NCBI GenBank assembly: GCA_049604715.1 | Contig: JBMYTV010000004.1 | Location: 22,535-86,534 of the forward strand | Origin: Patescibacteria group bacterium | GTDB lineage: Bacteria > Patescibacteriota > Patescibacteriia > S139-126 > S139-133 | DNA length: 64,000 nucleotides | Direction: 5' to 3' | Shown: piece after piece, positions 1-64,000 of the stretch | How positions within the stretch are numbered: position 1 is the stretch's first letter | How the letters are laid out: each line of letters begins with the position of its first letter | Made by a program: the position numbers and the translations under genes | The notes under the pieces: model-generated | What the model was told of the DNA's origin: nothing | What the model saw: only the letters and a program-made list of their open reading frames with translations | Databases searched by the model: none

Positions 1-390
1 ATGTTTATATATGTGGATGCGTACGCATACACAGATGTGGTTATGCAAGATGTTGGTGATACATTTGATTATAAACTACTACTTAAACGAGAAGGCCATC
101 CGGATGTATTTACATACAAGGTAGAGAGCACAAGTGCGCATACAATCTTTGCAGATAAGGCAGGAAATATAGTAGTTGAAAATACAGCACCAGCTGCGGT
201 TGGTGACGGTACTACATTTACTGTAGAAGAATTTACTTTGTTCACACCATTTGTTCAGGACCAAGAGAATAGATCATTTGAGGCAGTAGAGGCAATTGTT
301 GAGGGCGATACTGTATCATTGGTGCTTGATAGTAAATGGCTTGATCAAGCGACATATCCGATCAGTATTCACTTTTCTATAGGTAAGTAA
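1..390 (+). CDS. C-terminal fragment of a larger protein running in from upstream of the window; hypothetical
   Basis: Open frame from position 1 to a stop at 390; no recognisable motif. Confidence 0.35.
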   Translation: MFIYVDAYAYTDVVMQDVGDTFDYKLLLKREGHPDVFTYKVESTSAHTIFADKAGNIVVENTAPAAVGDGTTFTVEEFTLFTPFVQDQENRSFEAVEAIVEGDTVSLVLDSKWLDQATYPISIHFSIGK

Positions 391-411
391 TAATCTGGTA
401 TTCGCCAGATT

Positions 412-882
412 TTGTTTTTACTATATACTATATATATGTTAGTTAAACAAATTATGACCAAAACGGTCATCACCGCAAAGCCTGATGATCGCATCAAAGA
501 CATTGCATCACTTTTATATAGACGCAACTTATCAGGCGTGCCTATTATAGATGACTCAAACAAAGTCATAGGAATTGTTACTGAGTTTGATTTTATAAAC
601 CCTGACTTAGAGGTGCATATTCCCACCTATGTTGATTTTTTGGATTCTTTGGAGGTTGATGACACAACCAACGAAATGGACGAGGCAGTTGACCGGCTAA
701 AAGAAGCGACCATTGATCAGATTATGACACGTGATGTAAAAACAGTTCTTGAAACAACAGATGTTAAAGAAGTGGTTAAAATGATCACAACGTATCGAAT
801 TAATCCAATCCCAGTTGTTGATAACCAAAATACACTTATTGGAATAGTTAGCAGAGCCGATCTCATAAAGATATTGGAATAA
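412..882 (+). CDS. CBS-domain pair protein
   Basis: Two tandem CBS-like segments (IMTKTVITAKPDD...GVPIIDD...IGIVTEFD and IMTRDVKTV...PIPVVDNQNTLIGIVSRADL). Confidence 0.7.
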   Translation: MFLLYTIYMLVKQIMTKTVITAKPDDRIKDIASLLYRRNLSGVPIIDDSNKVIGIVTEFDFINPDLEVHIPTYVDFLDSLEVDDTTNEMDEAVDRLKEATIDQIMTRDVKTVLETTDVKEVVKMITTYRINPIPVVDNQNTLIGIVSRADLIKILE

Positions 883-883
883 T

Positions 884-1105
884 ATGAAAAAAACTAAGCG
901 TGACATTGATAAAACCATTGTTCACTCACGAACCCTTTTGGAGGAGATGCGTGTTATTAGTGAAGCCAAATTACGGTTTTTTCATGTTTTGCTTATCGTG
1001 CTGTTTGTGGCTGGTTTTGTGAGCGCAATTACATGGACGTTATCAGCTGAGTATTTTTCAAAAGTTCTAGCAGCTGAGTATCATGTCGAAGAGGAGATGG
1101 AATAG
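884..1105 (+). CDS. small membrane protein, hypothetical
   Basis: 73 aa with one hydrophobic helix (FFHVLLIVLFVAGFVSAITWTL); start overlaps previous stop. Confidence 0.3.
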   Translation: MKKTKRDIDKTIVHSRTLLEEMRVISEAKLRFFHVLLIVLFVAGFVSAITWTLSAEYFSKVLAAEYHVEEEME

Positions 1106-1134
1106 TTTAAATAATGTGTACAGTTGTAATTACA

Positions 1135-1159
1135 AGCGCTAATGTTAGCGCTTTTTTTA
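1135..1159 (+). terminator. rho-independent terminator candidate
   Basis: AGCGCTAA-TG-TTAGCGCT hairpin followed by a T7 run. Confidence 0.5.
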
Positions 1160-1188
1160 TTGACTCCTCATGCCAAAAGAGCTAGTAT
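1160..1188 (+). promoter_or_regulatory. sigma70-like promoter candidate for ileS
   Basis: TTGACT, 17-nt spacer, TAGTAT; 27 nt upstream of the ileS ATG. Confidence 0.35.
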
Positions 1189-1215
1189 ACATATATTGAT
1201 TAAATACCTGAATTT

Positions 1216-4200
1216 ATGACTAAGATTTCATTCCCAGAGCTTGAGGAGAAGATGTTGGAGCTTTGGAGCGATAAAGATATTTTTCGTAAAACCCTAGAAA
1301 AGGAAGCGCCTCAGGGTGATTTTGTATTTTATGAAGGACCGCCAACTGCAAATGGCAAACCTGCCATTCACCATGTACTAGCGCGGTCATTTAAAGATGC
1401 TGTTCCACGGTACAAGACAATGCGAGGATATCGCGTTGGTCGTAAGGCTGGTTGGGATACACATGGACTGCCAGTGGAACTGCAGGTAGAAAAGGCTCTG
1501 GAGATTTCAGGTAAGCCTGATATTGAAAAATACGGCGTCAAAGAGTTTAACCAAAAGTGTAAGGAATCTGTTTGGCAATACAAAAATGATTGGGAGAAGT
1601 TGACCGAGCGTATGGGGTATTGGGTTGATATGGATGATCCTTATGTGACGTATGACAATGACTATATTGAAAGTTTGTGGTGGATCATGAAAGAAGTATC
1701 AAAAAAAGACCTGCTGTACTTGGGGCACAAAGTAGTGCCGCATTGTCCACGTTGTGGAACAGCTCTTTCATCACACGAGGTTGCTCAAGGGTACAAAGAA
1801 GTAAAAGATATTTCTGTTTATGTGAAATTTAAATTAAAAATAAACAATTCAAAATTAAAAATTGATGGACCGGTTTATATATTGTCTTGGACGACAACCC
1901 CTTGGACATTGCCAGGTAATGTAGGTTTGGCAGTTGGTGAGGATATAGAGTATGTTGGTATTGAGCAAGACGGTGATACTGTGTTTGTTGCCAAGAGTTT
2001 GGTTGAAAATATTTTTGAAGACCCTAAGGTTGTTAAAACTATAAAAGGCAAAGATTTGGTTGGTAGTTCGTATGAACCACTTTTTCCTGGTGCAATTCCA
2101 GAAACTGCTGACAATTATGACAATGCGTACAAAGTATGGGCAGCAGATTTTGTGACTACTGAAGATGGTACTGGTGTTGTGCATACAGCAGTCATGTATG
2201 GTGAGGATGACTATCAGCTTGGTGAGAAAGTTGGTTTACCAAAGCATCACACAGTGTCAGCAGATGGTAAGTTTTCTTTTGATGCAAAAGATGGCGTACT
2301 TGGTGAGCTTGATGGCATGCCAGTGAAACATAAAGATCCAGATGTTGAGATTGAGACTACAAAGGTTATTTTGCGTTTTCTAGCAGACAACAATATTTTA
2401 TTGAAAAAGGAAAAGTATACTCATGATTATCCGTTTTGTTGGCGCTGCGATACGCCACTATTATACTATGCTAAGGATTCATGGTTTATTGCCATGTCAA
2501 AGTTGCGTGATGAGTTAAAAGAAAACAACGATGCAGTAAACTGGGTACCAGGTCATATCAAATCAGGTCGTTTTGGTGAATGGCTTGATGGTGTAAAAGA
2601 TTGGGCTATTTCACGTGAGCGCTATTGGGGTACGCCATTGCCGGTGTGGACGAGCGAGGATAACTCAGAGATTGAGGTGATTGGCTCAAGAAAAGAACTA
2701 TATGAAAGAGCAACCAAAGAAACAAAGCCAACTCGTATTCTCATTATGAGGCATTGTGAAGGAGAGCAAAATCTCGAGGGTATTAGTTCAGATAAGCTTG
2801 AAGGATATGCATTGACTAAAAAGGGCGTAAGCCAGGCAGAGGCTTTGAGAGAGGATATAAAGAATCGAGAAATAGACTATATATATGTATCACCAATACA
2901 AAGAACAAAAGAAACAGCTGAACTTATCAATGCTGAGCTAAATGTTGAGCTTATAGAAGATGATCGTTTACTTGAGCAAGCAACAGGTGAATGGGAAGGT
3001 ATGACGCGGGCAGAGCGCAGAGAGGATCCGTATTATACCCAGCGCACTCAGTATTGGAACAGTAACGATGAAAAGGCATTTACTACAAACTTTGGCAAGA
3101 CTGGTGAGAGCTTTCAAGACGTTCAAAAGCGAATGCATGACTTGTTTAAGGACATAGCCAAAAAACATCAAGGCAAGACAGTGCTTCTTGTAACTCATCA
3201 GGCAAACCTAGTGACTGTCTTGCAGTCATCACATGGGTATTCTCCTGTGCTTACTCAAAGAATGTTCAAGCATGAGCGTACCGCGCCAGGAACTAAGCCA
3301 TTTGAATTTTACTTTAACGCAGATGGTTCAGAGTTTGATCTGCACAAGCCATTTATTGATGATGTTGTTATTGAATCAGAAAAAGGCACCAAGCTAACTC
3401 GAGACAGTGCTGTGCTTGATGTGTGGTTTGATTCAGGTGCTATGCCATATGCGCAGTGGCATTACCCATTTGAGCGCGCTGAGTATATAGACGAAGGTAG
3501 TAAGTTTCCTGCTGATTTTATTTGTGAGGCTATTGATCAAACGCGCGGATGGTTTTATACACTACTAGCAGTATCGACATTATTAGGCAAAGAGGCTCCA
3601 TATAAGAATGTGATTTGTTTGGCGCATATCAATGACAAGGAAGGAAAGAAAATGTCAAAGAGTCGCGGCAATGTAGTTGATCCATGGGAGATGATGAACA
3701 AGTATGGTATCGATGCAGTACGACTTCTCTTTTATACTATGAACCAACCAGGTGACACCAAGAATTTTGACCCAGACCTTGTTGAGCAGATTATGAAAAA
3801 GAATTTCCTGATTCTTTGGAATGTGTTGTCTTTTTATAATATGTACGTCAAAACTGTTGAGGGTAAATATCCAGCAGAACATTCTACCCATGTGCTTGAT
3901 GAGTGGATTATGGCAAAGACAAAGCAGCTCGCTCGAGAAGTTACAGAAAAAATGGAGAATTATGACTTAACCATGGCAGGTAGGGCAATTATTGAGTATA
4001 TTCAGGAGCTATCTACTTGGTATGTGCGTCGTTCTCGTGATCGATTTAAGGCTGGTGGTGAAACTTCAGCACAAGCAGTTAAAACCCTTGGGTTTGTACT
4101 TTATGAACTCAGTAAGCTGATGGCGCCACTTACACCATTCACAGCAGAAGGGTTGTATCAAGAGCTGACACAAAATCATCCTGATAAAGAAAAAGATTTC

Positions 4201-4743
4201 AAAGAGTCAATCCACCTAGAAGATTGGCCAGAAGCGCCAGAGCTTTCAAAAGAAGAAACAGCTGCGCTTGATGCTATGGAAAGTGCTCGAAAGGTTGTAG
4301 AAAAAGCATTGGCAGCGCGCGCAGAAGCAAAATTAAAGATTAGACAACCTCTTGCATCTGTGACAGTGCCGGGTAGTTTTTCTGATGATTTGAAAGCGAT
4401 TATAGCAGAAGAAGTTAATGTGAAAAAAGTTATAGACAGTGGTGAGGATGTTGTGCTTGATACTAACCTTACAGATGAGTTGAAGGCAGAAGGTTTGGTA
4501 CGTGAGACTGTAAGGTTTATTAACTCGCTACGAAAAGAGGCAAAGCTCACCATCAACGATAAAGTTACAACAGCGCTTGTAACAAAAGATGAGGTTCTGC
4601 ATAGGATTTATACAGATCACAGCGAGTCACTACAGTCAGCAACATTATCAAATACAATTGAGGTATCTGAGCTTTCAGATTATGACATAGAAAAAGTTGT
4701 AAGCATTGAAGGTGCTGACGTAAAGATTCAAATCAAGAAGTAA
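1216..4743 (+). CDS. ileS: isoleucyl-tRNA synthetase (type 2) with an inserted histidine-phosphatase-like domain
   Basis: PPTANGKPAIHHVL (HIGH), WCRCDTPL, WAISRERYWGTPLPVW, DLHKPFIDD, KMSKSRGNVVDP; 1175 aa, with an extra domain of about 190-200 aa at roughly nt 2731-3330. Confidence 0.9.
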   Translation: MTKISFPELEEKMLELWSDKDIFRKTLEKEAPQGDFVFYEGPPTANGKPAIHHVLARSFKDAVPRYKTMRGYRVGRKAGWDTHGLPVELQVEKALEISGKPDIEKYGVKEFNQKCKESVWQYKNDWEKLTERMGYWVDMDDPYVTYDNDYIESLWWIMKEVSKKDLLYLGHKVVPHCPRCGTALSSHEVAQGYKEVKDISVYVKFKLKINNSKLKIDGPVYILSWTTTPWTLPGNVGLAVGEDIEYVGIEQDGDTVFVAKSLVENIFEDPKVVKTIKGKDLVGSSYEPLFPGAIPETADNYDNAYKVWAADFVTTEDGTGVVHTAVMYGEDDYQLGEKVGLPKHHTVSADGKFSFDAKDGVLGELDGMPVKHKDPDVEIETTKVILRFLADNNILLKKEKYTHDYPFCWRCDTPLLYYAKDSWFIAMSKLRDELKENNDAVNWVPGHIKSGRFGEWLDGVKDWAISRERYWGTPLPVWTSEDNSEIEVIGSRKELYERATKETKPTRILIMRHCEGEQNLEGISSDKLEGYALTKKGVSQAEALREDIKNREIDYIYVSPIQRTKETAELINAELNVELIEDDRLLEQATGEWEGMTRAERREDPYYTQRTQYWNSNDEKAFTTNFGKTGESFQDVQKRMHDLFKDIAKKHQGKTVLLVTHQANLVTVLQSSHGYSPVLTQRMFKHERTAPGTKPFEFYFNADGSEFDLHKPFIDDVVIESEKGTKLTRDSAVLDVWFDSGAMPYAQWHYPFERAEYIDEGSKFPADFICEAIDQTRGWFYTLLAVSTLLGKEAPYKNVICLAHINDKEGKKMSKSRGNVVDPWEMMNKYGIDAVRLLFYTMNQPGDTKNFDPDLVEQIMKKNFLILWNVLSFYNMYVKTVEGKYPAEHSTHVLDEWIMAKTKQLAREVTEKMENYDLTMAGRAIIEYIQELSTWYVRRSRDRFKAGGETSAQAVKTLGFVLYELSKLMAPLTPFTAEGLYQELTQNHPDKEKDFKESIHLEDWPEAPELSKEETAALDAMESARKVVEKALAARAEAKLKIRQPLASVTVPGSFSDDLKAIIAEEVNVKKVIDSGEDVVLDTNLTDELKAEGLVRETVRFINSLRKEAKLTINDKVTTALVTKDEVLHRIYTDHSESLQSATLSNTIEVSELSDYDIEKVVSIEGADVKIQIKK

Positions 4744-4748
4744 CTACC

Positions 4749-5402
4749 ATGTCCACGTTTGTCACTCCAGCAATTCCACTGCGTATTGATCCCTTTATGC
4801 GTGATGATGAGGTTGTGACATTATATACTCGATCGCATGGAAAACTGCAAGCGCGTATTCGTGGTGGTCAGAAGCTAAGCAGTAAATTGTCACAGCGGTT
4901 TCATGTTATGCAAGAACTTGATGTTATGATTGCGCCCGGTAGACACATGGCAATAGTTGCCGGAGTGCAGACTAGGCGTATGCTGCCACAACTACAAACA
5001 GATGCACTTCGGCGGATGGTAGCACTTTGTGTAACTGATACGCTTAACCAAATTACAGCAGAAAATGACGCTGCAGTAGATGTATATGATTTTGTATCTT
5101 TTTGGCTAGCTAGTATTGCAAGCGAGGTGCCAGCTAGGTTGCATGGATCATATGTAGCACTTATTGTATGGAGATTGCTTAGCAAAACCGGGTTTGCTCC
5201 TGACACTACTAATCTTAAGCATGTTATACTAGCAGCGTTACAGGATGCGTCAATTGAGTCAGAAGCACACATACTTATACAGTCGCTCCCGTTTGCTGAA
5301 CAAGTAGAAGCCGGTAGAGAAGCCCTGCCTATTATAGAGAGTATTTTAGAACAAGAAATAAAAGGACTTCGCGTTTTGCGAGATACAACTATTAGTTTTT
5401 AG
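4749..5402 (+). CDS. recO: DNA repair protein RecO-like
   Basis: N-terminal OB-fold-like pattern (DEVVTLYTRSHGKLQARIRGGQKLSSKL...), 217 aa, tightly linked downstream of ileS. Confidence 0.55.
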   Translation: MSTFVTPAIPLRIDPFMRDDEVVTLYTRSHGKLQARIRGGQKLSSKLSQRFHVMQELDVMIAPGRHMAIVAGVQTRRMLPQLQTDALRRMVALCVTDTLNQITAENDAAVDVYDFVSFWLASIASEVPARLHGSYVALIVWRLLSKTGFAPDTTNLKHVILAALQDASIESEAHILIQSLPFAEQVEAGREALPIIESILEQEIKGLRVLRDTTISF

Positions 5403-5405
5403 TAT

Positions 5406-7199
5406 ATGCCAGCAAAAAATATACGCTCACGAGCGTCATCTTCAAAAAAATCAAACAGCCGTTTGGTGCGCAAGCCATTTCGTATGCGATGGCTTATTGG
5501 TGTTATAGTTGTCGGAGCTATTGTGTCATGGACTTTGGGTTGGTGGCAGTTTGATATTTCACAACCTTCATCTAGCGGAGTAAGTGTGGCTATTGATGCG
5601 CCTGACACAGTTGCATCAGGTGAGATTGTTAATTTACAGATACACATTACCAATGAAGAAAACGTTGCTATAGCAGAGGCTGATCTATCAATACAGTGGC
5701 CAGATGAATTACGTGTAATTGAAAGTAGTGTAGAGCCTCGTAGTATTGCCATGAGTAGCTGGACGCTTGATGAGATAGCAGTTGGTGAGAAAGTAACTAT
5801 TGATATTACAGCTCAAGCATTTGGTGAGGTGGGTGATGCAAAGGTAATTGACGCAACGCTTGTATATGAACTACAGAACTTTAGTTCGAACTTTTTTACA
5901 GAAGGAGTGCATAATTTTGTTATAGGTACAAAGATCGTTGACGTTGTATTTGATGAAACTGATGATCTGCCTCCACTGACAGAAAACGTATGGCGTATTG
6001 TTGTTACTAACGCTGATGATGAGACTCTTCCTTTGAGCTGGTTAAGAATTGTATTTCCACAGGGGTTTGAAGTAATTGAGATATCGCCTGAGCATGACGT
6101 GGTTGATTATGAGGAGTCAAAAGCAGCTATTGTGCCGCTTGATGGTATGGAAGTTGGTGAACAACAGGTACTAAAAATAACAGGGTTGTTTGCAGCTGGC
6201 ACACAAGGGAAATCAAATTTTGTTTGGCAGTATGGCATTGATACTGACGAAGATCCTCGCATTATCCAGGAAGGTTCATATGAGCAGTATGTGATTGGTG
6301 ATGAGGCTGAGGTTGAGGTTCTTTTAAACGGTGAAGAAGAACTTTCAGAACTTTCGTGGGGGGATGAGTTAGTTGTTAATTTGCGAGCACGTAACATCAC
6401 ATCAGAGGACCTAACTAATCTTGAGTGGTCACTTACTATCCCACCAAGTATGGTGACTTGGTCAGGTATACGTAGTGATTCGACGCTTTCTACTGATCAG
6501 TCAAGTGGTGTTGTGAGGCTTTTACCAGAAGATAATGACGTTTTGAAAATAATTCCAGCAGGTGATGAGCTAGAGCTTTCAGTGATTGTACCACTTGCTT
6601 CATCAGCTCAGTCACAAACATCATTTACAGGTTCAGCACGTTTGAGGTTAACGACTGAGAGCTCAGAAGAGCCATTGTCATTTACTAAAAGTTTTGGCCC
6701 CATCCAGCTTAGTGAAACAGTAAATTGGCATACAACAGCTCATTATTATTCAGATGAGGGCATTCAAGTTGGCTCTGGCCCATTGCCGCCACGAGTTGAT
6801 GACAATACAAATTACGAGATCAATTGGAATGTAGGAAGTGTTGCTGGGAATGTGGGGAGTCTCACAGTTCGTGCAACTTTGCCGCCTGATGTGAGGTGGA
6901 ATAACCAATTTTCAAGCAACCAAGGTAATGTGACTTATGTCGCCAGTACACGCCAGGTTGTTTGGTCTGTTAGTGACGTTTCTGGGTATGATTTTACTCT
7001 TGGCGAACTAGAGGCGAAGTGGGAAGCCGGCATAACTCCAAATGAGAGTGACCTTGGTACAGTCATTACACTTACTGGTGCAGCGCAAATAGAATTAACT
7101 ACAAGTGATGGTGAAATAGTTCGACTGACTAATCCGGCATTGACTACTGCACTCGAAGGTGATATTTTTGCACAGAATAAAGGAGTTGTTAGAGAGTAG
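5406..7199 (+). CDS. membrane-anchored surface protein with repeated beta-rich domains, hypothetical
   Basis: Basic N-terminus, one TM helix (WLIGVIVVGAIVSWTLGWW), then about 540 aa of acidic Ser/Thr-rich repeated segments. Confidence 0.45.
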   Translation: MPAKNIRSRASSSKKSNSRLVRKPFRMRWLIGVIVVGAIVSWTLGWWQFDISQPSSSGVSVAIDAPDTVASGEIVNLQIHITNEENVAIAEADLSIQWPDELRVIESSVEPRSIAMSSWTLDEIAVGEKVTIDITAQAFGEVGDAKVIDATLVYELQNFSSNFFTEGVHNFVIGTKIVDVVFDETDDLPPLTENVWRIVVTNADDETLPLSWLRIVFPQGFEVIEISPEHDVVDYEESKAAIVPLDGMEVGEQQVLKITGLFAAGTQGKSNFVWQYGIDTDEDPRIIQEGSYEQYVIGDEAEVEVLLNGEEELSELSWGDELVVNLRARNITSEDLTNLEWSLTIPPSMVTWSGIRSDSTLSTDQSSGVVRLLPEDNDVLKIIPAGDELELSVIVPLASSAQSQTSFTGSARLRLTTESSEEPLSFTKSFGPIQLSETVNWHTTAHYYSDEGIQVGSGPLPPRVDDNTNYEINWNVGSVAGNVGSLTVRATLPPDVRWNNQFSSNQGNVTYVASTRQVVWSVSDVSGYDFTLGELEAKWEAGITPNESDLGTVITLTGAAQIELTTSDGEIVRLTNPALTTALEGDIFAQNKGVVRE

Positions 7200-7204
7200 T
7201 AATT

Positions 7205-8329
7205 ATGAAGTATTCACTATCAAAATCATCTACTGTTTCTCAAGCACGCCGCGGCGTGCTTGAACTTTCGCATGGGAGTATAGAGGCGCCCTTTTTTATG
7301 CCTATTGCAACAAAGGGTGCTGTAAAGTCTATCACGACTACAGAGATGAGATTGCTAGGGGCACAGATTTTGCTCTCCAATACGTATCATCTATATCTTC
7401 GCCCTGGTACTGAAGTTTTGGACCAGGTGGGTGGACTACATACATTTATGGATTGGAAAGGACCCATTTTGACTGATTCGGGTGGTTTTCAGGTGTTCTC
7501 ACTGAGTGGTACTAAGTCACGCAAGGATAATCTAGTTAAAATATTTGATGATCGAGTAGAGTTTCAATCACATATTGATGGTTCAAAACATATATTTACA
7601 CCAGAAAAGGTACTTGATATTCAAAAGTCTATTGGTTCTGATGTAATGATGATTTTGGATGTGTGTACTGCTAACCCAGCAACACATGAACAGGCAATAC
7701 ATGACTTGGAGATCACAACTGCGTGGGCACGTCGAGCAAAAGAGCATTATGAAAAAGGAAGTTTTAAAGATCAATCAATGTTTGGTATTGTCCAAGGATC
7801 AACATATAGTGATTTGAGACAACAGTCAGCTCAAGATCTAGTAAGCTTGGATTTTGACGGATATGCTATTGGCGGTTTGGCTGTGGGAGAGTCTGAGGTG
7901 GATATGTACGCTATGCTTGATGTGACGACTCATCTTTTGCCTGAGGATGCGCCGCGGTATTTAATGGGAGTAGGAAAACCAGAGAATATTATAGAGGCAG
8001 TGAAGCGAGGTGTTGATATGTTTGATTGTGTTATTCCAACACGTGAGGCACGACATGGTCGTCTTTATCTTTGGCAGAACAAAGATGTAACAAAGCCTGG
8101 TTTTTATAAGACCGTTGCTATTACAAACGCATCATATGCTACTGACTTCACACCCCTGGTCGCTGACTCAAAAATTCCAGAACTACAAAATTTAACTAAA
8201 GCTTACTTGCATCATTTGTTTCGCACCTCAGAACCTTTAGCACTTCGTATTGCAAGTCTTATTAATATAGAATTTTATCTTACTCTTATGCAGCGTATTC
8301 GTGCTGCAATTGAAGCTGATCAACTGTAG
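7205..8329 (+). CDS. tgt: queuine tRNA-ribosyltransferase
   Basis: LLSNTYHLYLRPG, LTDSGGFQVFSL, GIVQGSTY, DGYAIGGLAVGE, MGVGKPENIIEAV, MFDCVIPTR; C-terminal CxCxxC zinc motif absent. Confidence 0.85.
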   Translation: MKYSLSKSSTVSQARRGVLELSHGSIEAPFFMPIATKGAVKSITTTEMRLLGAQILLSNTYHLYLRPGTEVLDQVGGLHTFMDWKGPILTDSGGFQVFSLSGTKSRKDNLVKIFDDRVEFQSHIDGSKHIFTPEKVLDIQKSIGSDVMMILDVCTANPATHEQAIHDLEITTAWARRAKEHYEKGSFKDQSMFGIVQGSTYSDLRQQSAQDLVSLDFDGYAIGGLAVGESEVDMYAMLDVTTHLLPEDAPRYLMGVGKPENIIEAVKRGVDMFDCVIPTREARHGRLYLWQNKDVTKPGFYKTVAITNASYATDFTPLVADSKIPELQNLTKAYLHHLFRTSEPLALRIASLINIEFYLTLMQRIRAAIEADQL

Positions 8330-8335
8330 AAATCG

Positions 8336-8344
8336 TGGTATACT
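8336..8344 (+). promoter_or_regulatory. extended -10 promoter element candidate (TGgTATACT)
   Basis: TG-N-TATACT 22 nt upstream of the 8366 ATG; no good -35. Confidence 0.25.
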
Positions 8345-8365
8345 ATATACAGTGATCATATTCCC

Positions 8366-8731
8366 ATGACATCTGTTTTTTTGCATACATTAAAATTACT
8401 CACTTGGGATTTACTACGTGATATATTGTATTTTCCCGTCTGGTGGTATACCGAAGGGCTTTTGTTGATGTGGCAGCGTTTTTTTACTGCTATTATGTCA
8501 TGGCAACATAGGCTTGGACTTGGTATATGGGTCAAGAATTGGTTCAAGCCTATGTATGCGCAATTTGATTGGCAGGGCCGGCTTATTAGCTTCTTCTTTC
8601 GTACACTTACTATTTTGTGGAAGACTATAGAGTTCTTCCTCGGTTTTGTGTTGATTATTTTAGGTTTCTTTTTGTATTTAGTTTTGCCATTTGTTGCAAT
8701 CGTATTGTTAGTATATTCATTCTTGGTATGA
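8366..8731 (+). CDS. small polytopic membrane protein, hypothetical; first gene of the Clp-like operon
   Basis: 121 aa, about 3 TM helices; its stop overlaps the next ATG (ATGA). Confidence 0.45.
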   Translation: MTSVFLHTLKLLTWDLLRDILYFPVWWYTEGLLLMWQRFFTAIMSWQHRLGLGIWVKNWFKPMYAQFDWQGRLISFFFRTLTILWKTIEFFLGFVLIILGFFLYLVLPFVAIVLLVYSFLV

Positions 8732-11463
8732 ACGAGAACCAACCACAAACAATTAATAGCGCAATTACACTAGTGTCATGTAAAAATGACAACGGTGATG
8801 CTGAGCACAAACGTTTGAGACGCAAGTGTGGTGGCCTTGATGTATATGCAACATGGAACAATGTAACTTTTACTTGGGGGCCAAAGTTTTCTGAAGGCGG
8901 CATGCGTGTGTGGGACATGGAGAGGGCGTTTTTCTGGTTTGTAAATATTGTACTGTTCTTCATGGCAGTTGCTGGTGTCGTAAATGCTGTTATTGTGATT
9001 ACTGTACAAGCACAGTTGATTCCTTGGCAGTACTTGTTATTCCTGCCTGAGCTTTCCTATACATGGGTTGGTATTTTAGCAGCATGTTTTGGTGCATATC
9101 GTATTTATCGCTATTCTGAAGCCAATGCTTCACTCGAGCACATTGCTCATGAGCAAGGAGCAAAAAAACAATCTGTTGAGCTCTCTAAGGTGATGAGTAA
9201 AGAAAGTTGGCAGATTCTGAGGGCGTTTTGGAAGTATTGCCATGGTCAGCAGATTGCCATAGCCCATCCTATTCATTTGTTTGCAGTTCTTTTGCAATAC
9301 CCTACGATTGGTTCGTTATTTGTGCGGCTGGGTGTTGATCAGATGAAGCTTGCTGAGATTACCAAAGCTATGGTCGCGCAGCAGTCACGTGTTCGTGAAG
9401 GTAGGGCAAGTTTGCAGATAGATCCAGTACTCAAAGAATGCTTGTTTAGAAGTGTTGGGCATGCATTGGACAAGCAACTTGATCATATCGAGCCACAGCA
9501 TTTGTTATTAGAAGTTATTGCCAAAACTCCTGTTATTCAAGATTTGTTTGATGAGCTTGATGTAAGTCAGCAAGAAATAGGTCAGATGATTGGGTGGTTT
9601 GATATTGAGCAAAAGCTACAAAGCAGATATGCACAGTTTAATCGTTTTTCAGCGCTTAGGCCAAAGTCAAACCTAAACAGATCAATGACTGCTATAGCAA
9701 CTCCTATATTGGATATGTTTTCACAGGACATTACCCAAATAGCAGCATCTGGTCGTTTGACATTCTGTATTGGCAGAAAAAGAGTTATTGATGAAGTGTT
9801 TAGACTTGCGGAAAGTGGCTCTACAAATATTGTACTAGTTGGTCCCGAGGGTGTTGGTAAATCTACGATCATTGGAGCGCTTGCTGAGCGTATGATCACA
9901 GAACAAGTTCCGGAGTTATTTAAAGATAAACGCCTTGTGGCTTTGTCTATCCCAAAGTTACTTGCAGGAGCAACTGCATCAGGTATGGTAGAGCAGCGAT
10001 TATTGGCAATCCGTGATGAGGTTATGCGATCAGGTAACATAATTTTGTTTATTGATAATGTGCATGACTTAGTAGGTGCAAGTGGTCAGGGAGATGCAGG
10101 TCTTGATACTTCAGAGTTAGTGGCACGTATTATGGAGCGCCATGAAATACCTGTGCTTGCTACAAGTAATCCAGTTGATCATCGCCGATTTATAGCAGGA
10201 AAGTCACTAGGTAGTGTACTTGAGCGAGTAGATGTGCCTGAGCCAACACCAGATGAGACAATGGCAATCATGCAGTCACAAACTAGTTTTTTTGAATACA
10301 AATATAAGGTCTACTTTTCTTTTAAATCAATGCAAAAGATTATAGAACTTGCTGATCGATATATGTATGAACATGTATTTCCAGAAAAAGCACTTCGCCT
10401 CATGGAGGAGATCGCAGTTCATATCAAAAACACACGCGGTGAAAAACAACTCATTACCGCAGAAGATGTAGCAGCTCTTGTGTCTGAGAAAGTGAATATG
10501 CCACTCACAGCAATTACGGAAACCGAAAGTGAGACATTGCTGAATTTAGAATCTATTATTCATGAGCGCCTTGTTAATCAAGAGCTTGCGGTCAAGGCTG
10601 TTGCTTCAGCGCTGAGGCGTGCCCGTACAGAGTTACGTGATACAGGTAGGCCTATTGTTAACCTCTTGTTCTTAGGCCCAACAGGTGTTGGTAAGACAGA
10701 GCTTGCAAAAACTGTTGCAGCTGTGTACTTTGGTGCTGAGTCAGAGCTACTCAGACTTGATATGTCAGAGTACCAAAACCAAAACTCGCTCGCGCGTCTT
10801 ATAGGTAGTGAGTCGGATCCAAATGGAGGATATTTAACCGAAGGCATAAAGCAAAAACCATATACAGTACTGCTTCTTGATGAGCTTGAAAAAGCACACC
10901 CTGATATTTTAAATGTATTCTTACAAGTTATGGATGATGGTCGCCTGACAGATTGGGCTGGTCAGACAGTAGATTTTACAAATGTAATTTTGATTGCAAC
11001 ATCAAATGCAGGTACGCAGTTTTTGCAAGATGAACTAAGAAAAAATACACCACTTGATGCAATCAAAGAGGCGCTTATACAAAACGAGTTAAAGGCATCA
11101 TACCGACCAGAATTTTTGAATCGTTTTGATAATATCATTGTGTTCAAACCACTAAGCCAAGAACATATCAAACAGGTTGCAGGCCTTATGCTGAAGAAAA
11201 ATGCAAAACGTTTACAAACCAAAGGAATTACTTTGGAAGTTACTGATGCTGCCCTTACTGAGATGGCGCGAGCTGGTTATGATCCACTTTACGGTGCTCG
11301 TCCAATGCGCCGGCTTATACAGGATACAGTCGATGATGCTATTGCTAAATTCCTATTGACTGGTAGTGTTAGTAGGAGAGATACTGTTGTTTTGGATGTA
11401 GGTGGCAAAATTAATGTGAAAAAGGGAAGAACCTTATACAACACATCTGCGAGGGGAACTTAA
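8727..11463 (+). CDS. membrane-anchored ClpA/ClpB-family double-AAA+ ATPase (unfoldase/disaggregase-like)
   Basis: Two N-terminal TM helices, two Clp_N-like repeats, D1 Walker A GPEGVGKST, D1 Walker B FIDNVH (E to N), D2 Walker A GPTGVGKTE, D2 Walker B LLLDELEKAHPD, sensor GARPMRRLIQD; no IGF/LGF ClpP loop. Confidence 0.8.
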
Positions 11464-11712
11464 ATGACACAACACGAGATTGATCTGGTGTATGATATTT
11501 TAGCTGATACTATTGGCTATAGCATACAAGTTATCAATCCTGATTATGTGCGCATTACCCGCTGTCCGTGTATAGTATGTCGCCGAGACATGTCAGCTAT
11601 GCGCATCGTATATATTGTTCGGCGTAACACGCCATATTTGGTTACGTATTATTGTCTAACATGTGGTTCTTTTACTGATCCAATTGATAACTATATAGAC
11701 TGCTCAAGGTGA
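11464..11712 (+). CDS. small Cys4 zinc-ribbon protein, hypothetical; translationally coupled to the Clp-like gene
   Basis: 82 aa with CPCIVC ... CLTCGS; its ATG immediately follows the TAA of the Clp-like gene. Confidence 0.4.
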   Translation: MTQHEIDLVYDILADTIGYSIQVINPDYVRITRCPCIVCRRDMSAMRIVYIVRRNTPYLVTYYCLTCGSFTDPIDNYIDCSR

Positions 11713-11726
11713 GCAGTCTTGTTTTT
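11698..11726 (+). terminator. rho-independent terminator candidate
   Basis: GACTGCTCA-AGG-TGAGCAGTC 9-bp stem followed by TTGTTTTT; overlaps the stop codon of the 11464 gene. Confidence 0.5.
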
Positions 11727-11829
11727 GGCTTGACAATATGAAACAAATATTGCAAAGATAATTAGGCTGTAACGCAGTATAGTTCTTTACTAAATAACTT
11801 AGTTCCACATTTTTCACGAGGCAAGATCC

Positions 11830-12885
11830 ATGAGATTATTTTTGCAGGTGTTGTTAATGGCAGTATTAGGGTTCAGCGTAATGGCTGATGAGTTAACGCA
11901 GCTCCAGGTGCTGCAGGGTGAAAGGGAGTCGCATTTTGGTTCTCGGATATCCACAGATAGCGGTCTGCTTGCGATAGCTGCGCCACTGAGTAATGTTGGC
12001 GGCACTGCGCATGTATATAAAATGATCAACTATGAGTACAAGAAAATAGCTGACATTTTTCGAAATAACATGCCTGGTTTTGCACTTTTTGCTCGATCAG
12101 TGTCTATACGCAAACAGTACGGTGACCAGCTTTTCTTGGCAGTGGTTGGACAAGGTGACCAGGCAGGTTTTCATCTGTATGTTGCCACAGACTTAACGCA
12201 TCGTAGTTCAGAGGATTGGCAGCTAATAAGCAGCCAGAAAATTCCTGATGGACTACAAGGTGCCCATGCAGCACAGACGTACAACAGGAACATATTTTCC
12301 AGGCCAGATCTTTCCGTCACATATGAGCTCAAAGCTGATGTTACTTTGCATGACTACTCTGTTACTACCGAGAAGGTAGACTTTGGAAATAAGCAGCGTA
12401 GATTCACTATTACCAGCGGGTTGTTTAACGGGTATTTAGTTGCCCAGGTTTTTGATAAAAAGATTTATATCAAGTACGAAGATACTGATCCGCATTTATT
12501 GGTTGACGCTGTTAGTGCTACTAGCCTAGGTCATTATATTGATGCAGATGCTACATATTTTGTTGTTACACGTGAAGAGGGCGGCGTGCATTTTGTTGAT
12601 TATTATCTTATCGCCGGTACAGCAGTTAGACGACTAGACGTTATCCGGTGTTACGAAAAACCGTATTCAGTTAGTATTGAAAACGGGCATATAGCTGTTG
12701 GGTACCGCGGCCGTTTTGATTTGTATAAGGCCAATATTTATAATAAAGTAACCCAACTTCTTACAAAAGGCGGATCAGGCAGATTCGGAGAAGAAACGCG
12801 TTTGCATTATTATTCTAAAACAATGTATGTGTTTGTTGGCAATGTGAGCAATGATACCGTGACAATTCTTAGTTTAAAGAAGTAA
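11830..12885 (+). CDS. secreted protein, hypothetical
   Basis: N-terminal signal peptide MRLFLQVLLMAVLGFSVMA; 351 aa. Confidence 0.5.
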   Translation: MRLFLQVLLMAVLGFSVMADELTQLQVLQGERESHFGSRISTDSGLLAIAAPLSNVGGTAHVYKMINYEYKKIADIFRNNMPGFALFARSVSIRKQYGDQLFLAVVGQGDQAGFHLYVATDLTHRSSEDWQLISSQKIPDGLQGAHAAQTYNRNIFSRPDLSVTYELKADVTLHDYSVTTEKVDFGNKQRRFTITSGLFNGYLVAQVFDKKIYIKYEDTDPHLLVDAVSATSLGHYIDADATYFVVTREEGGVHFVDYYLIAGTAVRRLDVIRCYEKPYSVSIENGHIAVGYRGRFDLYKANIYNKVTQLLTKGGSGRFGEETRLHYYSKTMYVFVGNVSNDTVTILSLKK

Positions 12886-12892
12886 GCTATAG

Positions 12893-12925
12893 GCAGTACC
12901 AAAGGTGCTGCTTTTATTGCTTTTA
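12893..12925 (+). terminator. terminator-like hairpin
   Basis: GCAGTACC-AAA-GGTGCTGC stem (one G.U pair) followed by TTTTATTGCTTTT. Confidence 0.35.
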
Positions 12926-12969
12926 AAAATTATTAGGTTTATTCTAATATTAGAGTATTAATTATTTTT

Positions 12970-14541
12970 ATGCCGGACAATCAACAATTAAAATCAGAGC
13001 CTAAGTTCAATACCGAACACGTAAATACAGAGTCAAAGTCACTTATTGAGCGAATGCCTCTATCAGTAACCTGGGCAGTATTTATTATATTGCTTAGTAT
13101 TTTGGGTGCGGTGGTTTATTTTGTCTTTTTTTCACCACAAAGTATGCAGTTCATGCGTAAGGACATGAGCATTTTCATTTCTGACAACTCAACAGATGTG
13201 ATGCAAGAGGACAATGCTGATGGGCAGCTAGAAGATTATGCTGAGAGCATGATTTTGTATGAAAAGCCAAAGTATCATATTTCATTTGATTATCCACAAG
13301 ATTGGACCATACAGGAAGATGATATAGACAATATATCAAATCCTGGGTTTAAAGTACGTTTAGAAAGCGCAGCTTCAGATGATAGTATGACAATTTCTGT
13401 AACAGAAAAGTATCCAAATACATTTGATTTTTTTGATCCAGTCTCTGCGCCTTCATTTGTGCCGGATGAGGAGCTATTTAAAAAGGAACATGAAAATGGT
13501 TTTTGCGACGTGTTAGCTTGTTCTGACCCATTTACCTCATTTTGGTTTGAGAAAAATGGTTATTTTTATACATTTGTAATTGATACACTAGAGCCTAGTA
13601 TGATTGATAATTTTATTTTCAAATCAGTGAAAGTAGATCCTGTATCTGGTTCTGAGTGGATTACATACACAAATGATGAATATGGATATTCTTTTGCATA
13701 CCCAGACAACTGGATATTAGAAAACGGACTAATAAACCCCACTGCAATACAGTACCATCCAATTGGCTCGAATACTGCTGCCATAAACTTTGGTGTGTAT
13801 TCTGAAAATCAGGAACTTTATAGATCAAGCGACTCAGTGTATGACTACAATCTTATAGCAAGTAGAATTGAAAAGTATGAAGATACAGCAATGGTTATAG
13901 AGTTTATCATAAATAATCATGTGTTTAGATCTTATGAGTATGTAGATGACGGTAGTCTTGAGGGCGATAGTGTTGGCGAAGTATATATGTTTGTAAGTGA
14001 TCCATTTGAAGTTGGTGGTGAAGAGTTTCGTTTGGCCTTATCCTGGATAGAGAATCCCGGGGGATACACAGAGAATCCATATGTAAAAAATACATTTATT
14101 GAGATGTTGTCTACTATCAAGATCAGTCCTGATCTACTTAAAGATGAAAGTGTGTTGTATACAAATAATAATTATGGCTTTGGTATTAATTTACCAAAGG
14201 GTTGGGAGATGCAAGAAGCATCAAGTGTTGATGGAGAGGGATTTTTTGTCTTAGAGGGAGACAAGGAAGTGCGTATACTCCCAAGTGGCGGCTTTGATAC
14301 TGGCATCACATGTTCTGCTCCTGGGGTAGGTTTTGTAGCAGGGAAGGAGACTAGAGCCACAAACTGTGATGTAAACGGAGTAATGGTTATTCATCATTTT
14401 CTCCCCAACGAAGACTTGCCGTCTGGTTGGGTTTCATGTACAGATGAGTACAAAAATTGTCACAGGATAGAGATTTATTCACCAAATGCAGGTGCTTCAA
14501 AAGAGCTTCTAGATATACTTGATACATTTACGCTTAACTAA
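12970..14541 (+). CDS. membrane-anchored extracytoplasmic protein, hypothetical
   Basis: TM helix at residues ~30-55 (WAVFIILLSILGAVVYFVFF) followed by about 470 aa of acidic sequence. Confidence 0.5.
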   Translation: MPDNQQLKSEPKFNTEHVNTESKSLIERMPLSVTWAVFIILLSILGAVVYFVFFSPQSMQFMRKDMSIFISDNSTDVMQEDNADGQLEDYAESMILYEKPKYHISFDYPQDWTIQEDDIDNISNPGFKVRLESAASDDSMTISVTEKYPNTFDFFDPVSAPSFVPDEELFKKEHENGFCDVLACSDPFTSFWFEKNGYFYTFVIDTLEPSMIDNFIFKSVKVDPVSGSEWITYTNDEYGYSFAYPDNWILENGLINPTAIQYHPIGSNTAAINFGVYSENQELYRSSDSVYDYNLIASRIEKYEDTAMVIEFIINNHVFRSYEYVDDGSLEGDSVGEVYMFVSDPFEVGGEEFRLALSWIENPGGYTENPYVKNTFIEMLSTIKISPDLLKDESVLYTNNNYGFGINLPKGWEMQEASSVDGEGFFVLEGDKEVRILPSGGFDTGITCSAPGVGFVAGKETRATNCDVNGVMVIHHFLPNEDLPSGWVSCTDEYKNCHRIEIYSPNAGASKELLDILDTFTLN

Positions 14542-14566
14542 AACTAAATATACACAGTTTAATTTC

Positions 14567-14608
14567 AATCACTGCAAGGATAGCCTTGCAGTGATTTTTG
14601 ACTTTTTT
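14567..14608 (+). terminator. rho-independent terminator
   Basis: AATCACTGCAAGG-ATAG-CCTTGCAGTGATT 13-bp stem followed by TTTGACTTTTTT. Confidence 0.6.
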
Positions 14609-14665
14609 GGCTAAAATTAGTATGATAGAAGCGAATACTTAAGTACGATAACGTACGTTTTTTAT

Positions 14666-15952
14666 ATGGTGATAGCAAAAATAGGAGATTACAAAGATAA
14701 ACAAGTAACAATAAAGGGGTGGGTTTATAATTTTCGTTCTTCAGGCAAGATCGCGTTTTTGCAAATCCGCGATGGTAGCGGCTTTATTCAGGCAATTGTT
14801 GAGAAGACAAGCGTAGACGAAGCATCATGGCAAGTAGTGCAGGAGCTAACCCAAGAATCAAGTGTATCTCTAACAGGACAGGTAAGTGAACATCCAAAAC
14901 AACCAGGTGTATATGAACTTCAAGTGACTAAGCTTGAGCTTATACAAAAAGCAGAAGAGTACCCAATTTCAAACAAAGAACATGGCCCAGAGTTTTTGCT
15001 TGATAACAGGCATTTGTGGTTGAGATCAAAAAAACAATGGGCAATTCAGCGTGTACGTAACATTATTATTAATGCTATGTACGAGTATTTGAACCAAGAA
15101 GGATTTATAAAGATCGACGCGCCTATTTTGACTCCAACATCATGCGAGGGAACAACTGAGCTTTTTGAGCTGGAATATTTTGATGAGCAAAAAGCATACC
15201 TTTCTCAGAGTGGTCAGCTCTACATAGAGGCTGGTATTTTCGCTCATGGTCGTGTGTTTGATTTTGGTCCAACTTTTCGTGCAGAAAAATCAAAAACACG
15301 TCGGCACTTATCTGAGTTTTGGATGATGGATGCAGAGGCTGCATTTGTTGAACATGCTGAGAATATGCAGATCCAGGAAGGCTTAATACAACATGTTGCC
15401 AAAAAAGTATTAGAATTAGGTTCAGAAGAACTAGCTATTTTGGAACGTGATACAGCGCCACTGGAAAAATTACAAAAACCTTTTAAGCGAATGACGCATG
15501 CAGAGGCTGTAGCATTTTTACAAAAAAACGGATCTGATATTGGCGACCGTGATGATCTTGGTGCAGATGATGAGACAAAATTAACAGAAAATAGCGATGT
15601 GCCAATTTTCGTAGAAAAGTGGCCAAAAGAAATAAAAGCATTTTATATGAAACGTGATGATAACGACGCCGATCTGGTGCTCGGGGCTGATTTGATAGCC
15701 ACCGAAGGATTTGGTGAAGTTATCGGCGGTTCCGAGCGTGAAACAGACTACTCCCTTCTTGTGAAACGAATGGAGGAAGAGAATTTGCCGCAAGAGCCGT
15801 TCCAGTGGTATTTGGATTTGCGAAAGTATGGTTCAGTCCCTCACTCAGGTTTTGGTGTCGGACTTGAGCGACTTGTCGCTTGGATGACTGGAACTCATCA
15901 TGTCCGTGAGACCATTCCATTTCCTCGTATGATTCATCGTTTAACTCCGTAA
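14666..15952 (+). CDS. asnS: class IIb aminoacyl-tRNA synthetase, most likely asparaginyl-tRNA synthetase
   Basis: N-terminal OB fold, motif 2 FRAEKSKTRRHLSEFWMMDAE, motif 3 GFGVGLERLVAWMTG; 428 aa; a bacterial-type aspS lies next door. Confidence 0.65.
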   Translation: MVIAKIGDYKDKQVTIKGWVYNFRSSGKIAFLQIRDGSGFIQAIVEKTSVDEASWQVVQELTQESSVSLTGQVSEHPKQPGVYELQVTKLELIQKAEEYPISNKEHGPEFLLDNRHLWLRSKKQWAIQRVRNIIINAMYEYLNQEGFIKIDAPILTPTSCEGTTELFELEYFDEQKAYLSQSGQLYIEAGIFAHGRVFDFGPTFRAEKSKTRRHLSEFWMMDAEAAFVEHAENMQIQEGLIQHVAKKVLELGSEELAILERDTAPLEKLQKPFKRMTHAEAVAFLQKNGSDIGDRDDLGADDETKLTENSDVPIFVEKWPKEIKAFYMKRDDNDADLVLGADLIATEGFGEVIGGSERETDYSLLVKRMEEENLPQEPFQWYLDLRKYGSVPHSGFGVGLERLVAWMTGTHHVRETIPFPRMIHRLTP

Positions 15953-15963
15953 TAATCATCCCC

Positions 15964-16458
15964 ATGATTAACCAAGCGCATTTTTCATACCCGTTTTTGT
16001 TAGCATTGCTTATTGCTATGCTTATAGGACATTCGTTTACTTTGGGGGAAGTCTTTGTCATTTTGACGGCTTCTGTTTTTCCTGATGTTGATTTTCTTTT
16101 TGGTATGTGGTCAGAGTTTAAACATCCGGAAAAGAAAGAAAGCCATCATGCGTATATTACGCATGCACCACTTGTATATGTACCGATCATTATAGTTCTT
16201 ATGGTTATTGAGATGAAACTGGGGTTACTTGTTATGTATGGGCTGCTTACACACTTTATTATGGATTCTCTTGTTGCGCCTGATGGTATTAGATGGTTAT
16301 ACCCTTTCAAGGACAAGTTTTATTTGTGGACAAAGATTACAAAAGACTTATACGGCTTTGCCTTTTTAAATAAGTATCGTAGTTTGCGTCTATACACAGT
16401 TGATAACATTGCATTTTTAGTGACGGTCGTTATTGTGGTGTACATGATAACTACTTAA
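15964..16458 (+). CDS. membrane protein, possibly metal-dependent hydrolase-like (YdjM/DUF457-like)
   Basis: 4 TM helices with conserved His and Asp positions (HSFTLG, HHAYITH, HFIMD). Confidence 0.35.
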   Translation: MINQAHFSYPFLLALLIAMLIGHSFTLGEVFVILTASVFPDVDFLFGMWSEFKHPEKKESHHAYITHAPLVYVPIIIVLMVIEMKLGLLVMYGLLTHFIMDSLVAPDGIRWLYPFKDKFYLWTKITKDLYGFAFLNKYRSLRLYTVDNIAFLVTVVIVVYMITT

Positions 16459-16468
16459 ATACATTTAT

Positions 16469-17872
16469 ATGAAAATTACTCGAAACATTGATGTAAACGA
16501 AAAAATTGGAGCAGAAGTTACGCTGTATGGCTGGGTGAACACCAGACGAAATATGGGCAAGATTGCTTTTATTGATTTACGTGATCGTAGTGCGCTTTTA
16601 CAAGTTGTACTTGTTCCAGCTGAACTTGATGAAACATCAGCAGCGCATATGCCTATGATTCGCCCTGAATATGTTTTAAAAATTACCGGCATTGTTCAAG
16701 AGCGAGGTGAAAAACAAAAAAATGCGGACCTTGCAACTGGTGGTGTAGAAGTTTTGGCAAAAAGCCTTGAGATCATAAATGAGGCTGAGACACCGCCATT
16801 TGAGATTGATAATGAAGACAGACAGGCCAATGAAGAGCTTCGTATGAAGCATCGCTATCTGGATCTCCGGCATGAGCGCATGAAAGATAATATGGTTTTG
16901 AGGCATGACATTATCAAGTATATGCGTGAGTTTTTCTATGATAAGGATTTTCTTGAAATAGAAACACCATTTATTTCTAAATCAACTCCAGAGGGTGCGC
17001 GTGACTTTTTGGTGCCATCACGAAACTGGCCAGGAAAGTTTTATGCACTCCCACAGTCACCTCAACAGTATAAGCAAATGCTTATGGTTGCAGGTATGGA
17101 AAGGTACTTCCAGATTGTTAGATGTTTCCGTGATGAAGATGCTAGAGGCGATAGGCAACCTGAGTTTACACAGCTTGATGTTGAGATGAGTTTTGTTGAA
17201 CAAGAAGATATTTTGCAGATGGTTGAGACATTGGTAAAGGGATTAGTTGAGTCAGTCACGCCAGATAAGAAGTTTACGTTTACGCCATTTAAGCGCCTTA
17301 CTTTTGACGAGGCTATGAAAGAGTATGGTACTGATAGGCCAGACCTTCGTAAAGATAAAAACGATCCAGATGAACTTGCATTTGCTTTTGTTCTAGATTT
17401 TCCTATGTTTGAGTATAAGGAAGGTGATGAGCGCTGGGGTGCAACACATCATCCATTTACATCACCACAAACAGATGACATTGAGAAACTAGATGACAAG
17501 GATAAGATGGGGGAGATTAAGGCATTTCAGTATGACTTAGTGGTAAATGGCTATGAAGTAGCTGGTGGTTCTATCAGAACGCATGATCCAAAGGTTCTAC
17601 AGCGAGTATTTGAGCTTCTTGGTCATACAGAAAAAGAAATAGAAGAACAGTTCGGTCACTTACTTGAGAGTTTCAAATACGGCGTGCCGCCACATGGAGG
17701 TGTTGCTTTTGGCCTTGATCGATTGATCATGGTTATGGCTGGCGAACCAAGCATCAGGGAGGTTATTGCCTTCCCAAAGACTACAGATAACCGTGACATT
17801 TTGATGGACGGCCCGTCTGAAGTGCCTCAAGAACAGCTTGATGAGCTTGGTCTTAGTATTAACAAGAAATAA
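16469..17872 (+). CDS. aspS: aspartyl-tRNA synthetase, bacterial type lacking the GAD insertion domain
   Basis: LPQSPQQYKQMLMVAGMERYFQIVRCFRDEDARGDRQPEFTQLDVEMSF, GGSIRTHD, GGVAFGLDRLIMVM; only 467 aa. Confidence 0.9.
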   Translation: MKITRNIDVNEKIGAEVTLYGWVNTRRNMGKIAFIDLRDRSALLQVVLVPAELDETSAAHMPMIRPEYVLKITGIVQERGEKQKNADLATGGVEVLAKSLEIINEAETPPFEIDNEDRQANEELRMKHRYLDLRHERMKDNMVLRHDIIKYMREFFYDKDFLEIETPFISKSTPEGARDFLVPSRNWPGKFYALPQSPQQYKQMLMVAGMERYFQIVRCFRDEDARGDRQPEFTQLDVEMSFVEQEDILQMVETLVKGLVESVTPDKKFTFTPFKRLTFDEAMKEYGTDRPDLRKDKNDPDELAFAFVLDFPMFEYKEGDERWGATHHPFTSPQTDDIEKLDDKDKMGEIKAFQYDLVVNGYEVAGGSIRTHDPKVLQRVFELLGHTEKEIEEQFGHLLESFKYGVPPHGGVAFGLDRLIMVMAGEPSIREVIAFPKTTDNRDILMDGPSEVPQEQLDELGLSINKK

Positions 17873-17873
17873 T

Positions 17874-18455
17874 ATGGGGCGTGTTAATAGGTTTGAGGGA
17901 GATTTTGGAAAAAATGTATCAGTTTCGCAAGAAACAGCCACTGAGAGTGCTGATGAGGTAATGAACAGAAGAATGTCAGAATTACTGGAAACAGTTTCTG
18001 AGAGTCTTGATACAGCTAGTGAAAAAGGAAAGAAAAGCTTGAGGTTGTTAATACAGACATTTGACAAGGCACAGTCAGATCATTTGTCTGGAACAGCTAG
18101 TATTCAGGATGTGGTGAGTAGTATTCTTGATATAGAAAAAAAGATGAAAGGTGCTACAGCAAAAAACATCTACTCGAATCTTATTAAGCGTGAGCACCAG
18201 ATCGCAAGTACTCTAAATAGTGTATATAAACAAAAACTGGACGAATTTGAAGTGCAGGCACAAGATGGTGCTCTTGATTTACAGGAGATTCGTGAGTGGA
18301 GTGCTGGCATAGCTCGAGATTTCAGTACGAGTGAACGTGAAATGATGGGAGATGAATACGATGCGCATGTTAAGCCAAGTCGTGAATGGTTTGAAAAAGA
18401 AGGTAATAAACGAGTGAGTGAAATTATTTTATTGCAATCTGAGGCTGCAGCATAA
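17874..18455 (+). CDS. hypothetical coiled-coil protein
   Basis: 194 aa from the internal ATG that follows the aspS stop; no motif recognised. Confidence 0.4.
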   Translation: MGRVNRFEGDFGKNVSVSQETATESADEVMNRRMSELLETVSESLDTASEKGKKSLRLLIQTFDKAQSDHLSGTASIQDVVSSILDIEKKMKGATAKNIYSNLIKREHQIASTLNSVYKQKLDEFEVQAQDGALDLQEIREWSAGIARDFSTSEREMMGDEYDAHVKPSREWFEKEGNKRVSEIILLQSEAAA

Positions 18456-18467
18456 TTATGTATTCCC

Positions 18468-19166
18468 ATGCATAGTCATATTATAAAATTACAAGCTTTT
18501 GAAGGTCCGCTGGATGCACTTTTGAAGATTATTGAGCAGCAAGAGCTTGATATATCAGAGGTGTCACTTGCGCAAGTAACTGACCAGTATTTGGCATACA
18601 TTGATACAGCAGATATTAATCCAACTGAAATAGCAGATTTTTTGCAGATAGCTGCTAAGCTTTTGCTTATCAAATCAAGAATACTCCTGCCTTTTACTGA
18701 TGAGCTTGAGGATGATGATATTCAGGACTTGGCAGAGCAACTCAAAGAACACAAAAAGTTTGTAGAGGCATCGCAGCACATAGCAAACCTCTGGTCTGAT
18801 GCAGCGCGTGCATATAGTAGAGACAAGCTTACATTACAACGACAGAGTGGATTTGTACCACCAAAGAGCGTGACCGTAGAAGTACTTTCTACAAGCATGA
18901 AACATCTTATTGATCGTTTGCAGCCAATTGTCAAACTTCCAGAAAAAACTATCCGCAAGGTTGTTTCTTTAAGAGAAAAAATCCAAGGCCTACTTACTAG
19001 GCTTGATAGTGAGAAGTCGGTTTATTTCCATGAGACATTGGAGGTGCAGGATGATTCTTCAGAAAAAATTGTGAGTTTCTTGGCTATGCTCGAACTAGTA
19101 AAGCAGCGTAAAGTAACTGTCAGTCAAGATAGCTTGTTTACTGATATAATTGTTAAAAGATTATAA
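18468..19166 (+). CDS. scpA: segregation and condensation protein A
   Basis: LQAFEGPLDALLKIIEQQELDISEVSLAQVTDQYLAYI at the N-terminus; followed by scpB. Confidence 0.8.
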   Translation: MHSHIIKLQAFEGPLDALLKIIEQQELDISEVSLAQVTDQYLAYIDTADINPTEIADFLQIAAKLLLIKSRILLPFTDELEDDDIQDLAEQLKEHKKFVEASQHIANLWSDAARAYSRDKLTLQRQSGFVPPKSVTVEVLSTSMKHLIDRLQPIVKLPEKTIRKVVSLREKIQGLLTRLDSEKSVYFHETLEVQDDSSEKIVSFLAMLELVKQRKVTVSQDSLFTDIIVKRL

Positions 19167-19168
19167 CC

Positions 19169-19723
19169 ATGTCTGAGCAAGTATCGGCAGCAGTAGAAGC
19201 ACTTTTGTTTGTTGCAGGCAAACCAATGAGTGTGAATCAGATAGCCAAGACTTTGTCTTTGAAACAGGCTGAAGTTGATGATGCTTTAAAAGAGCTACAT
19301 GATCGATATGAGCAAAGTCAGTCTGGATTGCAGCTTGTATTTACTGAAAAGAATGTACAATTATATGCGGCAGCTAAGCAACATGAGGCAGTTGAGTCAT
19401 ATATAGAGCAAGAAGAACATTCAGAATTGACAAAGCCGCAGCTTGAGACGCTTGCTATTATTGCTTACCGAGGCCCTGTCATAAAAGAAGAGCTTGAGTA
19501 TATTCGCGGTGTAAATTGTACCATCATTTTACGCAACCTTATGCTTCGAGGTCTTGTGACAGAACAACAAACTCAAGACGGGCTATTGTACGAAGTTTCG
19601 GGTGATTTTTTGGCACACCTTGGAATTGCTGCTGTAGAAGAATTGCCAGAGTATAGCTCGCTTCATGAGCATGAGCGTTTGGCTGATGTTATGGAAGAGA
19701 AAGAAGAAGTAACAACATCATAA
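19169..19723 (+). CDS. scpB: segregation and condensation protein B
   Basis: VEALLFVAGKPMS..., LETLAIIAYRGPVIKEELEYIRGV winged-helix repeats. Confidence 0.8.
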   Translation: MSEQVSAAVEALLFVAGKPMSVNQIAKTLSLKQAEVDDALKELHDRYEQSQSGLQLVFTEKNVQLYAAAKQHEAVESYIEQEEHSELTKPQLETLAIIAYRGPVIKEELEYIRGVNCTIILRNLMLRGLVTEQQTQDGLLYEVSGDFLAHLGIAAVEELPEYSSLHEHERLADVMEEKEEVTTS

Positions 19724-19726
19724 GCT

Positions 19727-20653
19727 ATGCCGCTTTTAAATGTTATCATTCCTATATTATTCTCGCTTGTACCAGTTTTTCAGACTGATGCCCTGGCATT
19801 TGGTAGTAGTGAAGTTGATGTATTGTCAGATGCATCAGTCGCTGGTGTCGAGGAGATCATAGAGCCACAAGTTGAGCGAGTGTATCAAACTCGAAGTGTA
19901 GGTGTTGAGGTTACGGCTCCTAGTAGTATTGTTCTTGATAGTGTCAGCGGAACAGTACTGTGGTCTGAGGATGAAGATACAAAGCGTTCTATAGCAAGCC
20001 TTACCAAGCTTATTACTGCAGCAGTGTTATTTGCAGAGCCTCGTGATATGGATGATGTTTTAACATTAACTGGCGCTGACCTCAGGCCAGAGGGTGGAAA
20101 TCGACATATTTACCTTGGTGAGCAAATCACAGTAGAGGAGGCATTGCATGCAATGCTTATTGCTTCGGATAATGAGGCAACTGTAGCGCTAGTGCGTCAT
20201 TTTGGATATACAGAGGAGACTTTTCAGCAGGCTGTGCAAAGTTGGCTTGAAACGCATTATTTATATGCAACTACTATTATTGAGCCAACAGGATTGCATG
20301 CGCTTAATGTCTCTACTGCACGTGAGATCGCTCTCATCACAGAGCTTGTGTTTCAAAATCCACGTTTAGCTGATATAGCAGAGAAGTCTTCATTTTCATT
20401 TGTTACACAAAATACTGGCAGGACTATTAAGCTCAATTCTACAAATATTTTACTTGATTCTGACTATAGGATACGTATGGGTAAGACAGGATACACTGAT
20501 GAGGCGGGTGGTTGTTTTGTTACAAGAGCCCAAACACCTGAGGGTCATGAAGTTATTAGTGTTGTTCTTGGATCTGCGTCACGGTCAGAAAGGTTTTTAG
20601 ATACTAAAGCTATTTTGTACTGGGTGTATGAAAATTACCGCTGGAATTATTAA
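19727..20653 (+). CDS. D-alanyl-D-alanine carboxypeptidase (S11 penicillin-binding protein family)
   Basis: Signal peptide; SxxK (SLTK), SxN (SDN), KTG (GKTGYT) motifs. Confidence 0.8.
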   Translation: MPLLNVIIPILFSLVPVFQTDALAFGSSEVDVLSDASVAGVEEIIEPQVERVYQTRSVGVEVTAPSSIVLDSVSGTVLWSEDEDTKRSIASLTKLITAAVLFAEPRDMDDVLTLTGADLRPEGGNRHIYLGEQITVEEALHAMLIASDNEATVALVRHFGYTEETFQQAVQSWLETHYLYATTIIEPTGLHALNVSTAREIALITELVFQNPRLADIAEKSSFSFVTQNTGRTIKLNSTNILLDSDYRIRMGKTGYTDEAGGCFVTRAQTPEGHEVISVVLGSASRSERFLDTKAILYWVYENYRWNY

Positions 20654-20662
20654 TATAATTTT

Positions 20663-21421
20663 ATGAAAAAGTATTTTATAGCAAATTGGAAAATGAATCT
20701 GTTGAAAGATCAGCAAGCTGATTTAGTAAATCATATTCGATCGCTTACTTTTTCAAAAGATGATGTGTCAGTTATTGTATGTCCTTCATATCCAAATATA
20801 CCAGCTGCAGCTGAAATGCTTAAAAGCACCGCGATAGAGTTAGGTGCCCAGGACGTATCATGGGAAGCAGAAGGTGCTATGACCGGTGAGGTGTCAGCAG
20901 AAATGCTTAAGAGTTTTGGTGTTGAGTATGTGGTGATTGGTCATTCAGAGCGTCGTCATAAAATGAATGAGGACAATGATATGGTGCACAAAAAGATTGC
21001 AACTGCAATTGCAAGTGGCCTTACACCTATTTTGTGTGTAGGTGAGACATTTGATCAGCGCAAACAGGGCATTACTGATACTGTACTTATTGAACAGATA
21101 CAGACTGCGTTTGCAGGCATTACACTTCGCTCTCATCAAACATGCATTGTTGCGTACGAGCCAGTATGGGTTATTGGCACAGGTCAGGCGGTAGATCCAA
21201 AGGAGGCCTTTCATAGCGTGGCTGTGCTAAGGGAGACGCTGCATGATGTGTTGCATGAGACAGAAGCTAATCATTTGGATATTCCTATATTGTATGGTGG
21301 TAGTGTGCATGCTGATAATGTAAAGGATTTTTTAAAAGATGATATAAAGGGCGTGCTTGTAGGTGGTGCTAGTCTCAAAGAGGATGAATTTGCGGCCATG
21401 GTTAAGGCGCTGCATGATTAA
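20663..21421 (+). CDS. tpiA: triosephosphate isomerase
   Basis: IANWKMN, VVIGHSERR, ILCVGE, AYEPVWVIGTG, ILYGGSV. Confidence 0.9.
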   Translation: MKKYFIANWKMNLLKDQQADLVNHIRSLTFSKDDVSVIVCPSYPNIPAAAEMLKSTAIELGAQDVSWEAEGAMTGEVSAEMLKSFGVEYVVIGHSERRHKMNEDNDMVHKKIATAIASGLTPILCVGETFDQRKQGITDTVLIEQIQTAFAGITLRSHQTCIVAYEPVWVIGTGQAVDPKEAFHSVAVLRETLHDVLHETEANHLDIPILYGGSVHADNVKDFLKDDIKGVLVGGASLKEDEFAAMVKALHD

Positions 21422-21490
21422 AACTTGCGGCTAGACTTTTTTACTAAGGTGCGGTATATATAACAGACGGGTTGTACTAACAAGATTTTT

Positions 21491-22378
21491 ATGGTCTGGT
21501 ATGAAATATTATTGTTAGCATTAGTGGCAGCATCAATTGTTGCTGTTTTTGTTGTGTACATGCGGCATTTACCAAAAATAGCTGCTATAAATGTGCGCGA
21601 GATGAGTGATGAGAAGCAACGGCAGGTAAAGGCTATTATGGCTGAGCAGCGATTAGCTCGTAAGCTTCGTAAATACATACGCCAAGGTTTGTCAGTATTT
21701 AAACCAGTTGCGTCATTATTAAAGACAGTTACAAGCTCATGGAAAGCAAAGATTCAGGATATTGAAGAGCGTTATAAGATCGAGCGCATGAACGTCAAAT
21801 CAGTTACAGAGCGTGGTCAAGAATCTCTACAGCAAAAGATTGCGCAACTACTCAAAAAAGCTGAAGGATATGCACATGCAACTGAGTATGCTCAGGCAGA
21901 GGAAGTCTATATATCAATTATTAAACTTGATCCACAGTCTATTGATGCTTATGAAGGATTAGGTGAAGTGTATGCTGAACAAAAGAAATATAATGAAAGT
22001 CTTGAAGTTTATGGATATATGTTGAAATTACTTCAGGATACAGACATAGCACAGCAGCATTTATCAGCTCTATTAGAGCTAAAAGATGATGATTCTTCAG
22101 AGGTTTCAGCTGTAATTAGAGCAACCAAGGCACGTATTACCTTTGAAATGGCTATGATCAATAAAGAACTAGAATTTTTTGATACTGCAGTAAATTTACT
22201 ACAGGATGTGCTAAGCTTAGAGGAGTCAAATCCCAAATACCTTGACGCTTTGCTTGATATCAGTATAATAAAAAAAGACAAAAAATTAGCTAATGAAGTC
22301 TTTCTTAAGCTAAAAACTGTCAATCCAGAGAACAAGAAAATCAATGATTTTGAAGAGCAGATTGCTGCTCTTAAATAA
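21491..22378 (+). CDS. membrane-anchored TPR-like repeat protein, hypothetical
   Basis: N-terminal TM (ILLLALVAASIVAVFVVY) then helical repeats with TPR-like AYEGLGEVYAEQKKYNESLEVY. Confidence 0.45.
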   Translation: MVWYEILLLALVAASIVAVFVVYMRHLPKIAAINVREMSDEKQRQVKAIMAEQRLARKLRKYIRQGLSVFKPVASLLKTVTSSWKAKIQDIEERYKIERMNVKSVTERGQESLQQKIAQLLKKAEGYAHATEYAQAEEVYISIIKLDPQSIDAYEGLGEVYAEQKKYNESLEVYGYMLKLLQDTDIAQQHLSALLELKDDDSSEVSAVIRATKARITFEMAMINKELEFFDTAVNLLQDVLSLEESNPKYLDALLDISIIKKDKKLANEVFLKLKTVNPENKKINDFEEQIAALK

Positions 22379-22476
22379 GTGTTGCCGTTGTAGCTTCCGC
22401 CCAAGGCGGACCACCCGTAGGGTGGCAGATGTAATGGTAAGTAAGTACAATTACAATACAATCAAAAAAGCAACAC

Positions 22477-22552
22477 GCCGTTGTAGCTCAGTTGGTAGAG
22501 CGCATCCATGGTAAGGATGAGGTCTCGGGTTCAAACCCCGACAACGGCTCCA
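22477..22552 (+). tRNA. tRNA-Thr (anticodon GGU)
   Basis: Cloverleaf folded by hand: acceptor GCCGTTG/CAACGGC, D-arm GCTC/GAGC, anticodon arm CATCC-ATGGTAA-GGATG, T-arm TCGGG-TTCAAAC-CCCGA, CCA encoded. Confidence 0.8.
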
Positions 22553-22556
22553 TTGG

Positions 22557-22642
22557 GGGTCGGTACCGAAGCGGTCAAACGGGGCAGACTGTAAATCTGC
22601 TGGCATACGCCTTCGTAGGTTCGAATCCTGCCCGGCCCACCA
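22557..22642 (+). tRNA. tRNA-Tyr (anticodon GUA), long variable arm
   Basis: Acceptor GGGTCGG/CCGGCCC (one G.U), anticodon arm GCAGA-CTGTAAA-TCTGC, long variable arm, T-loop TTCGAAT, CCA encoded. Confidence 0.75.
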
Positions 22643-22655
22643 TACCAAATATACT

Positions 22656-22731
22656 GCCACCCTAGCTCAGCTGGTAGAGCAACGGTTTTGTAAACCGTAG
22701 GTCATCGGTTCGAATCCGATGGGTGGCTCCA
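22656..22731 (+). tRNA. tRNA-Thr (anticodon UGU)
   Basis: Acceptor GCCACCC/GGGTGGC, anticodon arm ACGGT-TTTGTAA-ACCGT, T-arm ATCGG-TTCGAAT-CCGAT, CCA encoded. Confidence 0.8.
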
Positions 22732-22765
22732 CTTTCCCTTGCAATTTATAGTTAATCTAAGTGTT

Positions 22766-22951
22766 ATGTCACAAGACAACTTGATAAAGCTTGTATCTGA
22801 AGGTGATGATCAGGGCCGTGGGAAAGGTCATGTCATTCATACATTTAAGAACAAGAAGAATCGTGAACCACTTCGTATCAAAAAGCACAACCCTGAAGCA
22901 GGTGAAGAAGGTAAGGGTGCGCACACATGGTACAAAGAAGTTAAAAAATAA
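22766..22951 (+). CDS. rpmG: ribosomal protein L33-like, Cys-less (non-zinc) form
   Basis: HTFKNKKNREPLRIKKHNPEAGEEGKGAHTWYKEVKK matches the L33 pattern; no Cys pairs; start taken at the internal Met (MSQDN...). Confidence 0.45.
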   Translation: MSQDNLIKLVSEGDDQGRGKGHVIHTFKNKKNREPLRIKKHNPEAGEEGKGAHTWYKEVKK

Positions 22952-23349
22952 TGAATTATCGGCTTTTATTACTCATTGTATTAAGCGCCAGTGTATTATC
23001 TGGTTGCTTTAGTCTTGATAGTCTTGATAAGACAGTGATTGAAAAGAATAAAGAGTTATCAGAAAAAGCAGAGGAGCACGTCGGTGATGACATAGAGGCA
23101 GGTAAGGAGAGGATAAAAGAATATACCAAGCAGCAAATTGCAGGTATTGCTGAATCACTGACTGAGACGGCAAAGAATGAGATAGAGAACTGGCTTTTAG
23201 AAAATAGTCTTAATCAGTATGGTGATGCTGAAGGTACGATGTATACTGGCGGCACACCACTCTTTGATGAGGCTACTGGTGCGTCGCAAGATCGGTTTGA
23301 ATATATCTTAGAAAAGCACCCAGAGCTTATTGAGCAACTTGGATTATAA
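22951..23349 (+). CDS. lipoprotein, hypothetical
   Basis: Signal peptide with lipobox LSGC; acidic 132-aa protein. Confidence 0.5.
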   Translation: MNYRLLLLIVLSASVLSGCFSLDSLDKTVIEKNKELSEKAEEHVGDDIEAGKERIKEYTKQQIAGIAESLTETAKNEIENWLLENSLNQYGDAEGTMYTGGTPLFDEATGASQDRFEYILEKHPELIEQLGL

Positions 23350-23377
23350 ATACATGGGAGCGCCTGTAAAATGGCTA

Positions 23378-23405
23378 CATGTCACTCATGAGTGACAGCA
23401 CATAG
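23378..23405. repeat. small palindromic insertion 1, flanked by a TA duplication
   Basis: Core TGTCACTCATGAGTGACA is a perfect 18-nt palindrome; it interrupts GGCTA|TCACC relative to tRNA-Trp. Confidence 0.4.
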
Positions 23406-23420
23406 TATCACCACGGTCTC

Positions 23421-23444
23421 ACATGTCAGTCGTGACTGACATGT
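23421..23444. repeat. small palindromic insertion 2, flanked by a GTCTC duplication
   Basis: ACATGTCAGTC-GT-GACTGACATGT, an 11-bp-arm hairpin; it interrupts GGTCTC|CAAA relative to tRNA-Trp; shares CATGTCA...TGACATG with insertion 1. Confidence 0.4.
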
Positions 23445-23476
23445 GTCTCCAAAGCTAATTAAATGAGGAGGGGAAT

Positions 23477-23728
23477 ATGTTTTATGTATACGTATTGAAA
23501 GTAGAGGGAATCGCGAATAAAAGATACTATATAGGTTATACTGCAAATTTACAGCGTCGAGTAAGTGAACATCAAAAAGGGTTGGTAAAAACAACCAAAA
23601 ATAAAAAACCGCAACTGGTTTATTATGAAGCGTATAGCAATAAGTACTTAGCACTACGGCGTGAAAAAGGTTTGAAATCAAGCGGTTCAGTAAAAATGGC
23701 GCTTTATAAAAGATTAAAATTAGAATAG
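23477..23728 (+). CDS. small GIY-YIG nuclease-domain protein
   Basis: YVYVLKV...YYIGYTANLQRRVSEHQKG GIY-YIG motif; GGAGG RBS 7 nt upstream. Confidence 0.75.
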   Translation: MFYVYVLKVEGIANKRYYIGYTANLQRRVSEHQKGLVKTTKNKKPQLVYYEAYSNKYLALRREKGLKSSGSVKMALYKRLKLE

Positions 23729-23740
23729 TAAGTATATTAT

Positions 23741-23815
23741 GGGGGTGTAGTGAAATGGCTATCACCACGGTCTCCAAAACCGTTATTCTAGGTTCGAGTC
23801 CTAGCACCCCTGCCA
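23741..23815 (+). tRNA. tRNA-Trp (anticodon CCA)
   Basis: Acceptor GGGGGTG/CACCCCT (one G.U), D-arm GTGA/TCAC, anticodon arm ACGGT-CTCCAAA-ACCGT, T-arm CTAGG-TTCGAGT-CCTAG, CCA encoded. Confidence 0.85.
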
Positions 23816-23895
23816 TCAAACTTTTTTATCGAGCAACCGAGAAGGTAGTGGGTCGTGACCTGCTATAGTACTAGACCGAGGTAAAGAAGTTTTTA

Positions 23896-23921
23896 CAAAA
23901 ACACGGGAAACCGTGTTTTTG
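23896..23921 (+). terminator. rho-independent (possibly bidirectional) terminator
   Basis: CAAAAACACGG-GAAA-CCGTGTTTTTG. Confidence 0.55.
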
Positions 23922-23960
23922 TGTTTCTGGGTGATTAGCGATTTGACTAAATAAATACTA

Positions 23961-23989
23961 TTGTATACAATGTATACGTTGTAATACAG
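23961..23989 (+). promoter_or_regulatory. candidate operator/promoter upstream of the RHH regulator gene
   Basis: TTGTATACAATGTATACGTTGTAATACAG: TGTATAC direct repeat with embedded palindrome TGTATACA and -10-like TAATAC; 15 nt upstream of the ATG. Confidence 0.3.
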
Positions 23990-24003
23990 TAAGTCATAAA
24001 CAT

Positions 24004-24363
24004 ATGTCTAAGAAAAAAGTTATCAATACTCGTGTATCTGAAGAGCTATACGATAAAATATCTAAAAAGGCCGAAGAGCATCGTGTCACGGTCTCTAACC
24101 TAGTAAGAAACCTAGTCGAAGACGTTGTTGAGATACATGGCGATCTTTCTGATGTGTTCGACAAAAAATTAAGAAAGACATTGTTTGATAAAGATGAAGA
24201 CAGTATTTTAGGTCATCAAGAAATAACTCTCAATAAAAACACAGATTGCGACGTGTGTGAAAAACAAGTCAAAAAAGGCGCTAAAGCCTTTGTTGAGATT
24301 TACGAACAGTCAAACAGTAAAAGTGTTGTTTGTGAGGCTTGTAAAAAGAAAAGGGTAAAGTAA
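24004..24363 (+). CDS. ribbon-helix-helix (CopG/Arc/MetJ-type) DNA-binding protein with C-terminal Cys4 zinc ribbon
   Basis: INTRVSEELYDKISKKAEEHRVTVSNLVRNLV RHH pattern; CDVCEKQ...CEACKKK. Confidence 0.6.
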   Translation: MSKKKVINTRVSEELYDKISKKAEEHRVTVSNLVRNLVEDVVEIHGDLSDVFDKKLRKTLFDKDEDSILGHQEITLNKNTDCDVCEKQVKKGAKAFVEIYEQSNSKSVVCEACKKKRVK

Positions 24364-24369
24364 AAAAAT

Positions 24370-25752
24370 ATGATAAAAAGATTTTTTATCATTTTGAATA
24401 TTCTAGGCAAATGGTATTGGCGTTCATTCATTAGAATACGCTCTGCTGATGATGTATCTAACCAAAAAAGAGCGCAGACACTTCGTGAATCACTTGAGCA
24501 TCTTGGCTCAGTTTTTGTGAAGTTTGGGCAGCTACTTGCCATGAGACCTGATATACTTTCTCGTGCTTACTGTCGAGAGCTTTTTTATTTACTTGATGAT
24601 GTTCCGCCTTTTTCATCAGAGATTATCAAAAGAACCATAGTAGAAGATTTTGGTAAGAGCCCAGAGTTTTTATTCGAATCATTTGACGAATCGCCAATTG
24701 CAGCAGCTTCCTTTGGTCAAGTCCATACAGCAGTTACTAGAGATAAAGAGAAAGTAGCAGTGAAAGTACAGCGACCCAATATAGAATTTATAGTAGAAAG
24801 AGATATAAAGTTGATGAAAGTTCTGGCACGAGTGATAGATGTGTTTCGAGTTGGGGTGAATAAGTTAGCTCCAATAGTTAAGGAATTTGAGATGTGGACC
24901 AGAGAAGAGCTTGATTATGAAGTTGAAGCAAATTACACACAAAGATTTCATAAGCAGACTTCGAGCGATGGCATTTATGCTCCTAAGGTGTATAAAGACT
25001 TATCATCCAAACGAGTTTTGACGGCTGAATATGTACCAGGAGCTGCTCTTAGTAAAATTTTAATAGCATATAGAGATCAAAACACAAAGACCATGGAACA
25101 GGTTGAGGACTGGGGATTTTCTCGAAAGGATGTGGCTTTCCAGTTGCTTCGCAATTCAACCAAGCAAATTTACCTTGAAGGCTTCTTTCATGCAGATCCC
25201 CATCCAGCAAATATTATCTTTACTCCTGAAAAGAAGCTCGTATACATTGATTTTGGAATTGTAGGGGAGCTTGGTAGGAGGGAGCGGCTAAAATGTCTCC
25301 GTTACACTAGGTCCGCTATGTATGGCGAGGAGGATCACTCTTTCGATGCGTTAGTTGAACTGTGTGATACAAGCAAGGTTAAGGACATGAATAAATTCAA
25401 GGAAGAGCATTCGGAAATAATTAGAAAAACTTTACAGATGTTCAACAAAGCTAAAGAGACAGGAACGTCTCAAATAGTAGGTAAGAAGTTAGTTGCTACA
25501 CTTCAGCTGCTTCAAAAGCATGGCGCTAGAATACAGACCAATACTATGAGATATTTCCGAACGCTACTCGCAGTAGATAGTTTGATTCTTGAGGTATACC
25601 CCGAAATGGAGCTTAAAGATATAGCACGGAGGTTTCGCAATGTCTCCATTGCAAATATAATTCAAGAATTACCAGATCATTTAGACGCCGAGACATTTGA
25701 AAAAGATATTCTTAAATGGTTGAGTATACTTGAAACCGAGTTGATTAAATAG
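24370..25752 (+). CDS. ABC1/UbiB-family atypical protein kinase
   Basis: FGQLLAMRPDIL, AAASFGQVHTA, KVQRP, FFHADPHPANI. Confidence 0.8.
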   Translation: MIKRFFIILNILGKWYWRSFIRIRSADDVSNQKRAQTLRESLEHLGSVFVKFGQLLAMRPDILSRAYCRELFYLLDDVPPFSSEIIKRTIVEDFGKSPEFLFESFDESPIAAASFGQVHTAVTRDKEKVAVKVQRPNIEFIVERDIKLMKVLARVIDVFRVGVNKLAPIVKEFEMWTREELDYEVEANYTQRFHKQTSSDGIYAPKVYKDLSSKRVLTAEYVPGAALSKILIAYRDQNTKTMEQVEDWGFSRKDVAFQLLRNSTKQIYLEGFFHADPHPANIIFTPEKKLVYIDFGIVGELGRRERLKCLRYTRSAMYGEEDHSFDALVELCDTSKVKDMNKFKEEHSEIIRKTLQMFNKAKETGTSQIVGKKLVATLQLLQKHGARIQTNTMRYFRTLLAVDSLILEVYPEMELKDIARRFRNVSIANIIQELPDHLDAETFEKDILKWLSILETELIK

Positions 25753-27031
25753 CGAGTTTAACTTTTCTATCCAACAAGGTTAACCGATTTCTCAGACAAG
25801 AGAGCAGTTCACGCTTCTCGACAATGTTTCCATTTGTAAGAATATATTTTGCATAATTTTTCATATCGGTTTCCTTGCTCAGTTTTGGTTTAGCTTCATC
25901 TAGCCCGAACACACTTTGTCTAAATTTGTAGTACCGTTCCACTTCTTGCTGGAGTTTGTTTTGTATCCCGAGTTTGTCAATAGTGAGTCTATCTATTAGC
26001 TCAAGTATTTGGTTTACCAAATTTTCTTCTCTTATATATAGTGCCTCACACTTCTTATCTCTCGATCTCGTACAGCCATAATATACATACCTATTCTTGG
26101 TTCCGTCTTTACGATACTTAAACTTTTCTTGCGCTGTAATGCCGGATCCACACTTTCCACAAACCATGAGTCTGGTAAAAGCAAACTCTTTGCTACGATA
26201 CTGAAACTCGTGATGTACTTTTATCTGTGCTTGCACTTGATCGAACAGTTCTTTTGAAACTAGAGGAGTATGTATGCCTGTATACCAGTTACCACTTTTT
26301 CTAGGATATTCAAATACTCCGTAGTAGAAGGTGTTTTTGAGTATGATATAGATATTACTGAGTGATAAATGTTTTCCGTTTTTAGTTTTGAAGTTTATTT
26401 CATCTCTGAGCCAGTAAAACAACTTCCTGCCGCTCCATTTTTCGTGTGCTACTTTTTCAAACATTTGCTTGATAATATGCCCTCGTTCCGGGTCTACCAT
26501 CATATGACATTTCCTATCACTACGTTTCTCATTTAGATACCCCGTAGGAGCAACTCCTGGTCGCAAACCCATTTCTGCTTTTGCTTTCATGCCTCTTTTA
26601 ACGTTAAGACCTCTATTATCATTCTCAAGCTTCGCTTGACTACCAAGAATCATCAGTAGAAACTTCTCATTAGGGGAGTTAGTAAATGTTTGCCCGTACG
26701 TTCTGATCTCTAGAAGATGCTTTCTATCCATGAGGTCGACCACAGATCCCAAATCCCCAGCATTACGAGCTAGTCTATCAGGCGCCCATGTCAGTATTCC
26801 GTTGAATTGGCCTTTGCCAATATCTACTAGTAGCTGGTTGTATACTGGTCGCTTACCGGACTCTTTGGCTGAATGTGCCTCTTGTCTTATTTCAACTACA
26901 TTCAGGTTTTCTCGTTTTGCCAGAGTGGTCATTTCCTTGATCTGTGAATCAATGGAAAGGGCTTGTTTTTCATCACTCTCGCTTGATTTACGAGCATACA
27001 AACAGTACTTAATTTGGGGTTGTTCAGTCAT
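25745..27031 (-). CDS. large serine recombinase (integrase/resolvase family)
   Basis: N-terminal catalytic YARKSSESDEKQALSIDSQ, recombinase domain, Cys4 zinc ribbon CGKCGS...YYGC...KKCEA, C-terminal coiled coil; 428 aa; convergent 8-bp overlap with the kinase gene. Confidence 0.85.
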   Translation of the reverse strand: MTEQPQIKYCLYARKSSESDEKQALSIDSQIKEMTTLAKRENLNVVEIRQEAHSAKESGKRPVYNQLLVDIGKGQFNGILTWAPDRLARNAGDLGSVVDLMDRKHLLEIRTYGQTFTNSPNEKFLLMILGSQAKLENDNRGLNVKRGMKAKAEMGLRPGVAPTGYLNEKRSDRKCHMMVDPERGHIIKQMFEKVAHEKWSGRKLFYWLRDEINFKTKNGKHLSLSNIYIILKNTFYYGVFEYPRKSGNWYTGIHTPLVSKELFDQVQAQIKVHHEFQYRSKEFAFTRLMVCGKCGSGITAQEKFKYRKDGTKNRYVYYGCTRSRDKKCEALYIREENLVNQILELIDRLTIDKLGIQNKLQQEVERYYKFRQSVFGLDEAKPKLSKETDMKNYAKYILTNGNIVEKRELLSCLRNRLTLLDRKVKLAI

Positions 27032-27102
27032 ACTATTTTGGTTAGTTATTAATTTCTAACCACATTGATGACGCAACCCTGCTAGTGAGTCCAGGATACT
27101 TG

Positions 27103-27122
27103 AGTCGATAAACTGTTGGTAA
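27103..27122. repeat. 20-bp direct repeat, copy A (AGTCGATAAACTGTTGGTAA)
   Basis: 19/20 identical to 37704-37723; lies 72 bp upstream of the recombinase start. Confidence 0.5.
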
Positions 27123-27172
27123 GTTTTAAGCCTTGATGTGGGTTATCAATCTGTCCCTTGTAACTATTTCAT

Positions 27173-27201
27173 TCGACAAATAGCATTGTTTTGACTATAA
27201 T
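27173..27201 (+). promoter_or_regulatory. sigma70-like promoter candidate
   Basis: TCGACA, 17-nt spacer, TATAAT; 28 nt upstream of the 27230 ATG. Confidence 0.4.
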
Positions 27202-27229
27202 GTTAAACAACTCATCAAAGTAGAAATAT

Positions 27230-27880
27230 ATGTTTAATAACAAAACCAAATCACAATTTAAGAAACTGACCATACTCTCAACAGTAGTTGCTGGGATACT
27301 ACATGTAACTTTGGCTTCTTCTCAGCACTCTGCAATACCACCAGAGATGGTTTTCTTTATTTTGGCAGGACTAGCACAGGTTGCTTGGGCGATTGTTTTC
27401 ATGAAGAAACAATCTGATGTGATGTACTACTTTGGCATAGTTATTAATGGTGGCTTATTGGTTGTCTGGGCACTTACTCGTATTTTACCTGCACCATTTT
27501 TAAACGAACCTGAGCATATAGGTACGCTGGATCTAATCATAGCGTTGATCGAAGGGTTAGCAATCTTCACTTTGGTTGTATGGCATGAAAAAGTAAGCCA
27601 TTTACCATCTTTGGTAGTCCGCTTTTCATTAGCAGCTTTGATAGCTTTGGTAATCGGATTTTTTGGATATTATTCAAGCATGGCTGCTACTAGATTTTTT
27701 CCAGATATAGAGGTGGTTGATCACCATGGGGTTGAAATAGGTGATAAACATGCAGATGATGGCCACGATAATGAGAACGAGGTTGACGAAATGCATGAAG
27801 TTGTGGATAATAAAGCTGATTCTACACAGGAGGTAGGGGATGATCAGAGGCATGATGATACAGATGATCATCATGATTAA
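27230..27880 (+). CDS. polytopic membrane protein with His/Asp-rich C-terminal tail (putative metal-binding)
   Basis: 5-6 TM helices; tail HHGVEIGDKHADDGHDNENEVDEMHEV...QRHDDTDDHHD. Confidence 0.45.
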   Translation: MFNNKTKSQFKKLTILSTVVAGILHVTLASSQHSAIPPEMVFFILAGLAQVAWAIVFMKKQSDVMYYFGIVINGGLLVVWALTRILPAPFLNEPEHIGTLDLIIALIEGLAIFTLVVWHEKVSHLPSLVVRFSLAALIALVIGFFGYYSSMAATRFFPDIEVVDHHGVEIGDKHADDGHDNENEVDEMHEVVDNKADSTQEVGDDQRHDDTDDHHD

Positions 27881-27887
27881 TATTCAT

Positions 27888-28304
27888 ATGGCAAGTAAAA
27901 ATACCTACAATTTATACGGTATCGCATTGACTGCTTGTTTTATATTGGCAGCGATTATATTACCTATGTGCCAGACGTACATGATGGATCATGCTAATAT
28001 GGCGCATACAGAACAGGCACAATGCTGTGGTGCTGACGAGTCAAATAGCGAGCTGGTCGCAGCTCATCACATTGCTTACTTCAAGACAATGTATAATGGG
28101 TTAGCAAGTAAGGGCACATTCGCTTTACTTCTTGGATTGGCAGCTTTATTTTTCGTATCGGCATTCCTGGTCTGGTCGCGTAAAGATTTCTCTCATGTAT
28201 TTCAACGGTTAGAACACCATTCAAAACTACCAGAGATACCACTGTGGAATTTTCTACAGATGGCGTATGCTCAAGGGATAGTTCAGAGTAAGCACTTGGA
28301 TTAA
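27888..28304 (+). CDS. membrane protein, hypothetical
   Basis: 2-3 TM helices; CC pair; start taken at the internal ATG after the previous stop. Confidence 0.4.
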   Translation: MASKNTYNLYGIALTACFILAAIILPMCQTYMMDHANMAHTEQAQCCGADESNSELVAAHHIAYFKTMYNGLASKGTFALLLGLAALFFVSAFLVWSRKDFSHVFQRLEHHSKLPEIPLWNFLQMAYAQGIVQSKHLD

Positions 28305-28379
28305 CAATATACGTTCACGTTTTTTAGTTGTGTCAGTTTTTTTGCTGATACACATCTTTATTAATCTAACGTAACGTAT

Positions 28380-29153
28380 ATGGACAAACCAAGTGTTTTT
28401 GACGTTATAGGGCCTGGGAAAACCTTTGGTCTCGGTATCGTCACTGCGATCCTCATAATTTGTACTATTGGATTTTTCGTTCTTTTGAGCGGTAAGTTCG
28501 ACGGCACAGCTACAGCCAAAAGTACAGATACCACTCAAGTAGTAAAAACTGGAACTCAACCAACGCCAACACAACCAACCGCACCACAGCCTGCAGGAAC
28601 TGGTGAAATACAATTAGCAGCTGTCACTGAAAGTGATTGGGTAAAAGGAAACCGTAATGCAAAAATCAGCATTGTGGAGTTTTCTGATACAGAATGTCCT
28701 TTTTGTAAACGATTCCACCCAACCATGCAGCAAGTCATTGATACGTATGGTGATGATGTGAATTGGGTCTATCGGCATTTTCCGCTAGATTCTCTTCATC
28801 CAACTGCACGTAAGGAAGCAGAAGCTACTGAATGTGCAGGTGAACTTGCTGGCAATGATGGTTTCTGGGCATATCTTGATCGATTGTTTGAAGTTACTCC
28901 ATCAAATAATGGTTTACAGCTTTCACAACTCCCGCAAATTGCTGAAGATGTAGGAATTAATAGAGCAAAGTTTGAAGAGTGTCTTGATTCAGGAAGGCAC
29001 GCTAATGCGGTACAAGAAGAATATCAGCAGGCCGTAGCTGCCGGAGGAAGAGGTACTCCTTATTCAGTATTGGTGGTTGGTGATGAAAATATACCAGTTT
29101 CAGGTGCAGTGCCATTTGAACAGTTGAAATCAATTATTGATTCTCAATTATAA
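28380..29153 (+). CDS. DsbA-like thiol:disulfide oxidoreductase, membrane-anchored
   Basis: N-terminal TM, Pro/Thr-rich linker, thioredoxin-fold active site CPFC. Confidence 0.75.
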   Translation: MDKPSVFDVIGPGKTFGLGIVTAILIICTIGFFVLLSGKFDGTATAKSTDTTQVVKTGTQPTPTQPTAPQPAGTGEIQLAAVTESDWVKGNRNAKISIVEFSDTECPFCKRFHPTMQQVIDTYGDDVNWVYRHFPLDSLHPTARKEAEATECAGELAGNDGFWAYLDRLFEVTPSNNGLQLSQLPQIAEDVGINRAKFEECLDSGRHANAVQEEYQQAVAAGGRGTPYSVLVVGDENIPVSGAVPFEQLKSIIDSQL

Positions 29154-29162
29154 ACTTAAGAG

Positions 29163-29738
29163 ATGATGAAGAAATACATTTCACAAGTAGTAACTGCAAT
29201 GAAGCAAGTATTTAGTACGTGGCAGTACTGGTTAGTAAGTCTTGGAGTGGCAGCAATGATAGTTCTGATAACAATTTTGCTTTCACAATACCAATTCATT
29301 GCTACCATTCTTGATTCAGAGCTGTTTGATTCAAAAGTGAAATTCAAAGCAATACTCAGTTCTTTGGGATCTTTCCAAACTAATTTGACGCTAGAAGATC
29401 AAGTCTTTGCTGTGGCCATAGCATTACTTTCGGGAGTTACTATGGCAATTGTTGTGTATTACTTTAAGCATAGATTTTCCCTTCAAATGGCAACTGGTAC
29501 GAGCTTTTTGGGAGTCTTGGTTGGATTGTTTGGTGTGGGATGTTCTGCGTGCGGATCGGTAGTTGTTTCTACTATTTTTGGAATCGGAGCAGCAAGTGCT
29601 TTTTTAGGAGCATTGCCATTCAAAGGAACTGAGATAAGTATATTGAGCATACTGATATTACTTGGCTCAATATACATGATTGCAAAGAAAATAGTTTCAC
29701 CAGATGTGTGTGAAATAAAACCTTCTTCATCGTCTTGA
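29163..29738 (+). CDS. membrane protein with Cys-rich motif, hypothetical
   Basis: 4 TM helices; GVGCSACGS motif. Confidence 0.4.
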   Translation: MMKKYISQVVTAMKQVFSTWQYWLVSLGVAAMIVLITILLSQYQFIATILDSELFDSKVKFKAILSSLGSFQTNLTLEDQVFAVAIALLSGVTMAIVVYYFKHRFSLQMATGTSFLGVLVGLFGVGCSACGSVVVSTIFGIGAASAFLGALPFKGTEISILSILILLGSIYMIAKKIVSPDVCEIKPSSSS

Positions 29739-29759
29739 GACACTTTAAAGACGAATTAT

Positions 29760-30581
29760 ATGAAAAATAAGAAATACTTTATTGGAGGAATAGTAGTCCT
29801 TGTGCTTATCATTGGCGCTTTTATGTTAGGTAAAGGTGAGACCAATGAAGCGCAGGCACAGGGCAAGTTAGAAGTAGCTGAAACACATTATGACTTTGGT
29901 ACAATTGGTCTTGATAATGTAACCCATCCTTTTACTGTGAAGAATATTGGTGCAGGACCTCTAACCATTGAACGAGTATCAACATCATGTGGCTGCACTA
30001 CAGCCCAACTTAAGCAGGGTAGCAAAACCAGTGTTCAGTTTGGTATGGACCATGGAAATTTGCCAAAGGCCAACATGACCTTGCAGCCAGGCGAAGAAAC
30101 CGAAGTATTAGTGACATATAACCCACTAGCACATGGATTAAATAACGCAGCAGGACATTTTCGCAGAATTGTTTATATTCAGACCAGTAATCCTAAAGAA
30201 GAACATGAACTCATAGTTGAGATGACGGTTGATCCTGATAAAAAAACAGCACAGGAAGCTCAAATAGAATTTGATAAGCAGTCGTATGACTTTGGTCAAA
30301 TTCCAAAAGAGGGTGGTGTAGTAGAAACGACATTCACTGTATTTAATCGGGGTGGAGAAAGTCTGGCTATCAGTGATATCACCACTTCATGTGGGTGTAC
30401 TAGTGCGGAAATTGCATCAGAAAATATCCGGCCTAATGGTTCTACTAAACTAACTGTTCGGTTTGATCCTGATTTTCACGATGAACCACAAGGCAAGCTA
30501 GAGAGAATAGTCACGCTATTTACCAATGACCCAGAAAACCCTGAGGCTAATGTAGAAATATATGCTGAAATTATTGAATAA
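29760..30581 (+). CDS. DUF1573-like repeat protein (two CGC-containing beta domains), membrane-anchored
   Basis: Duplicated YDFG...STSCGCTTAQ / YDFGQ...TTSCGCTSAE modules. Confidence 0.55.
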   Translation: MKNKKYFIGGIVVLVLIIGAFMLGKGETNEAQAQGKLEVAETHYDFGTIGLDNVTHPFTVKNIGAGPLTIERVSTSCGCTTAQLKQGSKTSVQFGMDHGNLPKANMTLQPGEETEVLVTYNPLAHGLNNAAGHFRRIVYIQTSNPKEEHELIVEMTVDPDKKTAQEAQIEFDKQSYDFGQIPKEGGVVETTFTVFNRGGESLAISDITTSCGCTSAEIASENIRPNGSTKLTVRFDPDFHDEPQGKLERIVTLFTNDPENPEANVEIYAEIIE

Positions 30582-31785
30582 GCTCATAGTCTTTGTCGGT
30601 ATTGGCTTTTTGTTGGCGACCCCTGCTTTTGTTTCTGCTCAACAATCATTTTCTTCAGCTGAAGTTTATTACAACGAAGCATGTGGTGGGTGTAATGTCT
30701 ATTTGCAGGAAAAGTTAATCCCATATCTTGAAGAGCAGGGGTTAGTCGTAGAAATGCATGATTATGTAAACGACAAACAGGCTCGTAAAGACATGAATGC
30801 ATTTCAGGAACGTCTTGGAATTCCGTATGAGCTGCAAAGCCATATCATGACCTTTGTTGATAATGGAAAGTTGGTAATTGGTGGTCATGTGCCACTGGAA
30901 AGGGTAGAGGAGCTGTTTGCTGCAGGTGCATTACCTGACCAACTTGTAGTGTACCAAGATCAGATGCTTGAAATGGGGATCAACCCTGATACGGTGTCGT
31001 ACACGATTTGGCAACCTGATGTTGAAGTAAAAGAGTATGAATTAAATGAACCACTAACTACTTATTTGAGTGAGTGGGAAGTAGGGTCCCTGCAGCCAAG
31101 TAAATGGCAAGAAAAATCATTGTTACCGTTGGTACTGACGACCGGGTTGGTAGACGGATTGAATCCATGTGCATTTGCAGTACTGCTATTTTTTATAGCG
31201 TTCCTGTATTCAATCAGACGGTCGACCAGGCAAGTTTGGTTGATGGGCGCAACGTATATTGCTGGAATTTATCTGATTTATCTCAGTATTGGTCTTGGGT
31301 TATTTCAAGCAGTTACCATTTCCAGTCAACCTCACTTTATTGCTAAAGTGGCAGCGTGGTTAATTATTGGATTAGGTGGTTTGACGGTAACACAACATTT
31401 GTTCCCGCAGTTACCATTTAGATTTCGATTACCATCTTTTTCCAAAGTCACCATTAAAGAATGGCTAACAAAAGCTACCTTACCAGCCAGCTTTATTGCT
31501 GGTGTGATAGTGGGGTTGTGCACATTTCCGTGCTCAGGAGGGATTTATGTAGCAGTTGTGAGTATGTTGACTACGCAGAGTACGTTTGCGAAAGGATTAG
31601 GCTACTTAGCTGTGTACAATGTGATGTTTGTGGTACCACTTATTGCCATTTTGCTCGCGGTTGGGAATAAAAAGTCAGTTGAAAAGGTTGAAACATGGGA
31701 AAAGAAAAAAGCCGGGATGTTCAAATTAATCAGTGGTGTAGTTATGGTTTTGTTGGGACTTAGCATTTTGATTTGGTTTGTTTGA
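30562..31785 (+). CDS. thioredoxin-like domain fused to a CcdA/DsbD-type transmembrane thiol-disulfide transporter
   Basis: N-terminal CGGC; TM core with LNPCAFAVLLFF and TFPCSGG motifs. Confidence 0.7.
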   Translation: MLKLLNKLIVFVGIGFLLATPAFVSAQQSFSSAEVYYNEACGGCNVYLQEKLIPYLEEQGLVVEMHDYVNDKQARKDMNAFQERLGIPYELQSHIMTFVDNGKLVIGGHVPLERVEELFAAGALPDQLVVYQDQMLEMGINPDTVSYTIWQPDVEVKEYELNEPLTTYLSEWEVGSLQPSKWQEKSLLPLVLTTGLVDGLNPCAFAVLLFFIAFLYSIRRSTRQVWLMGATYIAGIYLIYLSIGLGLFQAVTISSQPHFIAKVAAWLIIGLGGLTVTQHLFPQLPFRFRLPSFSKVTIKEWLTKATLPASFIAGVIVGLCTFPCSGGIYVAVVSMLTTQSTFAKGLGYLAVYNVMFVVPLIAILLAVGNKKSVEKVETWEKKKAGMFKLISGVVMVLLGLSILIWFV

Positions 31786-32236
31786 TGATAACTATATGAC
31801 AGTTGTATTTATTTCACTAACAGTCATACTGGCAATTTACTTCATCATAGCCTTTTCTCCACTTAAGGTGTGTGCGATTTGTTCTGCGGTGAGCATGACA
31901 TGGCTTGGCTTGTTGTTAACGTATATGCTTGGCATGCATGAAGAGATAGTTTGGTTGGGAGTACTCATGGGGGGAAGTGTAGTTGGATTGATGTACAAGC
32001 TTGATAGTTACTGGAAAGAGAAAAAGTATTCAGGTACATGGCTGCTCAAACTAACAATTATTGTGTTTGGTTTTTTGACCGTCTATGTAGTCGTGAACAC
32101 ACTGTGGACAGATTTTTTCTGGCTTGTGCCATCCATGGTTGTTGTGAGCACGATCGGGGTCATGCTTCTCAGAAGTAATAAGGAAGACAATGTATCTTCA
32201 AAATTACAAAGTAAACTTGATCATTGTTGTGATTAA
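31778..32236 (+). CDS. membrane protein, hypothetical
   Basis: 4 TM helices; CAICS motif. Confidence 0.35.
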   Translation: MFDDNYMTVVFISLTVILAIYFIIAFSPLKVCAICSAVSMTWLGLLLTYMLGMHEEIVWLGVLMGGSVVGLMYKLDSYWKEKKYSGTWLLKLTIIVFGFLTVYVVVNTLWTDFFWLVPSMVVVSTIGVMLLRSNKEDNVSSKLQSKLDHCCD

Positions 32237-32255
32237 GAATGTAATCTACTGAACT

Positions 32256-32528
32256 ATGGTAACAAAAGACCAAACAAATAAAGAAAAAGCACTTGATAGT
32301 ATTGGATGCGCCAAAGCCAAAGTAAGTAAGATGTTGGTTATGATTGAACACAATGATGATGTGATGACGATAATCCATGAGTCAGAAGCTACCAGACGGG
32401 CATTAAAACGTGCTGACCGCATGATCATCAAACGACATCTGGAGAAAGTTGCGTATGAACAACGTGGTCATACGGGCCAAGCCACTGCACGGGAGTTATT
32501 ATCGTTACTCAAATTTTGGCTAGATTGA
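32256..32528 (+). CDS. CsoR/RcnR-family (DUF156) metal-sensing transcriptional repressor-like
   Basis: 90-aa helical protein with conserved Cys (IGCAK) and His (IIHES) positions in the CsoR-like pattern; heads the copper operon. Confidence 0.45.
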   Translation: MVTKDQTNKEKALDSIGCAKAKVSKMLVMIEHNDDVMTIIHESEATRRALKRADRMIIKRHLEKVAYEQRGHTGQATARELLSLLKFWLD

Positions 32529-32552
32529 TTACTAACCTTAAATAGCTATGTT

Positions 32553-33134
32553 ATGAATTTCAAATTACTAATTATTTTGCTGCTCATCATAGGCGGACTC
32601 GGTGTGCTCTGGTCAGTTAGTAGTTTCTTTAGTAGTAAAGGAAATGATAAGTTGGTTCAAAATCAGGAGAACTTTGAGCGAGCAATAAATGCTGAACTCC
32701 CTGATAAGTGTCAGACACCTGTAGGGTATACTAATGATGAATGGCTGGGACATATGTCGCATCATCCAGATAGGTATCAAGAATGTTTGCAGGAAGTTGA
32801 TCTGGATGCTATAGCACGTAAAGATATAGGTTCACAAGATCTGGCATTAATGCTTGAACAAAAAGACTTTGTGTTAATTGATACTCATATTCCAGAGCAA
32901 AAACACATTCCCGGAACTGACGTGTTTATTTCTTTTAACGAAATTACAGACCAACTTTCGCAGTTGCCTCAGGATAAGAATGCAAAGATCGTATTATATT
33001 GCCGTAGCGGCAATATGAGTGAGCGCGCTTCTCAGGATTTGATTGAGCTGGGTTACACCAATGTATACAATTTAGTTGGTGGAACAAATGCTTGGCAACA
33101 GGCTGGTTACTTGGTTGAGGATGTTTCACTATAA
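32553..33134 (+). CDS. rhodanese-domain sulfurtransferase, membrane-anchored
   Basis: Active-site loop YCRSGNMS; NLVGGTNAWQQAGY. Confidence 0.75.
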   Translation: MNFKLLIILLLIIGGLGVLWSVSSFFSSKGNDKLVQNQENFERAINAELPDKCQTPVGYTNDEWLGHMSHHPDRYQECLQEVDLDAIARKDIGSQDLALMLEQKDFVLIDTHIPEQKHIPGTDVFISFNEITDQLSQLPQDKNAKIVLYCRSGNMSERASQDLIELGYTNVYNLVGGTNAWQQAGYLVEDVSL

Positions 33135-33139
33135 TAGGC

Positions 33140-33592
33140 ATGAAAAAAGAACTTAGAAACAAAGCTTTATTGTGGGGAGTTATAGCAATACTTGGTATGA
33201 CATTGTTTTATATAGTGATCATGTTACTAACCATGTCACCCAGTGAAGCTTGGTTAAATTTTATTAGCCTCTGGCACTATATCGTAGGAATTATTGTTGG
33301 TTTTGGAATACAGGTTGGATTGTGGGTATATATAAAGAACTGTGGTAAGAGTAGCGCTCATGGAGCAATGCCAGGAGCAAGTGGCACCATGTCTGGCACG
33401 GCCATGGTTGCGTGTTGTGCGCATCATTTAACAGAAGTATTGCCAGTATTTGGGTTAACTGGAGCGACTATATTTCTTACGCAGTATCAAAAACCCTTTC
33501 TCATACTCGGTGTATCAATTAATATTCTTGGTATTGCATATATGCTTCAAATCCTACAGAAGCACCAAAAAATAACTATTAACAGTGAATAA
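33140..33592 (+). CDS. membrane protein with CC-HH motif, hypothetical
   Basis: 4 TM helices; MVACCAHH. Confidence 0.35.
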   Translation: MKKELRNKALLWGVIAILGMTLFYIVIMLLTMSPSEAWLNFISLWHYIVGIIVGFGIQVGLWVYIKNCGKSSAHGAMPGASGTMSGTAMVACCAHHLTEVLPVFGLTGATIFLTQYQKPFLILGVSINILGIAYMLQILQKHQKITINSE

Positions 33593-33983
33593 TTGTATGT
33601 CCAACTACGGATATTCCAAACGATTACAAGTTTCTTTTGATGAAGCGGTTGAACGAGCAGTAACTGCACTCAAAGAGCAAGGGTTTGGTATACTGACAGA
33701 TATAGACGTAAAGGAGACATTGAAGAAAAAATTAGACGTGGATTTTAAACAGTATCGCATTTTAGGAGCATGCAATCCACCTCAAGCGTATAAGGCATTG
33801 CAGTTAGAGGAAGAGCTTGGCTTGTTGTTGCCGTGTAATGTGATTGTGTATGAAAAAGATAGTGATGTAATAGTGTCTGCTTTAAAGCCGAGCGTTGCGT
33901 TCACAATTGTAGAAAATACACAACTTGAGTCAGTAGCTTCAGAGGTTGAACAAATATTAAAACAAGTGATTGATAACGTATAA
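33585..33983 (+). CDS. DUF302-family protein
   Basis: [25 protein letters not shown]...ILGACNP pattern. Confidence 0.5.
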
Positions 33984-36222
33984 AAATATGGCAAAGAAAA
34001 TACAACTAAATATTGAAGGAATGCATTGTGCGTCGTGTGTTGCACATATTGAAGGAGACCTTAAGAAAAAAGAGGGTGTTAAAAGCGCACGAGTCAATTT
34101 TGCAACTGAAACAGGGCAAGTTGAATTTGATGAATCACAGGTTAGCCAAGAAGACATTGTCCAGACAATAAAAAAGACTGGTTATAGCGCAACTCCTTTG
34201 GAAGAACCGTCACATGCTCATCATACGGAACATGGCCATGACAATTCTCATGACCATTCAGCTAGTTCTGGGCAGGATCATTCTGCTCACGCAAGTGCTG
34301 AAAGTGACCGTCAGGTAAAGGACAGGTTGAAGAAAGTAGTTATCGCAGGGGTATCGACTATAGGCATTCTTATTTTGATGGCGGTGCATATCGAGAACGG
34401 GATGTTTATCATGCTGTTGCTTTCATTAGGCGCTCTCTGGGCTGGACAAGAGTTTTTCAAAGTTGGATTTCCGGCACTACTGCGGGGTAGGCCAGATATG
34501 AATACATTGGTTGCACTTGGTGTAACAGCTGCCTTTTTATACTCAACCTACGCAACATTGTTCAATCCAGAACTTGGCGAATACTTTATGGACGTTGGTA
34601 TCATTACTACGTTTATTTTACTTGGACGCTACTTGGAAGCGCGGGCAAAAGGAAAGGCTTCAGAAGCAATTAAAAAGTTATTACAGTTATCTGCCAAAGT
34701 TGCACATAAAGTCGTGCGAGAAAATACAACACAAGATATTCCAGTTGATCAGGTTCAAAAAGGTGATGTGTTGCTCGTCAAGCCAGGAGAGAAAATTCCA
34801 GTTGATGGTGAAATAGTAAAAGGTACCGCAACGGTTGACGAATCAATGGTCACTGGCGAAAGTATTCCAGTTGATAAAAAGGAGAAAGATCAGGTGATAG
34901 GCGCTACTATCAATGGAAATCAGACATTTACTATGAAAGCTCGGAAAGTTGGTTCTGAAACAGTGCTCGCTCATATAGTGAAGCTAGTGCAAGAAGCTCA
35001 AATGTCCAGGGCACCAATACAAAAGCTGGTTGATAAAGTTTCAAAGTATTTTGTCTGGGGAGTGATCATCATAGCTATTGCTACGCTTGCAGGATGGATT
35101 AGTTTTTCAGGCGAAGCAGCACGCGCTTTGATTTACACTGTTGCTGTCCTGATTATTGCCTGCCCCTGCGCTTTAGGTCTGGCAACTCCAATATCTATTG
35201 TAGTTGGTACTGGTCGCGGTGCGTCTTTGGGTATTTTGATTAAAAATGCTGAGGCTCTTGAGAAAATGCATAAAATAACAGTGGTTGCTTTTGATAAAAC
35301 TGGAACAATTACTAAAGGACATCCAGAAGTGCAAGAATGGGTACAGATAAGCAAAGATGCTGATGCGTTACTTCCGGCAGCGCTATCTCTCGAGTCTCAG
35401 TCAGAACACCCACTGGCCAAAAGTATTGTGGACTGGTTTGCTAAGGAGAAGAATGCACTAAAACCATACAACCTTTCTGAGGTTAAGGCAGTCACAGGTA
35501 AAGGTATTGAGGGTAAAGATGAGAATAAAATCTATCGAGTTGGTAGCATAAAGTTTTTATTAGAAAGCAAAGTTACTGTTACTAAAGAGAACAAAAACAA
35601 CATTGAGACCTATGCACAAAAAGGACATACCATCATAGGCTTTGCCAAAGATGGGGAATTGGTAGGTTTCTTTGCTGTTCAGGATGGGCTCAAGGAATCT
35701 TCTGTTGAAGCTATTACTATTCTCAAAAACAGAGGCATCAAAACAGTTATGCTAACAGGAGATAATGAGGCAGTGGCAAAAGAAATAGCTCGTCAGGTGG
35801 GTATTGATGAGGTTAGGGCTGAAGTCATGCCAGAGGATAAAGTGAGCGTTATCAAAGAACTGCAAGACAAGGGTGAATTTGTAGCAATGGTCGGTGATGG
35901 TATTAACGATTCACCGGCACTTGCACAAGCGAATGTCGGTATTGCTATGGGTACAGGAACTGATGTTGCAGTAGAGACAGGAGACGTTGTGTTGGTTAAG
36001 GGTGATCTTATGAAAGCAGCTGAAGCAATCGGTCTATCTGAGGCTACACTTAAAAACATTAAGCAAAATCTTTTTTGGGCTTTTATATACAATACAGTTG
36101 GTATCCCGATTGCGGCTTTGGGATTCTTAAGCCCAGCGTTCAGTGCTGCTGCTATGGCTTTTAGCAGTATTTCAGTTGTATTAAATGCTTTGCGGTTAAA
36201 GAAGGTTAAGATGACAAAATAA
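33970..36222 (+). CDS. copA: copper-translocating P1B-type ATPase
   Basis: [11 protein letters not shown], His-rich linker, [30 protein letters not shown]. Confidence 0.9.
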
Positions 36223-36226
36223 TTTC

Positions 36227-37699
36227 ATGAAATTCAGAGCTATTATTAGTATTGTCGTATTTGCATTGATTGCAGGAGGTGGTGTGTGGTTGTATAAAAA
36301 TCAACAAAATACGGAAGGTGTTATTCGGCAAACAAATAGCGATATCAGTAACATCAAACAAGGTTTGCGCAAAGAATTTGCAGATGCTTATGAGAAAGAC
36401 AGCGTACCAAGTGGAAAGGTGGTAGCTTTTGACATGATTGCTGAGCCTAGTACTGTTGAATTATTTACTCAAGATGATGTGGGACTGGAGTTAGATGATT
36501 ATACAACCAGTGTGTGGACCTATAATGGTACGGTGCCAGGTCCTGAGATTAGGATAAAGCTTGGTGATACATTACGACTCAATTTTACTAATAATTTACC
36601 ACAAGAAACGACAGTGCATTTTCATGGCGTGCGAGTGCCAAATGCTATGGATGGAGTGCCAGGAATAACGCAAGAACCTATACAACCGGGCGATAGTTTT
36701 GTATATGAATTTACTCCAAAAGACGCAGGTACCTTCTGGTTTCATCCACATGTGAAGACATCAGAGCAGATGGAACGAGGACTATATGGAACACTGATTG
36801 TCGAGGACGAGATAGACGATCAATACACTCAAGATGTCACATGGGTAATAGACGATTGGAGAATTGGACAAGATTTGCAAATAGATCCAAACTTTAATAC
36901 CATGCATGATTTAATGCATGATGGCAGGTGGGGAAATGTTGTTACAGTTAATGGGAAGCTAGACGAGAAGCTATATGTTAAACCCGGTGAGAGAATCCGT
37001 CTTCGCCTGGTAAACACATCGAATGGACGAGTTTATGTGCCTGTTTTTGCTGGGCTAAAACCTATGGTGATAGCAGTTGATGGAATGTACGTCAAAGAAC
37101 CATTCTTGCTAGATAGATTTGAGCTAGCGCCAGGCAACCGACTTGATATTGATATTACAATTCCGGATAATGAAAGGACGTTCATTGTTTCTGACTATTT
37201 TGGACGTAATGTAAATCCATTAGGTGAGATTATTTCAGAAGGTGCAGTAGTAGCTACACCAGATTTTGAGTATCCGCATAATGATAAAGTTCCTGAATGG
37301 AATGATGTTGCTATTCTCCCTATAAATAAAGAGTATCGATTAAACGCTCGTCGCAAAAGCGGTCATGGCGTGATGGGTGGTATTGAATGGACCATCAATG
37401 ATAAAGCGTTTCCCGAATATGATCCATTTACTTTTGCCTATGATGAAATAAATATCTTTCAGTTTACTAACGAGTCTGCACGCTTGCACCCAATGCATCT
37501 ACATGGACAATTTTTCAAAGTTATTTCCAAAAATGGCCAGATAGCTAATGAAGAATATTTTCGTGATACAGTCTTAGTAGGATCAAAAGAAACAGTAGTT
37601 TTGGCTACCGTACCTCTCGATAAGGGTTCATGGGTTAACCACTGCCATACTCTTGAACACGCTGAAGCTGGGATGCTAACTGTTGTAGAAGTAGAATAA
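36227..37699 (+). CDS. multicopper oxidase
   Basis: HFHGVRVP, WFHPHV, HPMHLHG, HCHTLEHAEAGM copper-site motifs; N-terminal TM/signal. Confidence 0.85.
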   Translation: MKFRAIISIVVFALIAGGGVWLYKNQQNTEGVIRQTNSDISNIKQGLRKEFADAYEKDSVPSGKVVAFDMIAEPSTVELFTQDDVGLELDDYTTSVWTYNGTVPGPEIRIKLGDTLRLNFTNNLPQETTVHFHGVRVPNAMDGVPGITQEPIQPGDSFVYEFTPKDAGTFWFHPHVKTSEQMERGLYGTLIVEDEIDDQYTQDVTWVIDDWRIGQDLQIDPNFNTMHDLMHDGRWGNVVTVNGKLDEKLYVKPGERIRLRLVNTSNGRVYVPVFAGLKPMVIAVDGMYVKEPFLLDRFELAPGNRLDIDITIPDNERTFIVSDYFGRNVNPLGEIISEGAVVATPDFEYPHNDKVPEWNDVAILPINKEYRLNARRKSGHGVMGGIEWTINDKAFPEYDPFTFAYDEINIFQFTNESARLHPMHLHGQFFKVISKNGQIANEEYFRDTVLVGSKETVVLATVPLDKGSWVNHCHTLEHAEAGMLTVVEVE

Positions 37700-37703
37700 G
37701 CGC

Positions 37704-37723
37704 AGTCGACAAACTGTTGGTAA
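37704..37723. repeat. 20-bp direct repeat, copy B (AGTCGACAAACTGTTGGTAA)
   Basis: 19/20 identical to 27103-27122; 4 nt after the multicopper oxidase stop. Confidence 0.5.
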
Positions 37724-37997
37724 CTCGCCTTCGCAAGAAGGTGAGAATGAGCTAGTATACACTGGACTTTTAGGTCTATTAGAGCTAAAATGTCATTGAC
37801 AATTGAGATTACCTAACCCCATAAATATTCGTGTTTATGGGCATGGTAGAAAGACTCGTGAAAGATACTGAACCCTGCGTTCAGCGCTTTCACGAGCCAT
37901 ATGGGGAAACTCATATGGGTCCGCAAGGACCAGCTGGCGTGGGGCTTTGTGTTTCCATAGCCAGCGAGCTTAATAATAGTCTACTAACTACACATCT

Positions 37998-39059
37998 ATG
38001 GATACACTATTCCTCCTCTTAATGTTTGGATCAGTTATCTCTTTAATGATCGGACTGATCAAACCTAGTATATTTGAAAAATTATTCAAAAGCATTCCCA
38101 CTAGAAAAAAATTAGCTGGCATCTTTGGTGGAGCAACCATCTTTTTCTTTATTGCTTTCGGCATTACAACTCCTCCAGTTGAACCAACCGAAGAGAACGC
38201 TACTAATATTACTCAACAGGAAGCAGCGGTTGAGACTCCTGAACCAAATAAGATTACTGAATCTGAGGAAGTTATAGATGATACTTCAGAGGCACCTACT
38301 CAGGTCAATAACAGTTTGCAAACGAGTGACGCTAATGAATTAGTTAACAGTCAAAAGTCACAACAAGAAAACACTGAAAACCAAGTACAGCCAGTAGAAA
38401 GTAATAATGAACAATTCTATTCAGTAACCAGCGTAGTAGATGGTGATACAGTAAAAGTAAATATCAATGGAACTACAGAAACCCTCCGCCTCATAGGTAT
38501 AGACACTCCAGAAACCGTCCATCCCTCAAAACCAGTTGAGTGTTTTGGAAACGAGGCGTCAAACAAAGCTAAAGAATTGCTTAGTAACAAACAGGTAAGA
38601 CTGGAATCGGATGTTTCTCAAGGCGAACGTGACGTATATGGTAGATTGCTATCGTATGTATTTTTACCTGACGGCACTAACTTCAACCAACTCATGATCC
38701 AAGAGGGATATGCGTATGAATACACCTACAATATTCCATACAAATATCAATCAGCATTTAAACAGGCACAAACAGACGCACAAAATAACAAACGTGGTTT
38801 GTGGGCAGATGGTGTATGTGACGAATACGAAGACGAGCCAGTAGCAGTTGAACCAGAAGAAACAACTCCACCACCAACTGAGCCAGCTTCAGATGGATAT
38901 AAGTGGTATGTGAGTAGTCACCATAGCTCTAAGCAATACTACTGCGAAACAGATGATGGTTGGAGAGGGTTATCTGAAAGTTATCTGAAAGAATACACTT
39001 CAGAAGCGGCACTTCTAGCAGACTTTCCTAATCACACACTCAATGAGCCATGCAAATAG
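37998..39059 (+). CDS. membrane-anchored thermonuclease (staphylococcal nuclease-like) with C-terminal extension
   Basis: VVDGDTVKV...LRLIGIDTPE...ECFGNEAS...RLESDVSQGERDVYGRLLSYVF...EGYA SNase pattern. Confidence 0.75.
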   Translation: MDTLFLLLMFGSVISLMIGLIKPSIFEKLFKSIPTRKKLAGIFGGATIFFFIAFGITTPPVEPTEENATNITQQEAAVETPEPNKITESEEVIDDTSEAPTQVNNSLQTSDANELVNSQKSQQENTENQVQPVESNNEQFYSVTSVVDGDTVKVNINGTTETLRLIGIDTPETVHPSKPVECFGNEASNKAKELLSNKQVRLESDVSQGERDVYGRLLSYVFLPDGTNFNQLMIQEGYAYEYTYNIPYKYQSAFKQAQTDAQNNKRGLWADGVCDEYEDEPVAVEPEETTPPPTEPASDGYKWYVSSHHSSKQYYCETDDGWRGLSESYLKEYTSEAALLADFPNHTLNEPCK

Positions 39060-40550
39060 TTAAAACGTCATGTCTCGTATACCAGCCATTATGGGTCTGC
39101 AGTTTTTAGTCATAAGACGATCCCAGTTAATTCTGGCTCTAGTTATCCCAAGCGCATAATTAGCTGCCATAACAAACGCATCTACTAAATCATCATATCG
39201 CTCTGAACCAAAGAAGAGTATTTGATTAATCAACTCTTCAGCACCTTCTTCGGGGAATACAATAACACCTTCTTTTATTGCAACACTTATTTCTGCTAAG
39301 CGAGATCGTTTGTCCATGCCTTGTGGTGAGACTCCTTTGGCTGGATAACCTTCTCTGCCCAGGTCATCAACCAGCCAAGCCTGGGCAGCCACATCTTCAA
39401 TCAATAGTTTGGATAAGTTTTCACCACCGAGTTGTTCAGACAATGCTTTTGCTTGGGTGCGAATATCAGAAATATTCAATCGCTTGTTGATGGGATTTGG
39501 TAGCACATAGATCCTAAAGTTTTCGTCATAGCCATAGACCTTTACAGAAACCATGGCTGTTTTGTCTGCTGAATCCTTTAATGATATAGCAGGATCAATA
39601 GCTGTGACTACTTGTCTAAATGGTCGTTTGTCATCTGTATCAGACGGCAGACTCTTGAAATAGTGTATCCATTCAGGCAACACCACTCTGCTGGCATCTG
39701 AAATGAAGTTGAGCATGTATTCACGTTGGAACGTAACTTCATTACCGGTTTTAAGTTTCAGTGACTCAATAGATTTTTGATCAGTAAACTTACCTGACCA
39801 CAACACTTTGTTTTCGTTATTGACTAGTGGATATTCTTTAAAGATCCCATTCATTTTGCGTGATTCAATACCTCGTCTGAGTCTCATGATAACAGAGTCT
39901 TCGTGGAGCAAGTTGCCAATGATTACAATATTGGTATCCTGATCTCCAGCAGGAAATACATCACCCAAAAGCCAGTTATATAACTTGTCCCGTGAGTCTC
40001 TGTTTTTCATGGAATTCAGATCTTCGATATCATCTGCAATGATAAGATCAGGTCTGTGTTCATAATGTCGTATACCACGAATACTTTGATCTGATGAAGC
40101 GACAGTAATTCGAGCATTGTATTGAGGAATGACAATAGAATACGAACCCCATTCTTCATTGGACTCTTCAAATGGTCCAAGGTCGCTTTTGAGTAGTAGA
40201 TTATGCTCAAGTTCCTGCTTTAGATTCATCATCATTTGTTTTGCTTTTTGTTGGGTTTGAGCAAGTATTACTATGAACTTCTTTTGTAGTTTTCCTAAGA
40301 TTGCCCAGATGGGCAGAGAAGTGGAGATAATAGTAGACTTGCCTGATCCTCTGAATGCGACAATAACTGCCAGAGGGATCTTGCCATCTTCGGTAATACT
40401 AAAGATTTCTTTTTGGAATGAAGCGGTTGGGTATTTCACGTAATGAGCAAAGTAGATGTTAAAAAACCAATAATGACTTTCATGTGCTAGAGATCTACGA
40501 ACTATTGGATCTTTCATAACTCGCTCAGCTACTTGTTTAGGATTTGTCAT
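39060..40550 (-). CDS. phage terminase large subunit
   Basis: Walker A AFRGSGKST, Walker B-like LIIADDIED, C-terminal nuclease-like half; 496 aa. Confidence 0.75.
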   Translation of the reverse strand: MTNPKQVAERVMKDPIVRRSLAHESHYWFFNIYFAHYVKYPTASFQKEIFSITEDGKIPLAVIVAFRGSGKSTIISTSLPIWAILGKLQKKFIVILAQTQQKAKQMMMNLKQELEHNLLLKSDLGPFEESNEEWGSYSIVIPQYNARITVASSDQSIRGIRHYEHRPDLIIADDIEDLNSMKNRDSRDKLYNWLLGDVFPAGDQDTNIVIIGNLLHEDSVIMRLRRGIESRKMNGIFKEYPLVNNENKVLWSGKFTDQKSIESLKLKTGNEVTFQREYMLNFISDASRVVLPEWIHYFKSLPSDTDDKRPFRQVVTAIDPAISLKDSADKTAMVSVKVYGYDENFRIYVLPNPINKRLNISDIRTQAKALSEQLGGENLSKLLIEDVAAQAWLVDDLGREGYPAKGVSPQGMDKRSRLAEISVAIKEGVIVFPEEGAEELINQILFFGSERYDDLVDAFVMAANYALGITRARINWDRLMTKNCRPIMAGIRDMTF

Positions 40551-40962
40551 ATGTTTCTTTGTTAGTGGTTAAAGATGCCAGTTCTAAGGCTTTTTCAACG
40601 ATTGCCTGTTGTTCAGGACTCAGTTCTTTTATTTCTCGTTTGAGTTTGGCTGTAACTTCTACTTTAGTGGCATACATAGGGTGGTGATGCTTGAGCCAGA
40701 AGATAATAGCGGTCATGTTTCTATCTTTGATAGCATCAAGTAACTTAGCCTCTGCCATATCATTGACTAGATCAGCACCATGTTTAATTGCTTCACCCGT
40801 GGCTTTAGCAAATTCAGGATCTTCTTTACGCCAGCGATAGTAGGTAGCACGACTGACATTTTCACGACCACAAGCGTATTGAACAATTGGTGTTTTACGT
40901 AAGCGTTCAAGTAATGCTTGTTTGTTTTTCTCTTTTCGTTCGTTAATAGTTTGATTACTCAT
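40537..40962 (-). CDS. phage terminase small subunit-like HTH protein
   Basis: HTH ...CGRENVSRATYYRWRKEDPEF...; overlaps terL by 14 nt. Confidence 0.5.
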   Translation of the reverse strand: MSNQTINERKEKNKQALLERLRKTPIVQYACGRENVSRATYYRWRKEDPEFAKATGEAIKHGADLVNDMAEAKLLDAIKDRNMTAIIFWLKHHHPMYATKVEVTAKLKREIKELSPEQQAIVEKALELASLTTNKETYDKS

Positions 40963-42277
40963 ATTTCTTACGTTTAAGACCAGTTAATTTCTCCCATCTA
41001 TTCATGATTACTTCAGCATAGACGGGTGATTTTTCCATGAGATAGCACCGGCGTTTCATCTTGGTAGCTGCAATCAAAGTAGATCCACTACCACCAAAGG
41101 GTTCTACAATTAGGTCGTCACGTTTGGTTAAGACCTTTATGTAGGGGATTAATATCTCCACTGGCTTTGTGCCAAAGATGATTCCTTGACCAGATGACTG
41201 TTCGTCACTGGCTTTGTAATCAATAAAATCAGTTGGTGCGTATTTTTTACCCTTCTTGTATCCTTCCCAATGTGGTTTGCCTGAAATAGCAAACAAAGCC
41301 GTCTCATATTCTTCTTGTAGTAATGTTTCTTCAGATTCTTGATTCAGTGTTCGTTCTCCGCTAGTGCCAACCATGGCAATGTCATGTTTTGAGAAGAATT
41401 TGTACTTAGCTGCAAATCCTTGTGTTCTATTAGGTAGGCGCCACACAATCATATTTTTAACCTTCCAATGCTTTTCCATTTCGTTCCAGATCGTACGTAT
41501 GTTCTTCCAGTTCTCATACACGATGATTGAGAAGTCGTTCTTTGCCACTTGAGTAATGTTGTTCATCCATAGCTCCGTAAAATTATCTGGTAGTACATCT
41601 GTCTCTAAATACCTACGATCACGTTTGTATCCAAACCCTTCATTCTTTTTGTTTTTCTTTTTACCTTTGAGGTAGTCGAGAATATATGGAGGGTCGGTGA
41701 AGCACATATCAGCTTGCTTTCCATTCATAAGCTTCAGGACATCTGCTTCAACAGTAGAGTCACCACACATGAGCTTTGAGTCACCAAGCTGATACACATC
41801 ACCTTTTTTTACTTTGACTTCTGTGATGTTCAGTTTTTCCAACTCTTTTTTTAAGTCAAATTCTTCTGGATTGTCGTCGATATCAAATACATTATCCAGT
41901 TCCTCGCTGGAGAACCCGACATCTGAAAGAAACGACTCATCAAACTTAGCTAACAGATCAAAGTCAAATTCACCAGTATTTTTGTTGAGTCGGATATTCA
42001 GCTCTTTTTCTTTTTCAAGATCTGGAATGTTGACGTAGACAACTGGAATTGAATCAACACCCAAGTCCTTTGCAATTTTGAGCCTAAAGTGACCTCCGAT
42101 AACTATGTTCATTCTGTCTGGAGCAGAGTTACATATTATTGGGTCAACTAGCCCAAAGCGTTTGATGCTTTCAGTTAGTTGAGCAATGGCATCCTCACTC
42201 CATTTACGTGGATTATATGTTGCGACCTTGAGGTCTTTGGCAGGGAGGTATACAACCTCCATTTTTGCGTTTTGCAT
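40955..42277 (-). CDS. ParB-like nuclease domain fused to a beta-class DNA (N6-adenine/N4-cytosine) methyltransferase
   Basis: N-terminal ParB/Srx (DPIICN...IVIGGHFRLKIAKDLG); motif IV FTDPPY precedes motif I EPFGGSGST. Confidence 0.8.
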   Translation of the reverse strand: MQNAKMEVVYLPAKDLKVATYNPRKWSEDAIAQLTESIKRFGLVDPIICNSAPDRMNIVIGGHFRLKIAKDLGVDSIPVVYVNIPDLEKEKELNIRLNKNTGEFDFDLLAKFDESFLSDVGFSSEELDNVFDIDDNPEEFDLKKELEKLNITEVKVKKGDVYQLGDSKLMCGDSTVEADVLKLMNGKQADMCFTDPPYILDYLKGKKKNKKNEGFGYKRDRRYLETDVLPDNFTELWMNNITQVAKNDFSIIVYENWKNIRTIWNEMEKHWKVKNMIVWRLPNRTQGFAAKYKFFSKHDIAMVGTSGERTLNQESEETLLQEEYETALFAISGKPHWEGYKKGKKYAPTDFIDYKASDEQSSGQGIIFGTKPVEILIPYIKVLTKRDDLIVEPFGGSGSTLIAATKMKRRCYLMEKSPVYAEVIMNRWEKLTGLKRKKYE

Positions 42278-42607
42278 AAGCGTATATGGTTAGTAATTAA
42301 TAAACAAACAAAAAAGGGCCTAAAACAAACCCACTTAACGCAAATAATGCGAAATAGATTTATTTTAGGCCCCGGTCAACGAACAGGAACGAGATGTTCC
42401 CACGCCTTCATACGCCGCAGAGTCTATACGATAACCAACCGCCAGGCTACAAAGCCTTGTATGGCGCCGGTTGATTAAAGATTAATTGTAATGTCCTAGT
42501 ATTAGGGTAGCATATTGCTCAATAACGTTCAAGTCTTGACTGTTGGGGATAAAAAGAGTATGCTAGCAATAACAACAAATGACAAGAAATGATAACAAGT
42601 AACAAGA

Positions 42608-42619
42608 CCTGTTAACAGG
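42608..42619. promoter_or_regulatory. perfect 12-bp palindrome CCTGTTAACAGG, candidate operator of the LexA-like repressor
   Basis: Seen directly, 12 nt upstream of the repressor ATG; CTGT..ACAG half-sites. Confidence 0.4.
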
Positions 42620-42631
42620 CTATTTGCTCAT

Positions 42632-43282
42632 ATGCATATACTCCAACAAAGAATTCTAAATTTAGCTCAACAAGTAGACCTATCAAAACTAGGCTTACGA
42701 AAGCTAGGTAATCTACTCCATGAGAAATGGCCACAGAAGGTGAAGCACCATTTGCTGCAGTTGGAAGAGAACGGTTATGTGAAATTGGATACCAACAAGA
42801 GCCGGGTTATAAAAGTTTTAAAAAAGGGAAAACCAGCTCAGGGCTCAAAATTATTCAGGATCCCCATCTTGGGTTCTGCAAATGCTGGACCTGCTACTAT
42901 ATATGCGGATCAAGATGTTCAGGGTTATTTGCCAATATCTCAAACGGTTTTAGGCAGAAATAGCACCGATGGTTTGTTTGCCATCAGAGTAGTGGGCGAT
43001 TCTTTAAATAGAGCCACGGATGTTAAAGGTGGTCCAGTTAATAATGGTGATTATGTTGTTGTAGATAGTAAAGTAACAAAACCAAGTAATGGTGATTATG
43101 TGCTATCAGTGATTGACCAAGTGGCAAACCTGAAGCGATACTATGAAGATCCTAAGCATCGTGAGATACGACTAGTGTCGGAATCTAGTTTAGACATACC
43201 TCCTATTGTGTTACATGAGAAGGATTTTGATTCATCAGACTATTTAGTTAATGGAAAAATAATTAAAGTTGTAAAGAGTTAG
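42632..43282 (+). CDS. LexA/CI-like repressor (winged-helix N-terminus plus S24 peptidase domain)
   Basis: LexA-like DNA-binding (LLQLEENGYVKL), Ala-Gly cleavage site (SANAGPA), GDSLN serine and LKRY lysine dyad. Confidence 0.75.
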   Translation: MHILQQRILNLAQQVDLSKLGLRKLGNLLHEKWPQKVKHHLLQLEENGYVKLDTNKSRVIKVLKKGKPAQGSKLFRIPILGSANAGPATIYADQDVQGYLPISQTVLGRNSTDGLFAIRVVGDSLNRATDVKGGPVNNGDYVVVDSKVTKPSNGDYVLSVIDQVANLKRYYEDPKHREIRLVSESSLDIPPIVLHEKDFDSSDYLVNGKIIKVVKS

Positions 43283-43285
43283 AGT

Positions 43286-43990
43286 ATGAATATATTTAAC
43301 GAGTATACTTTGAAAGCTAGGATTGTTCCCGCGTGTATTACTTTAATACCTATTTTGGTTTTATATAATTTTTTTCTTCAGTTATATATTAATGATTTTG
43401 TAAATTTCGTAAATAATTTTTTTATACTAGCCAGTAACGTCTCTCTGGCTATAATCATGATTTTTGTTTTTGCTCAATTTGGTAGATCAGTTGGCAAGTT
43501 CTTGTTTGAAAAAATACACTTTAAGGATCAGTTACAATTCCCAACAACTGATTTTCTTTTGTATCAAAATGATAAATTGAGTAAAGAATATAAAGAAAAA
43601 ATCAGACAACAAATTGAGAATGATTTTCAAATAAAGCTTCTGGATCAAAAAGAAGAGAATGCTGATATTGATTCAGCAAGAAAGAAAATAGTAGAAGCAG
43701 TTGGCTTGGTTAGAAATAAAGTAAAGGACGGGAGGTTATTATTACAGCATAATATAGAGTATGGTTTTTATAGAAATGTTGTTGGTGGATCGGTAATTGC
43801 CACTGCTATCTCGATATTGAATATGCTTCTTTTTTTAATTTATTTGCCAAATGAAATTGCGCTTACCTTATCAGTGATTTTGTTTGTAGTTTATTTAATG
43901 CCAATAATATTTAGTAAAAAAATTTTAAATACGCATGGACATAAATACGCAGAACTACTTTTTCAAGAATATCTTTCTAACACAAATTAA
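43286..43990 (+). CDS. membrane protein, hypothetical
   Basis: 234 aa, 3-4 TM helices, Lys-rich central segment. Confidence 0.4.
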   Translation: MNIFNEYTLKARIVPACITLIPILVLYNFFLQLYINDFVNFVNNFFILASNVSLAIIMIFVFAQFGRSVGKFLFEKIHFKDQLQFPTTDFLLYQNDKLSKEYKEKIRQQIENDFQIKLLDQKEENADIDSARKKIVEAVGLVRNKVKDGRLLLQHNIEYGFYRNVVGGSVIATAISILNMLLFLIYLPNEIALTLSVILFVVYLMPIIFSKKILNTHGHKYAELLFQEYLSNTN

Positions 43991-44001
43991 TATTAATTAA
44001 T

Positions 44002-44922
44002 ATGACAAGGATACACTTTTTAAATGTTGGGGCCGGAGACTGTGCAATTATACACTTTCCTCCAAGAGAAATAACTGATGCTAGTGGTCGTTTAATAAAA
44101 ACTAAAAATGAAAGGATCATGATGATTGATATGAATCATCATGATAGCCACGATGAATACGAAGACGTTATTAGCTACTATAAGTTACATTTCGGCACAA
44201 AACCTATATTTAGGTTTATTTGCACGCACCCACATCACGATCATATATGTGGATTACATAAAATTTTTGCAGATCAGGATATAGAAATTTTAAATTTTTG
44301 GGACGTCATTCATGGCTTTGCACCCGAAAGTTTTGACGGTCATACTTGGCATAAAGCTGATTGGGACACATATCAACATTTGAGGAGTGACAGTACCCAA
44401 ACTCCGAAAACGATAAATGTTCTTAGAGAGACTGCTCCTTTTGCTTTTTGGGATGATAGTGAGGATAGGATCAGTGTATTGTCGCCAACTTTAGATATGA
44501 TTAAAGAGTTGCATGGACCTAAGCAGGATGGAAGTAAGCGTGAAGCTCACGAGGTGGATATTGATGATTTATCTTATGCTCTATTGCTTAAGATTGGTCC
44601 TATTAAGGTGGTTTTTGCCGGAGACGGACGTGAACAGGTTTGGAATGATATAGTTGAGAATTGCGGCTCTTTAATACAAAATACTCATATATTAAAGGCT
44701 GGTCATCATGGACATGAGTCAGGTTTTCATGAGGAAGCTATTAAGTTAATGGATCCAGAATTTATTATTTTTTCGAATAGTGCTAATGAAGATGGTAAAA
44801 ACGGGGCTAGTTCATTGTATGAAACAGCTGTGCCAGGAGTTGATGTATATAAGACGTTCGAACTAGGTAATATCATTGCTAACTGTGATTACGACGGATC
44901 AATAGAGTTTGAATATAGTTAA
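44002..44922 (+). CDS. metallo-beta-lactamase-fold hydrolase (ComEC-like MBL domain), standalone
   Basis: HFLNVGAGDCAII, THPHHDHICG (HxHxDH), KAGHHGHESG. Confidence 0.65.
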   Translation: MTRIHFLNVGAGDCAIIHFPPREITDASGRLIKTKNERIMMIDMNHHDSHDEYEDVISYYKLHFGTKPIFRFICTHPHHDHICGLHKIFADQDIEILNFWDVIHGFAPESFDGHTWHKADWDTYQHLRSDSTQTPKTINVLRETAPFAFWDDSEDRISVLSPTLDMIKELHGPKQDGSKREAHEVDIDDLSYALLLKIGPIKVVFAGDGREQVWNDIVENCGSLIQNTHILKAGHHGHESGFHEEAIKLMDPEFIIFSNSANEDGKNGASSLYETAVPGVDVYKTFELGNIIANCDYDGSIEFEYS

Positions 44923-44942
44923 GACATATACTTAAAAAAATT

Positions 44943-45977
44943 TTGACCAGTATGGCAATTTTTATACCAGATAAAAACATAAAATCTAATGATAGCTTTG
45001 GTCAAGCTGTTAATAAAGCGCATTTAGACTATATAAATTCAGAGCTCAAAAACAGGAAACTGAAAGGTTTCACAGTTGCTGGTGTTGAAATAATTTTGAG
45101 CGGTAAGCATAAAGTTTACTTTGATGGGGAAGTACAAATGTCAATTGAGTTCAAAGATAAAAAACTCAAACCGTCGGATAAGGGGAAAAACATTAGCTTA
45201 AATTTACATGATATTAAAGATATTAAATGGCAGGACCCTAAGTTAAAAAAGAATGCTGCTAGAATACTCATCTGGCGCTTTAATAACGACTGGTGGATTT
45301 GGGATGCTGATTTTAAGCAAAACAAAAAGCTTGAGGAAAGTTTTAAAATTTCTAGAAGTTTTGCTGTGCGAGGTGGAGGTTACATGCCTCTGAGTTTACG
45401 ACGAAAAGAAAGACCTGATTTCATCAGTGGGTGGAAAGATGGATTGGATAAAGAGCTCTCAGCAATGTGGAGGCGACATATAACGGTTTCGCAGCGCTAT
45501 CGAGGGGTAATAGTATATGATGGTAACTATTTCGATCTATTTTCTCATGCCCAAGAACTTTATGTATTAGGTTATTATTATTCGTCGATAGTGATATGTC
45601 GTACTGCTGCAGAGCAGGCGTTAATTCAGATATTACGAAAATCTGGAAAGGGATTTGAGATATACAAAAGAAATAAAGGAAAGAAAAAGTTAAAAAGTAT
45701 TGAGCAGTTAACCACGGCTTGTCGTAGTTATGCCTTATTTCATAAAAAATATCCAATTAATAAAACGGCTGCACGTAAAGCGAATGAGATATCTGTAATA
45801 GCAGGAAATTTAGTACATCCTAAGACCGGTTTAAAAGAATTGGATGTGTATAAAGAGGACGCATTAAAGTGCATGGATAACTTGCAGTATATAATAAAGA
45901 ACCATTTAAATTTTATCAAAGATACTGGAGTTGTATCTGGTTATAAAATAACAGGTTCTTCTAAGCGATTAAAATAG
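44943..45977 (+). CDS. hypothetical protein
   Basis: 344 aa, Lys-rich, no recognised motif; tightly spaced within the operon. Confidence 0.4.
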   Translation: MTSMAIFIPDKNIKSNDSFGQAVNKAHLDYINSELKNRKLKGFTVAGVEIILSGKHKVYFDGEVQMSIEFKDKKLKPSDKGKNISLNLHDIKDIKWQDPKLKKNAARILIWRFNNDWWIWDADFKQNKKLEESFKISRSFAVRGGGYMPLSLRRKERPDFISGWKDGLDKELSAMWRRHITVSQRYRGVIVYDGNYFDLFSHAQELYVLGYYYSSIVICRTAAEQALIQILRKSGKGFEIYKRNKGKKKLKSIEQLTTACRSYALFHKKYPINKTAARKANEISVIAGNLVHPKTGLKELDVYKEDALKCMDNLQYIIKNHLNFIKDTGVVSGYKITGSSKRLK

Positions 45978-45996
45978 GTATTTTTTAATTAATAAC

Positions 45997-47097
45997 ATGA
46001 AACCTCATCTCAAAGAACATCAATATTACTCCGACCTATACGACCGTCATACAGTCGAAAATTGTCGCGGGATAGAATCAAGATATAACGAATCTATCAA
46101 GAACAGAGTTGGCAAGAAAATGACAGAGAAAGACAGTGCTAACCTAACAGCTCATAGGCTGATAATGTACTTTGAAACTGGAGAGCGATACATCAAGAAA
46201 CAAAAAACTATAGATGAATGGATAGCTAGAGATACAGCCAGAGATGATTTATATAATTCAGCTCAAGCCTCAGAGGAAATACGCTGTTTAACGTGCAGTA
46301 CATTAATGACAGTTACTTTAAAAGATTTACAGATTTCAATACTTGAAGATTCTAAAGATAGAATACTATTCATGTATGATTGTCCTAACAAATGCCTACC
46401 CAGACGGGCTTTTTTTGATAATGGTGAAGAATGGAAACCAAAAGTACATTTATGCCCTAAATGTAATACTGAACTAGAATCTTCTAATGAAAGAAAGGGA
46501 GATAAAGTAATAACTACCGAGACTTGTAATCAATGCGATTATTCAAATGTAGATGAATTAGATTTGTCTGCTAAAAAAGAAAAACCCAAAATAGATAAAG
46601 ATTTTGAAAAAGATAGAGCTAGGTTTTGTTTAAGTGAAGAAGAAGGGCAGAAGTATATTCAAGCAAAAACAAATATGGAGCAAATGAAGCACTTGGTTGA
46701 TGAAATGAAAGAACGAGAAAAGAATAAGGATACTTATGATAAAGTCGCCAAGCTCAAAAAACTCACCTTAGTTCAATTAGAAAACACTCTGACCCCAGAG
46801 CTTGAAAAGAATGGCTATATAAAATTAGAATTAGCCACTCCAGAAATGGATAAAGATGTAATAGTAGGTTTTACGGTCAGGGAAAGCAAAGATGATCGAG
46901 AAGAATATGATAGCAAAAATCAACTTAAGAAGTTGGTCCAGAATTTACTCAAAGATACCAACTGGCGATTGATGAGTGATGGGATTCATTATAGATTAGG
47001 TATCCTCCAGGGGAGACTCAGGGCTTACGAGAGGGAAGGAGATTTGAAGAAACTTGTTTTATCACAACTGCGACAGAAGAGTAAAGAAGTTGTATAA
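45997..47097 (+). CDS. hypothetical protein with two Cys4 zinc-ribbon-like motifs and a central coiled coil
   Basis: CLTCST...CPNKC and CPKCNT...CNQCD; KE-rich helical middle. Confidence 0.4.
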   Translation: MKPHLKEHQYYSDLYDRHTVENCRGIESRYNESIKNRVGKKMTEKDSANLTAHRLIMYFETGERYIKKQKTIDEWIARDTARDDLYNSAQASEEIRCLTCSTLMTVTLKDLQISILEDSKDRILFMYDCPNKCLPRRAFFDNGEEWKPKVHLCPKCNTELESSNERKGDKVITTETCNQCDYSNVDELDLSAKKEKPKIDKDFEKDRARFCLSEEEGQKYIQAKTNMEQMKHLVDEMKEREKNKDTYDKVAKLKKLTLVQLENTLTPELEKNGYIKLELATPEMDKDVIVGFTVRESKDDREEYDSKNQLKKLVQNLLKDTNWRLMSDGIHYRLGILQGRLRAYEREGDLKKLVLSQLRQKSKEVV

Positions 47098-47104
47098 TAT
47101 ATTC

Positions 47105-47581
47105 ATGAAGTCAAGAGAAATATTAAAACTTATTCTTGCCATAGGTATTTCACAGCTCGCAGGAATTATAGGATCGCTCTTTACCGCATCATCAATTCCT
47201 AACTGGTATGCAACTATTGAGAGGCCAGCACTGAATCCGCCGAGTTGGGTATTCGGTCCTGTCTGGACAACGCTTTATGCCCTCATGGGAATTGCTGCTT
47301 TTTTAGTCTGGAAGCAAGGCTGGGAGAAAAAGAAAGTGAAAATAGCTCTTGGAATGTTTGGTGTCCAGCTATTTTTAAACTCTATATGGTCTATTATCTT
47401 TTTCGGGTTAAATAATCCTGGTTGGGCGTTGGTTGATATCGTACTCCTGTGGTTTGCAATTGTCTGGACTATGGTTGTTTTCTATAAGATCTCAAAACCA
47501 GCTATGTATCTCCTTGTTCCATACATCCTCTGGGTATCATTTGCAACCTACTTAAACTATGCTATTTGGGCTCTCAATTAA
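47105..47581 (+). CDS. tspO: TspO/MBR-family tryptophan-rich membrane protein
   Basis: WYATIERPALNPPSWVFGPVWTTLYALMGIAAFLVW; 5 TM helices. Confidence 0.7.
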   Translation: MKSREILKLILAIGISQLAGIIGSLFTASSIPNWYATIERPALNPPSWVFGPVWTTLYALMGIAAFLVWKQGWEKKKVKIALGMFGVQLFLNSIWSIIFFGLNNPGWALVDIVLLWFAIVWTMVVFYKISKPAMYLLVPYILWVSFATYLNYAIWALN

Positions 47582-47594
47582 TTGGCTTGATGTT

Positions 47595-48032
47595 ATGGGG
47601 CTATTTGTATTCCTCGCTGGATTTGTAATTGGTCTAGGTGCAGTCACCGTAATTGACATTCACGGATTCCTCGGAAGAAAATCATCGTACTGGACCGAAG
47701 CAACTACAAGGACGCACAAAGTCACCAAGCCCATGATCTGGGCTGGCATATTTCTTGCCATAATCGGTGGGCTTATATTTTATCGGGGTGAATCGTTTAC
47801 AGGCATACCATTAATTCACACAATAATAGCTATCGTCCTTATCCTCAACGGCATTTTCCTATCATCCAAAGTCAGTCCATATCTTCTAAAGCGAGAACAA
47901 GAAGGTAAAGAGAAAGAACTGTTGCCACAATCGTGGCAAAACAAGATCATGGTCAGTCTCATAGTATCAGATATTGGTTGGTGGGGTGGGTTATTTCTTT
48001 TAGTAATCTATTTGATTACTCGTAATTTGTAA
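47595..48032 (+). CDS. membrane protein, hypothetical
   Basis: 4 TM helices; start taken at the first ATG after the tspO stop. Confidence 0.4.
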   Translation: MGLFVFLAGFVIGLGAVTVIDIHGFLGRKSSYWTEATTRTHKVTKPMIWAGIFLAIIGGLIFYRGESFTGIPLIHTIIAIVLILNGIFLSSKVSPYLLKREQEGKEKELLPQSWQNKIMVSLIVSDIGWWGGLFLLVIYLITRNL

Positions 48033-48042
48033 TATTACTAGC

Positions 48043-48813
48043 ATGATACTCTTAACAAGTTTAGGTATAGCACTTGGTATCAACATGCTCATGTTTATAC
48101 CTGCGTATATTTTCCGTACTGACAAACTGACAGATATTTCGTATGCAATTACGTTTGTAGTATTAGCTCTCTATGGATTTATCCTCAGTGCGGGGAATAT
48201 ATTTACAGGGATTCTCTTGGCTATAATTAGTATTTGGGCAGCGAGATTGGGTGGGTATTTGCTAATACGAATTAGAAAGACGGGAAAAGATAAACGATTC
48301 GATACGATGCGGAATAACTTCTGGAAGTTTATTCGCTTTTGGATCTTGCAAGGATTTACGGTATGGGCAGTGCTTATACCAAGCATTTTATTTTTTGGTA
48401 ATCATCCAAAACAGATATCGTCATTCGCATATATAGGAATAGGTGCTTGGATGATTGGATTGCTCATAGAAGCATTTGCAGATATACAGAAGTACCGATT
48501 CATAAATGATCTGAACAACAAAGGTAAGTGGATTGACACTGGATTGTGGAAATACTCCAGGCATCCAAACTATTTTGGCGAAATACTACTCTGGGTTGGA
48601 GTGTATGTATATACGGTTTTTGGATTATCAACCGGACAGGCAGTACTTGGCTTAATTGGACCTCTGTATATCGCTTGTCTGATTATTTTTGTAAGCGGAA
48701 TACCATTACTTGAAAAAGCGGCTGACAAGCGATGGGGTAGTGATCAAAACTACCAGCAGTACAAAAAAAGAACGAGCGTGCTTATACCGCTTCCACCTAA
48801 AAACATTTCTTAA
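48043..48813 (+). CDS. DUF1295 / steroid-5-alpha-reductase-like membrane protein
   Basis: WKYSRHPNYFGEILLWVGV signature; 6-7 TM helices. Confidence 0.55.
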   Translation: MILLTSLGIALGINMLMFIPAYIFRTDKLTDISYAITFVVLALYGFILSAGNIFTGILLAIISIWAARLGGYLLIRIRKTGKDKRFDTMRNNFWKFIRFWILQGFTVWAVLIPSILFFGNHPKQISSFAYIGIGAWMIGLLIEAFADIQKYRFINDLNNKGKWIDTGLWKYSRHPNYFGEILLWVGVYVYTVFGLSTGQAVLGLIGPLYIACLIIFVSGIPLLEKAADKRWGSDQNYQQYKKRTSVLIPLPPKNIS

Positions 48814-48818
48814 GTTTT

Positions 48819-49331
48819 ATGCGAAAGAAAACAATCACTGTGAATGACAAGATGCAGAAGAATTATAAATATCAACTCACTGAACCTGTGGGCAAAAATT
48901 TTGATCCTGTGTTTAAGCCAGAACTTACGCCAAAGCAGATGCTTGACTTAGGGGTATTTGGTGGACACTATATGTCTGACTGCAAAAAGGAGTTTCCTAA
49001 AGACTGGTTTACAAAAGCCAAGATGAATCCGGAAAAGCACGATGATTCACTCAACTATTTCCACAAACATGCATCTCAACCACTCAAGATATGGCAGAAA
49101 AAAGGCTGGATTAATGAAAAGCATGATCCCAGAGGCTGGTTTCAGTGGTACTGTAGGTACTACATGGGTAGGCGCTTGCCGGAAGAAGATGCTAGGCAGA
49201 TCAAACGTTGGAAAGCTATCCAAAGGCATGTTGCTCAGGTCAAGAAGAACTGCAAGAAAGGTGATATGACCTGTCGTCCGCGACAACGACAAGTGCTTCT
49301 ACATTGGGCGTATGATGCGAGGAAGATATAG
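48819..49331 (+). CDS. hypothetical basic protein
   Basis: 170 aa, Trp/Lys-rich (GWFQWYCRYYMGRR); no motif recognised. Confidence 0.4.
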   Translation: MRKKTITVNDKMQKNYKYQLTEPVGKNFDPVFKPELTPKQMLDLGVFGGHYMSDCKKEFPKDWFTKAKMNPEKHDDSLNYFHKHASQPLKIWQKKGWINEKHDPRGWFQWYCRYYMGRRLPEEDARQIKRWKAIQRHVAQVKKNCKKGDMTCRPRQRQVLLHWAYDARKI

Positions 49332-49816
49332 GGAAGTTAGAGTTCTAGACCGAGGTATGAATGAGACATCGAATACTCTCTTTTTATAGCGTCTCATTTG
49401 TCTCATTTACCCCGACCGAGAAGGGTTGTTTACCTGCTTGAAATCCTTCTAGATTTGCCCTAAGGTTACTGTAGGGGACAGGTTCTAGACCGAACTGTCC
49501 TGCCATAGAAATAACCCTTACCTTAGGGGTTATTTTTAGTTGGGGAGGTGGGATGATAGAACTGAGTAGTGTATAATTAAATCATGCTAGAAAAGAAACA
49601 GTCAGGCGACTATATAATATTTTGTGTAAGAAGTTAAGTGGGGTATTTGTTATGTCTCGTAAGTATATTGTTAATACCAAAAGTTCTCCATGGATTCCAC
49701 GTGGGTGGCGAGTAAAAGAGCATCAAAAAGGACTGGGAATTTTGGATTTACAAAGAGTTACTATCAAGCAGATAATTCTCTTTAAGTAAAGAAACAGTAT
49801 TGTCTATGGTAAGGCT

Positions 49817-50068
49817 ATGATTGAAATGTTGAATAACTGGGACTGTTTAAATGCGAATGTATTGGATTTTTTGCTAGAGCACCCACACTTGATTCCTAAT
49901 GGATGGAAAAAGAAAAATGTCTGTTTTTGGGGCACCATCTATAAAGACATAAATCCACTGCCTTCAGTTCGTTATTTGTATTGGAAATGTGAACAATGGC
50001 ACTGGACTCATTCATGGCTACATCGAAGTTTTAATACAAGTTTTTCAGCCGCAGTTTTGAAAAAATAG
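49817..50068 (+). CDS. small hypothetical protein
   Basis: 83-aa ORF in an otherwise non-coding 1-kb stretch; Trp/Cys-rich; weak support. Confidence 0.2.
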   Translation: MIEMLNNWDCLNANVLDFLLEHPHLIPNGWKKKNVCFWGTIYKDINPLPSVRYLYWKCEQWHWTHSWLHRSFNTSFSAAVLKK

Positions 50069-50195
50069 GTAGTTTCCATAAATGTCCATTTATTTTTTCT
50101 ATTAACACAGCACAGCTCACGTTTAATACCAACCTTGCGTGAGTTTTTTATTGGAGATTTTTAGTAGAGGAGTGTAGGGTGCTGCGTTTTAGGGG

Positions 50196-50224
50196 TTGAC
50201 ATTTTTTGACAAATCATATATTAT
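50196..50224 (+). promoter_or_regulatory. sigma70-like promoter candidate
   Basis: TTGACA, 17-nt spacer, TATTAT; about 110 nt upstream of the 50338 ATG. Confidence 0.35.
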
Positions 50225-50337
50225 ATGGCTTTATATAGAACATTAAAAGTATAGTTTAAGTCAGTAGTACAATAGGTATTCAGTTTATATAAATTGTTAA
50301 ATTCAAAAAAGCGGAATCTATCCGCAGGGAGTCAGTC

Positions 50338-50826
50338 ATGAAACAAGTTATGTTTTTGGTTGCAATTATGATGTTGTTATTTTTTGCTTTCAGTTGCAAC
50401 AATCAGGCAAGCCAAGACGTGAGTGCTGAAATTGCAGGTGGTGCAGCTGAAACTACGCTCGCACAAGTTTTTTATAACGGCAGGTATTTGCGACTTGCTG
50501 GTAATGTCGGGCCAGATGTTGTAAATAAGTTTTTTCATGAAATTAGAAAAAGACAAGTGCAGCTTCCTGATAGTACGGAAATTGTTTACCTGGGGCTCTG
50601 GCCTGTAAACAGCCTGACTTCTTATAGAAAGTCATTGACGTTTATGTGCTTGCAGGATCAGCCCTCTCGTTGGGGAGATCGCACTTCGTACACTTTAATC
50701 TCTCCTAGTGGAGATGAGAGAGATTGCCGGGTTTTGCTCGAGTTTAGTGCATCTCGAAGTTATGTCGGGTACTGGATTGATGAAAAAATTGATGACATGG
50801 CAACAGAAATTGCCAACAAACTCTAG
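50338..50826 (+). CDS. lipoprotein, hypothetical
   Basis: Signal peptide with lipobox AFSC; 162 aa. Confidence 0.5.
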   Translation: MKQVMFLVAIMMLLFFAFSCNNQASQDVSAEIAGGAAETTLAQVFYNGRYLRLAGNVGPDVVNKFFHEIRKRQVQLPDSTEIVYLGLWPVNSLTSYRKSLTFMCLQDQPSRWGDRTSYTLISPSGDERDCRVLLEFSASRSYVGYWIDEKIDDMATEIANKL

Positions 50827-50845
50827 GGGTGTTTGACCGTTTTAT

Positions 50846-50897
50846 CCCCACTGCATTGTTCACTTAATTTGGACAATGTAGTGGGGTTATTTTTTTT
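50846..50897 (+). terminator. rho-independent terminator
   Basis: CCCCACTGCATTGT...ACAATGTAGTGGGG 14-bp stem (one mismatch) followed by TTATTTTTTTT. Confidence 0.55.
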
Positions 50898-51007
50898 GTC
50901 CATTATTTTATTGCTTGATTTTCATTATATATAGTTCTGTACATGATTTAACAAAAAATTAATTAAAAAATGTGTTATAATACAATAAATACTATTAGAA
51001 TATCATT

Positions 51008-51382
51008 ATGCCAGATCTGAATAAGACAATCCTTATTGCGGAGGATGAGGTGCCTATGGCACGAGCGCTTGATTTGAAGCTGTCTTCTGAAGGGTTTACT
51101 GTTCATGTAGCCCATAATGGCGAGGAGGCGATTGAGCTTTATAAGGAACACAAGCCAGACCTAATCTTACTTGATTTGATCATGCCTAAAAAGGATGGTT
51201 TTATGGTACTTGATGAGCTTAAAGAGCTTGGTAATACAGCGCCAGTGCTTGTAGCGAGTAATTTAAGTCAAAAAGTTGATCAAATGAAAGCTGAAGAAAA
51301 AGGCGCAAAAGAGTATTATGTAAAATCAGATACTCCGCTGGTAAAAATTGTAGAAAAAGTACGCGGAAATTTGGGACTATAA
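51008..51382 (+). CDS. single-domain response regulator (CheY-like receiver)
   Basis: ILIAEDE...DLILLDLIMPKKDG...KxY pattern; 124 aa. Confidence 0.75.
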   Translation: MPDLNKTILIAEDEVPMARALDLKLSSEGFTVHVAHNGEEAIELYKEHKPDLILLDLIMPKKDGFMVLDELKELGNTAPVLVASNLSQKVDQMKAEEKGAKEYYVKSDTPLVKIVEKVRGNLGL

Positions 51383-51400
51383 ATATCCCTTTTCAATCTC

Positions 51401-53086
51401 ATGCCACTTAACAATCAGACAATAAAAGATATTTTGGTACGCCAAAATTATATTACAGCAGAGGATGCTGAAGCAGCTGAGCGACATGCTGCTGAACAAG
51501 GCGGAAGCATTGATAGCTACCTTTTATCTAATAATATTATTTCAAAACAACTACTCGGCCAGGCAATAGCCGAGCATTTTGGGGTGAAATACCAAAATCT
51601 AGAAAAGCAAAAAGTAGATGATGATATATTTTTCAAAGTTCCAGAGATAGTTGCGCGCAATCAGCATGTAGCGGCAATTGAGCATAAGGGTGATGTTATT
51701 AAAGTTGTTACCTCAGATCCTGAAAATATTAACACTCAGTATGCGCTGGAGAAGGTTTTTGGTGTGCCTGTTGATGTGCACTATACCGGAGACGATGATT
51801 TGGAAGAATTACTTCGAAAGTACCAAACTGATATTCGTTCTGAAATAGAAAAGCTTGATGCTGCGTGGGAGAATGGCGATGATGATATTAGGGATGAAAC
51901 AATTATCGATATTGTAAAACTTATTTTCAATACAGCCATTACAAACAAAGCCTCTGATATTCACCTAGAACCAGAACGTGAGACAGTGCAAGTGCGCTTT
52001 CGTATTGATGGTATTTTGCATGATGTGGTTGAACTTCGTTCTGATATCTACGCTTCTGTTTTGTCTCGTATAAAGATTTTGGGAAAACTTCGGACTGATG
52101 AACATCGTGCAGCCCAAGATGGTAAGTATCGTTTTTCTGATGATAGTGACGAATTTTATGACATCCGTATTTCAGTAGTGCCTACAAAAAATACCGAAAA
52201 TGTTGTTATGCGTGTGCTTTCTGCGCATAACCGTCAGCTGGGGCTTCGTGATGTTGGTTTTTCTGAAGGTGATTTGAAAAAGGTAGAAAAAGCAATAAAA
52301 AACCCGCATGGCATGATTTTGGTTACAGGTCCTACAGGAAGTGGTAAAACAACAACCGTTTATGCCATGATGAATAAACTAAACAGGCGCGAAGTGCACG
52401 TGGCAACTATTGAGGATCCAATTGAATATGATATTCATGGTGTTACGCAGATTCAAGTAAACGAGAGAACAAATTTAACATTCTCTGAAGGATTACGTGC
52501 AATTGTCAGGCAAGATCCAGACATTATTATGGTAGGTGAGATTCGCGATCAAGAAACAGCAGGTATTGCTGTTAACTCTGCATTGACCGGTCACTTGGTG
52601 TTATCAACGCTTCATACTAATGACGCGCCTACCACACTTCCTCGTCTTCGCGATATGGGAGTTGAGCCGTTCTTGATTGCATCAACTGTTGAGATAATTA
52701 TTGCACAGCGCTTGGTAAGAAAGATTTGTAGCAACTGCGTGAGTAGCTATACTTTGACTGATGCTGAGCGCAATACATTGAAAGACAATGAAGCGTTTTT
52801 GCAAGTACTTGAAAAACAAAAAGTTACACTTGATGATCTTCATTTGTATAAGGGCAGCGGATGTTCAGTGTGCGGTGATACAGGATACGCAGGGCGTGCT
52901 GGTATATTTGAGACACTTCATATGGATGATGAAATAAGAAAGGCAGTAATGCAGCACGCACATGCTGATGACATACGGGAGCTGGCTATCAAAAATGGCA
53001 TGAATACTATGTTTGAAGATGGCGTGCAAAAAGCCCTTAGCGGGGTTACTACTCTTGAGGAGGTTATGCGTGTAACTATCGCATAA
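51401..53086 (+). CDS. pilB: type IV pilus assembly ATPase PilB (GspE family)
   Basis: N-terminal GSPII domain, Walker A GPTGSGKTTT, MVGEIRD, His box, tetracysteine CSNC...CSVC. Confidence 0.85.
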   Translation: MPLNNQTIKDILVRQNYITAEDAEAAERHAAEQGGSIDSYLLSNNIISKQLLGQAIAEHFGVKYQNLEKQKVDDDIFFKVPEIVARNQHVAAIEHKGDVIKVVTSDPENINTQYALEKVFGVPVDVHYTGDDDLEELLRKYQTDIRSEIEKLDAAWENGDDDIRDETIIDIVKLIFNTAITNKASDIHLEPERETVQVRFRIDGILHDVVELRSDIYASVLSRIKILGKLRTDEHRAAQDGKYRFSDDSDEFYDIRISVVPTKNTENVVMRVLSAHNRQLGLRDVGFSEGDLKKVEKAIKNPHGMILVTGPTGSGKTTTVYAMMNKLNRREVHVATIEDPIEYDIHGVTQIQVNERTNLTFSEGLRAIVRQDPDIIMVGEIRDQETAGIAVNSALTGHLVLSTLHTNDAPTTLPRLRDMGVEPFLIASTVEIIIAQRLVRKICSNCVSSYTLTDAERNTLKDNEAFLQVLEKQKVTLDDLHLYKGSGCSVCGDTGYAGRAGIFETLHMDDEIRKAVMQHAHADDIRELAIKNGMNTMFEDGVQKALSGVTTLEEVMRVTIA

Positions 53087-53092
53087 AATAAT

Positions 53093-54184
53093 ATGAAAAA
53101 AGGTAAAGTAAAAAAATCATCATTATCAACAGAAATTGCACTGGGAGGTGTGAAGCTTCTTGATAAAGCAACATTTGCCAAGCACTTAGCAACGCTTTTG
53201 AAAGCTGGTATTGGTATTGTTGAGGCTCTTGATATTACTTATGGTGCAGCAAGTGGAAAGATGAAAAAGGTAATAGGCGAAGTGCGTGAGTCAGTTGCCG
53301 CGGGTAACGGCTTAGCTGCTTCGTTTGCGGAGCATCCGAAGGTTTTTACGAATTTACTTGTTCATGTGACTGAGGCGGGTGAGCTTTCTGGTACATTGGT
53401 TGAAAATCTAGAAAATATTGCAACACAATTGCAAAAAGAGTATGACCTTCATGCCAAGATCAAGAGCGCTATGACATATCCTATAGTGGTATTGGTTGCA
53501 GCTATTATCTTAGCTTTAGCAATGGCGTATTATGTGCTTCCGCAAATTACACCACTTTTTGCCGGTCTAAAAGTAGAGCTTCCGCTAACAACTCGTATTG
53601 TTCTATGGTTTTCTGATGTCATGCGAGCACATGGCGGCATTATTGCAAGTGTAGTGGTGGCTCTTTTGATAGCTATTCCTTGGGTTATTCGTAAGCCATT
53701 TGTTTATCCATTTACACATTGGGTGCTATTGAGAATGCCACTTTTTAAGACAATTGTACGTGATGCTAATATCACTAGGTATACTCTCACACTTGGGCTT
53801 TTATTAAAAAGTGGTTTGAATGTAGATGAAGCTCTTCGTATTACACAGTCAACTGTACCAAACTACTATTATCAAAAACACTTGCATGATGTTCTTGACC
53901 GTGTGCAACACGGCGGAACCATCTCTGAAGTACACAAACATGACACACGTTTATTTACTAGGCTTGTTATTAGTATGATTCGTGTCGGTGAAGAGTCAGG
54001 TACGCTTGATGAAACACTCTTGTACTTGGCTACGTTTTATGACAGTGAGGTAGAGGGAAACACCAAGCGCCTCACAACAGCACTCGAACCGATCATGCTT
54101 GTTATTATCGGCGCTGTTGTTGCAACACTTGCACTAGCTATTATTACTCCAATATATGAAATCACCGGTAACATCCGGCGCTAG
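53093..54184 (+). CDS. pilC: type IV pilus platform protein PilC (GspF family)
   Basis: Two GspF repeats, 3 TM helices, 363 aa. Confidence 0.8.
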   Translation: MKKGKVKKSSLSTEIALGGVKLLDKATFAKHLATLLKAGIGIVEALDITYGAASGKMKKVIGEVRESVAAGNGLAASFAEHPKVFTNLLVHVTEAGELSGTLVENLENIATQLQKEYDLHAKIKSAMTYPIVVLVAAIILALAMAYYVLPQITPLFAGLKVELPLTTRIVLWFSDVMRAHGGIIASVVVALLIAIPWVIRKPFVYPFTHWVLLRMPLFKTIVRDANITRYTLTLGLLLKSGLNVDEALRITQSTVPNYYYQKHLHDVLDRVQHGGTISEVHKHDTRLFTRLVISMIRVGEESGTLDETLLYLATFYDSEVEGNTKRLTTALEPIMLVIIGAVVATLALAIITPIYEITGNIRR

Positions 54185-54665
54185 CCGGTATTCCCGGTTT
54201 AACGCGTTTTATAAAATATATATACATAACCGCGGGGTGACCATGCTCGAAGTACTTATTGTTATGGGTATTTTGTCCATTGTACTTGGTAGTAGCTTGG
54301 CAATTAGCGGTAATACAGACCTGGTGAGCCAGCGGCAAGATGTACGTGACCAAGTGAAAAGTCATATTTATACAGCTCAGATTAGGGCTAGGGCTGGGGT
54401 AAACAGCACTTCGCATGGTGTATATATAGCACCGCATGCTATTACGGTTTTTCAGGGTGGGTCATATGCAACTCGTGATACTGACTATGACCTAGTAACT
54501 ACATTTCCTGATGCTGTGACACTTACTGCTGAGGAAAGTGAAGTTATTTTTTCATATGGGCGTGGTTTGCCAAGTGCAACAACCACGTTGGTTATAAGTC
54601 ATGCTATTTCCGGGCGTCATGATTTGTATATTAATGAACATGGAGCTGTAGAGCACAATGATTAG
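54156..54665 (+). CDS. prepilin-type pseudopilin/minor pilin
   Basis: Class III signal ...NRG|VTMLEVLIVMGI (Glu at +5); start codon uncertain (possibly the ATG at 54243). Confidence 0.55.
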   Translation: MKSPVTSGASRYSRFNAFYKIYIHNRGVTMLEVLIVMGILSIVLGSSLAISGNTDLVSQRQDVRDQVKSHIYTAQIRARAGVNSTSHGVYIAPHAITVFQGGSYATRDTDYDLVTTFPDAVTLTAEESEVIFSYGRGLPSATTTLVISHAISGRHDLYINEHGAVEHND

Positions 54666-57600
54666 TTTTTCTGATATACAAAAAAATAAATACGGAGTTT
54701 CATTGTTTGAGGCTGTTATTGCAATGGCGCTATTTGCGCTTGTGGCTGCAAGTTTAGTTAGTCTTGGGCTTGGTGGTTTTCAAGGGCTGCAGTATGCAGG
54801 TAATTATGCACAGGCTGAAGGAATTGCGACTGAAGGATTTGAAGTACTTCGTGCTCTTCGGCATGAAGCTATGAATCAGTTTACATATACGACAAGTTCA
54901 GTTAGTTTTTCTGCAAGCGATTGGGATTTTGATGGTGAAGGAACAACAGAAGTGATTGGGCCTTATACACGTATTATAGCTATAGAAGATGTTTGTCGAG
55001 ATGGGTCTGATGATATTACTACGTGTCCGGGTACATATACTGACGAGACAAGTAAGTTTGTAACTGTCACGGTTACATGGAATTCATTTTTTGGTAAATC
55101 TCAGACGGTTGTTAGGCAGGCGCTTATTACAAACTGGGATTCAAATGATTGGACACAAACAGACTGGTCAGGTGGGTCAGGACAGGCTATTTGGAGTAGT
55201 AGTGATGAGTATGATAGTGATGATACTAATGTAGATGTAAGCACTGCAGGGGAGGTATCACTGGTTAACAATGGTGTTGGGTGCGGAGATTATTCATGGC
55301 GATTTGACTCATCAGGAGATTACTCATTTGATAATGACTTTATTGAGGTGACTGGCAGCAACGCGCAACTTGTCTCGTCTAGCGGAGGTGGTAATAGTGA
55401 TAGCTACCCATACACAAGTGATAGTGAAGGTTGGGTGTATGCTGATTGGGATGAAGGTGGTGGAGAGGTGAATGTAACTGGCACACATAATGCTTCAGGT
55501 GGCAATCCATCTGGATGGCTTGATATAAATGTACCATCAGGTAAGAACGATGAGGTTGGTGGATACTGGTATGATGCCCTTGTCACCACCTCAACAGCAA
55601 GTAGCGCAACACTTTCTTTTGATTATACTGTGACTCAATATGATACAACGCCTGAGACATTTCAAATATATGCATTTATTGATGCTGGTTCAGGAGAGCC
55701 GACTATAGGACAAGAAGTATGGTCATCTGGTGAACTTACAACTACAGCTAGCTGGACTGGAAGTGGCAGCATTGATGTGTCTTCAGACATTACAGCTGCT
55801 GGTACGTATTATATAAAACTTGCGGTATGGGTTGAGACTCCAGGTGGTCCTGGTACTGGGCCATTTGAAATAGGTTTTGATAATACTGATATTTCTTGGA
55901 TAGGAGCAGCGAGTTATCCTACCTCTAACCCATCTGTTAACCCGGTTTCTGGTTACATACCATCTGGTGTAGACACATGGACTGGTTTTACTGAGACAGC
56001 CTCCAAAGATAGTGGAGAAATATATTACCAACTATCTAATGACTCTGGGTCTACCTGGGAATATTGGAGCGGCAGTGCATGGGTGACAGCAGGTGCATCA
56101 AACTACAACACTGCATCAACAATCAATACAAATATAAGCAGTTTTGCAACATCATCTGGCTCAATACTGTTCAGGGCGTTTTTAGAAAGTGACGGCACCC
56201 AATTTGTGCAGCTTGATGAAGTAAGTATATCGTGTGAGCAGTCATATGCCTGGCCATTTACTACACCTAGTAATTACACTTATGATCCAGGAGATATAGA
56301 AGTCACAGGGGGTGTTGCACAGCTTATAGCATCAGGCGGAGGAGGAGAGGTGTTCAGAGTTCAAGAATATTATATTGGATCTGGTCAGTTTACCGGGAAC
56401 ACGTATACACTGCAGCTCAACCAAGATTTGGTATCAAATTATTTCACCCTTGTGCAAGGTAGTGATGGTAATGGAACAAATGGAAGTAACCGTGGTCCAG
56501 ATGAAAACTACGCTATGATTGTGTCTGATCCATTTGGCACTGGTGACCTGAGTACATCAGGAGTGAGTAATGAGATAGTATTACAACGGGGAAATAGTGT
56601 TGATGATTGGATCGGAGTTGTGACAGTTATTGAGTGCATTAGTAATTGCACAACAGATGGTTTTCAGCTACACGATATTCAACGAGTAACACATGGCACA
56701 GGAAATGCTACAGGCAGTGATACGAGTGGTACTGCATGGAGTGATATTAATCAAGTCATGCTATTTGGTGGGTTTAATGGTCCTGGGTGTTTGACTGCTG
56801 AAAACTCAAATGGTGAACATGATGTATGTCATGTGCGTATCTACCCATCAGGTAGTGACACCATAGAATGGGCACGGAATTTTACTGCCAATTCATCAGA
56901 AAGTGCAGTGCAAGTACTTGAGTGGGGTAGTAACTGGACAGTACAGCGAGAAACAGTCACAGGTACCAATGGTGGTAACGGGGTAAATGCAACAGGAGAG
57001 TATAACACAGCTAGTATAACGTCGGTAGCGCGAGACAATACTTGGGTTTGGGGTGTCGGGTACACGTCAGATGATGGTATTGGTGATTCATCAGAGGGTG
57101 TTGTGATTACGCTTGGTGATGGGGTAAATCAAAATGCATCTGAAACCAGTGTAGCAGTAGGTATGGAGTATACGGATAGTAAGTTTTTTGAAGTATACGC
57201 ACTTACACACGATAGCCTTGCAGTTGATTATCGGTTTAAAACTGATGGTGATAGCGGCAACTTAACAGTAGACGTGACTGTTGATACAGCAGCATCATCT
57301 ACGGCGCGTATGGCACTTTCCTACAATACTCAAAATGGTACTGGTGGAGCATTTCCACGACCCATGATGTCAGCAAGGTATACTGCAGATACAACCGTAA
57401 GACTTGAGCGTCGGCGCTCTGGTCAAAATTTTGCCGCTTGGGTGCAGGGTATTGATTTCTCTGGGTTTAATTCGTATGCATCGTATCCAACTGATCTGCC
57501 AACCGTCCAACCAGCAAGTTCATACACACAAGGTGCTGTTGATACTTGGAATAGTTTTACAGAAATCTCTACAAAAAATGGTGGAGAGATTTATTATCAA

Positions 57601-58161
57601 TTATCAAACGATGATGGCTCTACCTGGCAGTACTGGAACGGTGGTGCATGGGCTACGGCTGGTGCGTCAAATTACAATACCGCAAGTACGGTAAATACTA
57701 ACATTAGTGGCTTCGCTACATCTAGTGGAGACCTACTTTTCAGAGCATTTTTAGAAAGTGATGGTACACAGCTTGTGCAACTAGATAACATCTCAGTGAC
57801 ATGGGGTGAGGGCTTGGGTGGTGGAAGTGGATATGAAACTAGCGGGTATCTTGTTTCATCGGCATTTAATATGAGTAATGCATCACCAGTGCAATTTATT
57901 TCCTGGTCAGAAGATGTGTCATGTAGTCCAAGCTGTGATATCCAACTACAGTTAAGGACTGCGCCTGATAGTGGTGGTTCCCCTGGTACCTGGACGAGCT
58001 GGACGGGTGCTGATGGTGTTGGTACGTATTTTGCAACATCAACTACGACTATGGTGCCTACATCGCTGAATGATAACCAATGGGTCCAGTATCGTGCTGA
58101 ACTATCTGGCGATGGGTCTGTTACGCCAATTCTATATGACGTAACCGTAAATTATAAATAA
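54658..58161 (+). CDS. giant pilin-like protein (1167 aa) with prepilin N-terminus and internal duplicated domain
   Basis: KYG|VSLFEAVIAMALF prepilin signature; Ser/Thr/Gly-rich; two ~110-aa repeats (...GEIYYQLSNDxGSTWxYW...LFRAFLESDGTQxVQLD...). Confidence 0.6.
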   Translation: MISFSDIQKNKYGVSLFEAVIAMALFALVAASLVSLGLGGFQGLQYAGNYAQAEGIATEGFEVLRALRHEAMNQFTYTTSSVSFSASDWDFDGEGTTEVIGPYTRIIAIEDVCRDGSDDITTCPGTYTDETSKFVTVTVTWNSFFGKSQTVVRQALITNWDSNDWTQTDWSGGSGQAIWSSSDEYDSDDTNVDVSTAGEVSLVNNGVGCGDYSWRFDSSGDYSFDNDFIEVTGSNAQLVSSSGGGNSDSYPYTSDSEGWVYADWDEGGGEVNVTGTHNASGGNPSGWLDINVPSGKNDEVGGYWYDALVTTSTASSATLSFDYTVTQYDTTPETFQIYAFIDAGSGEPTIGQEVWSSGELTTTASWTGSGSIDVSSDITAAGTYYIKLAVWVETPGGPGTGPFEIGFDNTDISWIGAASYPTSNPSVNPVSGYIPSGVDTWTGFTETASKDSGEIYYQLSNDSGSTWEYWSGSAWVTAGASNYNTASTINTNISSFATSSGSILFRAFLESDGTQFVQLDEVSISCEQSYAWPFTTPSNYTYDPGDIEVTGGVAQLIASGGGGEVFRVQEYYIGSGQFTGNTYTLQLNQDLVSNYFTLVQGSDGNGTNGSNRGPDENYAMIVSDPFGTGDLSTSGVSNEIVLQRGNSVDDWIGVVTVIECISNCTTDGFQLHDIQRVTHGTGNATGSDTSGTAWSDINQVMLFGGFNGPGCLTAENSNGEHDVCHVRIYPSGSDTIEWARNFTANSSESAVQVLEWGSNWTVQRETVTGTNGGNGVNATGEYNTASITSVARDNTWVWGVGYTSDDGIGDSSEGVVITLGDGVNQNASETSVAVGMEYTDSKFFEVYALTHDSLAVDYRFKTDGDSGNLTVDVTVDTAASSTARMALSYNTQNGTGGAFPRPMMSARYTADTTVRLERRRSGQNFAAWVQGIDFSGFNSYASYPTDLPTVQPASSYTQGAVDTWNSFTEISTKNGGEIYYQLSNDDGSTWQYWNGGAWATAGASNYNTASTVNTNISGFATSSGDLLFRAFLESDGTQLVQLDNISVTWGEGLGGGSGYETSGYLVSSAFNMSNASPVQFISWSEDVSCSPSCDIQLQLRTAPDSGGSPGTWTSWTGADGVGTYFATSTTTMVPTSLNDNQWVQYRAELSGDGSVTPILYDVTVNYK

Positions 58162-58164
58162 CGC

Positions 58165-58683
58165 ATGAAGAGCAAAAGTAAAAATCAAGGATTTACACTT
58201 ATCGAGGTAATTATCTATGTCGCTATTGCGGGTATTATTGCGTCAACTTTGATTCAGTATTCAGTAACTATTTCACAATCCCGTAACAAGCAGTTTGTTA
58301 TGCGTGAGGTTGAGCATAATACGCGTGCAGTAATTGGTTTTCTTGAGCAATATATTCGTGAGTCAGATAGCATAGCGACCTCAACTTCAGTATTTGGTTC
58401 AGATCCTGCAACTTTGGTACTTAATAGAGCTGCTGTAGCAGAGCAGCCTACAACCATTACGCTTACTGAAGACAATGGCGTGGTAACTATATTACAAGGA
58501 AGTGGTACAACCACGGCTATTATGAGCGATACAGTGAGTGTGCCAGATTTTCGTATGGAATACGTTACAGCAGGCGATAGAGAAGGTGTGCGCATTTTTA
58601 TGACTGTAGCTGGCGCGAGAGCGTCTGATGTATATTTTGAGTATACATTGACTACAACATCAACAATTTTACTGAGACAATGA
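58165..58683 (+). CDS. prepilin-type minor pilin
   Basis: KNQG|FTLIEVIIYVAIAGIIAS. Confidence 0.65.
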   Translation: MKSKSKNQGFTLIEVIIYVAIAGIIASTLIQYSVTISQSRNKQFVMREVEHNTRAVIGFLEQYIRESDSIATSTSVFGSDPATLVLNRAAVAEQPTTITLTEDNGVVTILQGSGTTTAIMSDTVSVPDFRMEYVTAGDREGVRIFMTVAGARASDVYFEYTLTTTSTILLRQ

Positions 58684-59069
58684 GAAAAACACCTGACAAC
58701 CAAAATGGACTAGCTTTACTTGTAGTGGTTATTATTATTGCATTTACAGCATTAACATATTCACTTGGTACAAGCTTGCTTGGTATAGCAGCCCTTGAGC
58801 ATGGTGTTCGTAGTGATGCTGCGGCAGAGGTCCATGGATATACAGAAAGTTGCATTGAAGAAGGCCTAGGACGTCTTCGTACGGACAATTCATACAGTGG
58901 AGGTTCGTTGAGTATCGGCTCTGGTTCTTGTATACTAAGTGTAACGGGCGCTGGTTCCACGCGTACACTAGTCGCAACAGGAACAATTGATATTTTTTCT
59001 CGTGTTCTTGAGGTAGATGTAACACTTGGCGCTTCAACTATAACTGTTGATTCTTGGAACGTACAGTAA
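58680..59069 (+). CDS. pilin-like protein lacking Glu5 (PilX/GspK-like minor pilin candidate)
   Basis: QNG|LALLVVVIIIAF hydrophobic N-terminus with no Glu at +5. Confidence 0.45.
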   Translation: MRKTPDNQNGLALLVVVIIIAFTALTYSLGTSLLGIAALEHGVRSDAAAEVHGYTESCIEEGLGRLRTDNSYSGGSLSIGSGSCILSVTGAGSTRTLVATGTIDIFSRVLEVDVTLGASTITVDSWNVQ

Positions 59070-60339
59070 TATGCGTATGTCTATGAAATCATTATCAATA
59101 GGTTTAGACATCTCTGATGATACTATAGAGCTAGTAGCAGCACGTCGCAAGGGAAAGGACGTGTCTTTTGAGGTGGCGCTTCACAAAGCAGTGCCAAAGG
59201 GAAGTATAAAGCAAGGTCGTATAAAAAAACCTGAAATAGTAAAAAAGTTTTTACATGATGTTTTTAGTGAAGCTGAGCGCTTAGGCGAAATAAAAATAAA
59301 AGATATAAATCTTATTTTGCCAGATAGTGCAGTTTTTACTCATGTTTTTCGTTATGACCATGCGTATATAGAAAAAGAATCACTTGAAGAGGCAGTACCA
59401 AAAAGTATTCAGAAAATAGTACCACTACGTCCACAAGAGCTAAGGTACATGTATACTGTGCAGAAAGAGACAAAAGAGATGACCGATGTGCTTGTCATTG
59501 CAACTAGTAGCAAGGTACTTGATCAGTGGCAGTCAATGCTAGCATCACTGCATGTGAGTATAAAGTATTTAGACACAGTATCACTCGCGCATGCACGGGA
59601 GTTGTTTCCGAAAGTAACTGAGCCAACAGCTGTGATTGACTGTGGTGCAAGCTCTACGACATTGACTATACTCGATTCATCTGGACTGCGGTATAGCCAG
59701 CAAATATATATGGCTGGTAACGCAATAACTGATGGTATAGCAAGTGCGCTTGGGATGTCTGTTGATGAAGCTGAACAACTAAAAGTATCACAGGGTATGA
59801 CTAGTGGTGCAGATGACTATAAAACAGCTGTAGCTGATGTAGTACAAAAGATAGGCGCAGAACTTCAAAAAAATCTTATTCATTTTGAGCAGTTTTATAC
59901 AGAGGAGATAACATCAACACATGTGACAGGTGGAACAGCCTACCTAACAGGCTTTACAGAATACTTAGATAGTATTCTGAAGCGCTCTCTTAAGCTGGCA
60001 ACTCCGCGATTTTCTGTTGGTCATGTTGATTTGTTGTATGTAGCTGCTGCTGGCTCTGCGCGAAGAGGGCTAGAGTCTACATATGGATTATCATTGTCAT
60101 TTAAGCAGTTAGATGAAGTAGCAGAAAAGCAGCCAAAGAAAAAAAGAAAATCAACAAAACGCATGGATGACCAAGAAGGAAAGTCAGTTAAGAAGCAAAT
60201 CATTATTTTAGTAACTATACTAGTGCTTGGTGCATTGCTTATTGTTGCTGCATGGAGCGCTAAAAATAACGACGCTGTTTCTGAAAGCGATGCTGCTCGG
60301 CAACAATCACTTGATCAGCTTGAACAGTTACCTGAGTAA
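59047..60339 (+). CDS. pilM: PilM-like actin-fold protein with C-terminal PilN-like TM segment (fusion)
   Basis: SIGLDISDDTIELV actin-like ATPase start; C-terminal TM QIIILVTILVLGALLIVAAW. Confidence 0.65.
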   Translation: MILGTYSNMRMSMKSLSIGLDISDDTIELVAARRKGKDVSFEVALHKAVPKGSIKQGRIKKPEIVKKFLHDVFSEAERLGEIKIKDINLILPDSAVFTHVFRYDHAYIEKESLEEAVPKSIQKIVPLRPQELRYMYTVQKETKEMTDVLVIATSSKVLDQWQSMLASLHVSIKYLDTVSLAHARELFPKVTEPTAVIDCGASSTTLTILDSSGLRYSQQIYMAGNAITDGIASALGMSVDEAEQLKVSQGMTSGADDYKTAVADVVQKIGAELQKNLIHFEQFYTEEITSTHVTGGTAYLTGFTEYLDSILKRSLKLATPRFSVGHVDLLYVAAAGSARRGLESTYGLSLSFKQLDEVAEKQPKKKRKSTKRMDDQEGKSVKKQIIILVTILVLGALLIVAAWSAKNNDAVSESDAARQQSLDQLEQLPE

Positions 60340-60374
60340 AAAAGTATGATATAATATTCATATAGAAAAATCCC

Positions 60375-60881
60375 ATGTCTATACACACAAAAAAAGGTTT
60401 TACCCTCATAGAACTACTTTTGGTTATCGCTATTATTGCGATTTTAGCGGCAGTAGTTTTTGTTGCGCTCGATCCTTTGCGTCGTTTTCAAGATTCACGT
60501 GACTCTTCACGCTGGCAAGATGTTGCTGCGGTTGTCTCAGCCATCAAGGTGGATCAGGTTGATAACGGAGGGGAATACTTGAGTGACATTGATTCACTTA
60601 CATATGGCAGTGTTTATATGATTGTTGATGGTAGTACCTCGAGTGGATGTGATGATCAAAATGCTTTTTGTGACGAAAATGTCTCTGGTGATAGTTATTG
60701 TGTAGATTTGTCAGGGCTGGTTGATCAGGGGTACTTAAGTGATGTGCCTGTTAGTCCAGAAGGTGATGGTACATGGACGAGTGATATTAGTGGTTATACA
60801 TTAACTGCTTCGTCCACAGGGCAGATAACAGTCCGTGCGTGCGAATCAGAAAATAGTACAGATATTTATATAACAAGATAA
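60375..60881 (+). CDS. type IV pilin (major pilin candidate), paralog 1
   Basis: KKG|FTLIELLLVIAIIAILAAV; C-terminal Cys pairs. Confidence 0.75.
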   Translation: MSIHTKKGFTLIELLLVIAIIAILAAVVFVALDPLRRFQDSRDSSRWQDVAAVVSAIKVDQVDNGGEYLSDIDSLTYGSVYMIVDGSTSSGCDDQNAFCDENVSGDSYCVDLSGLVDQGYLSDVPVSPEGDGTWTSDISGYTLTASSTGQITVRACESENSTDIYITR

Positions 60882-60894
60882 TTAAAAAATATAC

Positions 60895-61386
60895 GTGTAT
60901 ATGAAACACACTAAAGGTTTTACGCTCATTGAGCTTCTTATCATTATCGCGATCATCGCAATTTTGGCTGCTGTTGCATTTGTATCACTGGATCCTTTGA
61001 CTCGTTTTCGTGATTCGCGTGATGCAGCTCGCTGGTCAGATATTTCTGCTGTTTTGACTGCATCTAAAGTTGATCAGGTTGATAATGAAGGTAGTTATTT
61101 ATCAGCTATTGATAGTTTGACAACTAGCACTAACTACATGATCGGTACTGCAGGTAGTGGCTGTGATGCAACGCCGTGTGATGTGTCTATCAGTGGTAGT
61201 AACTGCGTTGATCTTACAGGTCTTGTAACTGAGGGGTATCTTGCGTCTGTACCTATTAGTCCGAATGGTAGTGGTAGTTGGGATGCTACACTAACTGGAT
61301 ATTATATGGTGAAATCAACTACAGGCGCATTGACAGTTGGAGCATGCGAGTCAGAAAATACTACATCTATTAGTATACAGCGTTAA
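60895..61386 (+). CDS. type IV pilin, paralog 2
   Basis: TKG|FTLIELLIIIAIIAILAAV; collinear similarity to the 60375 product. Confidence 0.75.
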   Translation: MYMKHTKGFTLIELLIIIAIIAILAAVAFVSLDPLTRFRDSRDAARWSDISAVLTASKVDQVDNEGSYLSAIDSLTTSTNYMIGTAGSGCDATPCDVSISGSNCVDLTGLVTEGYLASVPISPNGSGSWDATLTGYYMVKSTTGALTVGACESENTTSISIQR

Positions 61387-61399
61387 TATTGTATGGAGG

Positions 61400-62677
61400 A
61401 TGACAGACAATCATACTGATTTACAAAAAAAGTACTTAGAAAGTGAGCAGCGGTTTCAGGGAGCATTTGAAACCGCTGCTATTGGTATGGCGCTAGTTGC
61501 GCCAGATGGTGCGTGGCTTGAGGTGAATAAGTCGCTTTGTGATATGGTTGGATATTCTAAGGACGAGCTTATGAACAAAACATTTCAAGATATCACGCAC
61601 CCAGATGATCTAGATGCAGATCTTGAGTATGTAAAGCAAATGCTAGATGATAAGATCCAAACATATCAGATGGAAAAGAGATATTTTCATAAAAGTGGGA
61701 GAATTGTTTGGATTCTTTTGAGCGTGTCTCTTGTACGTGATGAAAATAATAAACCCCTTTACTTTGTTTCGCAGATTTCTAACATTACAAAACGAAAATT
61801 GCTTGAGTATGAGATGGAGGTTAAGCTTGAAGAGTTTCAATTGTTGGTTGGAAATCTAACTGATGTTGTCTCGCGTCACGATTCTTTTGCAGTGTATACA
61901 TATGTTACCCCTTCGGTTAAAGCAGTGCTTGGATATAAGCCAAGTGAGCTTATAGGTAAATCAGCATACGATTTGTTTCATAAAGATGACATACCAAATG
62001 TACAAAAGTCACACGCTGCTGACCTGAAGGCTAATGAAGTCAATACGGTTGTGTACCGCATACGCCGTAAAGATGGTGAATATATATGGTTTGAATCAAC
62101 ACATCGTGCTGTCTATGATGATGAAGGTAAGATCCGAGAGATTATAGTAGTATCTCGTGATATAACTGAGCGTAAGAATCTGGAAGAGCGTCTTGAGTAT
62201 GCACTGCAGGGCGCACGTGATGGGTTGTGGGACTGGCTTATCCAAGACGATAAGGTGTTTTTTTCTCCTAGATGGAAGGAAATGCTTGGGTATAAGGACA
62301 AAGAAATCAATAACGTTTTTGCTGAGTGGGAAAAATTACTTCACCCAGATGATTTGGTAACTGCAAAAAAATATATTGATGATTTTTTCAAAAATAGTGA
62401 CAGCGATGATTACGAGCAGATATTTCGCATGCGAAGAAAAGATGGTGACTATGCAACAATTTTATCTCGTGGTCACTTGATACGGGATGTAAAGGGTAAG
62501 CCTTATCGTATGGTAGGTACCCATACAGATATTTCTGCCCAGAAGAAGCTAGAGTTCACTTTAAAAGCAAAGATCGACGAGTTAGAAAAAATTAACTCTG
62601 TTGCAGTTGAACGGGAGCTTAAAATGATCGAGCTCAAAAAAGAGATAGAGGTATTTAAAAAAACTCAGACTAGGTAG
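61400..62677 (+). CDS. multi-PAS-domain protein with no recognisable output domain
   Basis: Three PAS/PAC-like repeats then a C-terminal coiled coil; start set at the ATG preceded by GGAGG. Confidence 0.6.
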   Translation: MTDNHTDLQKKYLESEQRFQGAFETAAIGMALVAPDGAWLEVNKSLCDMVGYSKDELMNKTFQDITHPDDLDADLEYVKQMLDDKIQTYQMEKRYFHKSGRIVWILLSVSLVRDENNKPLYFVSQISNITKRKLLEYEMEVKLEEFQLLVGNLTDVVSRHDSFAVYTYVTPSVKAVLGYKPSELIGKSAYDLFHKDDIPNVQKSHAADLKANEVNTVVYRIRRKDGEYIWFESTHRAVYDDEGKIREIIVVSRDITERKNLEERLEYALQGARDGLWDWLIQDDKVFFSPRWKEMLGYKDKEINNVFAEWEKLLHPDDLVTAKKYIDDFFKNSDSDDYEQIFRMRRKDGDYATILSRGHLIRDVKGKPYRMVGTHTDISAQKKLEFTLKAKIDELEKINSVAVERELKMIELKKEIEVFKKTQTR

Positions 62678-62682
62678 TATAT

Positions 62683-64000
62683 GCATATATCAAAAATGGG
62701 ATTACATACAAAAATAGTTATCCTGGGCATTGTGTCTGTCATTGGTATTTTTGTTATCCTTTCTTTTTTTGTTAATTACACATTTTCAAATGTTATTATT
62801 TCGCGGGAGCTAGATAATTATCAGCAAAGAGTATTGTTGACAAGGGACGTTTTTGAGCTCAGGCTGTCTCAAATCAGAAATGATATCAAGATTATCAGTG
62901 GCTTACCGCCGATTCAAGGGATTATCAGAGCCCAAGACAATGGCGGTGTAGATCCACTTGATGGTTCTAGTCTTACTTTGTGGCGAGGCCGATTAGAGCA
63001 AATATTTTACCAATATGCCACTGAGCACACGGATTATGTTCAGATGCGTATGATTGATGAGACAGGGAAAGAGTTAGTTCGTGTAGATCATAATGGTGTT
63101 ATACAAATAGTGCAAGGTAATGACTTACAGGACAAGTCTGATAGACATTACTTTATTGAGAGTATGGCGCGTGAGCCTAGCTCACATTATATTTCAGCAA
63201 TTGACCTGAATAAAGAGGGTTCGCCTCCGTTGATTGAGATACCGCACAAGCCAGTTATCAGGTATGGAATGCCAGTAAATGATGCTAAGGGACTTAAGAA
63301 TAGGGCTGTGGTGTTTATTAATGTGGCATTGGGTAATTTTTTGGAAAATGTTAAAAAAGATAATAACGAAACTTTATTCTTTATAATCGACCAGGATGGG
63401 TATTATATTTCTCATTCAGTGGCGACAAAAGAGTGGGGTAGTCCAAGAGATCTCAATACAGAAGAGAATGTTTATAATGATTACCCAGAATTGGCAAGAG
63501 ATTTGTTAACAGCAAATAGGCAGGTCATTGAGTCGGCGGATAACTATTTTATAAAGGCCAAGGTATCGCTTGATGGGGTGGATGATAAGCACTTTCATTT
63601 AGTAAAAGTGGTACCAAAAAGTGTGATCCAGTATCAGACAAATACCATAGTATATATTATTTTGTATGCCATTGGAATATTCTTATTGATGTTTCTTTTG
63701 ATGTTAACTTACCTGCTCAATACATTTACAAAACCACTGAAGCTTATAACAAATGCTGCTGTACAAATTGAAGAAGGGAATTTTGAAACACAACTACCCC
63801 ATAGCGGTGATAAAGACACCCATAAGCTGGTCGATGCATTTACACTTATGCAAAAAAGTTTGAAAAAGAAGCAGCAAGAGTTAGAGGATCAAATTGTACA
63901 TCAACAAGAGCGTATTGAAGTTGCAAAAGAAGAACTGAAAGAGCAATATCAAGAGTCAGAAAAGATGAACGAGCTTATGGTTAATCGTGAAATTAAGATG
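62683..64000 (+). CDS. membrane sensor protein, N-terminal part (TM, periplasmic Cache-like, second TM, HAMP-like); truncated by the window end
   Basis: Open frame from the ATG at 62683 to the window end; TM at residues ~12-35 and ~325-345; HAMP-like segment after the second TM. Confidence 0.45.

Follow-up and report, generated by a model that had tools for sequence, protein, structure and literature searches.

A histidine phosphatase domain nested in the catalytic domain of a type 2 isoleucyl-tRNA synthetase from Patescibacteria

Why should an isoleucyl-tRNA synthetase (IleRS) hold a histidine phosphatase in the middle of its catalytic domain? Few known enzymes are as conserved as the aminoacyl-tRNA synthetases (aaRS), whose extra domains have repeatedly revealed new biology in editing, signalling, and resistance. 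In the 64,000-nucleotide stretch of patescibacterial DNA analyzed here (the window), ileS (1216..4743, + strand) is a single open reading frame (ORF) of 1175 aa, without a stop or frameshift, that encodes a type 2 IleRS with such a nested domain. We asked whether the gene is the ordinary ileS of its genome, what kind of phosphatase the domain represents, how widely the arrangement occurs, and what the phosphatase might act on.

The window protein scores 891 bits against the ileS equivalog TIGR00392 (cutoff, 621.4), with two matching stretches that flank the insert; Pfam likewise returns tRNA-synt_1 in two pieces with His_Phos_1 between them. Its full-length AF2 model has a pLDDT of 91.6 and a pTM of 0.86, and the order of Rossmann, CP1 editing, zinc knuckle, anticodon-binding, and C-terminal domains is that of the solved IleRS2 enzymes from P. 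megaterium (8C8U) and T. thermophilus (1ILE). The last two correspond to PF08264 (aa 895-1047) and the IleRS2 C-terminal domain PF19302 (aa 1077-1175), together encoded at 3898..4740 (+). The class I signature reads A-I-H-H (aa 50-53; 1363..1374, +), a noncanonical swapped form for which the clade consensus is G-I-H-H. With Ala at its first position and His at its third, A50-I51-H52-H53 belongs to the G/AXHH motif described for mupirocin-hyper-resistant IleRS2 (Brkic et al. 2023, PMC10485003). An 89-sequence IleRS alignment shows no variation at H52 and H53, and the GTGVVHTA...D editing motif also falls at invariant columns. The threonine-rich CP1 editing motif WTTTPWTLP (aa 225-233; 1888..1914, +) and the KMSKS loop of the synthetic site (aa 812-816; 3649..3663, +) are both intact, W225 to P233 and K812, M813, S814, and K815 being invariant in alignment A2.

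The genes downstream of ileS (4749..8329, +) are a recO-like gene (4749-5402, +), a gene for a 597-aa protein (5406-7199, +), and tgt (7205-8329, +). This order matches the locus of an insert-free IleRS from a relative (P0134), which reads ileS, RecO_N, a ~650-aa protein, and, further on, TGT. Given that its motifs are intact and that its gene order is that of insert-free relatives, the window gene is a housekeeping type 2 IleRS. Since the synthetic and editing motifs are all kept and the gene is syntenic with an insert-free orthologue, the enzyme presumably still charges tRNA-Ile.

To delimit the insert, we compared the protein with the 120 closest full-length IleRS, 72 of which carry the insert while 48 lack it. 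Alignment to the 48 noncarriers places the whole insert at aa ~497-707 (2704..3336, +), including linkers at aa 499-505 and 701-707; the folded domain itself, defined by PF00300, AF2, and Foldseek, spans aa 506-700 (2731..3315, +), from a predicted first strand at aa 506-512 to a last strand at aa 696-700. When the insert is deleted, the flanks are colinear with 8C8U and 1ILE, and the gap at the junction is just 6 residues. The insertion point lies in a zinc knuckle, in the loop that separates its two Cys pairs (~474-487 in 8C8U), and the two ~7-residue linkers, which are short and ordered in the full-length AF2 model, join the domain to the tip of this loop, which belongs to the connective-peptide region within the catalytic domain. 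An earlier note on this DNA had proposed a histidine phosphatase domain within a continuous IleRS frame rather than two genes, and the profile matches, the fold, the colinear flanks, and the 72 carriers all agree with it, as does its span for the domain (2731-3330, aa 506-705). Its spacing estimate fared less well: WGTPLPVW (aa 471-478) and DLHKP (aa 708) lie 229 residues apart, as opposed to 22-39 in insert-free relatives, rather than ~270 versus ~70, although the net insert of ~200 aa stands. In addition, the insert is not a standard IleRS feature.

The identity of the insert as a branch 1 histidine phosphatase is clear from both profile and fold. PF00300 (His_Phos_1) matches aa 508-682 with an E value of 7.4e-39 (133.9 bits against a gathering threshold of 21.7), and the isolated insert gives 1.9e-40 (139 bits). 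The AF2 model of the domain has a pLDDT of 96.8 and the alpha/beta fold of the superfamily, with a Foldseek probability of 1.00 to PspA, PhoE, and CobC; the best structural matches are PspA (4IJ5/4IJ6) and PhoE (1H2E/1EBB) at TM scores of ~0.75-0.77, and a profile search of PDB sequences finds PhoE at an E value of 4.6e-37. Because its closest solved relatives are the same by sequence profile and by fold, the domain is PhoE/PspA/CobC-like. It shares with PhoE (YhfR, Geobacillus stearothermophilus) and PspA (Hydrogenobacter thermophilus) the fold, the ~200-aa size, and the catalytic residues, lacks the dPGM-specific insertions as they do, and superimposes at an rmsd of ~2.5 Å. In contrast, PhoE and PspA are free-standing and are only 27-29% identical to it (27-28% for PspA, despite its being the best fold match). 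PhoE is a broad-specificity phosphatase, and PspA is a metal-independent phosphoserine phosphatase.

The PF00300 catalytic core is complete in the window domain. It consists of R512-H513 (2749..2754, +) in the RHC version of the RHG motif, H513 being the predicted phospho-accepting nucleophile; the phosphate-pocket residues N519 (2770..2772, +; 95% conserved) and R563 of the SPxxR motif (2902..2904, +; 100%); E587 of the RLLEQ motif (2974..2976, +; 95-97%), the predicted general acid/base; and H661 of VTHQ (3196..3198, +; 100%), the second catalytic His. The role of E587 is assigned by homology to E89 of dPGM, whose function is well established in this family. All four motifs quoted by the earlier note are present as quoted, and the catalytic His and Arg are conserved in the related IleRS that have the insert. 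The assignment of the acid to GEWEG does not hold, however, since the acid is E587 and only G591 is strongly conserved within GEWEG, and the label SixA-like has to be dropped as well: SixA (TIGR00249) matches the N-terminal ~70 residues only (profile positions 2-68 of ~154 aa) at 27-33 bits versus a cutoff of 74.5.

No curated equivalog cutoff for PspA, CobC, dPGM, or GpmB is reached by the domain. The PspA equivalog NF045917 scores 94.9-99 bits (cutoff, 350), and the CobC equivalogs TIGR03162 and NF011580 score 84-88.5 (162.9) and 64-68 (250). The dPGM/mutase models (NF038349, NF002339, NF010718, and related ones) give 87.6-92.9 bits versus 225, 31.5 versus 316, and 27.4 versus 366; dPGM structures have ~30-40 extra residues and differ by 7-8 Å in rmsd, and we rejected a mutase assignment. 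A feature of the embedded domains as a group is that the conserved QG loop beside the active site is replaced by Ser/Thr, unlike in PhoE and PspA, such that the Gly that the family conserves near the active site is found in 91% of free-standing domains but in only 15% of embedded ones. The cap region (aa ~593-631) varies among carriers in length and sequence, and the Gly of the RHG motif, a Cys in the window domain, is Gly in 84% of carriers. Given the chemistry of the family, the domain is probably an active phosphomonoesterase.

Carriers are spread over many lineages of Patescibacteria, come from many samples and sources, and include nine GTDB species representatives. Mean identity among them is 35% for the insert and 59% for the IleRS core. 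Despite this divergence of the domain, R512, H513, R563, and H661 are found in 100% of the 72 carriers, and N519 and E587 are found in 95%; the R512-H513 pair is also present in 99% of 100 domains at this insertion site (site A). Judged by this pattern of sequence conservation, the domain has been kept by purifying selection in Patescibacteria that are deeply diverged from each other. At the same time, its distribution is patchy, with ~12 state changes on a neighbor-joining (NJ) tree of the IleRS cores, and an NJ tree of the domains gathers the embedded ones into a mostly coherent cluster; on the matter of a single origin versus repeated capture, both are to be read as trees without support values, at distances of 0.6-0.7. 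Since close relatives do without the insert, its function would be dispensable.

Searching the IleRS core for residues that co-vary with the presence of the insert yielded none: the top columns merely track clades, and the window IleRS has the noncarrier residue at nearly all of them. Carriers do not differ from noncarriers in the G/AXHH, KMSKS, and editing motifs, which are invariant in both groups. No separate His_Phos gene lies beside insert-free ileS within ±6 kb in ~70 loci, nor at the P0134 locus, which argues that the link to IleRS is not the relic of an operon. Free-standing and tandem homologues of the domain are abundant; the gene contexts of the nearest free-standing one (P0246) and the nearest tandem one (P0241) were uninformative. 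At a related locus, L009, the apparent split is a stretch of N.

The same domain turns up in other IleRS as well, at two additional positions or as two to three copies. The insertion positions (site A, site A2, and site B) are found in GIHH-type and HYGH-type IleRS, which are just 38-41% identical to each other, and all three flank that half of the active-site domain which contains KMSKS; the phosphatase is always internal and never terminal. Site-B domains are carried by three IleRS (P0261, P0242, and P0268, by Pfam coordinates), and the full catalytic set is kept in every second, third, and site-B copy. In the window protein, the loop equivalent to site B (aa ~879-892; 3850..3891, +) is empty according to alignment A4, Pfam, and the secondary structure of the model. 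Among 27 large proteins that were Pfam scanned from the top 150 domain hits, every synthetase is an IleRS. On the NJ tree, the site-B domain of P0261 is nearest to site-A domains, which weakens the argument for recurrent insertion; the extra sites and copies could have arisen by intragenic duplication of the resident domain rather than by independent capture. A metagenomic protein (P0347) joins an IleRS N terminus to His_Phos and GNAT domains.

These observations favor, with a probability that we put at roughly 0.55, a housekeeping IleRS whose nested, active phosphomonoesterase works on something present at IleRS. In such an enzyme, H513 would attack a phosphate monoester to give a phospho-histidine intermediate while E587 protonates the leaving group, with R512, N519, R563, and H661 keeping the phosphate in place; water would then free Pi. 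That the target would be something at IleRS, as opposed to an unrelated metabolite, is the weakest step; we infer it because the domain is always internal, occupies three positions, is sometimes present in two to three active copies, and is found in IleRS only among the synthetases seen. The mostly coherent clustering of embedded domains and their distinctive loop next to the active site also speak for coupling to IleRS, whereas the nearest characterized relatives, all small-molecule phosphatases, speak against it; the variable cap would suit a generic phosphate-pocket enzyme as well as one acting in cis. Among candidate substrates, the most plausible would be a phosphate or pyrophosphate that blocks tRNA-Ile at its 3' end, a phospho-residue of IleRS itself, or a phosphorylated ligand or inhibitor that resembles an adenylate. 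The earlier note's proposal of action in cis on a phosphorylated small molecule, a tRNA end, or a protein is a hypothesis.

A bolder version, speculative and in our estimate improbable, is that the nested phosphatase serves isoleucine charging as a built-in module for repair or immunity, stripping inhibitory phosphate or pyrophosphate. Phosphorylation of an aaRS or of the 3' end of a tRNA can stop charging, even in a tRNA-specific manner (PMC6581861, PMC11559606, 10.1101/2021.04.30.441581): Hip kinases phosphorylate class I aaRS (PMC6581861), toxSAS toxins attach pyrophosphate to CCA ends in a tRNA-specific way (PMC11559606), and hydrolases neutralize the latter modification. The nested domain resembles these hydrolases by functional analogy alone; there is no sequence relationship, and the insert matches 0 families of the PADLOC-DB defense profiles at E <= 0.01. 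Sitting on the connective-peptide region by the path of the acceptor end, it might reach a toxSAS-type modification of the tRNA-Ile 3' end, a Hip-type phosphoserine in the KMSKS region, or a phosphorylated inhibitor that mimics Ile-adenylate. Were this so, IleRS would be self-protecting in cell-attached bacteria under constant chemical and toxin attack, and it would be the first aaRS known to have its own substrate- or self-dephosphorylating activity.

The main rival to an activity directed at IleRS, which we consider possible but rather unlikely, is an independent bifunctional protein in which an ordinary metabolic phosphatase (for phosphoserine, a sugar phosphate, or a nucleotide) sits in a permissive surface loop, the gain being only coexpression or stability in a reduced genome and having no tie to aminoacylation. 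Consistent with this idea, the solved relatives (PhoE, PspA, E. histolytica PSP, riboflavin-pathway HFP, and CobC) are small-molecule enzymes, the cap is variable, no IleRS core residues co-vary with the insert, the insert is freely gained or lost among close relatives, and free-standing and tandem homologues are many. There is also a second case in which His_Phos is fused to an unrelated partner: in the bifunctional RNase H/acid phosphatase NF005567, which is of the M. tuberculosis Rv2228c type, a CobC/PhoE-like domain is joined to a nucleic acid enzyme. This model is the second-best NCBIfam match of the insert (96-99 bits; cutoff, 326). That protein, however, is a terminal fusion with a different partner, whereas the window domain is nested. 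Simple coexpression fusions are usually terminal. A metabolic role fits less well with a domain that is internal at each of three positions, at times in two to three active copies, and among synthetases seen in IleRS only, as it does with a distinct subfamily that has an altered active-site loop and scores below every equivalog cutoff named above.

We consider it very unlikely that the insert is a structural or tRNA-binding module, i.e., a scaffold that replaces the zinc knuckle or adds an RNA-binding surface and for which catalysis is irrelevant. The four knuckle cysteines are all lost in 26 of the 72 carriers compared to 4 of the 48 noncarriers, and the window protein, unlike 8C8U, is among those without them; the short, ordered linkers of the model would also suggest a fixed position. 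Nevertheless, the zinc site is retained in the other 46 carriers, and domains that are only ~35% identical conserve seven residues of the catalytic site or phosphate pocket at 95-100%, as does every extra copy. A purely structural role is disfavored because it would not maintain catalytic residues.

There is a similarly slim chance that the window gene is a specialized second IleRS, such as an antibiotic self-resistance or regulatory paralogue, with a phosphatase that serves this role. The link between G/AXHH and mupirocin hyper-resistance points in this direction, as does the existence of NCBIfam "exception" IleRS variants (MupA, MupB, and ileS_w_GNAT), but G/AXHH is common to carriers and noncarriers throughout the clade, and the window protein scores only 766 and 797 bits against MupA and MupB (NF000257 and NF000258), far below the cutoff of 1900. 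The third variant (NF040702) is a curated precedent for an IleRS with an extra enzymatic domain, although that domain is an acetyltransferase; the window IleRS matches its IleRS part only (314 bits versus 1999) and contains no GNAT/acetyltransferase Pfam domain. Moreover, the gene order is that of a relative's insert-free ileS, and no other ileS was found in the 64-kb window. Patescibacteria genomes are small.

Finally, a misassembly, a chimeric contig, or adjacent genes fused by sequencing error, for which nothing speaks except the metagenome-type source of the sequence, can be dismissed: the frame is continuous on both sides, the IleRS sequence picks up exactly at the break point with colinear flanks, the G+C content of the insert is similar to that of its flanks, an identical protein (P0121) exists in an independent record from an NCBI Patescibacteria MAG, and there are 72 full-length homologues.

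An essential synthetase here houses, within its catalytic domain, an apparently active catalytic center of another enzyme class, a design kept across many lineages of a huge and largely uncultured radiation. If the phosphatase acts on tRNA-Ile, IleRS, or an IleRS ligand, it would represent a new layer of translation quality control or defense, and it might also bring to light a new kind of natural attack on isoleucine charging. Should the phosphatase prove to be an unrelated metabolic enzyme, it would be a clean natural case of domain nesting in a zinc-knuckle loop, one that shows how functions are packed in reduced genomes and offers engineers a site in class Ia synthetases that tolerates insertions.

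Full-text literature searches for a phosphatase-in-IleRS architecture found no description of it. The insert is mentioned neither in PMC10485003 nor in a 2026 preprint on IleRS domain evolution, and the review PMC6429109 proved to be a coincidental co-mention of the terms. The architecture is thus undescribed in the literature searched, and databases hold it under generic names only. Annotation practice at present hides the feature: the current names are "class I tRNA ligase family protein," "hypothetical protein," and, for fragments, "histidine phosphatase family protein, partial."

The ileS gene of the window (1216..4743, + strand) is an open reading frame without interruption that encodes a 1175-aa isoleucyl-tRNA synthetase (IleRS). 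The NCBIfam model for isoleucine--tRNA ligase (TIGR00392) matched it at 891 bits, relative to a cutoff of 621, in two separate stretches, and Pfam placed a histidine phosphatase domain (PF00300, His_Phos_1) at aa 508-682, between the two halves of tRNA-synt_1 (E = 7.4e-39). An earlier note, made from the sequence alone, had proposed such a domain inside the continuous IleRS frame at 2731-3330, i.e., aa 506-705. All four motifs that it quoted are found there, and the excised segment by itself matched PF00300 with an E value of 1.9e-40. The finding is real, and its first interpretation was essentially right, although the distance from WGTPLPVW to DLHKP is 229 residues, versus 22 to 39 in insert-free relatives, rather than the ~270 versus ~70 residues originally estimated. 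The G+C content of the insert resembles that of its flanks.

When aa 499-704 were deleted, the flanking sequences were colinear with two solved type 2 IleRSs, those of P. megaterium (8C8U; E = 9e-68) and T. thermophilus (1ILE), and the sole remaining gap, of six residues, fell precisely at the junction. In relatives, this junction lies between the Cys pairs of the zinc knuckle (CxxC ... VIGS..EL, insert, DLH(R/K)P.ID ... CxC). All four zinc-knuckle cysteines are gone from the window's IleRS (aa 479-486 and 717-724; window ~2650-2673 and ~3364-3387). Complete loss of these residues was observed in 26/72 IleRSs with the insert (carriers) versus 4/48 without it (non-carriers), raw counts that ignore kinship, and the phosphatase domain may structurally replace the zinc site. 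AlphaFold modeled the domain by itself with a pLDDT of 96.8 and a pTM of 0.92 and the full-length protein with a pLDDT of 91.6 and a pTM of 0.86; in the model, ordered linkers of ~7 residues each tie the first (506-512) and last (696-700) strands of the domain to IleRS.

The synthetase itself has the features of a housekeeping enzyme. Its signature motif, KMSKS loop, and editing motifs are invariant columns in carriers and non-carriers alike. The class I "HIGH" signature, at 1363-1374 (+ strand; aa 50-53), reads AIHH, the swapped G/AXHH form, and H52 and H53 are invariant in all 89 aligned Patescibacteria IleRSs, with or without the insert. This non-canonical motif has been linked to mupirocin hyper-resistance in IleRS2 (Brkic et al. 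2023, PMC10485003). Downstream of ileS, a recO-like gene, a gene for a large protein of ~600 to 650 aa, and tgt follow in an order common to the window (4749-8329; large protein of ~600 aa) and an insert-free Patescibacteria relative (locus L081, 10976-15472), in which the large protein gives a weak CLIPPER match. Since this gene order is shared with an insert-free relative, the window's gene appears to be the orthologous housekeeping ileS rather than an additional copy.

The catalytic residues of the embedded domain are strongly conserved: among the 72 carriers, R512, H513, R563, R639, and H661 are each present in 100% and N519 and E587 in 95%. These seven residues are the canonical branch-1 set of nucleophilic His, phosphate pocket, and general acid, with roles taken from what is established for the family. 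Carrier conservation points to E587 as the catalytic acid and not, as had been suggested, the glutamates of GEWEG. The solved proteins closest to the insert profile were PhoE (1EBB and 1H2E; E = 4.6e-37), PspA (4IJ5), and CobC, and Foldseek concurred (TM score of 0.75 to 0.77, rmsd of ~2.5 Å). True mutases, in contrast, could be aligned to the domain only with large extra segments. The domain attained no curated NCBIfam equivalog cutoff for PspA, CobC, dPGM, GpmB, or SixA, so the earlier description of it as SixA-like did not hold. Embedded domains differ from free-standing relatives in a distinctive loop adjacent to the active site: a Gly conserved in the family, seen in 91% of free-standing domains, is kept in just 15% of embedded domains and otherwise exchanged for Ser/Thr. 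Both the length and the sequence of the substrate "cap" (aa ~593-631) are variable. The nested domain, retained by selection, bears all the hallmarks of a working histidine phosphatase and looks both catalytically competent and specialized.

The insert is not unique to this genome. Among the best 120 full-length relatives, the spacing between the flanking motifs was clearly bimodal, with 180 to 240 residues in 72 proteins and 22 to 39 in 48. A protein identical to the window's IleRS is present in an NCBI Patescibacteria MAG, and named carriers include Komeilibacteria, Uhrbacteria, Taylorbacteria, Pacebacteria, and Parcubacteria, with one carrier and one non-carrier both found in Komeilibacteria. 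Nine GTDB species representatives have the insert, including Yanofskybacteria, Paceibacterota, and two records labeled Saccharibacteria. In the Yanofskybacteria representative, the phosphatase part of ileS contains a run of N (L009, 6239-6251) that yields two apparent ORFs; this run is an assembly gap, and we rejected a biological gene split. On a neighbor-joining tree of 881 core columns, which carries no support values, carriers were not monophyletic, and parsimony required ~12 state changes. Pairwise identities averaged 35% for the insert and 59% for the core and were correlated with each other (r = 0.58), and the core of the window's IleRS is 62 to 66% identical to non-carriers versus ~50% to most carriers. 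The IleRS columns that best separated carriers from non-carriers only followed clades. These comparisons indicate that the insert is a widespread, old, and patchy trait of many Patescibacteria.

With the domain alone as the query, HMMER searched exhaustively and retrieved 12,690 relatives. The best match (P0241, 115 bits) and ~25 similar proteins of ~410 aa are free-standing, with two tandem His_Phos domains; the best 150 matches also comprised free-standing proteins of ~200 aa and many large proteins. Among the 27 of these large proteins scanned with Pfam, every synthetase was an IleRS. HYGH-type IleRSs, 38 to 41% identical to the window's GIHH-type enzyme, are also carriers. Besides the position used in the window's protein (site A), domains occupy a position directly after the DLHK motif (site A2; the second copy of P0247) and the loop joining the last helix of the catalytic/stem-contact region to helix 1 of the anticodon-binding domain (site B). 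P0261 has a domain at site B only, and P0242 and P0268 have domains at sites A and B. Two domains, in tandem at A or at A and B, are present in seven metagenomic IleRSs (P0242, P0247, P0268, P0244, P0249, P0265, and P0245), and three in P0253, a protein unconfirmed as IleRS. All copies retain the catalytic residues except for single substitutions, of N519 or R639, in two copies. Embedded domains mostly grouped together in the domain tree; the site B domain of P0261 neighbored site A domains, whereas the site B copy of P0242 neighbored free-standing proteins. Given these two placements, extra copies and sites may have arisen by intragenic duplication or by fresh capture. No separate His_Phos gene was found near ileS in ~70 insert-free loci. 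The association between the domain and IleRS is recurrent.

Taken together, we estimate a probability of about 0.9 that the domain is a real, nested, and active phosphatase in a housekeeping IleRS. By the chemistry of its family, it would hydrolyze a phosphate monoester via a phospho-His513 intermediate. Since the domain is always internal, occupies three sites flanking the KMSKS half of the catalytic domain, occurs in multiple copies with active-type residues, was found in no examined synthetase other than IleRS, and belongs to a specialized subfamily, its substrate is probably something met at IleRS. One candidate would be a phosphate or pyrophosphate blocking the 3' end of tRNA-Ile, as toxSAS toxins place such a block on other tRNAs in a tRNA-specific manner (PMC11559606; 10.1101/2021.04.30.441581). 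Another would be a phosphorylated residue of IleRS itself, given that Hip kinases inactivate GltX and TrpS through phosphorylation (PMC6581861); a phosphorylated adenylate-like ligand is a third. Even for an active nested phosphatase, we hold functional coupling to IleRS only tentatively, at slightly less than even odds. Its main rival, which we consider less likely, is that an unrelated metabolic phosphatase lodged in a permissive IleRS loop and acts independently of it; in its support, the closest solved relatives are small-molecule phosphatases, the cap is variable, no core residues co-vary with the insert, and the insert is easily lost. A purely structural role would fit the more frequent loss of zinc-knuckle cysteines in carriers but is unlikely because the catalytic residues are conserved.

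We found no description of this architecture in the full-text literature searched, including IleRS-focused papers, a search whose coverage leaves out most subscription journals. Carrier sequences are already public, part of them in UniRef, under the names "class I tRNA ligase family protein," "isoleucine--tRNA ligase," and "hypothetical protein," with fragments named "histidine phosphatase family protein, partial." An NCBI-curated IleRS variant (NF040702) also has an extra enzymatic domain, but a GNAT one; added catalytic domains on synthetases are therefore already known, and it is the phosphatase variant that appears new and undescribed. Its function is experimentally tractable.

Two other proteins combine related modules differently. 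In P0347 (1066 aa, JGI), the N-terminal part of IleRS is broken by an IS200-like Y1 transposase domain, followed by His_Phos and a C-terminal GNAT acetyltransferase domain, and the anticodon-binding domain is missing. Such a protein could be chimeric, the product of a pseudogene, or an example of a truly different architecture. P0370 (1034 aa) has a TIR-NACHT-HEAT-repeat arrangement, with weak PADLOC TIR matches, and at its C terminus a His_Phos domain that is a relative of the IleRS insert (72 bits). It looks like a conflict- or defense-type STAND NTPase using a histidine phosphatase module. Elsewhere in the window, three adjacent tRNA genes lie at 22477-22728 (+ strand) and a fourth ~1 kb downstream at 23741-23812 (+ strand; Rfam tRNA, 56 to 72 bits), and a full-length LOOT RNA, an sRNA motif (Rfam RF03000), is present at 37810-37931 (+ strand), scoring 85.8 bits relative to a gathering score of 46.4.

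Follow-up and report, generated by a model that had tools for sequence, protein, structure and literature searches.

Genes A and B, found side by side in a 64,000-nucleotide stretch of patescibacterial DNA (the window), encode a small membrane protein and a membrane-anchored relative of the Clp/Hsp100 ATPases. Judged from sequence, the conserved unit is this gene pair and not the three-gene operon first proposed, and the data support B as a dedicated, membrane-associated, and ClpP-independent ATPase distinct from the housekeeping ClpB and ClpC. We regard as about evenly balanced the proposition that A and B make up a two-component membrane machine of Patescibacteria that is driven by the second AAA+ module (D2) and does not thread polypeptides processively. 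The preliminary description of this DNA had envisaged a dedicated membrane unfoldase or extraction machine; its dedicated, membrane-associated, and ClpP-independent character stands, but a threading unfoldase or extractase function of B is doubtful, as both aromatic pore loops are missing.

Clp/Hsp100 enzymes are the standard case of hand-over-hand threading by tyrosine pore loops. With more than 120 homologues of B and 509 clusters of partner A at 50% identity, the A–B family is a sizeable natural family in which selection has maintained a fully competent D2 ATPase but eliminated D1 catalysis, the M-domain, the ClpP loop, and the pore loops of both modules; gained in turn were a membrane anchor and an obligate small membrane subunit. 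If the family is non-threading, it shows other uses of the Hsp100 scaffold and provides a tractable bacterial comparison for Torsin; if it threads, translocation is possible without aromatic pore loops. Little is understood of the envelope biology of Patescibacteria, and A–B adds to it a membrane system that is lineage-specific and has so far escaped annotation; searches of the accessible literature found no account of a membrane-anchored or CPR-specific Hsp100.

Locus Organization and Distribution of the Gene Pair

The locus comprises three adjoining reading frames.

8366–8731, + strand: gene A, 121 aa, Trp-rich small membrane protein
8728–11463, + strand: gene B, 911 aa, membrane-anchored class-I Clp/Hsp100-type AAA+ ATPase with two AAA+ modules
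11464–11712, + strand: ORF C, 82 aa, Cys-rich (CxCxxC...CxxC), orphan

The ATGA overlap of A and B (A ends at 8731, and the ATG of B lies at 8728) and the gapless junction of B and ORF C (TAA and ATG abut at 11461–11466) are as originally described. A–B is flanked in the window by tgt, a gene for a DUF11 protein, and tRNA synthetase genes. T6SS genes are absent from this neighborhood, and no second Clp-type ATPase was found among the window ORFs of at least 80 aa. The source organism is an uncultivated member of the Patescibacteria (CPR).

Related loci were retrieved by a search seeded with an 8-sequence D1 alignment, and motifs were tabulated for 127 B family members. Four loci from Chloroflexi/Ktedonobacteria (L031–L034) were dropped as unrelated soluble canonical Clps with a long extra N-terminal region, and a fifth (L035) as a spurious match. 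A homologue of A lies immediately 5′ of B in 30/30 genome loci, in all four of the closest relatives, and in three distant relatives, such that wherever B is unfused in the patescibacterial loci examined (the window and 37 related ones), A adjoins it upstream. The spacing between the two genes is −11 to +18 nt in 27 of 31 loci, and two distant homologues, P0102 (locus L040) and P0107, carry A as an N-terminal extension of B. Family traits common to the 37 related loci with a separate A and to both fusions are a small A 5′ of, or fused to, a TM-anchored B, a degenerate D1, and a D2 devoid of its pore loop, and the window locus displays them all. These observations support A as a true partner of B. 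Because A always accompanies B and is fused to it in some lineages, the two predicted proteins almost certainly form one complex; hexamer formation by B and the A:B stoichiometry are assumed here from knowledge of the family. The trio that had been expected to recur in relatives is thus reduced to the pair A and B, with ORF C absent from the related loci searched.

Many lineages share a conserved gene order of DUF4012, a DUF11 surface protein, tgt, A, B, GT4 (MraY/WecA-like), and DUF192. The window lacks the GT4 and DUF192 neighbors, and in genomes as streamlined as those of CPR bacteria, shared gene order says little about function.

The Small Membrane Partner

Searches of Pfam and NCBIfam with gene A returned zero matches. 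Nearly all of the 509 cluster representatives in its family are 105–160 aa long, and the product consists of an N-terminal helical region of ~75–90 aa, which carries the invariant motifs FPxWWY..GL and PMY.Q.D..GR.IS, followed by a C-terminal hydrophobic membrane segment. A had at first been taken for a 3-TM protein, an assignment that was not borne out: AlphaFold2 predicts two long helices (pLDDT 85.6), and hydropathy indicates one hydrophobic C-terminal segment. Comparison of the model with the PDB using Foldseek gave no significant hit (best E 4.5).

A Membrane-Anchored ATPase Distinct from Housekeeping Clps

The product of gene B is 100% identical to a Patescibacteria MAG protein at NCBI, where the annotation makes the same 911-aa call. 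Pfam identifies AAA_2 (2e-50), ClpB_D2-small (2.5e-24), AAA (6.5e-21, in two stretches), and AAA_lid_9 (7e-8), and the arrangement of an N-domain, a D1 with AAA and AAA_lid_9, and a D2 with AAA_2 and ClpB_D2-small is that of class-I Clp/Hsp100 proteins. The AlphaFold2 model (pLDDT 90.2, pTM 0.81) has ClpC, ClpC1, and ClpB as its nearest folds in the PDB. Three segments precede the AAA+ modules.

8728–8892, + strand: B residues 1–55, cytoplasmic pre-TM segment with a zinc-ribbon remnant and a beta-hairpin
8893–9123, + strand: B residues 56–132, transmembrane helical hairpin (hydropathy, AlphaFold2)
9133–9657, + strand: B residues 136–310, divergent Clp_N-like helical N-domain and linker helix

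The two N-terminal TM helices noted at the outset are upheld by hydropathy, by the AlphaFold2 model (helices at residues 56–94 and 107–132), and by their presence in 114/120 homologues. This hairpin, which holds B at the cytoplasmic face of the membrane, lies in the least conserved part of the protein (15.5% identity in the TM regions). The proposed Clp_N repeats fared less well, as the Pfam match is sub-threshold (E 0.009, 16.6 bits versus a cut-off of 20.7); an 8-helix N-domain is nonetheless modelled there, and the NCBIfam ClpA model aligns to B starting at residue 158. The pre-TM segment is a degenerate DnaJ-like zinc ribbon of two CxxCxGxG repeats in which only Cys18 and Cys34 are left. 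Many homologues show the CxxCxGxG...CxxCxGxG pattern in this segment, with sub-threshold matches to Pfam DnaJ_CXXCXGXG; the same model gave zero matches in the gene B protein of the window. Both this N-domain and the DnaJ-like zinc ribbon hint at polypeptides as clients, in keeping with an unfoldase-like role and counting against a non-threading machine.

Gene B scores far below all NCBIfam Clp equivalog cut-offs, reaching 40–50% of them: 535.8 bits versus 1232 for ClpB (TIGR03346/PRK10865), 457.2 versus 993 for ClpA (TIGR02639/PRK11034), and 366.6 versus 885 for ClpV/TssH (TIGR03345). The exception models for the stand-alone disaggregases ClpK and ClpG gave 454 and 416 bits versus 1900. An assignment to ClpC, which would call for a short MecA-binding M-domain, a VGF loop, and two active modules, fails: ClpC residues 402–457 are without counterpart in B, the alignment has a 6-residue gap at the VGF loop, and Asn stands where the D1 Walker B motif should carry Glu. 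FtsH is not a match either, given two Clp-type AAA modules and no peptidase M41 match in B. A canonical Clp ATPase with KFRGEFE, DELH, RR, and GYIG motifs adjoins A–B in three genomes (L013, L016, and L019), which together with the scores supports the proposed separation from housekeeping ClpB/ClpC. An anti-phage identity as Dodola (DolB) or PDC-M37 (PDC-M37B) was rejected, since only the D2 core (~527–868) matches (1e-26 to 7e-35); PADLOC gave zero matches for A and ORF C, and the defense similarity is to generic D2 only.

The best sequence and fold matches of B, namely ClpC, ClpC1, ClpB, and ClpA, have the same two-module class-I architecture. The short D1–D2 junction of B recalls ClpA, and its D2 loop region without a ClpP loop recalls ClpB. 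In contrast to ClpC, ClpB, and ClpA, B has a TM hairpin and an obligate small membrane partner, lacks pore-loop tyrosines, and has a D1 without catalytic Glu and Arg fingers; it also lacks both the M-domain of ClpB and ClpC and the IGF/VGF loop of ClpA and ClpC.

Divergent Fates of D1 and D2

The two AAA+ modules and their motifs are listed below; B was also aligned, residue by residue, with the ClpC of B. subtilis and the ClpB of T. thermophilus.

9721–10512, + strand: D1 AAA+ module, degenerate, B residues 332–595
9841–9864, + strand: D1 Walker A GPEGVGKS
9964–9984, + strand: D1 pore loop AGATASG, without an aromatic residue
10048–10065, + strand: D1 Walker B FIDNVH, with Asn444 encoded by AAT at 10057–10059
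10519–11421, + strand: D2 AAA+ module, catalytically complete, B residues 598–898
10675–10698, + strand: D2 Walker A
10804–10830, + strand: D2 truncated pore loop GSESDPNGG, with GYVG deleted
10870–10887, + strand: D2 Walker B
11293–11313, + strand: D2 sensor 2 GARPMRR

The D1 Walker B motif FIDNVH, with Asn in place of the catalytic Glu, was correctly read at the DNA level. AAT is two base changes from GAA/GAG, and across the 127 family members the position is N85/D34/E2, so that 119 of them have Asn or Asp where Glu would be expected; Asn444 is therefore not a sequencing error. The motif table supports a hydrolysis-dead D1 as a trait of the family. The comparison to a Walker B trap captures the missing Glu but understates the decay, because the arginine fingers (Arg-Arg) are lost across the family and the Walker B Asp is also gone in most members; the P-loop is retained. 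Since the fused homologues P0102 and P0107 retain the Walker B Glu, D1 inactivity is not universal.

D2 is the most conserved part of B, with 62% identity and 0.99 bits of entropy in its large subdomain versus 45% and 1.49 bits for D1. Walker A, Walker B, sensor 1, the arginine finger, and sensor 2 are kept in 125–127 of the 127 members, so the description of D2 as intact holds for its catalytic motifs but not for its GYVG pore loop, which is deleted. The ClpA-like D1–D2 spacing and the lack of a long M-domain were verified (median linker of 25 aa versus 148 aa in the co-resident canonical Clp, and ClpB residues 412–504 skipped in the residue-level alignment), as was the lack of an IGF/LGF ClpP-docking loop: [ILVM]G[FL] occurs at the loop position in 1/127 members, and neither it nor IGF/VGF is present in the window protein. 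A related division of labor is found in NSF, as in other tandem AAA+ proteins with one structural ring: its inactive D2 ring retains the P-loop without hydrolysis and plausibly serves assembly, and the other ring is the motor. The likeness would extend to one structural and one motor ring, but the active ring of NSF keeps aromatic pore loops and threads SNAREs, whereas that of B has none.

Loss of Both Pore Loops

Clp/Hsp100 proteins depend critically on aromatic pore loops to unfold their substrates processively, and translocation by Hsp104/ClpB needs such loops (PMC5425593, PMC5741831). The gene B protein lacks the aromatic pore-1 loop in both modules (KYR in D1, GYVG in D2). Across the family, the D1 aromatic residue is found in 0/127 members, and the D2 GY[IV]G loop is deleted in 114–118 (about 115) of the 127; aligned to the canonical sequences, the window protein reads GSES----DPNGG, a 4-residue deletion that leaves a loop rich in Gly, Ser, Asp, and Pro. 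Tyr701 of GGYLTE was considered as a stand-in pore residue and discarded, because the canonical Clps P0114 and P0118 have GGYLT too. Missing canonical pore loops are not proof of missing translocation, as other loops could touch the substrate.

Proposed Mechanism and Alternatives

In the mechanism that we favor, D1 would be an assembly ring, either nucleotide-binding or purely structural, and D2 the sole motor of an A–B complex that would need neither ClpP nor coupling to Hsp70. Given that aromatic pore loops are missing from both rings, processive polypeptide threading would most likely not occur; D2 ATP turnover would power a clamp- or switch-like cycle, passed on to the membrane by way of the N-domain, the region of the zinc ribbon, and the TM helices, by which a client could be remodelled, released, or gated at the membrane. 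A would act as a fixed membrane partner or adaptor, and the whole would resemble Torsin with LAP1/LULL1 more than ClpB. Torsin is a Clp/Hsp100-related, membrane-associated protein without aromatic pore loops that has a membrane-spanning cofactor, LAP1/LULL1 (PMC5425593); B likewise shows pore-loop loss, a membrane anchor, and an obligate membrane partner but, unlike Torsin, keeps its Arg finger. We consider this pair the closest functional analogue of A–B, as an analogy in mode of action. The differences are that Torsin has a single AAA+ module, is lumenal, and obtains its Arg finger from an AAA-like cofactor, whereas B has two modules and its own D2 Arg finger and is cytoplasmic, and A is a small helical protein that is not AAA-like. 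A bolder version, which we advance tentatively, is that a bacterial Hsp100 gave up threading to become an ATP-driven A6B6-type machine embedded in the membrane, in which the D2 ring would power a nontranslocating clamp or gate. This could be either a prokaryotic functional counterpart of Torsin and its cofactor or a gate in the manner of Bcs1 or PTEX, perhaps with a part in building the unusual envelope or the surface structures of CPR episymbionts.

The alternative that survives best, although we judge it unlikely, is a membrane-tethered threading unfoldase or extractase in the manner of Msp1 or a protease-less FtsH, which would draw membrane or envelope proteins from the bilayer into its central pore by noncanonical pore contacts, with A as adaptor or substrate receptor. 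The class-I Clp architecture, the fully active-looking D2 motifs, and the membrane anchoring of B are in its favor, as are the Clp_N-like N-domain and the zinc ribbon of many members, with the polypeptide clients that they suggest, and a predicted fold that superposes on substrate-bound ClpC and ClpB protomers. These points have to be set against family-wide loss of the D1 and D2 pore loops on which Hsp104/ClpB translocation depends, a residual D2 loop of Gly, Ser, Asp, and Pro, and a GGYLTE Tyr that offers no replacement. In Msp1/ATAD1 and FtsH, too, an N-terminal anchor positions the AAA+ ring on the cytoplasmic side of a membrane. Both, however, belong to the classic AAA clade, have one module, and carry aromatic pore loops, which in Msp1 grip the substrate (PMC7018516), and FtsH has a protease domain; B has neither such loops nor a protease.

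An ATP-driven membrane gate or translocon appears improbable. Here six copies each of A and B would line a channel or cavity with their TM helices, and hydrolysis in D2 would open it or push cargo across. Such a device could serve envelope or surface-protein biogenesis, in line with the envelope-gene synteny of many lineages. Each A–B pair contributes at least three TM helices, the fusions preserve the two-helix topology, and lost gripping loops are compatible with non-threaded cargo. However, B is least conserved in its TM regions, its extracytoplasmic loop is tiny, no channel-like polar residues have been demonstrated, and the synteny, itself weak evidence in CPR, lacks two of its genes in the window. 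Precedents are analogies only: mitochondrial Bcs1 and PTEX couple an AAA or Hsp100 protein to a membrane cavity or pore, and the HSP101 of Plasmodium PTEX is soluble, keeps its pore-loop tyrosines, and works with a pore, EXP2, from a separate protein family.

We hold as slightly more improbable still that B is a largely non-mechanical regulatory scaffold, comparable to Clp-like plant proteins of the SMAX1/D53 type, that would hold back or set free some factor at the membrane depending on bound nucleotide, with A as the anchor. The degenerate D1, the lost pore loops, and weak NBD_SMAX1 Pfam matches in some members fit this proposal, but D2 is the most constrained module and its catalytic residues are essentially invariant, as would be expected if ATP hydrolysis takes place and is under selection, and not of a pseudo-enzyme. 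Finally, the chance that gene B is an ordinary clpB or clpC whose D1 Asn or TM segment stems from faulty sequencing, assembly, or gene calling is negligible. Nothing was found in favor of this reading, and it is already refuted by family-wide conservation: over 120 independent homologues, spread across many assemblies, share the features. The Asn codon is also two positions from the Glu codons, and the NCBI gene call matches.

ORF C and Expression Signals

The Zn-ribbon protein formerly counted as the third component of the operon does not belong to the system on present evidence, and we treat it as a putative orphan ORF. Its only match in a database of 5.8 billion proteins is itself, and no homologue was found in 34 related patescibacterial loci (phmmer over L001–L035, tblastn over L001–L039). 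In the closest relatives a tRNA-synt_2 gene directly follows B with no ORF C, which in the window sits in a lineage-specific insertion. Its codon score, 0.038, is intermediate and therefore ambiguous: genuine genes score 0.31 ± 0.10, sequence read off-frame −0.54. A Shine–Dalgarno-like motif 5′ of ORF C is uninformative, as it falls inside the coding sequence of B and the genome seldom uses such motifs (6/40 starts by a lax criterion).

Searches for CIRCE and CtsR sites upstream of A–B gave perfect CIRCE sites only in the three loci with an adjoining canonical Clp gene. These sites lie ~30 nt from the start of that divergent clp gene and were not taken as evidence for heat regulation of A–B. 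Two further elements were located in the window.

8336–8344, + strand: candidate extended −10 element TGgTATACT, 21 nt 5′ of the gene A start
11697–11729, + strand: intrinsic-terminator-like hairpin with a 10-bp stem, a 3-nt loop, and a T-run

The first was read from the sequence of the 36-nt gap between tgt and gene A; it was not called by a consensus scan, a −35 match being absent, and is a possible promoter of gene A. The second corresponds to the strong terminator already placed 3′ of ORF C; it folds with −16.5 kcal/mol (z = −2.8) and overlaps the ORF C stop codon.

A Clp/Hsp100 ATPase outside the Named Subfamilies

The Clp/Hsp100-type ATPase B lies between a small membrane protein (A) and a Cys-rich ORF (C) in a window of 40% G+C, whose genes are nearly all on the plus strand and in many cases abut or overlap.

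Features at and downstream of the A-B-C locus
8366-8731, +, A, ORF of 121 aa
8728-11463, +, B, 911 aa, ATG at 8728 being the best start
11464-11712, +, C, ORF of 82 aa
11697-11729, 10-bp hairpin followed by a T-run, overlapping the C stop codon (folding -16.5 kcal/mol, z -2.8)
11830-12885, 351-aa ORF with a hydrophobic N-terminus and no Pfam match
12970-14541, 523-aa ORF with a TM segment close to the N-terminus
14666-17872, tRNA-synt_2 / YdjM / tRNA-synt_2 genes, an arrangement conserved in the closest relatives (L036-L039)

The junctions reported in the preliminary description, an ATGA overlap between A and B and a TAA-ATG abutment between B and C, are directly visible. A Shine-Dalgarno-like motif (lax criterion) precedes only 6 of 40 start codons checked across the whole window, and translation initiation in this genome seems to proceed largely without SD sequences. 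B is 100% identical to an NCBI Patescibacteria MAG protein named "AAA family ATPase", and A and C of the same MAG are both labeled hypothetical proteins.

Pfam matches in B comprise AAA_2, ClpB_D2-small, AAA (two stretches), and AAA_lid_9. The NCBIfam models for ClpB, ClpA, ClpK, ClpG, and ClpV also align, each scoring only 25-50% of its curated cutoff, and profile comparison therefore places B in class I of the Clp/Hsp100 proteins outside every named subfamily. Public annotations are generic, and PADLOC returned generic D2 similarity only. Hydropathy and a confident AlphaFold2 model (pLDDT 90.2, pTM 0.81) delineate a small N-terminal beta/alpha element, two long hydrophobic helices (residues 56-94 and 107-132), an eight-helix N-domain (136-276) followed by a linker helix, and the two AAA+ modules D1 (~332-595) and D2 (~598-898). 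On these predictions B is anchored in the membrane. Clp_N is sub-threshold by sequence (E 0.009), the alignment to the NCBIfam ClpA model begins at residue 158, and the nearest solved folds to the model are ClpC, ClpC1, and ClpB.

The best 120 homologues are nearly all proteins of 880-925 aa, and 114 of them carry the N-terminal TM hairpin. Named members among these belong to the Patescibacteria (Falkowbacteria, Buchananbacteria, which NCBI assigns to the Parcubacteria group, and unclassified Patescibacteria), with Uhrbacteria added by related genome loci. The N-terminus of many members is a CxxCxGxG...CxxCxGxG zinc ribbon (DnaJ_CXXCXGXG matches are sub-threshold); B and its closest relatives retain only two of the four cysteines. 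Several TPA_asm MAG records titled "uncultured Gammaproteobacteria" (L004, L005, L008, L009, L011, L013, L018, L022, L025, L029, and L030) or "Candidatus Binatia" (L012) contain a Patescibacteria-type A-B locus and synteny; their taxonomic labels are probably wrong. Loci from Ktedonobacteraceae/Chloroflexia (L031-L034) were set aside as unrelated, encoding soluble canonical Clp ATPases of ~1200 aa. These possess an extra N-terminal domain of roughly 400 aa, and each gene is preceded by one of ~770-830 aa that clusters with CPR DUF4012 proteins.

Degeneration of D1 and Loss of Both Pore Loops

Motifs were read at residue level by aligning B with Bacillus subtilis ClpC and Thermus thermophilus ClpB, and 127 family members were tabulated against canonical Clp references from the same loci.

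Motifs of B and their state among 127 family members
D1 Walker A: GPEGVGKS; G..GxGK retained (K in 118, R in 9), next Ser/Thr in only 75
D1 Walker B: FIDNVH; Asp kept by just 51, position of the catalytic Glu occupied by N in 85, D in 34, E in 2
D1 Arg fingers (ALERRFQ): SLGSVLE; lost, first-position Arg in 9, second-position Arg none recorded
D1 pore loop (AGAK[YF]RGEFE): AGATASGMVE; no member has an aromatic residue
D2 Walker A, Walker B, sensor 1, Arg finger, sensor 2: complete set in B; each retained in 125-127
D2 pore loop (GSPPGY[IV]GxxEGG): GSES----DPNGG; GY[IV]G deleted in 114-118, Tyr retained in 5

The Asn for Glu exchange in the D1 Walker B was correctly recognized earlier, and its recurrence across the table marks it as a family trait, not an error; the Asn444 codon of B is AAT, two substitutions distant from GAA/GAG. 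The accompanying view of D1 as a classic trap holds for the catalytic Glu, but degeneration of D1 goes well past that substitution. Similarly, D2 had been called intact, which is true of its catalytic motifs but overlooks deletion of the pore loop. The Tyr of a downstream GGYLTE was considered as a replacement pore residue and rejected, since canonical Clps carry the same Tyr. The D1-D2 linker has a family median of 25 residues versus 148 in the neighboring canonical Clp; alignments and linker lengths indicate that the family has no M-domain, and a ClpP-docking tripeptide was not found in 126 of 127 members. As read from these alignments, the catalytic apparatus resides in D2 only, and M-domain, ClpP loop, and aromatic pore loops are all missing. 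Constraint is strongest in the D2 large subdomain (62% mean identity to B, 0.99 bits column entropy) and weaker in D1 (45%, 1.49 bits); the TM hairpin (15.5%) and N-domain (21%) are least conserved.

A Conserved Membrane Partner

Scanning one genome for each species gave 30 Patescibacteria loci. Every one of them has an A homologue (phmmer E 1e-10 to 3e-25) directly upstream of, and co-oriented with, the B homologue. The nearest B-frame ATG falls -11 to +18 nt from the A stop codon in 27 of 31 loci, and 4-nt ATGA-type overlaps recur. In the four closest relatives (52-64% identity), a gene of 120-124 aa overlaps B by 4 or 16 nt; A also precedes the distant homologues of L041, L042, and L043 (33-36% identity), in one case as an uncalled ORF. 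The database proteins P0102 (locus L040) and P0107 carry the A domain as an N-terminal fusion to the ATPase, with A-HMM positions 17-113 aligning to residues 9-105 (E about 1e-14). This Rosetta-stone fusion together with invariant adjacency constitutes strong genomic evidence for a single A-B complex, upholding the proposed small upstream partner, and the pair is, judged by gene order, obligate. In P0240 (414 aa), an A domain (residues 160-258) continues into an apparent B pre-TM and TM region within one ORF, which represents either a further fusion or a gene call extended too far on a contig of high GC content.

A belongs to no Pfam or NCBIfam family. A profile search retrieved 509 clusters (50% identity), almost all of stand-alone proteins 105-160 aa long, and the invariant residues of A fall in the motifs FPxWWY..GL and PMY.Q.D..GR.IS..R; in the AlphaFold2 model (pLDDT 85.6) the conserved loop links two long helices. 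Strong hydrophobicity is confined to the C-terminal 30-40 residues, the N-terminal part is Lys- and Arg-rich, and the A-B fusions place exactly one further TM helix between A's hydrophobic segment and the cytoplasmic N-domain. From hydropathy, model, and fusion topology, we infer an N-in protein with one membrane crossing in place of the three TM helices initially assigned.

A Lineage-Specific Insertion Downstream of B

C has no homologues among the related loci searched (phmmer, tblastn) and matched only itself among 5.8 billion proteins. Its codon-usage score (0.038) falls between those of real genes (0.31 +/- 0.10) and off-frame sequence (-0.54 +/- 0.21). In L036-L039, the tRNA-synt_2 / YdjM / tRNA-synt_2 genes come immediately after B, and all three intervening ORFs are absent; by this comparison, 11464-14541 (C and the 351-aa and 523-aa ORFs) is therefore a lineage-specific insertion, and the three-gene operon first described is one gene too long. 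The conserved genes beyond it comprise two paralogous class-II tRNA-synt_2 genes (428 and 467 aa; Asp/Asn/Lys-type) on either side of a YdjM-family gene.

Proposed Function and Precedents

From established AAA+ knowledge, B would assemble into rings in which D1 forms a nucleotide-binding or structural assembly tier and D2 hydrolysis supplies power, in a machine independent of ClpP and of M-domain Hsp70 coupling. We put at roughly even the chance that B, partnered by A, works at the membrane as a clamp or switch that is driven by nucleotide and does not thread polypeptides. The reading put forward initially, a conventional threading unfoldase or extractase, agrees with membrane association but is weakened by the overlooked pore-loop loss, and we consider it doubtful and less likely than a clamp or switch. 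A gate or translocon variant is improbable, and a regulatory scaffold the least probable. The original observation is mostly correct, apart from operon length and a weakened mechanistic reading.

The closest functional precedent for the pair may be Torsin with LAP1/LULL1. Torsin is likewise Clp-related, membrane-associated, and devoid of pore loops, and it relies on a membrane cofactor; in contrast to B, it is a single module whose Arg finger is missing (PMC5425593). Full-text searches turned up no account of an Hsp100 that is membrane-anchored or specific to CPR, nor of the family to which A belongs. The family constitutes a Clp/Hsp100 subfamily distinguished by its pattern of losses and gains, along with a new partner protein.

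Genomic Neighborhood and Co-resident Clp

A gene order common to many lineages, seen in L003, L006-L009, L015, and other Patescibacteria loci, runs from a DUF4012 protein through a DUF11-repeat membrane/surface protein, tgt, A, B, and a GT4 (MraY/WecA-like) transferase to DUF192. The window keeps only its upstream part.

Retained upstream genes
5406-7199, DUF11 protein
7205-8329, tgt

No second Clp-type ATPase was found among the ORFs of 80 aa or more in the 64-kb window. In L013, L016, and L019, the divergent gene adjoining A-B encodes a canonical Clp ATPase of 879 aa with two Clp_N repeats, KFRGEFE, FIDELH, ALERRFQ, and GYIG. The membrane family therefore coexists with the housekeeping enzyme and does not replace it, in line with the suggestion that B is not the housekeeping ClpB/ClpC. 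This canonical Clp (L016:3976-6615 (-), also L013 and L019) has both an M-domain of ClpB length, which separates D1 and D2 by ~148 aa, and an IGF tripeptide at the D2 loop used by ClpA/ClpC for ClpP docking; by its motifs it is an unusual ClpB/ClpC hybrid. Perfect CIRCE operators (TTAGCACTC-N9-GAGTGCTAA, 0 mismatches) were found only beside these canonical clp genes, in the divergent intergenic region (L013:6632-6658, L016:6643-6669, and L019:6510-6536), ~30 nt from the canonical clp start and ~100-130 nt from gene A, an arrangement that points to HrcA-type heat-shock regulation of the canonical Clp in these CPR genomes. A divergent HSP20 small heat-shock gene (3171-3620 (-)) adjoins A-B at L041, which encodes a distant member of the family.

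Follow-up and report, generated by a model that had tools for sequence, protein, structure and literature searches.

A minimal GIY-YIG nuclease gene, a truncated tRNA-Trp copy and palindromic mini-insertions: a probable selfish cassette of tRNA genes in Patescibacteria

Introduction

The mORFs of fungal mitochondria (Allomyces atp6; Glomus atp6, atp9, cox2 and nad3) carry a replacement piece of their host gene, and one copy has been shown to be of foreign origin (PMC3630166). Phage T4 SegB is a free-standing GIY-YIG homing endonuclease whose gene lies in a tRNA gene cluster; it recognizes a site containing a conserved stem-loop motif of tRNAs (T-psi-C), and it drives the inheritance of its own gene along with the neighbouring tRNA genes (PMC2330249). 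On a smaller scale, the GC clusters of yeast mitochondria, the double-hairpin elements of Allomyces and the RHEs of sponges are tiny GC-rich hairpins in AT-rich genomes with putative target duplications, and an endonuclease that acts on such short mobile repeats in trans has been proposed (PMC4478555, PMC2800124).

In the window (the whole 64-kb stretch of patescibacterial DNA that was analysed), we found a cassette that consists of a minimal GIY-YIG gene on the same strand as, and immediately 5' of, the presumably functional tRNA-Trp gene, a truncated tRNA-Trp copy that ends in the anticodon loop, and 24-nt palindromes with short target duplications in the loops of that copy. Like the mORFs (some of which are GIY-YIG), it has a free-standing endonuclease gene in an essential gene and a duplicated part that leaves one copy complete beside a pseudo-fragment. 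Unlike them, it has a tRNA gene on a bacterial chromosome as its host, it usually duplicates the 5' part of that gene, its 83-aa nuclease, of the YhbQ/UPF0213 clade, consists of the catalytic domain alone, and conserved palindromic mini-insertions lie at the break. As with SegB, the GIY-YIG gene is located among tRNA genes; however, SegB is larger, multi-domain and phage-encoded with a 27-bp recognition site and leaves neither partial tRNA duplications nor palindromic insertions, whereas the window protein lacks a DNA-binding domain.

In sequence family, size and conserved catalytic residues, the protein is closest to the UPF0213/YhbQ proteins (1zg2, 1ywl) and to SLX1, a structure-specific nuclease. 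The UPF0213/YhbQ members that we recovered from outside the CPR (Paracoccus, Pararhizobium, cyanobacteria and Deferribacter), unlike the cassette, adjoin neither tRNAs nor palindromes. To our knowledge, the UPF0213/YhbQ family has no established cellular role. RAYT genes are flanked by their own REPs, and the GIY-YIG genes flanked by palindromes may be an analogous arrangement, although here the flanked gene is a GIY-YIG gene and there is no Y1 (HUH) transposase of the IS200/IS605 type. The palindromes also differ from other hairpin repeats: they are perfect, 22-26 nt long, have a conserved TCGCGA centre and 4-5-nt duplications, and prefer the loops and ends of tRNA genes. Full-text searches of the literature, with incomplete coverage, returned no report of GIY-YIG genes accompanied by tRNA fragments or by these palindromes in the CPR, and the cassette seems to be a previously undescribed form of selfish DNA that resides in tRNA genes.

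Results

Organization of the locus

The conserved upstream anchor of the locus is rpmG (ribosomal protein L33; 22739-22951, plus strand; weak Pfam PF00471 match), which also lies upstream of the cassette or of tRNA-Trp in the related loci L002, L007 and L213-L216. It is followed by an ORF for a 132-aa lipoprotein-like protein (22951-23349, plus strand), which served as the query for finding syntenic relatives and whose homologues (45-64% identity) lie directly 5' of tRNA-Trp in cassette-less relatives. Next come the truncated tRNA-Trp copy (23356-23453, plus strand; tRNA positions 1 to ~38), the ribosome-binding site GAGGAGGGG read from the sequence (23465-23473, plus strand), and the 83-aa GIY-YIG gene (23477-23728, plus strand), which starts with the ATG at 23477. 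The intact tRNA-Trp (CCA), presumably the functional gene, occupies 23741-23815 on the plus strand (ARAGORN; Rfam tRNA 62 bits). With the nuclease stop codon ending at 23728, the spacing between the ORF and the intact tRNA is 12 nt, exactly as the original prediction had it.

In the promoter scan, the stretch from the upstream ORF to the nuclease gene had no plus-strand site. Hence, a separate promoter for the nuclease gene is not supported. Just downstream of tRNA-Trp, a large serine recombinase is encoded on the minus strand (25745-27031), and cargo-like genes are also present (DsbA-like, rhodanese and copper P-type ATPase).

The nuclease is a bare catalytic domain

The 83-aa protein matches the GIY-YIG family PF01541 at 47.4 bits (cut-off 22.6; E 2.4e-12), with residues 1-68 on profile positions 1-70 of 78. 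Profile matches were also found to PDB entries 1zg2 (BH0048; E 4.6e-11) and 1ywl (EF2693; E 5.9e-8) and to SLX1 (E 1.3e-3). All 12 aligned sequences share Y5, Y18, G20, R28, H32 and E51, and we take these residues to be the catalytic Tyr of GIY, the Tyr-x-Gly pair, and the Arg, His and Glu. As a single-domain protein, it falls within the ~80-110 aa of the minimal GIY-YIG proteins of the UPF0213/YhbQ type. The GIY-YIG domain takes up 68 of the 83 residues, and Pfam finds no further domain in the protein, including no extra DNA-binding domain of the kind with which I-TevI and Seg proteins read a long recognition site. No model in NCBIfam or PADLOC matches the protein. Because it is a catalytic domain only, sequence-specific homing of the I-TevI or SegB kind appears unlikely.

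The 64-kb window has no second GIY-YIG gene. Viral contigs have only distant relatives (at most 42% identity), and the palindrome matches in them are high-GC chance matches; for both reasons, phage-borne spread was rejected.

The upstream tRNA-Trp copy is split by two palindromes

By sequence and repeat comparison, the fragment at 23356-23453 is collinear with the intact tRNA-Trp. The original prediction had the copy run from the D-loop to the anticodon loop; the resemblance is real, but the fragment begins at tRNA position 1 (GGGAGCGCC..., 23356). Its first ~12 nt are diverged and the remainder is identical to the intact gene. Three blocks match: GTAAAATGGCTA at 23366-23377 is 11/12 identical to GTGAAATGGCTA of tRNA-Trp, TATCACCACGGTCTC at 23406-23420 is identical at all 15 positions, and GTCTCCAAA at 23445-23453 at all nine. 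The exact 15-mer occurs in the 64 kb only in the fragment and in the intact tRNA-Trp. The gaps between these blocks are two related palindromic insertions and not random decay. Hence, the copy, which had been described as degenerate, is so in its first ~12 nt, and most of what looked like degeneration is insertion. The similarity stops right after the anticodon loop, where GAGGAGGGG and the ATG follow, and this sharp end had been read correctly.

The ends of the tRNA fragments vary from locus to locus, and no single junction rule was found across the loci compared. As judged from the sequences, the variable ends would fit recombination or repair better than precise transposition. The signals on which half of the tRNA is native conflict. 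The intact tRNA-Trp of the window is identical (75/75) to the tRNA-Trp of the cassette-less relative L214, whereas in L033 and L058 fragment and neighbour are different alleles, the fragments matching the tRNA-Trp of other lineages at 36/41 positions vs 27/41 and 31/41 for their own neighbour and thus having a foreign look.

The palindromes behave as insertions

The palindromic mini-insertions are conserved and are the most distinctive part of the locus, and they did not figure in the original prediction. The D-loop of the fragment has a degenerate palindromic insertion (23378-23405; core TGTCACTCATGAGTGACA at 23380-23397), and its anticodon loop has the 24-nt palindromic mini-element ACATGTCAGTCGTGACTGACATGT (23421-23444). 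The latter is flanked on both sides by the 5-nt target duplication GTCTC, with the left copy (23416-23420, plus strand) at the anticodon stem/loop junction and the right copy (23445-23449, plus strand) running on into the rest of the anticodon loop (CCAAA to 23453). As DNA, the 24-nt palindrome is predicted to fold into a hairpin of -11.2 kcal/mol (z -4.5). The D-loop palindrome is 86% identical to it, folds weakly (z -1.0) and has counterparts at the equivalent place in L009, L012, L019, L065 and L070. The 24-nt element is an AT-shifted member of the ACCCGTCnnTCGCGAnnGACGGGT consensus family and has no other copy in 64 kb; with the palindrome confined to one locus, the idea of a dispersed repeat in the window genome was dropped.

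Across the family alignment, symmetry is kept via compensatory changes, with a pairing percentage that is inflated since the covariation set was chosen for being palindromic. We found flanking repeats of at least 4 nt at 40% of 91 distinct palindrome copies vs 5.7% with permuted flanks. In L013, the intact tRNA serves as a paralogous empty site: it differs from the fragment solely by the 24 nt and the duplicated GTCTC, exactly 29 nt. Solitary copies occur in other contexts, also with 4-5-nt target duplications, and the sites used are the D-, anticodon- and T-loops of tRNAs, tRNA ends, a TTGACA box and AT-rich spacers. In L010 and L016, one palindrome lies nested inside another. Hence, the palindromes have the properties of inserted elements: they are bounded by target duplications, they occur alone at other sites, and some sit inside others.

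Of the 75 solitary palindromes in the metagenome sample, 59 lack a GIY-YIG gene within 500 nt. Hence, the link between palindrome and nuclease is an association and not a demonstration. Several solitary palindromes resemble bidirectional terminators with A- and T-runs. The two palindromes of the window are able to pair with each other around the 15-nt block that is identical to tRNA-Trp. A leader resembling a bridge RNA or guide RNA was rejected: the RNA fold is unexceptional (z -1.7), most related loci have one palindrome only, and ordinary tRNA sequence bearing target duplications makes up the flanks.

The arrangement recurs across related loci

We compared 94 related GIY-YIG genes, nearly all from the ultra-small Patescibacteria (CPR). 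A same-strand tRNA lies within 400 nt of 73 of these 94 ORFs, and for 48 of them a tRNA begins at most 60 nt downstream. Among these 48 loci, 32 have a partial copy of the downstream tRNA upstream of the ORF (at least 12 nt of exact tRNA 8-mers within 200 nt 5' of the ORF), compared to 2 of 41 control segments. Both tRNA-Trp and other tRNAs serve as hosts, each with its matching partial copy, and a 5-kb locus can have two to three copies. The ORF is always on the strand of the tRNA and near it. Hence, the footprint that had been proposed, a GIY-YIG gene tied to a break in the anticodon-loop region of a tRNA with one complete tRNA kept, recurs in many independent lineages.

The palindromes recur with the nuclease gene. 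Within 120 nt upstream of the ORF, 49/94 genes have a GC-rich palindrome (background 0.023 per 120 nt), and the enrichment just upstream of the ORFs exceeds 20-fold. At the GIY-YIG loci, 41 palindrome copies are found at most 400 nt from the ORF, compared to just three farther away. At the tRNA-Trp loci, a palindrome plus CCAAA is found 3-33 nt 5' of the ATG in 14 of 31 by a strict automated criterion and in ~20 by eye. In L025, L026 and L028, a pair of palindromes immediately precedes the ATG, and there is no tRNA fragment.

Nuclease subfamily, palindrome type and break position vary together. The Trp clade of nucleases goes with the TCGCGA palindrome in the anticodon loop, the Ser/Asn/Gln clade with a CCATGCACC..GGTGCATGG palindrome at the CCA end and a CGGAG or CTCCG duplication, and the Glu clade with double short hairpins. 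The protein tree has host-clade structure. Hence, the gene may be inherited vertically to a large extent, and it may move only rarely or have moved long ago.

Syntenic relatives lack the cassette, and some copies have decayed

Loci L213, L214/L215 and L216/L217 have the same gene order as the window, TIM-TPR-tRNA Thr/Tyr/Thr-rpmG-ORF134-tRNA-Trp. We found no GIY-YIG gene at the syntenic site of L213-L217 (hmmsearch, E ≤ 10) and no tRNA half copy. Hence, compared with the rpmG-ORF-tRNA-Trp order of its close relatives, the cassette is inserted DNA. This is the comparison that the original prediction had proposed, and it came out as expected: relatives without the gene have no footprint, and relatives with the gene have the partial copy as well.

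The cassette can also disappear again and leave part of its ORF behind. The spacer AAAGATTGAGATTAAAATAAAATAT of L214 resembles the 3' end of GIY-YIG ORFs together with their spacer (23/25 to L009), a pattern found at only that position in 217 loci, and the remnant in L214/L215 corresponds to the last ~20 nt of the ORF. In L020, the nuclease ORF has an in-frame stop, and L107 has palindrome-bearing debris of a tRNA pseudo-copy without a nuclease ORF. The L020 stop, the L214 remnant and the L107 debris are decay stages typical of selfish nuclease genes. We thus found two hallmarks of free-standing homing endonucleases, presence or absence at one fixed site (L213-L217) and a cycle of invasion, degeneration and loss (L020, L214/L215). 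In these respects the gene resembles a homing endonuclease gene, but with no DNA-binding domain the protein is not of the Tev/Seg type.

Discussion

Based on these comparisons of sequence, the region is probably a selfish, at least formerly mobile cassette that is specialized for tRNA genes and of a type widespread in Patescibacteria (CPR). The nuclease would cut tRNA-gene DNA at or near loop-encoding positions, and because it has no DNA-binding domain, it would probably recognize a hairpin or cruciform structure, or its cognate palindrome. The nuclease gene would be copied in by repair from a cassette-bearing copy, with the conserved tRNA sequence providing the homology. Only products with one complete tRNA would survive, and a truncated copy would therefore remain beside it. 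Expression of the ORF is probably by read-through with the tRNA operon, and the palindromes may be cis sites of the nuclease, non-autonomous mini-elements mobilized by it, or both. Speaking against this reading, the fragment and the adjacent intact tRNA-Trp have the same anticodon-loop sequence, and the intact gene would have had to escape cutting.

The palindromes might instead be an independent REP-like dispersed repeat, a terminator or RNA-stabilizing hairpin that gathers in dispensable tRNA debris and has no functional tie to a nuclease that spreads or persists alone. The 59 of 75 metagenome matches that lack a GIY-YIG gene within 500 nt, the copies between A-runs and T-runs that look like bidirectional terminators, and the L107 pseudo-copy with its palindrome but no nuclease gene agree with such a repeat. 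We consider it unlikely, given the more than 20-fold enrichment just upstream of the ORFs, the 41 copies near an ORF vs three beyond, the shift of palindrome class with nuclease subfamily, the palindrome pairs directly before the ATG in L025, L026 and L028 where there is no tRNA fragment, and the window copy, which is not followed by a T-run. The nuclease, in turn, could be an ordinary YhbQ/UPF0213-type enzyme kept in CPR tRNA operons, for example for nucleic-acid repair or processing, with fragments and hairpins as incidental debris of local duplication and replication slippage. The original prediction had allowed for a YhbQ-like housekeeping nuclease, and the type is right by sequence; moreover, the constant same-strand position close to a tRNA suggests co-transcription, and the protein tree has some host-clade structure. 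However, a housekeeping role is quite improbable for a gene that is patchily distributed, absent from the closest syntenic relatives (one with an ORF remnant only) and present as pseudogene copies. Several host tRNAs each with a matching partial copy, two to three copies per 5-kb locus, and fragment break points that coincide with palindromes also argue against it, as does the tRNA linkage of the CPR clades, which the family members outside the CPR do not share.

Two further explanations concern the tRNA itself. In one, also raised originally, a genomic island attached at tRNA-Trp and left a partial tRNA repeat behind, as the serine recombinase and cargo-like genes just past the tRNA might suggest. 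This is very unlikely, since the repeated segment comes from the 5' part of the tRNA, lies upstream and encloses just the 252-nt ORF; the 3' 25-mer of the tRNA has no second copy in 64 kb (up to 3 mismatches), and related loci with the same footprint have no recombinase nearby. In the other, the ORF and hairpins lie within a tRNA intron (group I or the archaeal bulge-helix-bulge type) that is removed as RNA. The break in the anticodon loop is at the classic tRNA-intron position and has hairpins on both sides, but Rfam at permissive thresholds (E ≤ 10 for the window, E ≤ 0.1 for four related loci) finds tRNAs only, which disposes of the group I intron suggested for the ORF. Moreover, an uninterrupted and complete tRNA gene lies just downstream and makes splicing unnecessary, a 3' half that would match the upstream fragment is missing from the window, and the palindromes bear target duplications at the DNA level. 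Hence, an intron is extremely unlikely.

Beyond the selfish cassette, we tentatively raise a bolder possibility, that the 22-26-nt palindromes are autonomous-looking 'nano' transposable elements mobilized in trans by minimal 80-90-aa GIY-YIG nucleases that recognize hairpin or cruciform DNA. Nuclease genes and palindromes would then make up a novel class of mobile element in bacteria, one that inserts at the loops and ends of tRNA genes and survives by tRNA regeneration or duplication. By analogy, such a pair would be the GIY-YIG counterpart of the REP/RAYT partnership, so far confined to CPR bacteria. If the palindrome-nuclease link is true, it would constitute a new, very small pair of nuclease and cis site and a new type of miniature transposable element.

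CPR bacteria have genomes of ~1 Mb and single-copy tRNA genes. A selfish element inside such single-copy genes, with the host alive, would show how mobile DNA persists in minimal genomes. In addition, the loops of tRNA genes and a 24-nt palindrome of defined sequence become the first concrete candidate substrates for the large, function-less YhbQ/UPF0213 family of GIY-YIG proteins. In practice, tRNA annotation and the assembly of CPR genomes can be misled by the tRNA fragments and palindromes.

A recurrent GIY-YIG cassette beside tRNA genes

The GIY-YIG gene of the window is one instance of a widespread tRNA-gene-associated cassette with cognate mini-palindromes in Patescibacteria (CPR) that is apparently undescribed: we found no description of such a GIY-YIG/tRNA/palindrome system in the searchable full-text literature. 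In the window, the order is tRNA-Thr, tRNA-Tyr and tRNA-Thr (22477-22731), rpmG (22739-22951), a 132-aa lipoprotein-like ORF (22951-23349), a truncated tRNA-Trp copy that starts at tRNA position 1 and breaks off on the 3' side of the anticodon loop (23356-23453), the 83-aa GIY-YIG ORF (23477-23728; PF01541) and intact tRNA-Trp (23741-23815). Three blocks of the fragment match the intact tRNA collinearly (11/12, 15/15 and 9/9), and the exact 15-mer of the middle block has no further occurrence in 64 kb. Hence, the partial copy in the original prediction is confirmed; overlooked there were two related palindromes between its blocks, a degenerate one in the D-loop (23378-23405) and a clean 24-nt one, ACATGTCAGTCGTGACTGACATGT, in the anticodon loop (23421-23444). 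GTCTC stands on either side of the clean palindrome, taking 24+5 nt out of the fragment leaves the exact tRNA sequence GGTCTCCAAA, and as single-stranded DNA the palindrome folds with -11.2 kcal/mol (z -4.5). Since a promoter scan found no plus-strand promoter-like site 5' of the GIY-YIG ORF, the ORF is likely expressed by read-through with the operon.

The 83-aa protein is a GIY-YIG domain only (PF01541, E 2.4e-12, residues 1-68), and the annotation of a Patescibacteria MAG includes an identical protein. Profile matches to PDB 1zg2 (E 4.6e-11), 1ywl (5.9e-8) and, weakly, SLX1 place it in the UPF0213/YhbQ family of small proteins. Among the aligned GIY-YIG proteins, Tyr, Tyr-x-Gly, Arg, His and Glu do not vary. 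No NCBIfam or PADLOC model matches it, and the viral contigs searched held distant relatives only.

On a Moranbacteria contig whose protein is 64% identical, we found rpmG, the 5' part of tRNA-Trp, GGTCTC, ACCCGTCAGTCGCGACTGACGGGT, GTCTCCAAAACC and ATG in succession, the palindrome having AT/AT where that of the window has CC/GG, a compensatory change. A scan with one genome per species gave 80 further loci, and linkage was counted over 94 non-redundant GIY-YIG hits. Same-strand tRNAs lie at most 400 nt from 73/94 ORFs and at most 60 nt downstream of 48/94; tRNA-Trp predominates, others being Glu, Gln, Ser, Asn, Cys, Thr, Gly, Leu and Tyr. A partial copy of the downstream tRNA (at least 12 nt of its exact 8-mers in the 200 nt before the ORF) was present at 32/48 loci, compared with 2/41 control segments; these copies are frequently 100% identical over 30-35 nt and end in the anticodon loop. 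Some homologous loci (L002, L006, L012, L013 and L057) additionally have, past the intact tRNA, a 3' part whose anticodon loop contains the palindrome again, and at others (L023, L027 and L085) intact tRNA, ORF and such a 3' part come in that order. The layout recurs across many lineages; it is a trait of the family and does not stem from local decay.

Fragment ends differ from locus to locus, which fits recombination or repair better than a precise transposition event. The upstream fragment may be the displaced native half or may travel with the cassette. At L033 and L058, fragment and neighbouring intact tRNA are different alleles, the fragments matching other lineages' tRNA-Trp at 36/41 positions and their own neighbour at 27/41 and 31/41. 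At L020 (2501-3161), two tandem GIY-YIG genes, the first with an in-frame stop, precede one tRNA-Trp, each with its own tRNA fragment before it and a different palindrome class.

Palindromes accompany the nuclease genes

The class-1 palindromes, the TCGCGA-centred family of the clean window copy, have the consensus nACCCGTCnnTCGCGAnnGACGGGTn from 41 distinct 26-mers, in which positions 2:25, 7:20, 9:18 and 10:17 vary yet stay complementary. Double-sided changes number 92, versus 31.7 in shuffles, in a set that had been picked as palindromes. G-T pairs show no excess over other mismatches in this set; hence, the pattern gives no reason to prefer a constraint on the RNA to one on the DNA.

By position, the palindromes are strongly associated with the GIY-YIG ORFs: 49/94 ORFs have a GC-rich palindrome at most 120 nt upstream (background 0.023 per 120 nt), and within these loci 41 copies of this class lie at most 400 nt from the ORF and 3 farther. 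They also behave like inserted DNA. If 24 nt is taken as the length of the element, 40% of 91 distinct copies have target duplications, seen as flanking direct repeats of 4 nt or more (such as GTCTC, TCCA, TTGA, TAAA, CCTG, TCAA and CTAA), versus 5.7% with permuted flanks; among the sites are D-, anticodon- and T-loops, the ends of tRNAs, a TTGACA box and spacers rich in AT, and at L010 and L016 one palindrome is nested in the apex of another. Palindromes of a second class, CCATGCACCATATGGTGCATGG, occupy the 3' end of the tRNA, where CGGAG or CTCCG is duplicated, and rebuild that end with their own CCA. Similarly, tRNA-Tyr of L162 carries a class-1 palindrome (12896-12930, minus strand) at position 7/8, where CAGG is duplicated, and stays intact, as the terminal GGG of the element together with CAGG rebuilds the acceptor 5' strand. 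Among the matches listed from metagenome contigs, a GIY-YIG gene lies at most 500 nt from 16/75 palindromic hits and not from 59/75; hence, the palindrome is also a solitary repeat. Some solitary copies resemble terminators.

Protein clustering gave four groups, and nuclease clade, palindrome class and break position co-vary. The window's clade has tRNA-Trp downstream and the TCGCGA palindrome, a second clade has Ser, Asn or Gln tRNAs upstream and a CCATG palindrome, the tRNA-Glu clade has double short hairpins, and a non-CPR cluster (Paracoccus, Pararhizobium, cyanobacteria and Deferribacter) has neither tRNA nor palindrome.

Gain and loss of the cassette

Searching with the neighbouring 132-aa ORF yielded three groups of syntenic relatives (L213, L214/L215 and L216/L217) that keep the window gene order with 12-35 nt from the homologue of this ORF to tRNA-Trp; in them a search for GIY-YIG gave nothing at E<=10, and a half copy of tRNA-Trp is likewise absent. 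These comparisons show the cassette to be an insertion relative to the relatives, and they also show later loss. The L214 tRNA-Trp is identical to the intact window copy (75/75), and the spacer before it (2904-2931; 960-987 in L215), AAAGATTGAGATTAAAATAAAATAT, corresponds to the nuclease ORF 3' end (...KRLxLK, stop) plus its spacer, with 23/25 matches to L009. Since this pattern is found among 217 loci only there and at true ORF ends, the remnant indicates that the L214 lineage once carried the cassette and lost it by deletion. L107 (574-760) lacks a GIY-YIG gene, yet a 3' pseudo-copy with a palindrome comes after its intact tRNA-Trp. Given the L214 remnant, the L020 in-frame stop and this debris, the history resembles the cycle of gain, decay and loss that selfish nuclease genes go through.

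Other origins were considered. A large serine recombinase gene lies on the minus strand directly downstream of tRNA-Trp, where secE/nusG, the usual genes after tRNA-Trp, are absent. Its region (25745-36222), which also encodes an RHH protein, ABC1 kinase, DsbA-like, DsbD-like, rhodanese and copper-type P-type ATPase proteins, may be an integrated island. Despite these neighbours, a remnant of integration at tRNA-Trp, the alternative in the original prediction, is unlikely because the window has no tRNA 3'-end repeat and the same footprint occurs in other genomes without a recombinase. Group I intron structure fared no better, with neither an intron nor another known RNA family present. Nor is the protein, as a GIY-YIG/UPF0213 member, a Tev/Seg-type homing endonuclease, because it lacks their DNA-binding domain.

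Possible mobility and known systems

We consider a selfish element the probable nature of the cassette, with some reserve; a nature of the palindromes as nano-transposons that the GIY-YIG nuclease mobilises is a tentative and rather doubtful proposal. The protein has no DNA-binding domain and is kin to SLX1, a structure-specific nuclease. Its probable target is DNA in hairpin or cruciform form, or its own palindrome, and it would cut tRNA genes where they encode loops. The break could then be repaired from a copy that bears the cassette, with conserved tRNA sequence as homology, and selection would keep only products with one complete tRNA.

REP/RAYT are like the CPR palindromes by analogy only. 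The closest functional analogues of the cassette are mitochondrial mobile endonuclease ORFs, which supply a substitute for part of the host gene, the native part staying behind as a pseudo-fragment (PMC3630166). In T4, the GIY-YIG endonuclease SegB lies in a tRNA cluster, and a tRNA stem-loop motif is what it recognises (PMC2330249). The CPR palindromes are similar to the GC clusters and hairpin elements of organelles, for which putative target duplications are described and a trans-acting endonuclease is proposed (PMC4478555; PMC2800124).

Related minor elements

At L078 (about 2390-2495) and L084 (about 1940-2045), an insert of ~110 nt replaces the 24-nt palindrome in the tRNA-Trp fragment; its ends, CCAGCC..TGGTC ... 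GACCA..GCTGG, pair, and its core, GCCG.TAGGCGCCT.CGGCT, is conserved. Rfam gave no match to this insert, which may be a larger member of the palindrome element family or a structured RNA. A second GIY-YIG subfamily, 40% identical, lies between tRNA-Tyr and tRNA-Thr at L009 (100-445) and L025 (1535-1900), and the palindrome before it, long and imperfect, is another one, CCCCGTGATAATTTGCG...CGAATTATTTTACGGGG. Past tRNA-Trp and its terminator, we found an inverted T-arm copy at L009 (1320-1490), L025 (about 2990-3180) and L216 (3060-3080), and in L009 and L025 the tRNA 3' end is copied in direct orientation ~150 nt beyond it; these copies are further tRNA debris. The window also holds a perfect 24-nt GC-rich palindrome at 7240-7263, TCAAGCACGCCGCGGCGTGCTTGA, in an otherwise AT-rich genome, its sequence being unrelated to the tRNA-linked palindromes.
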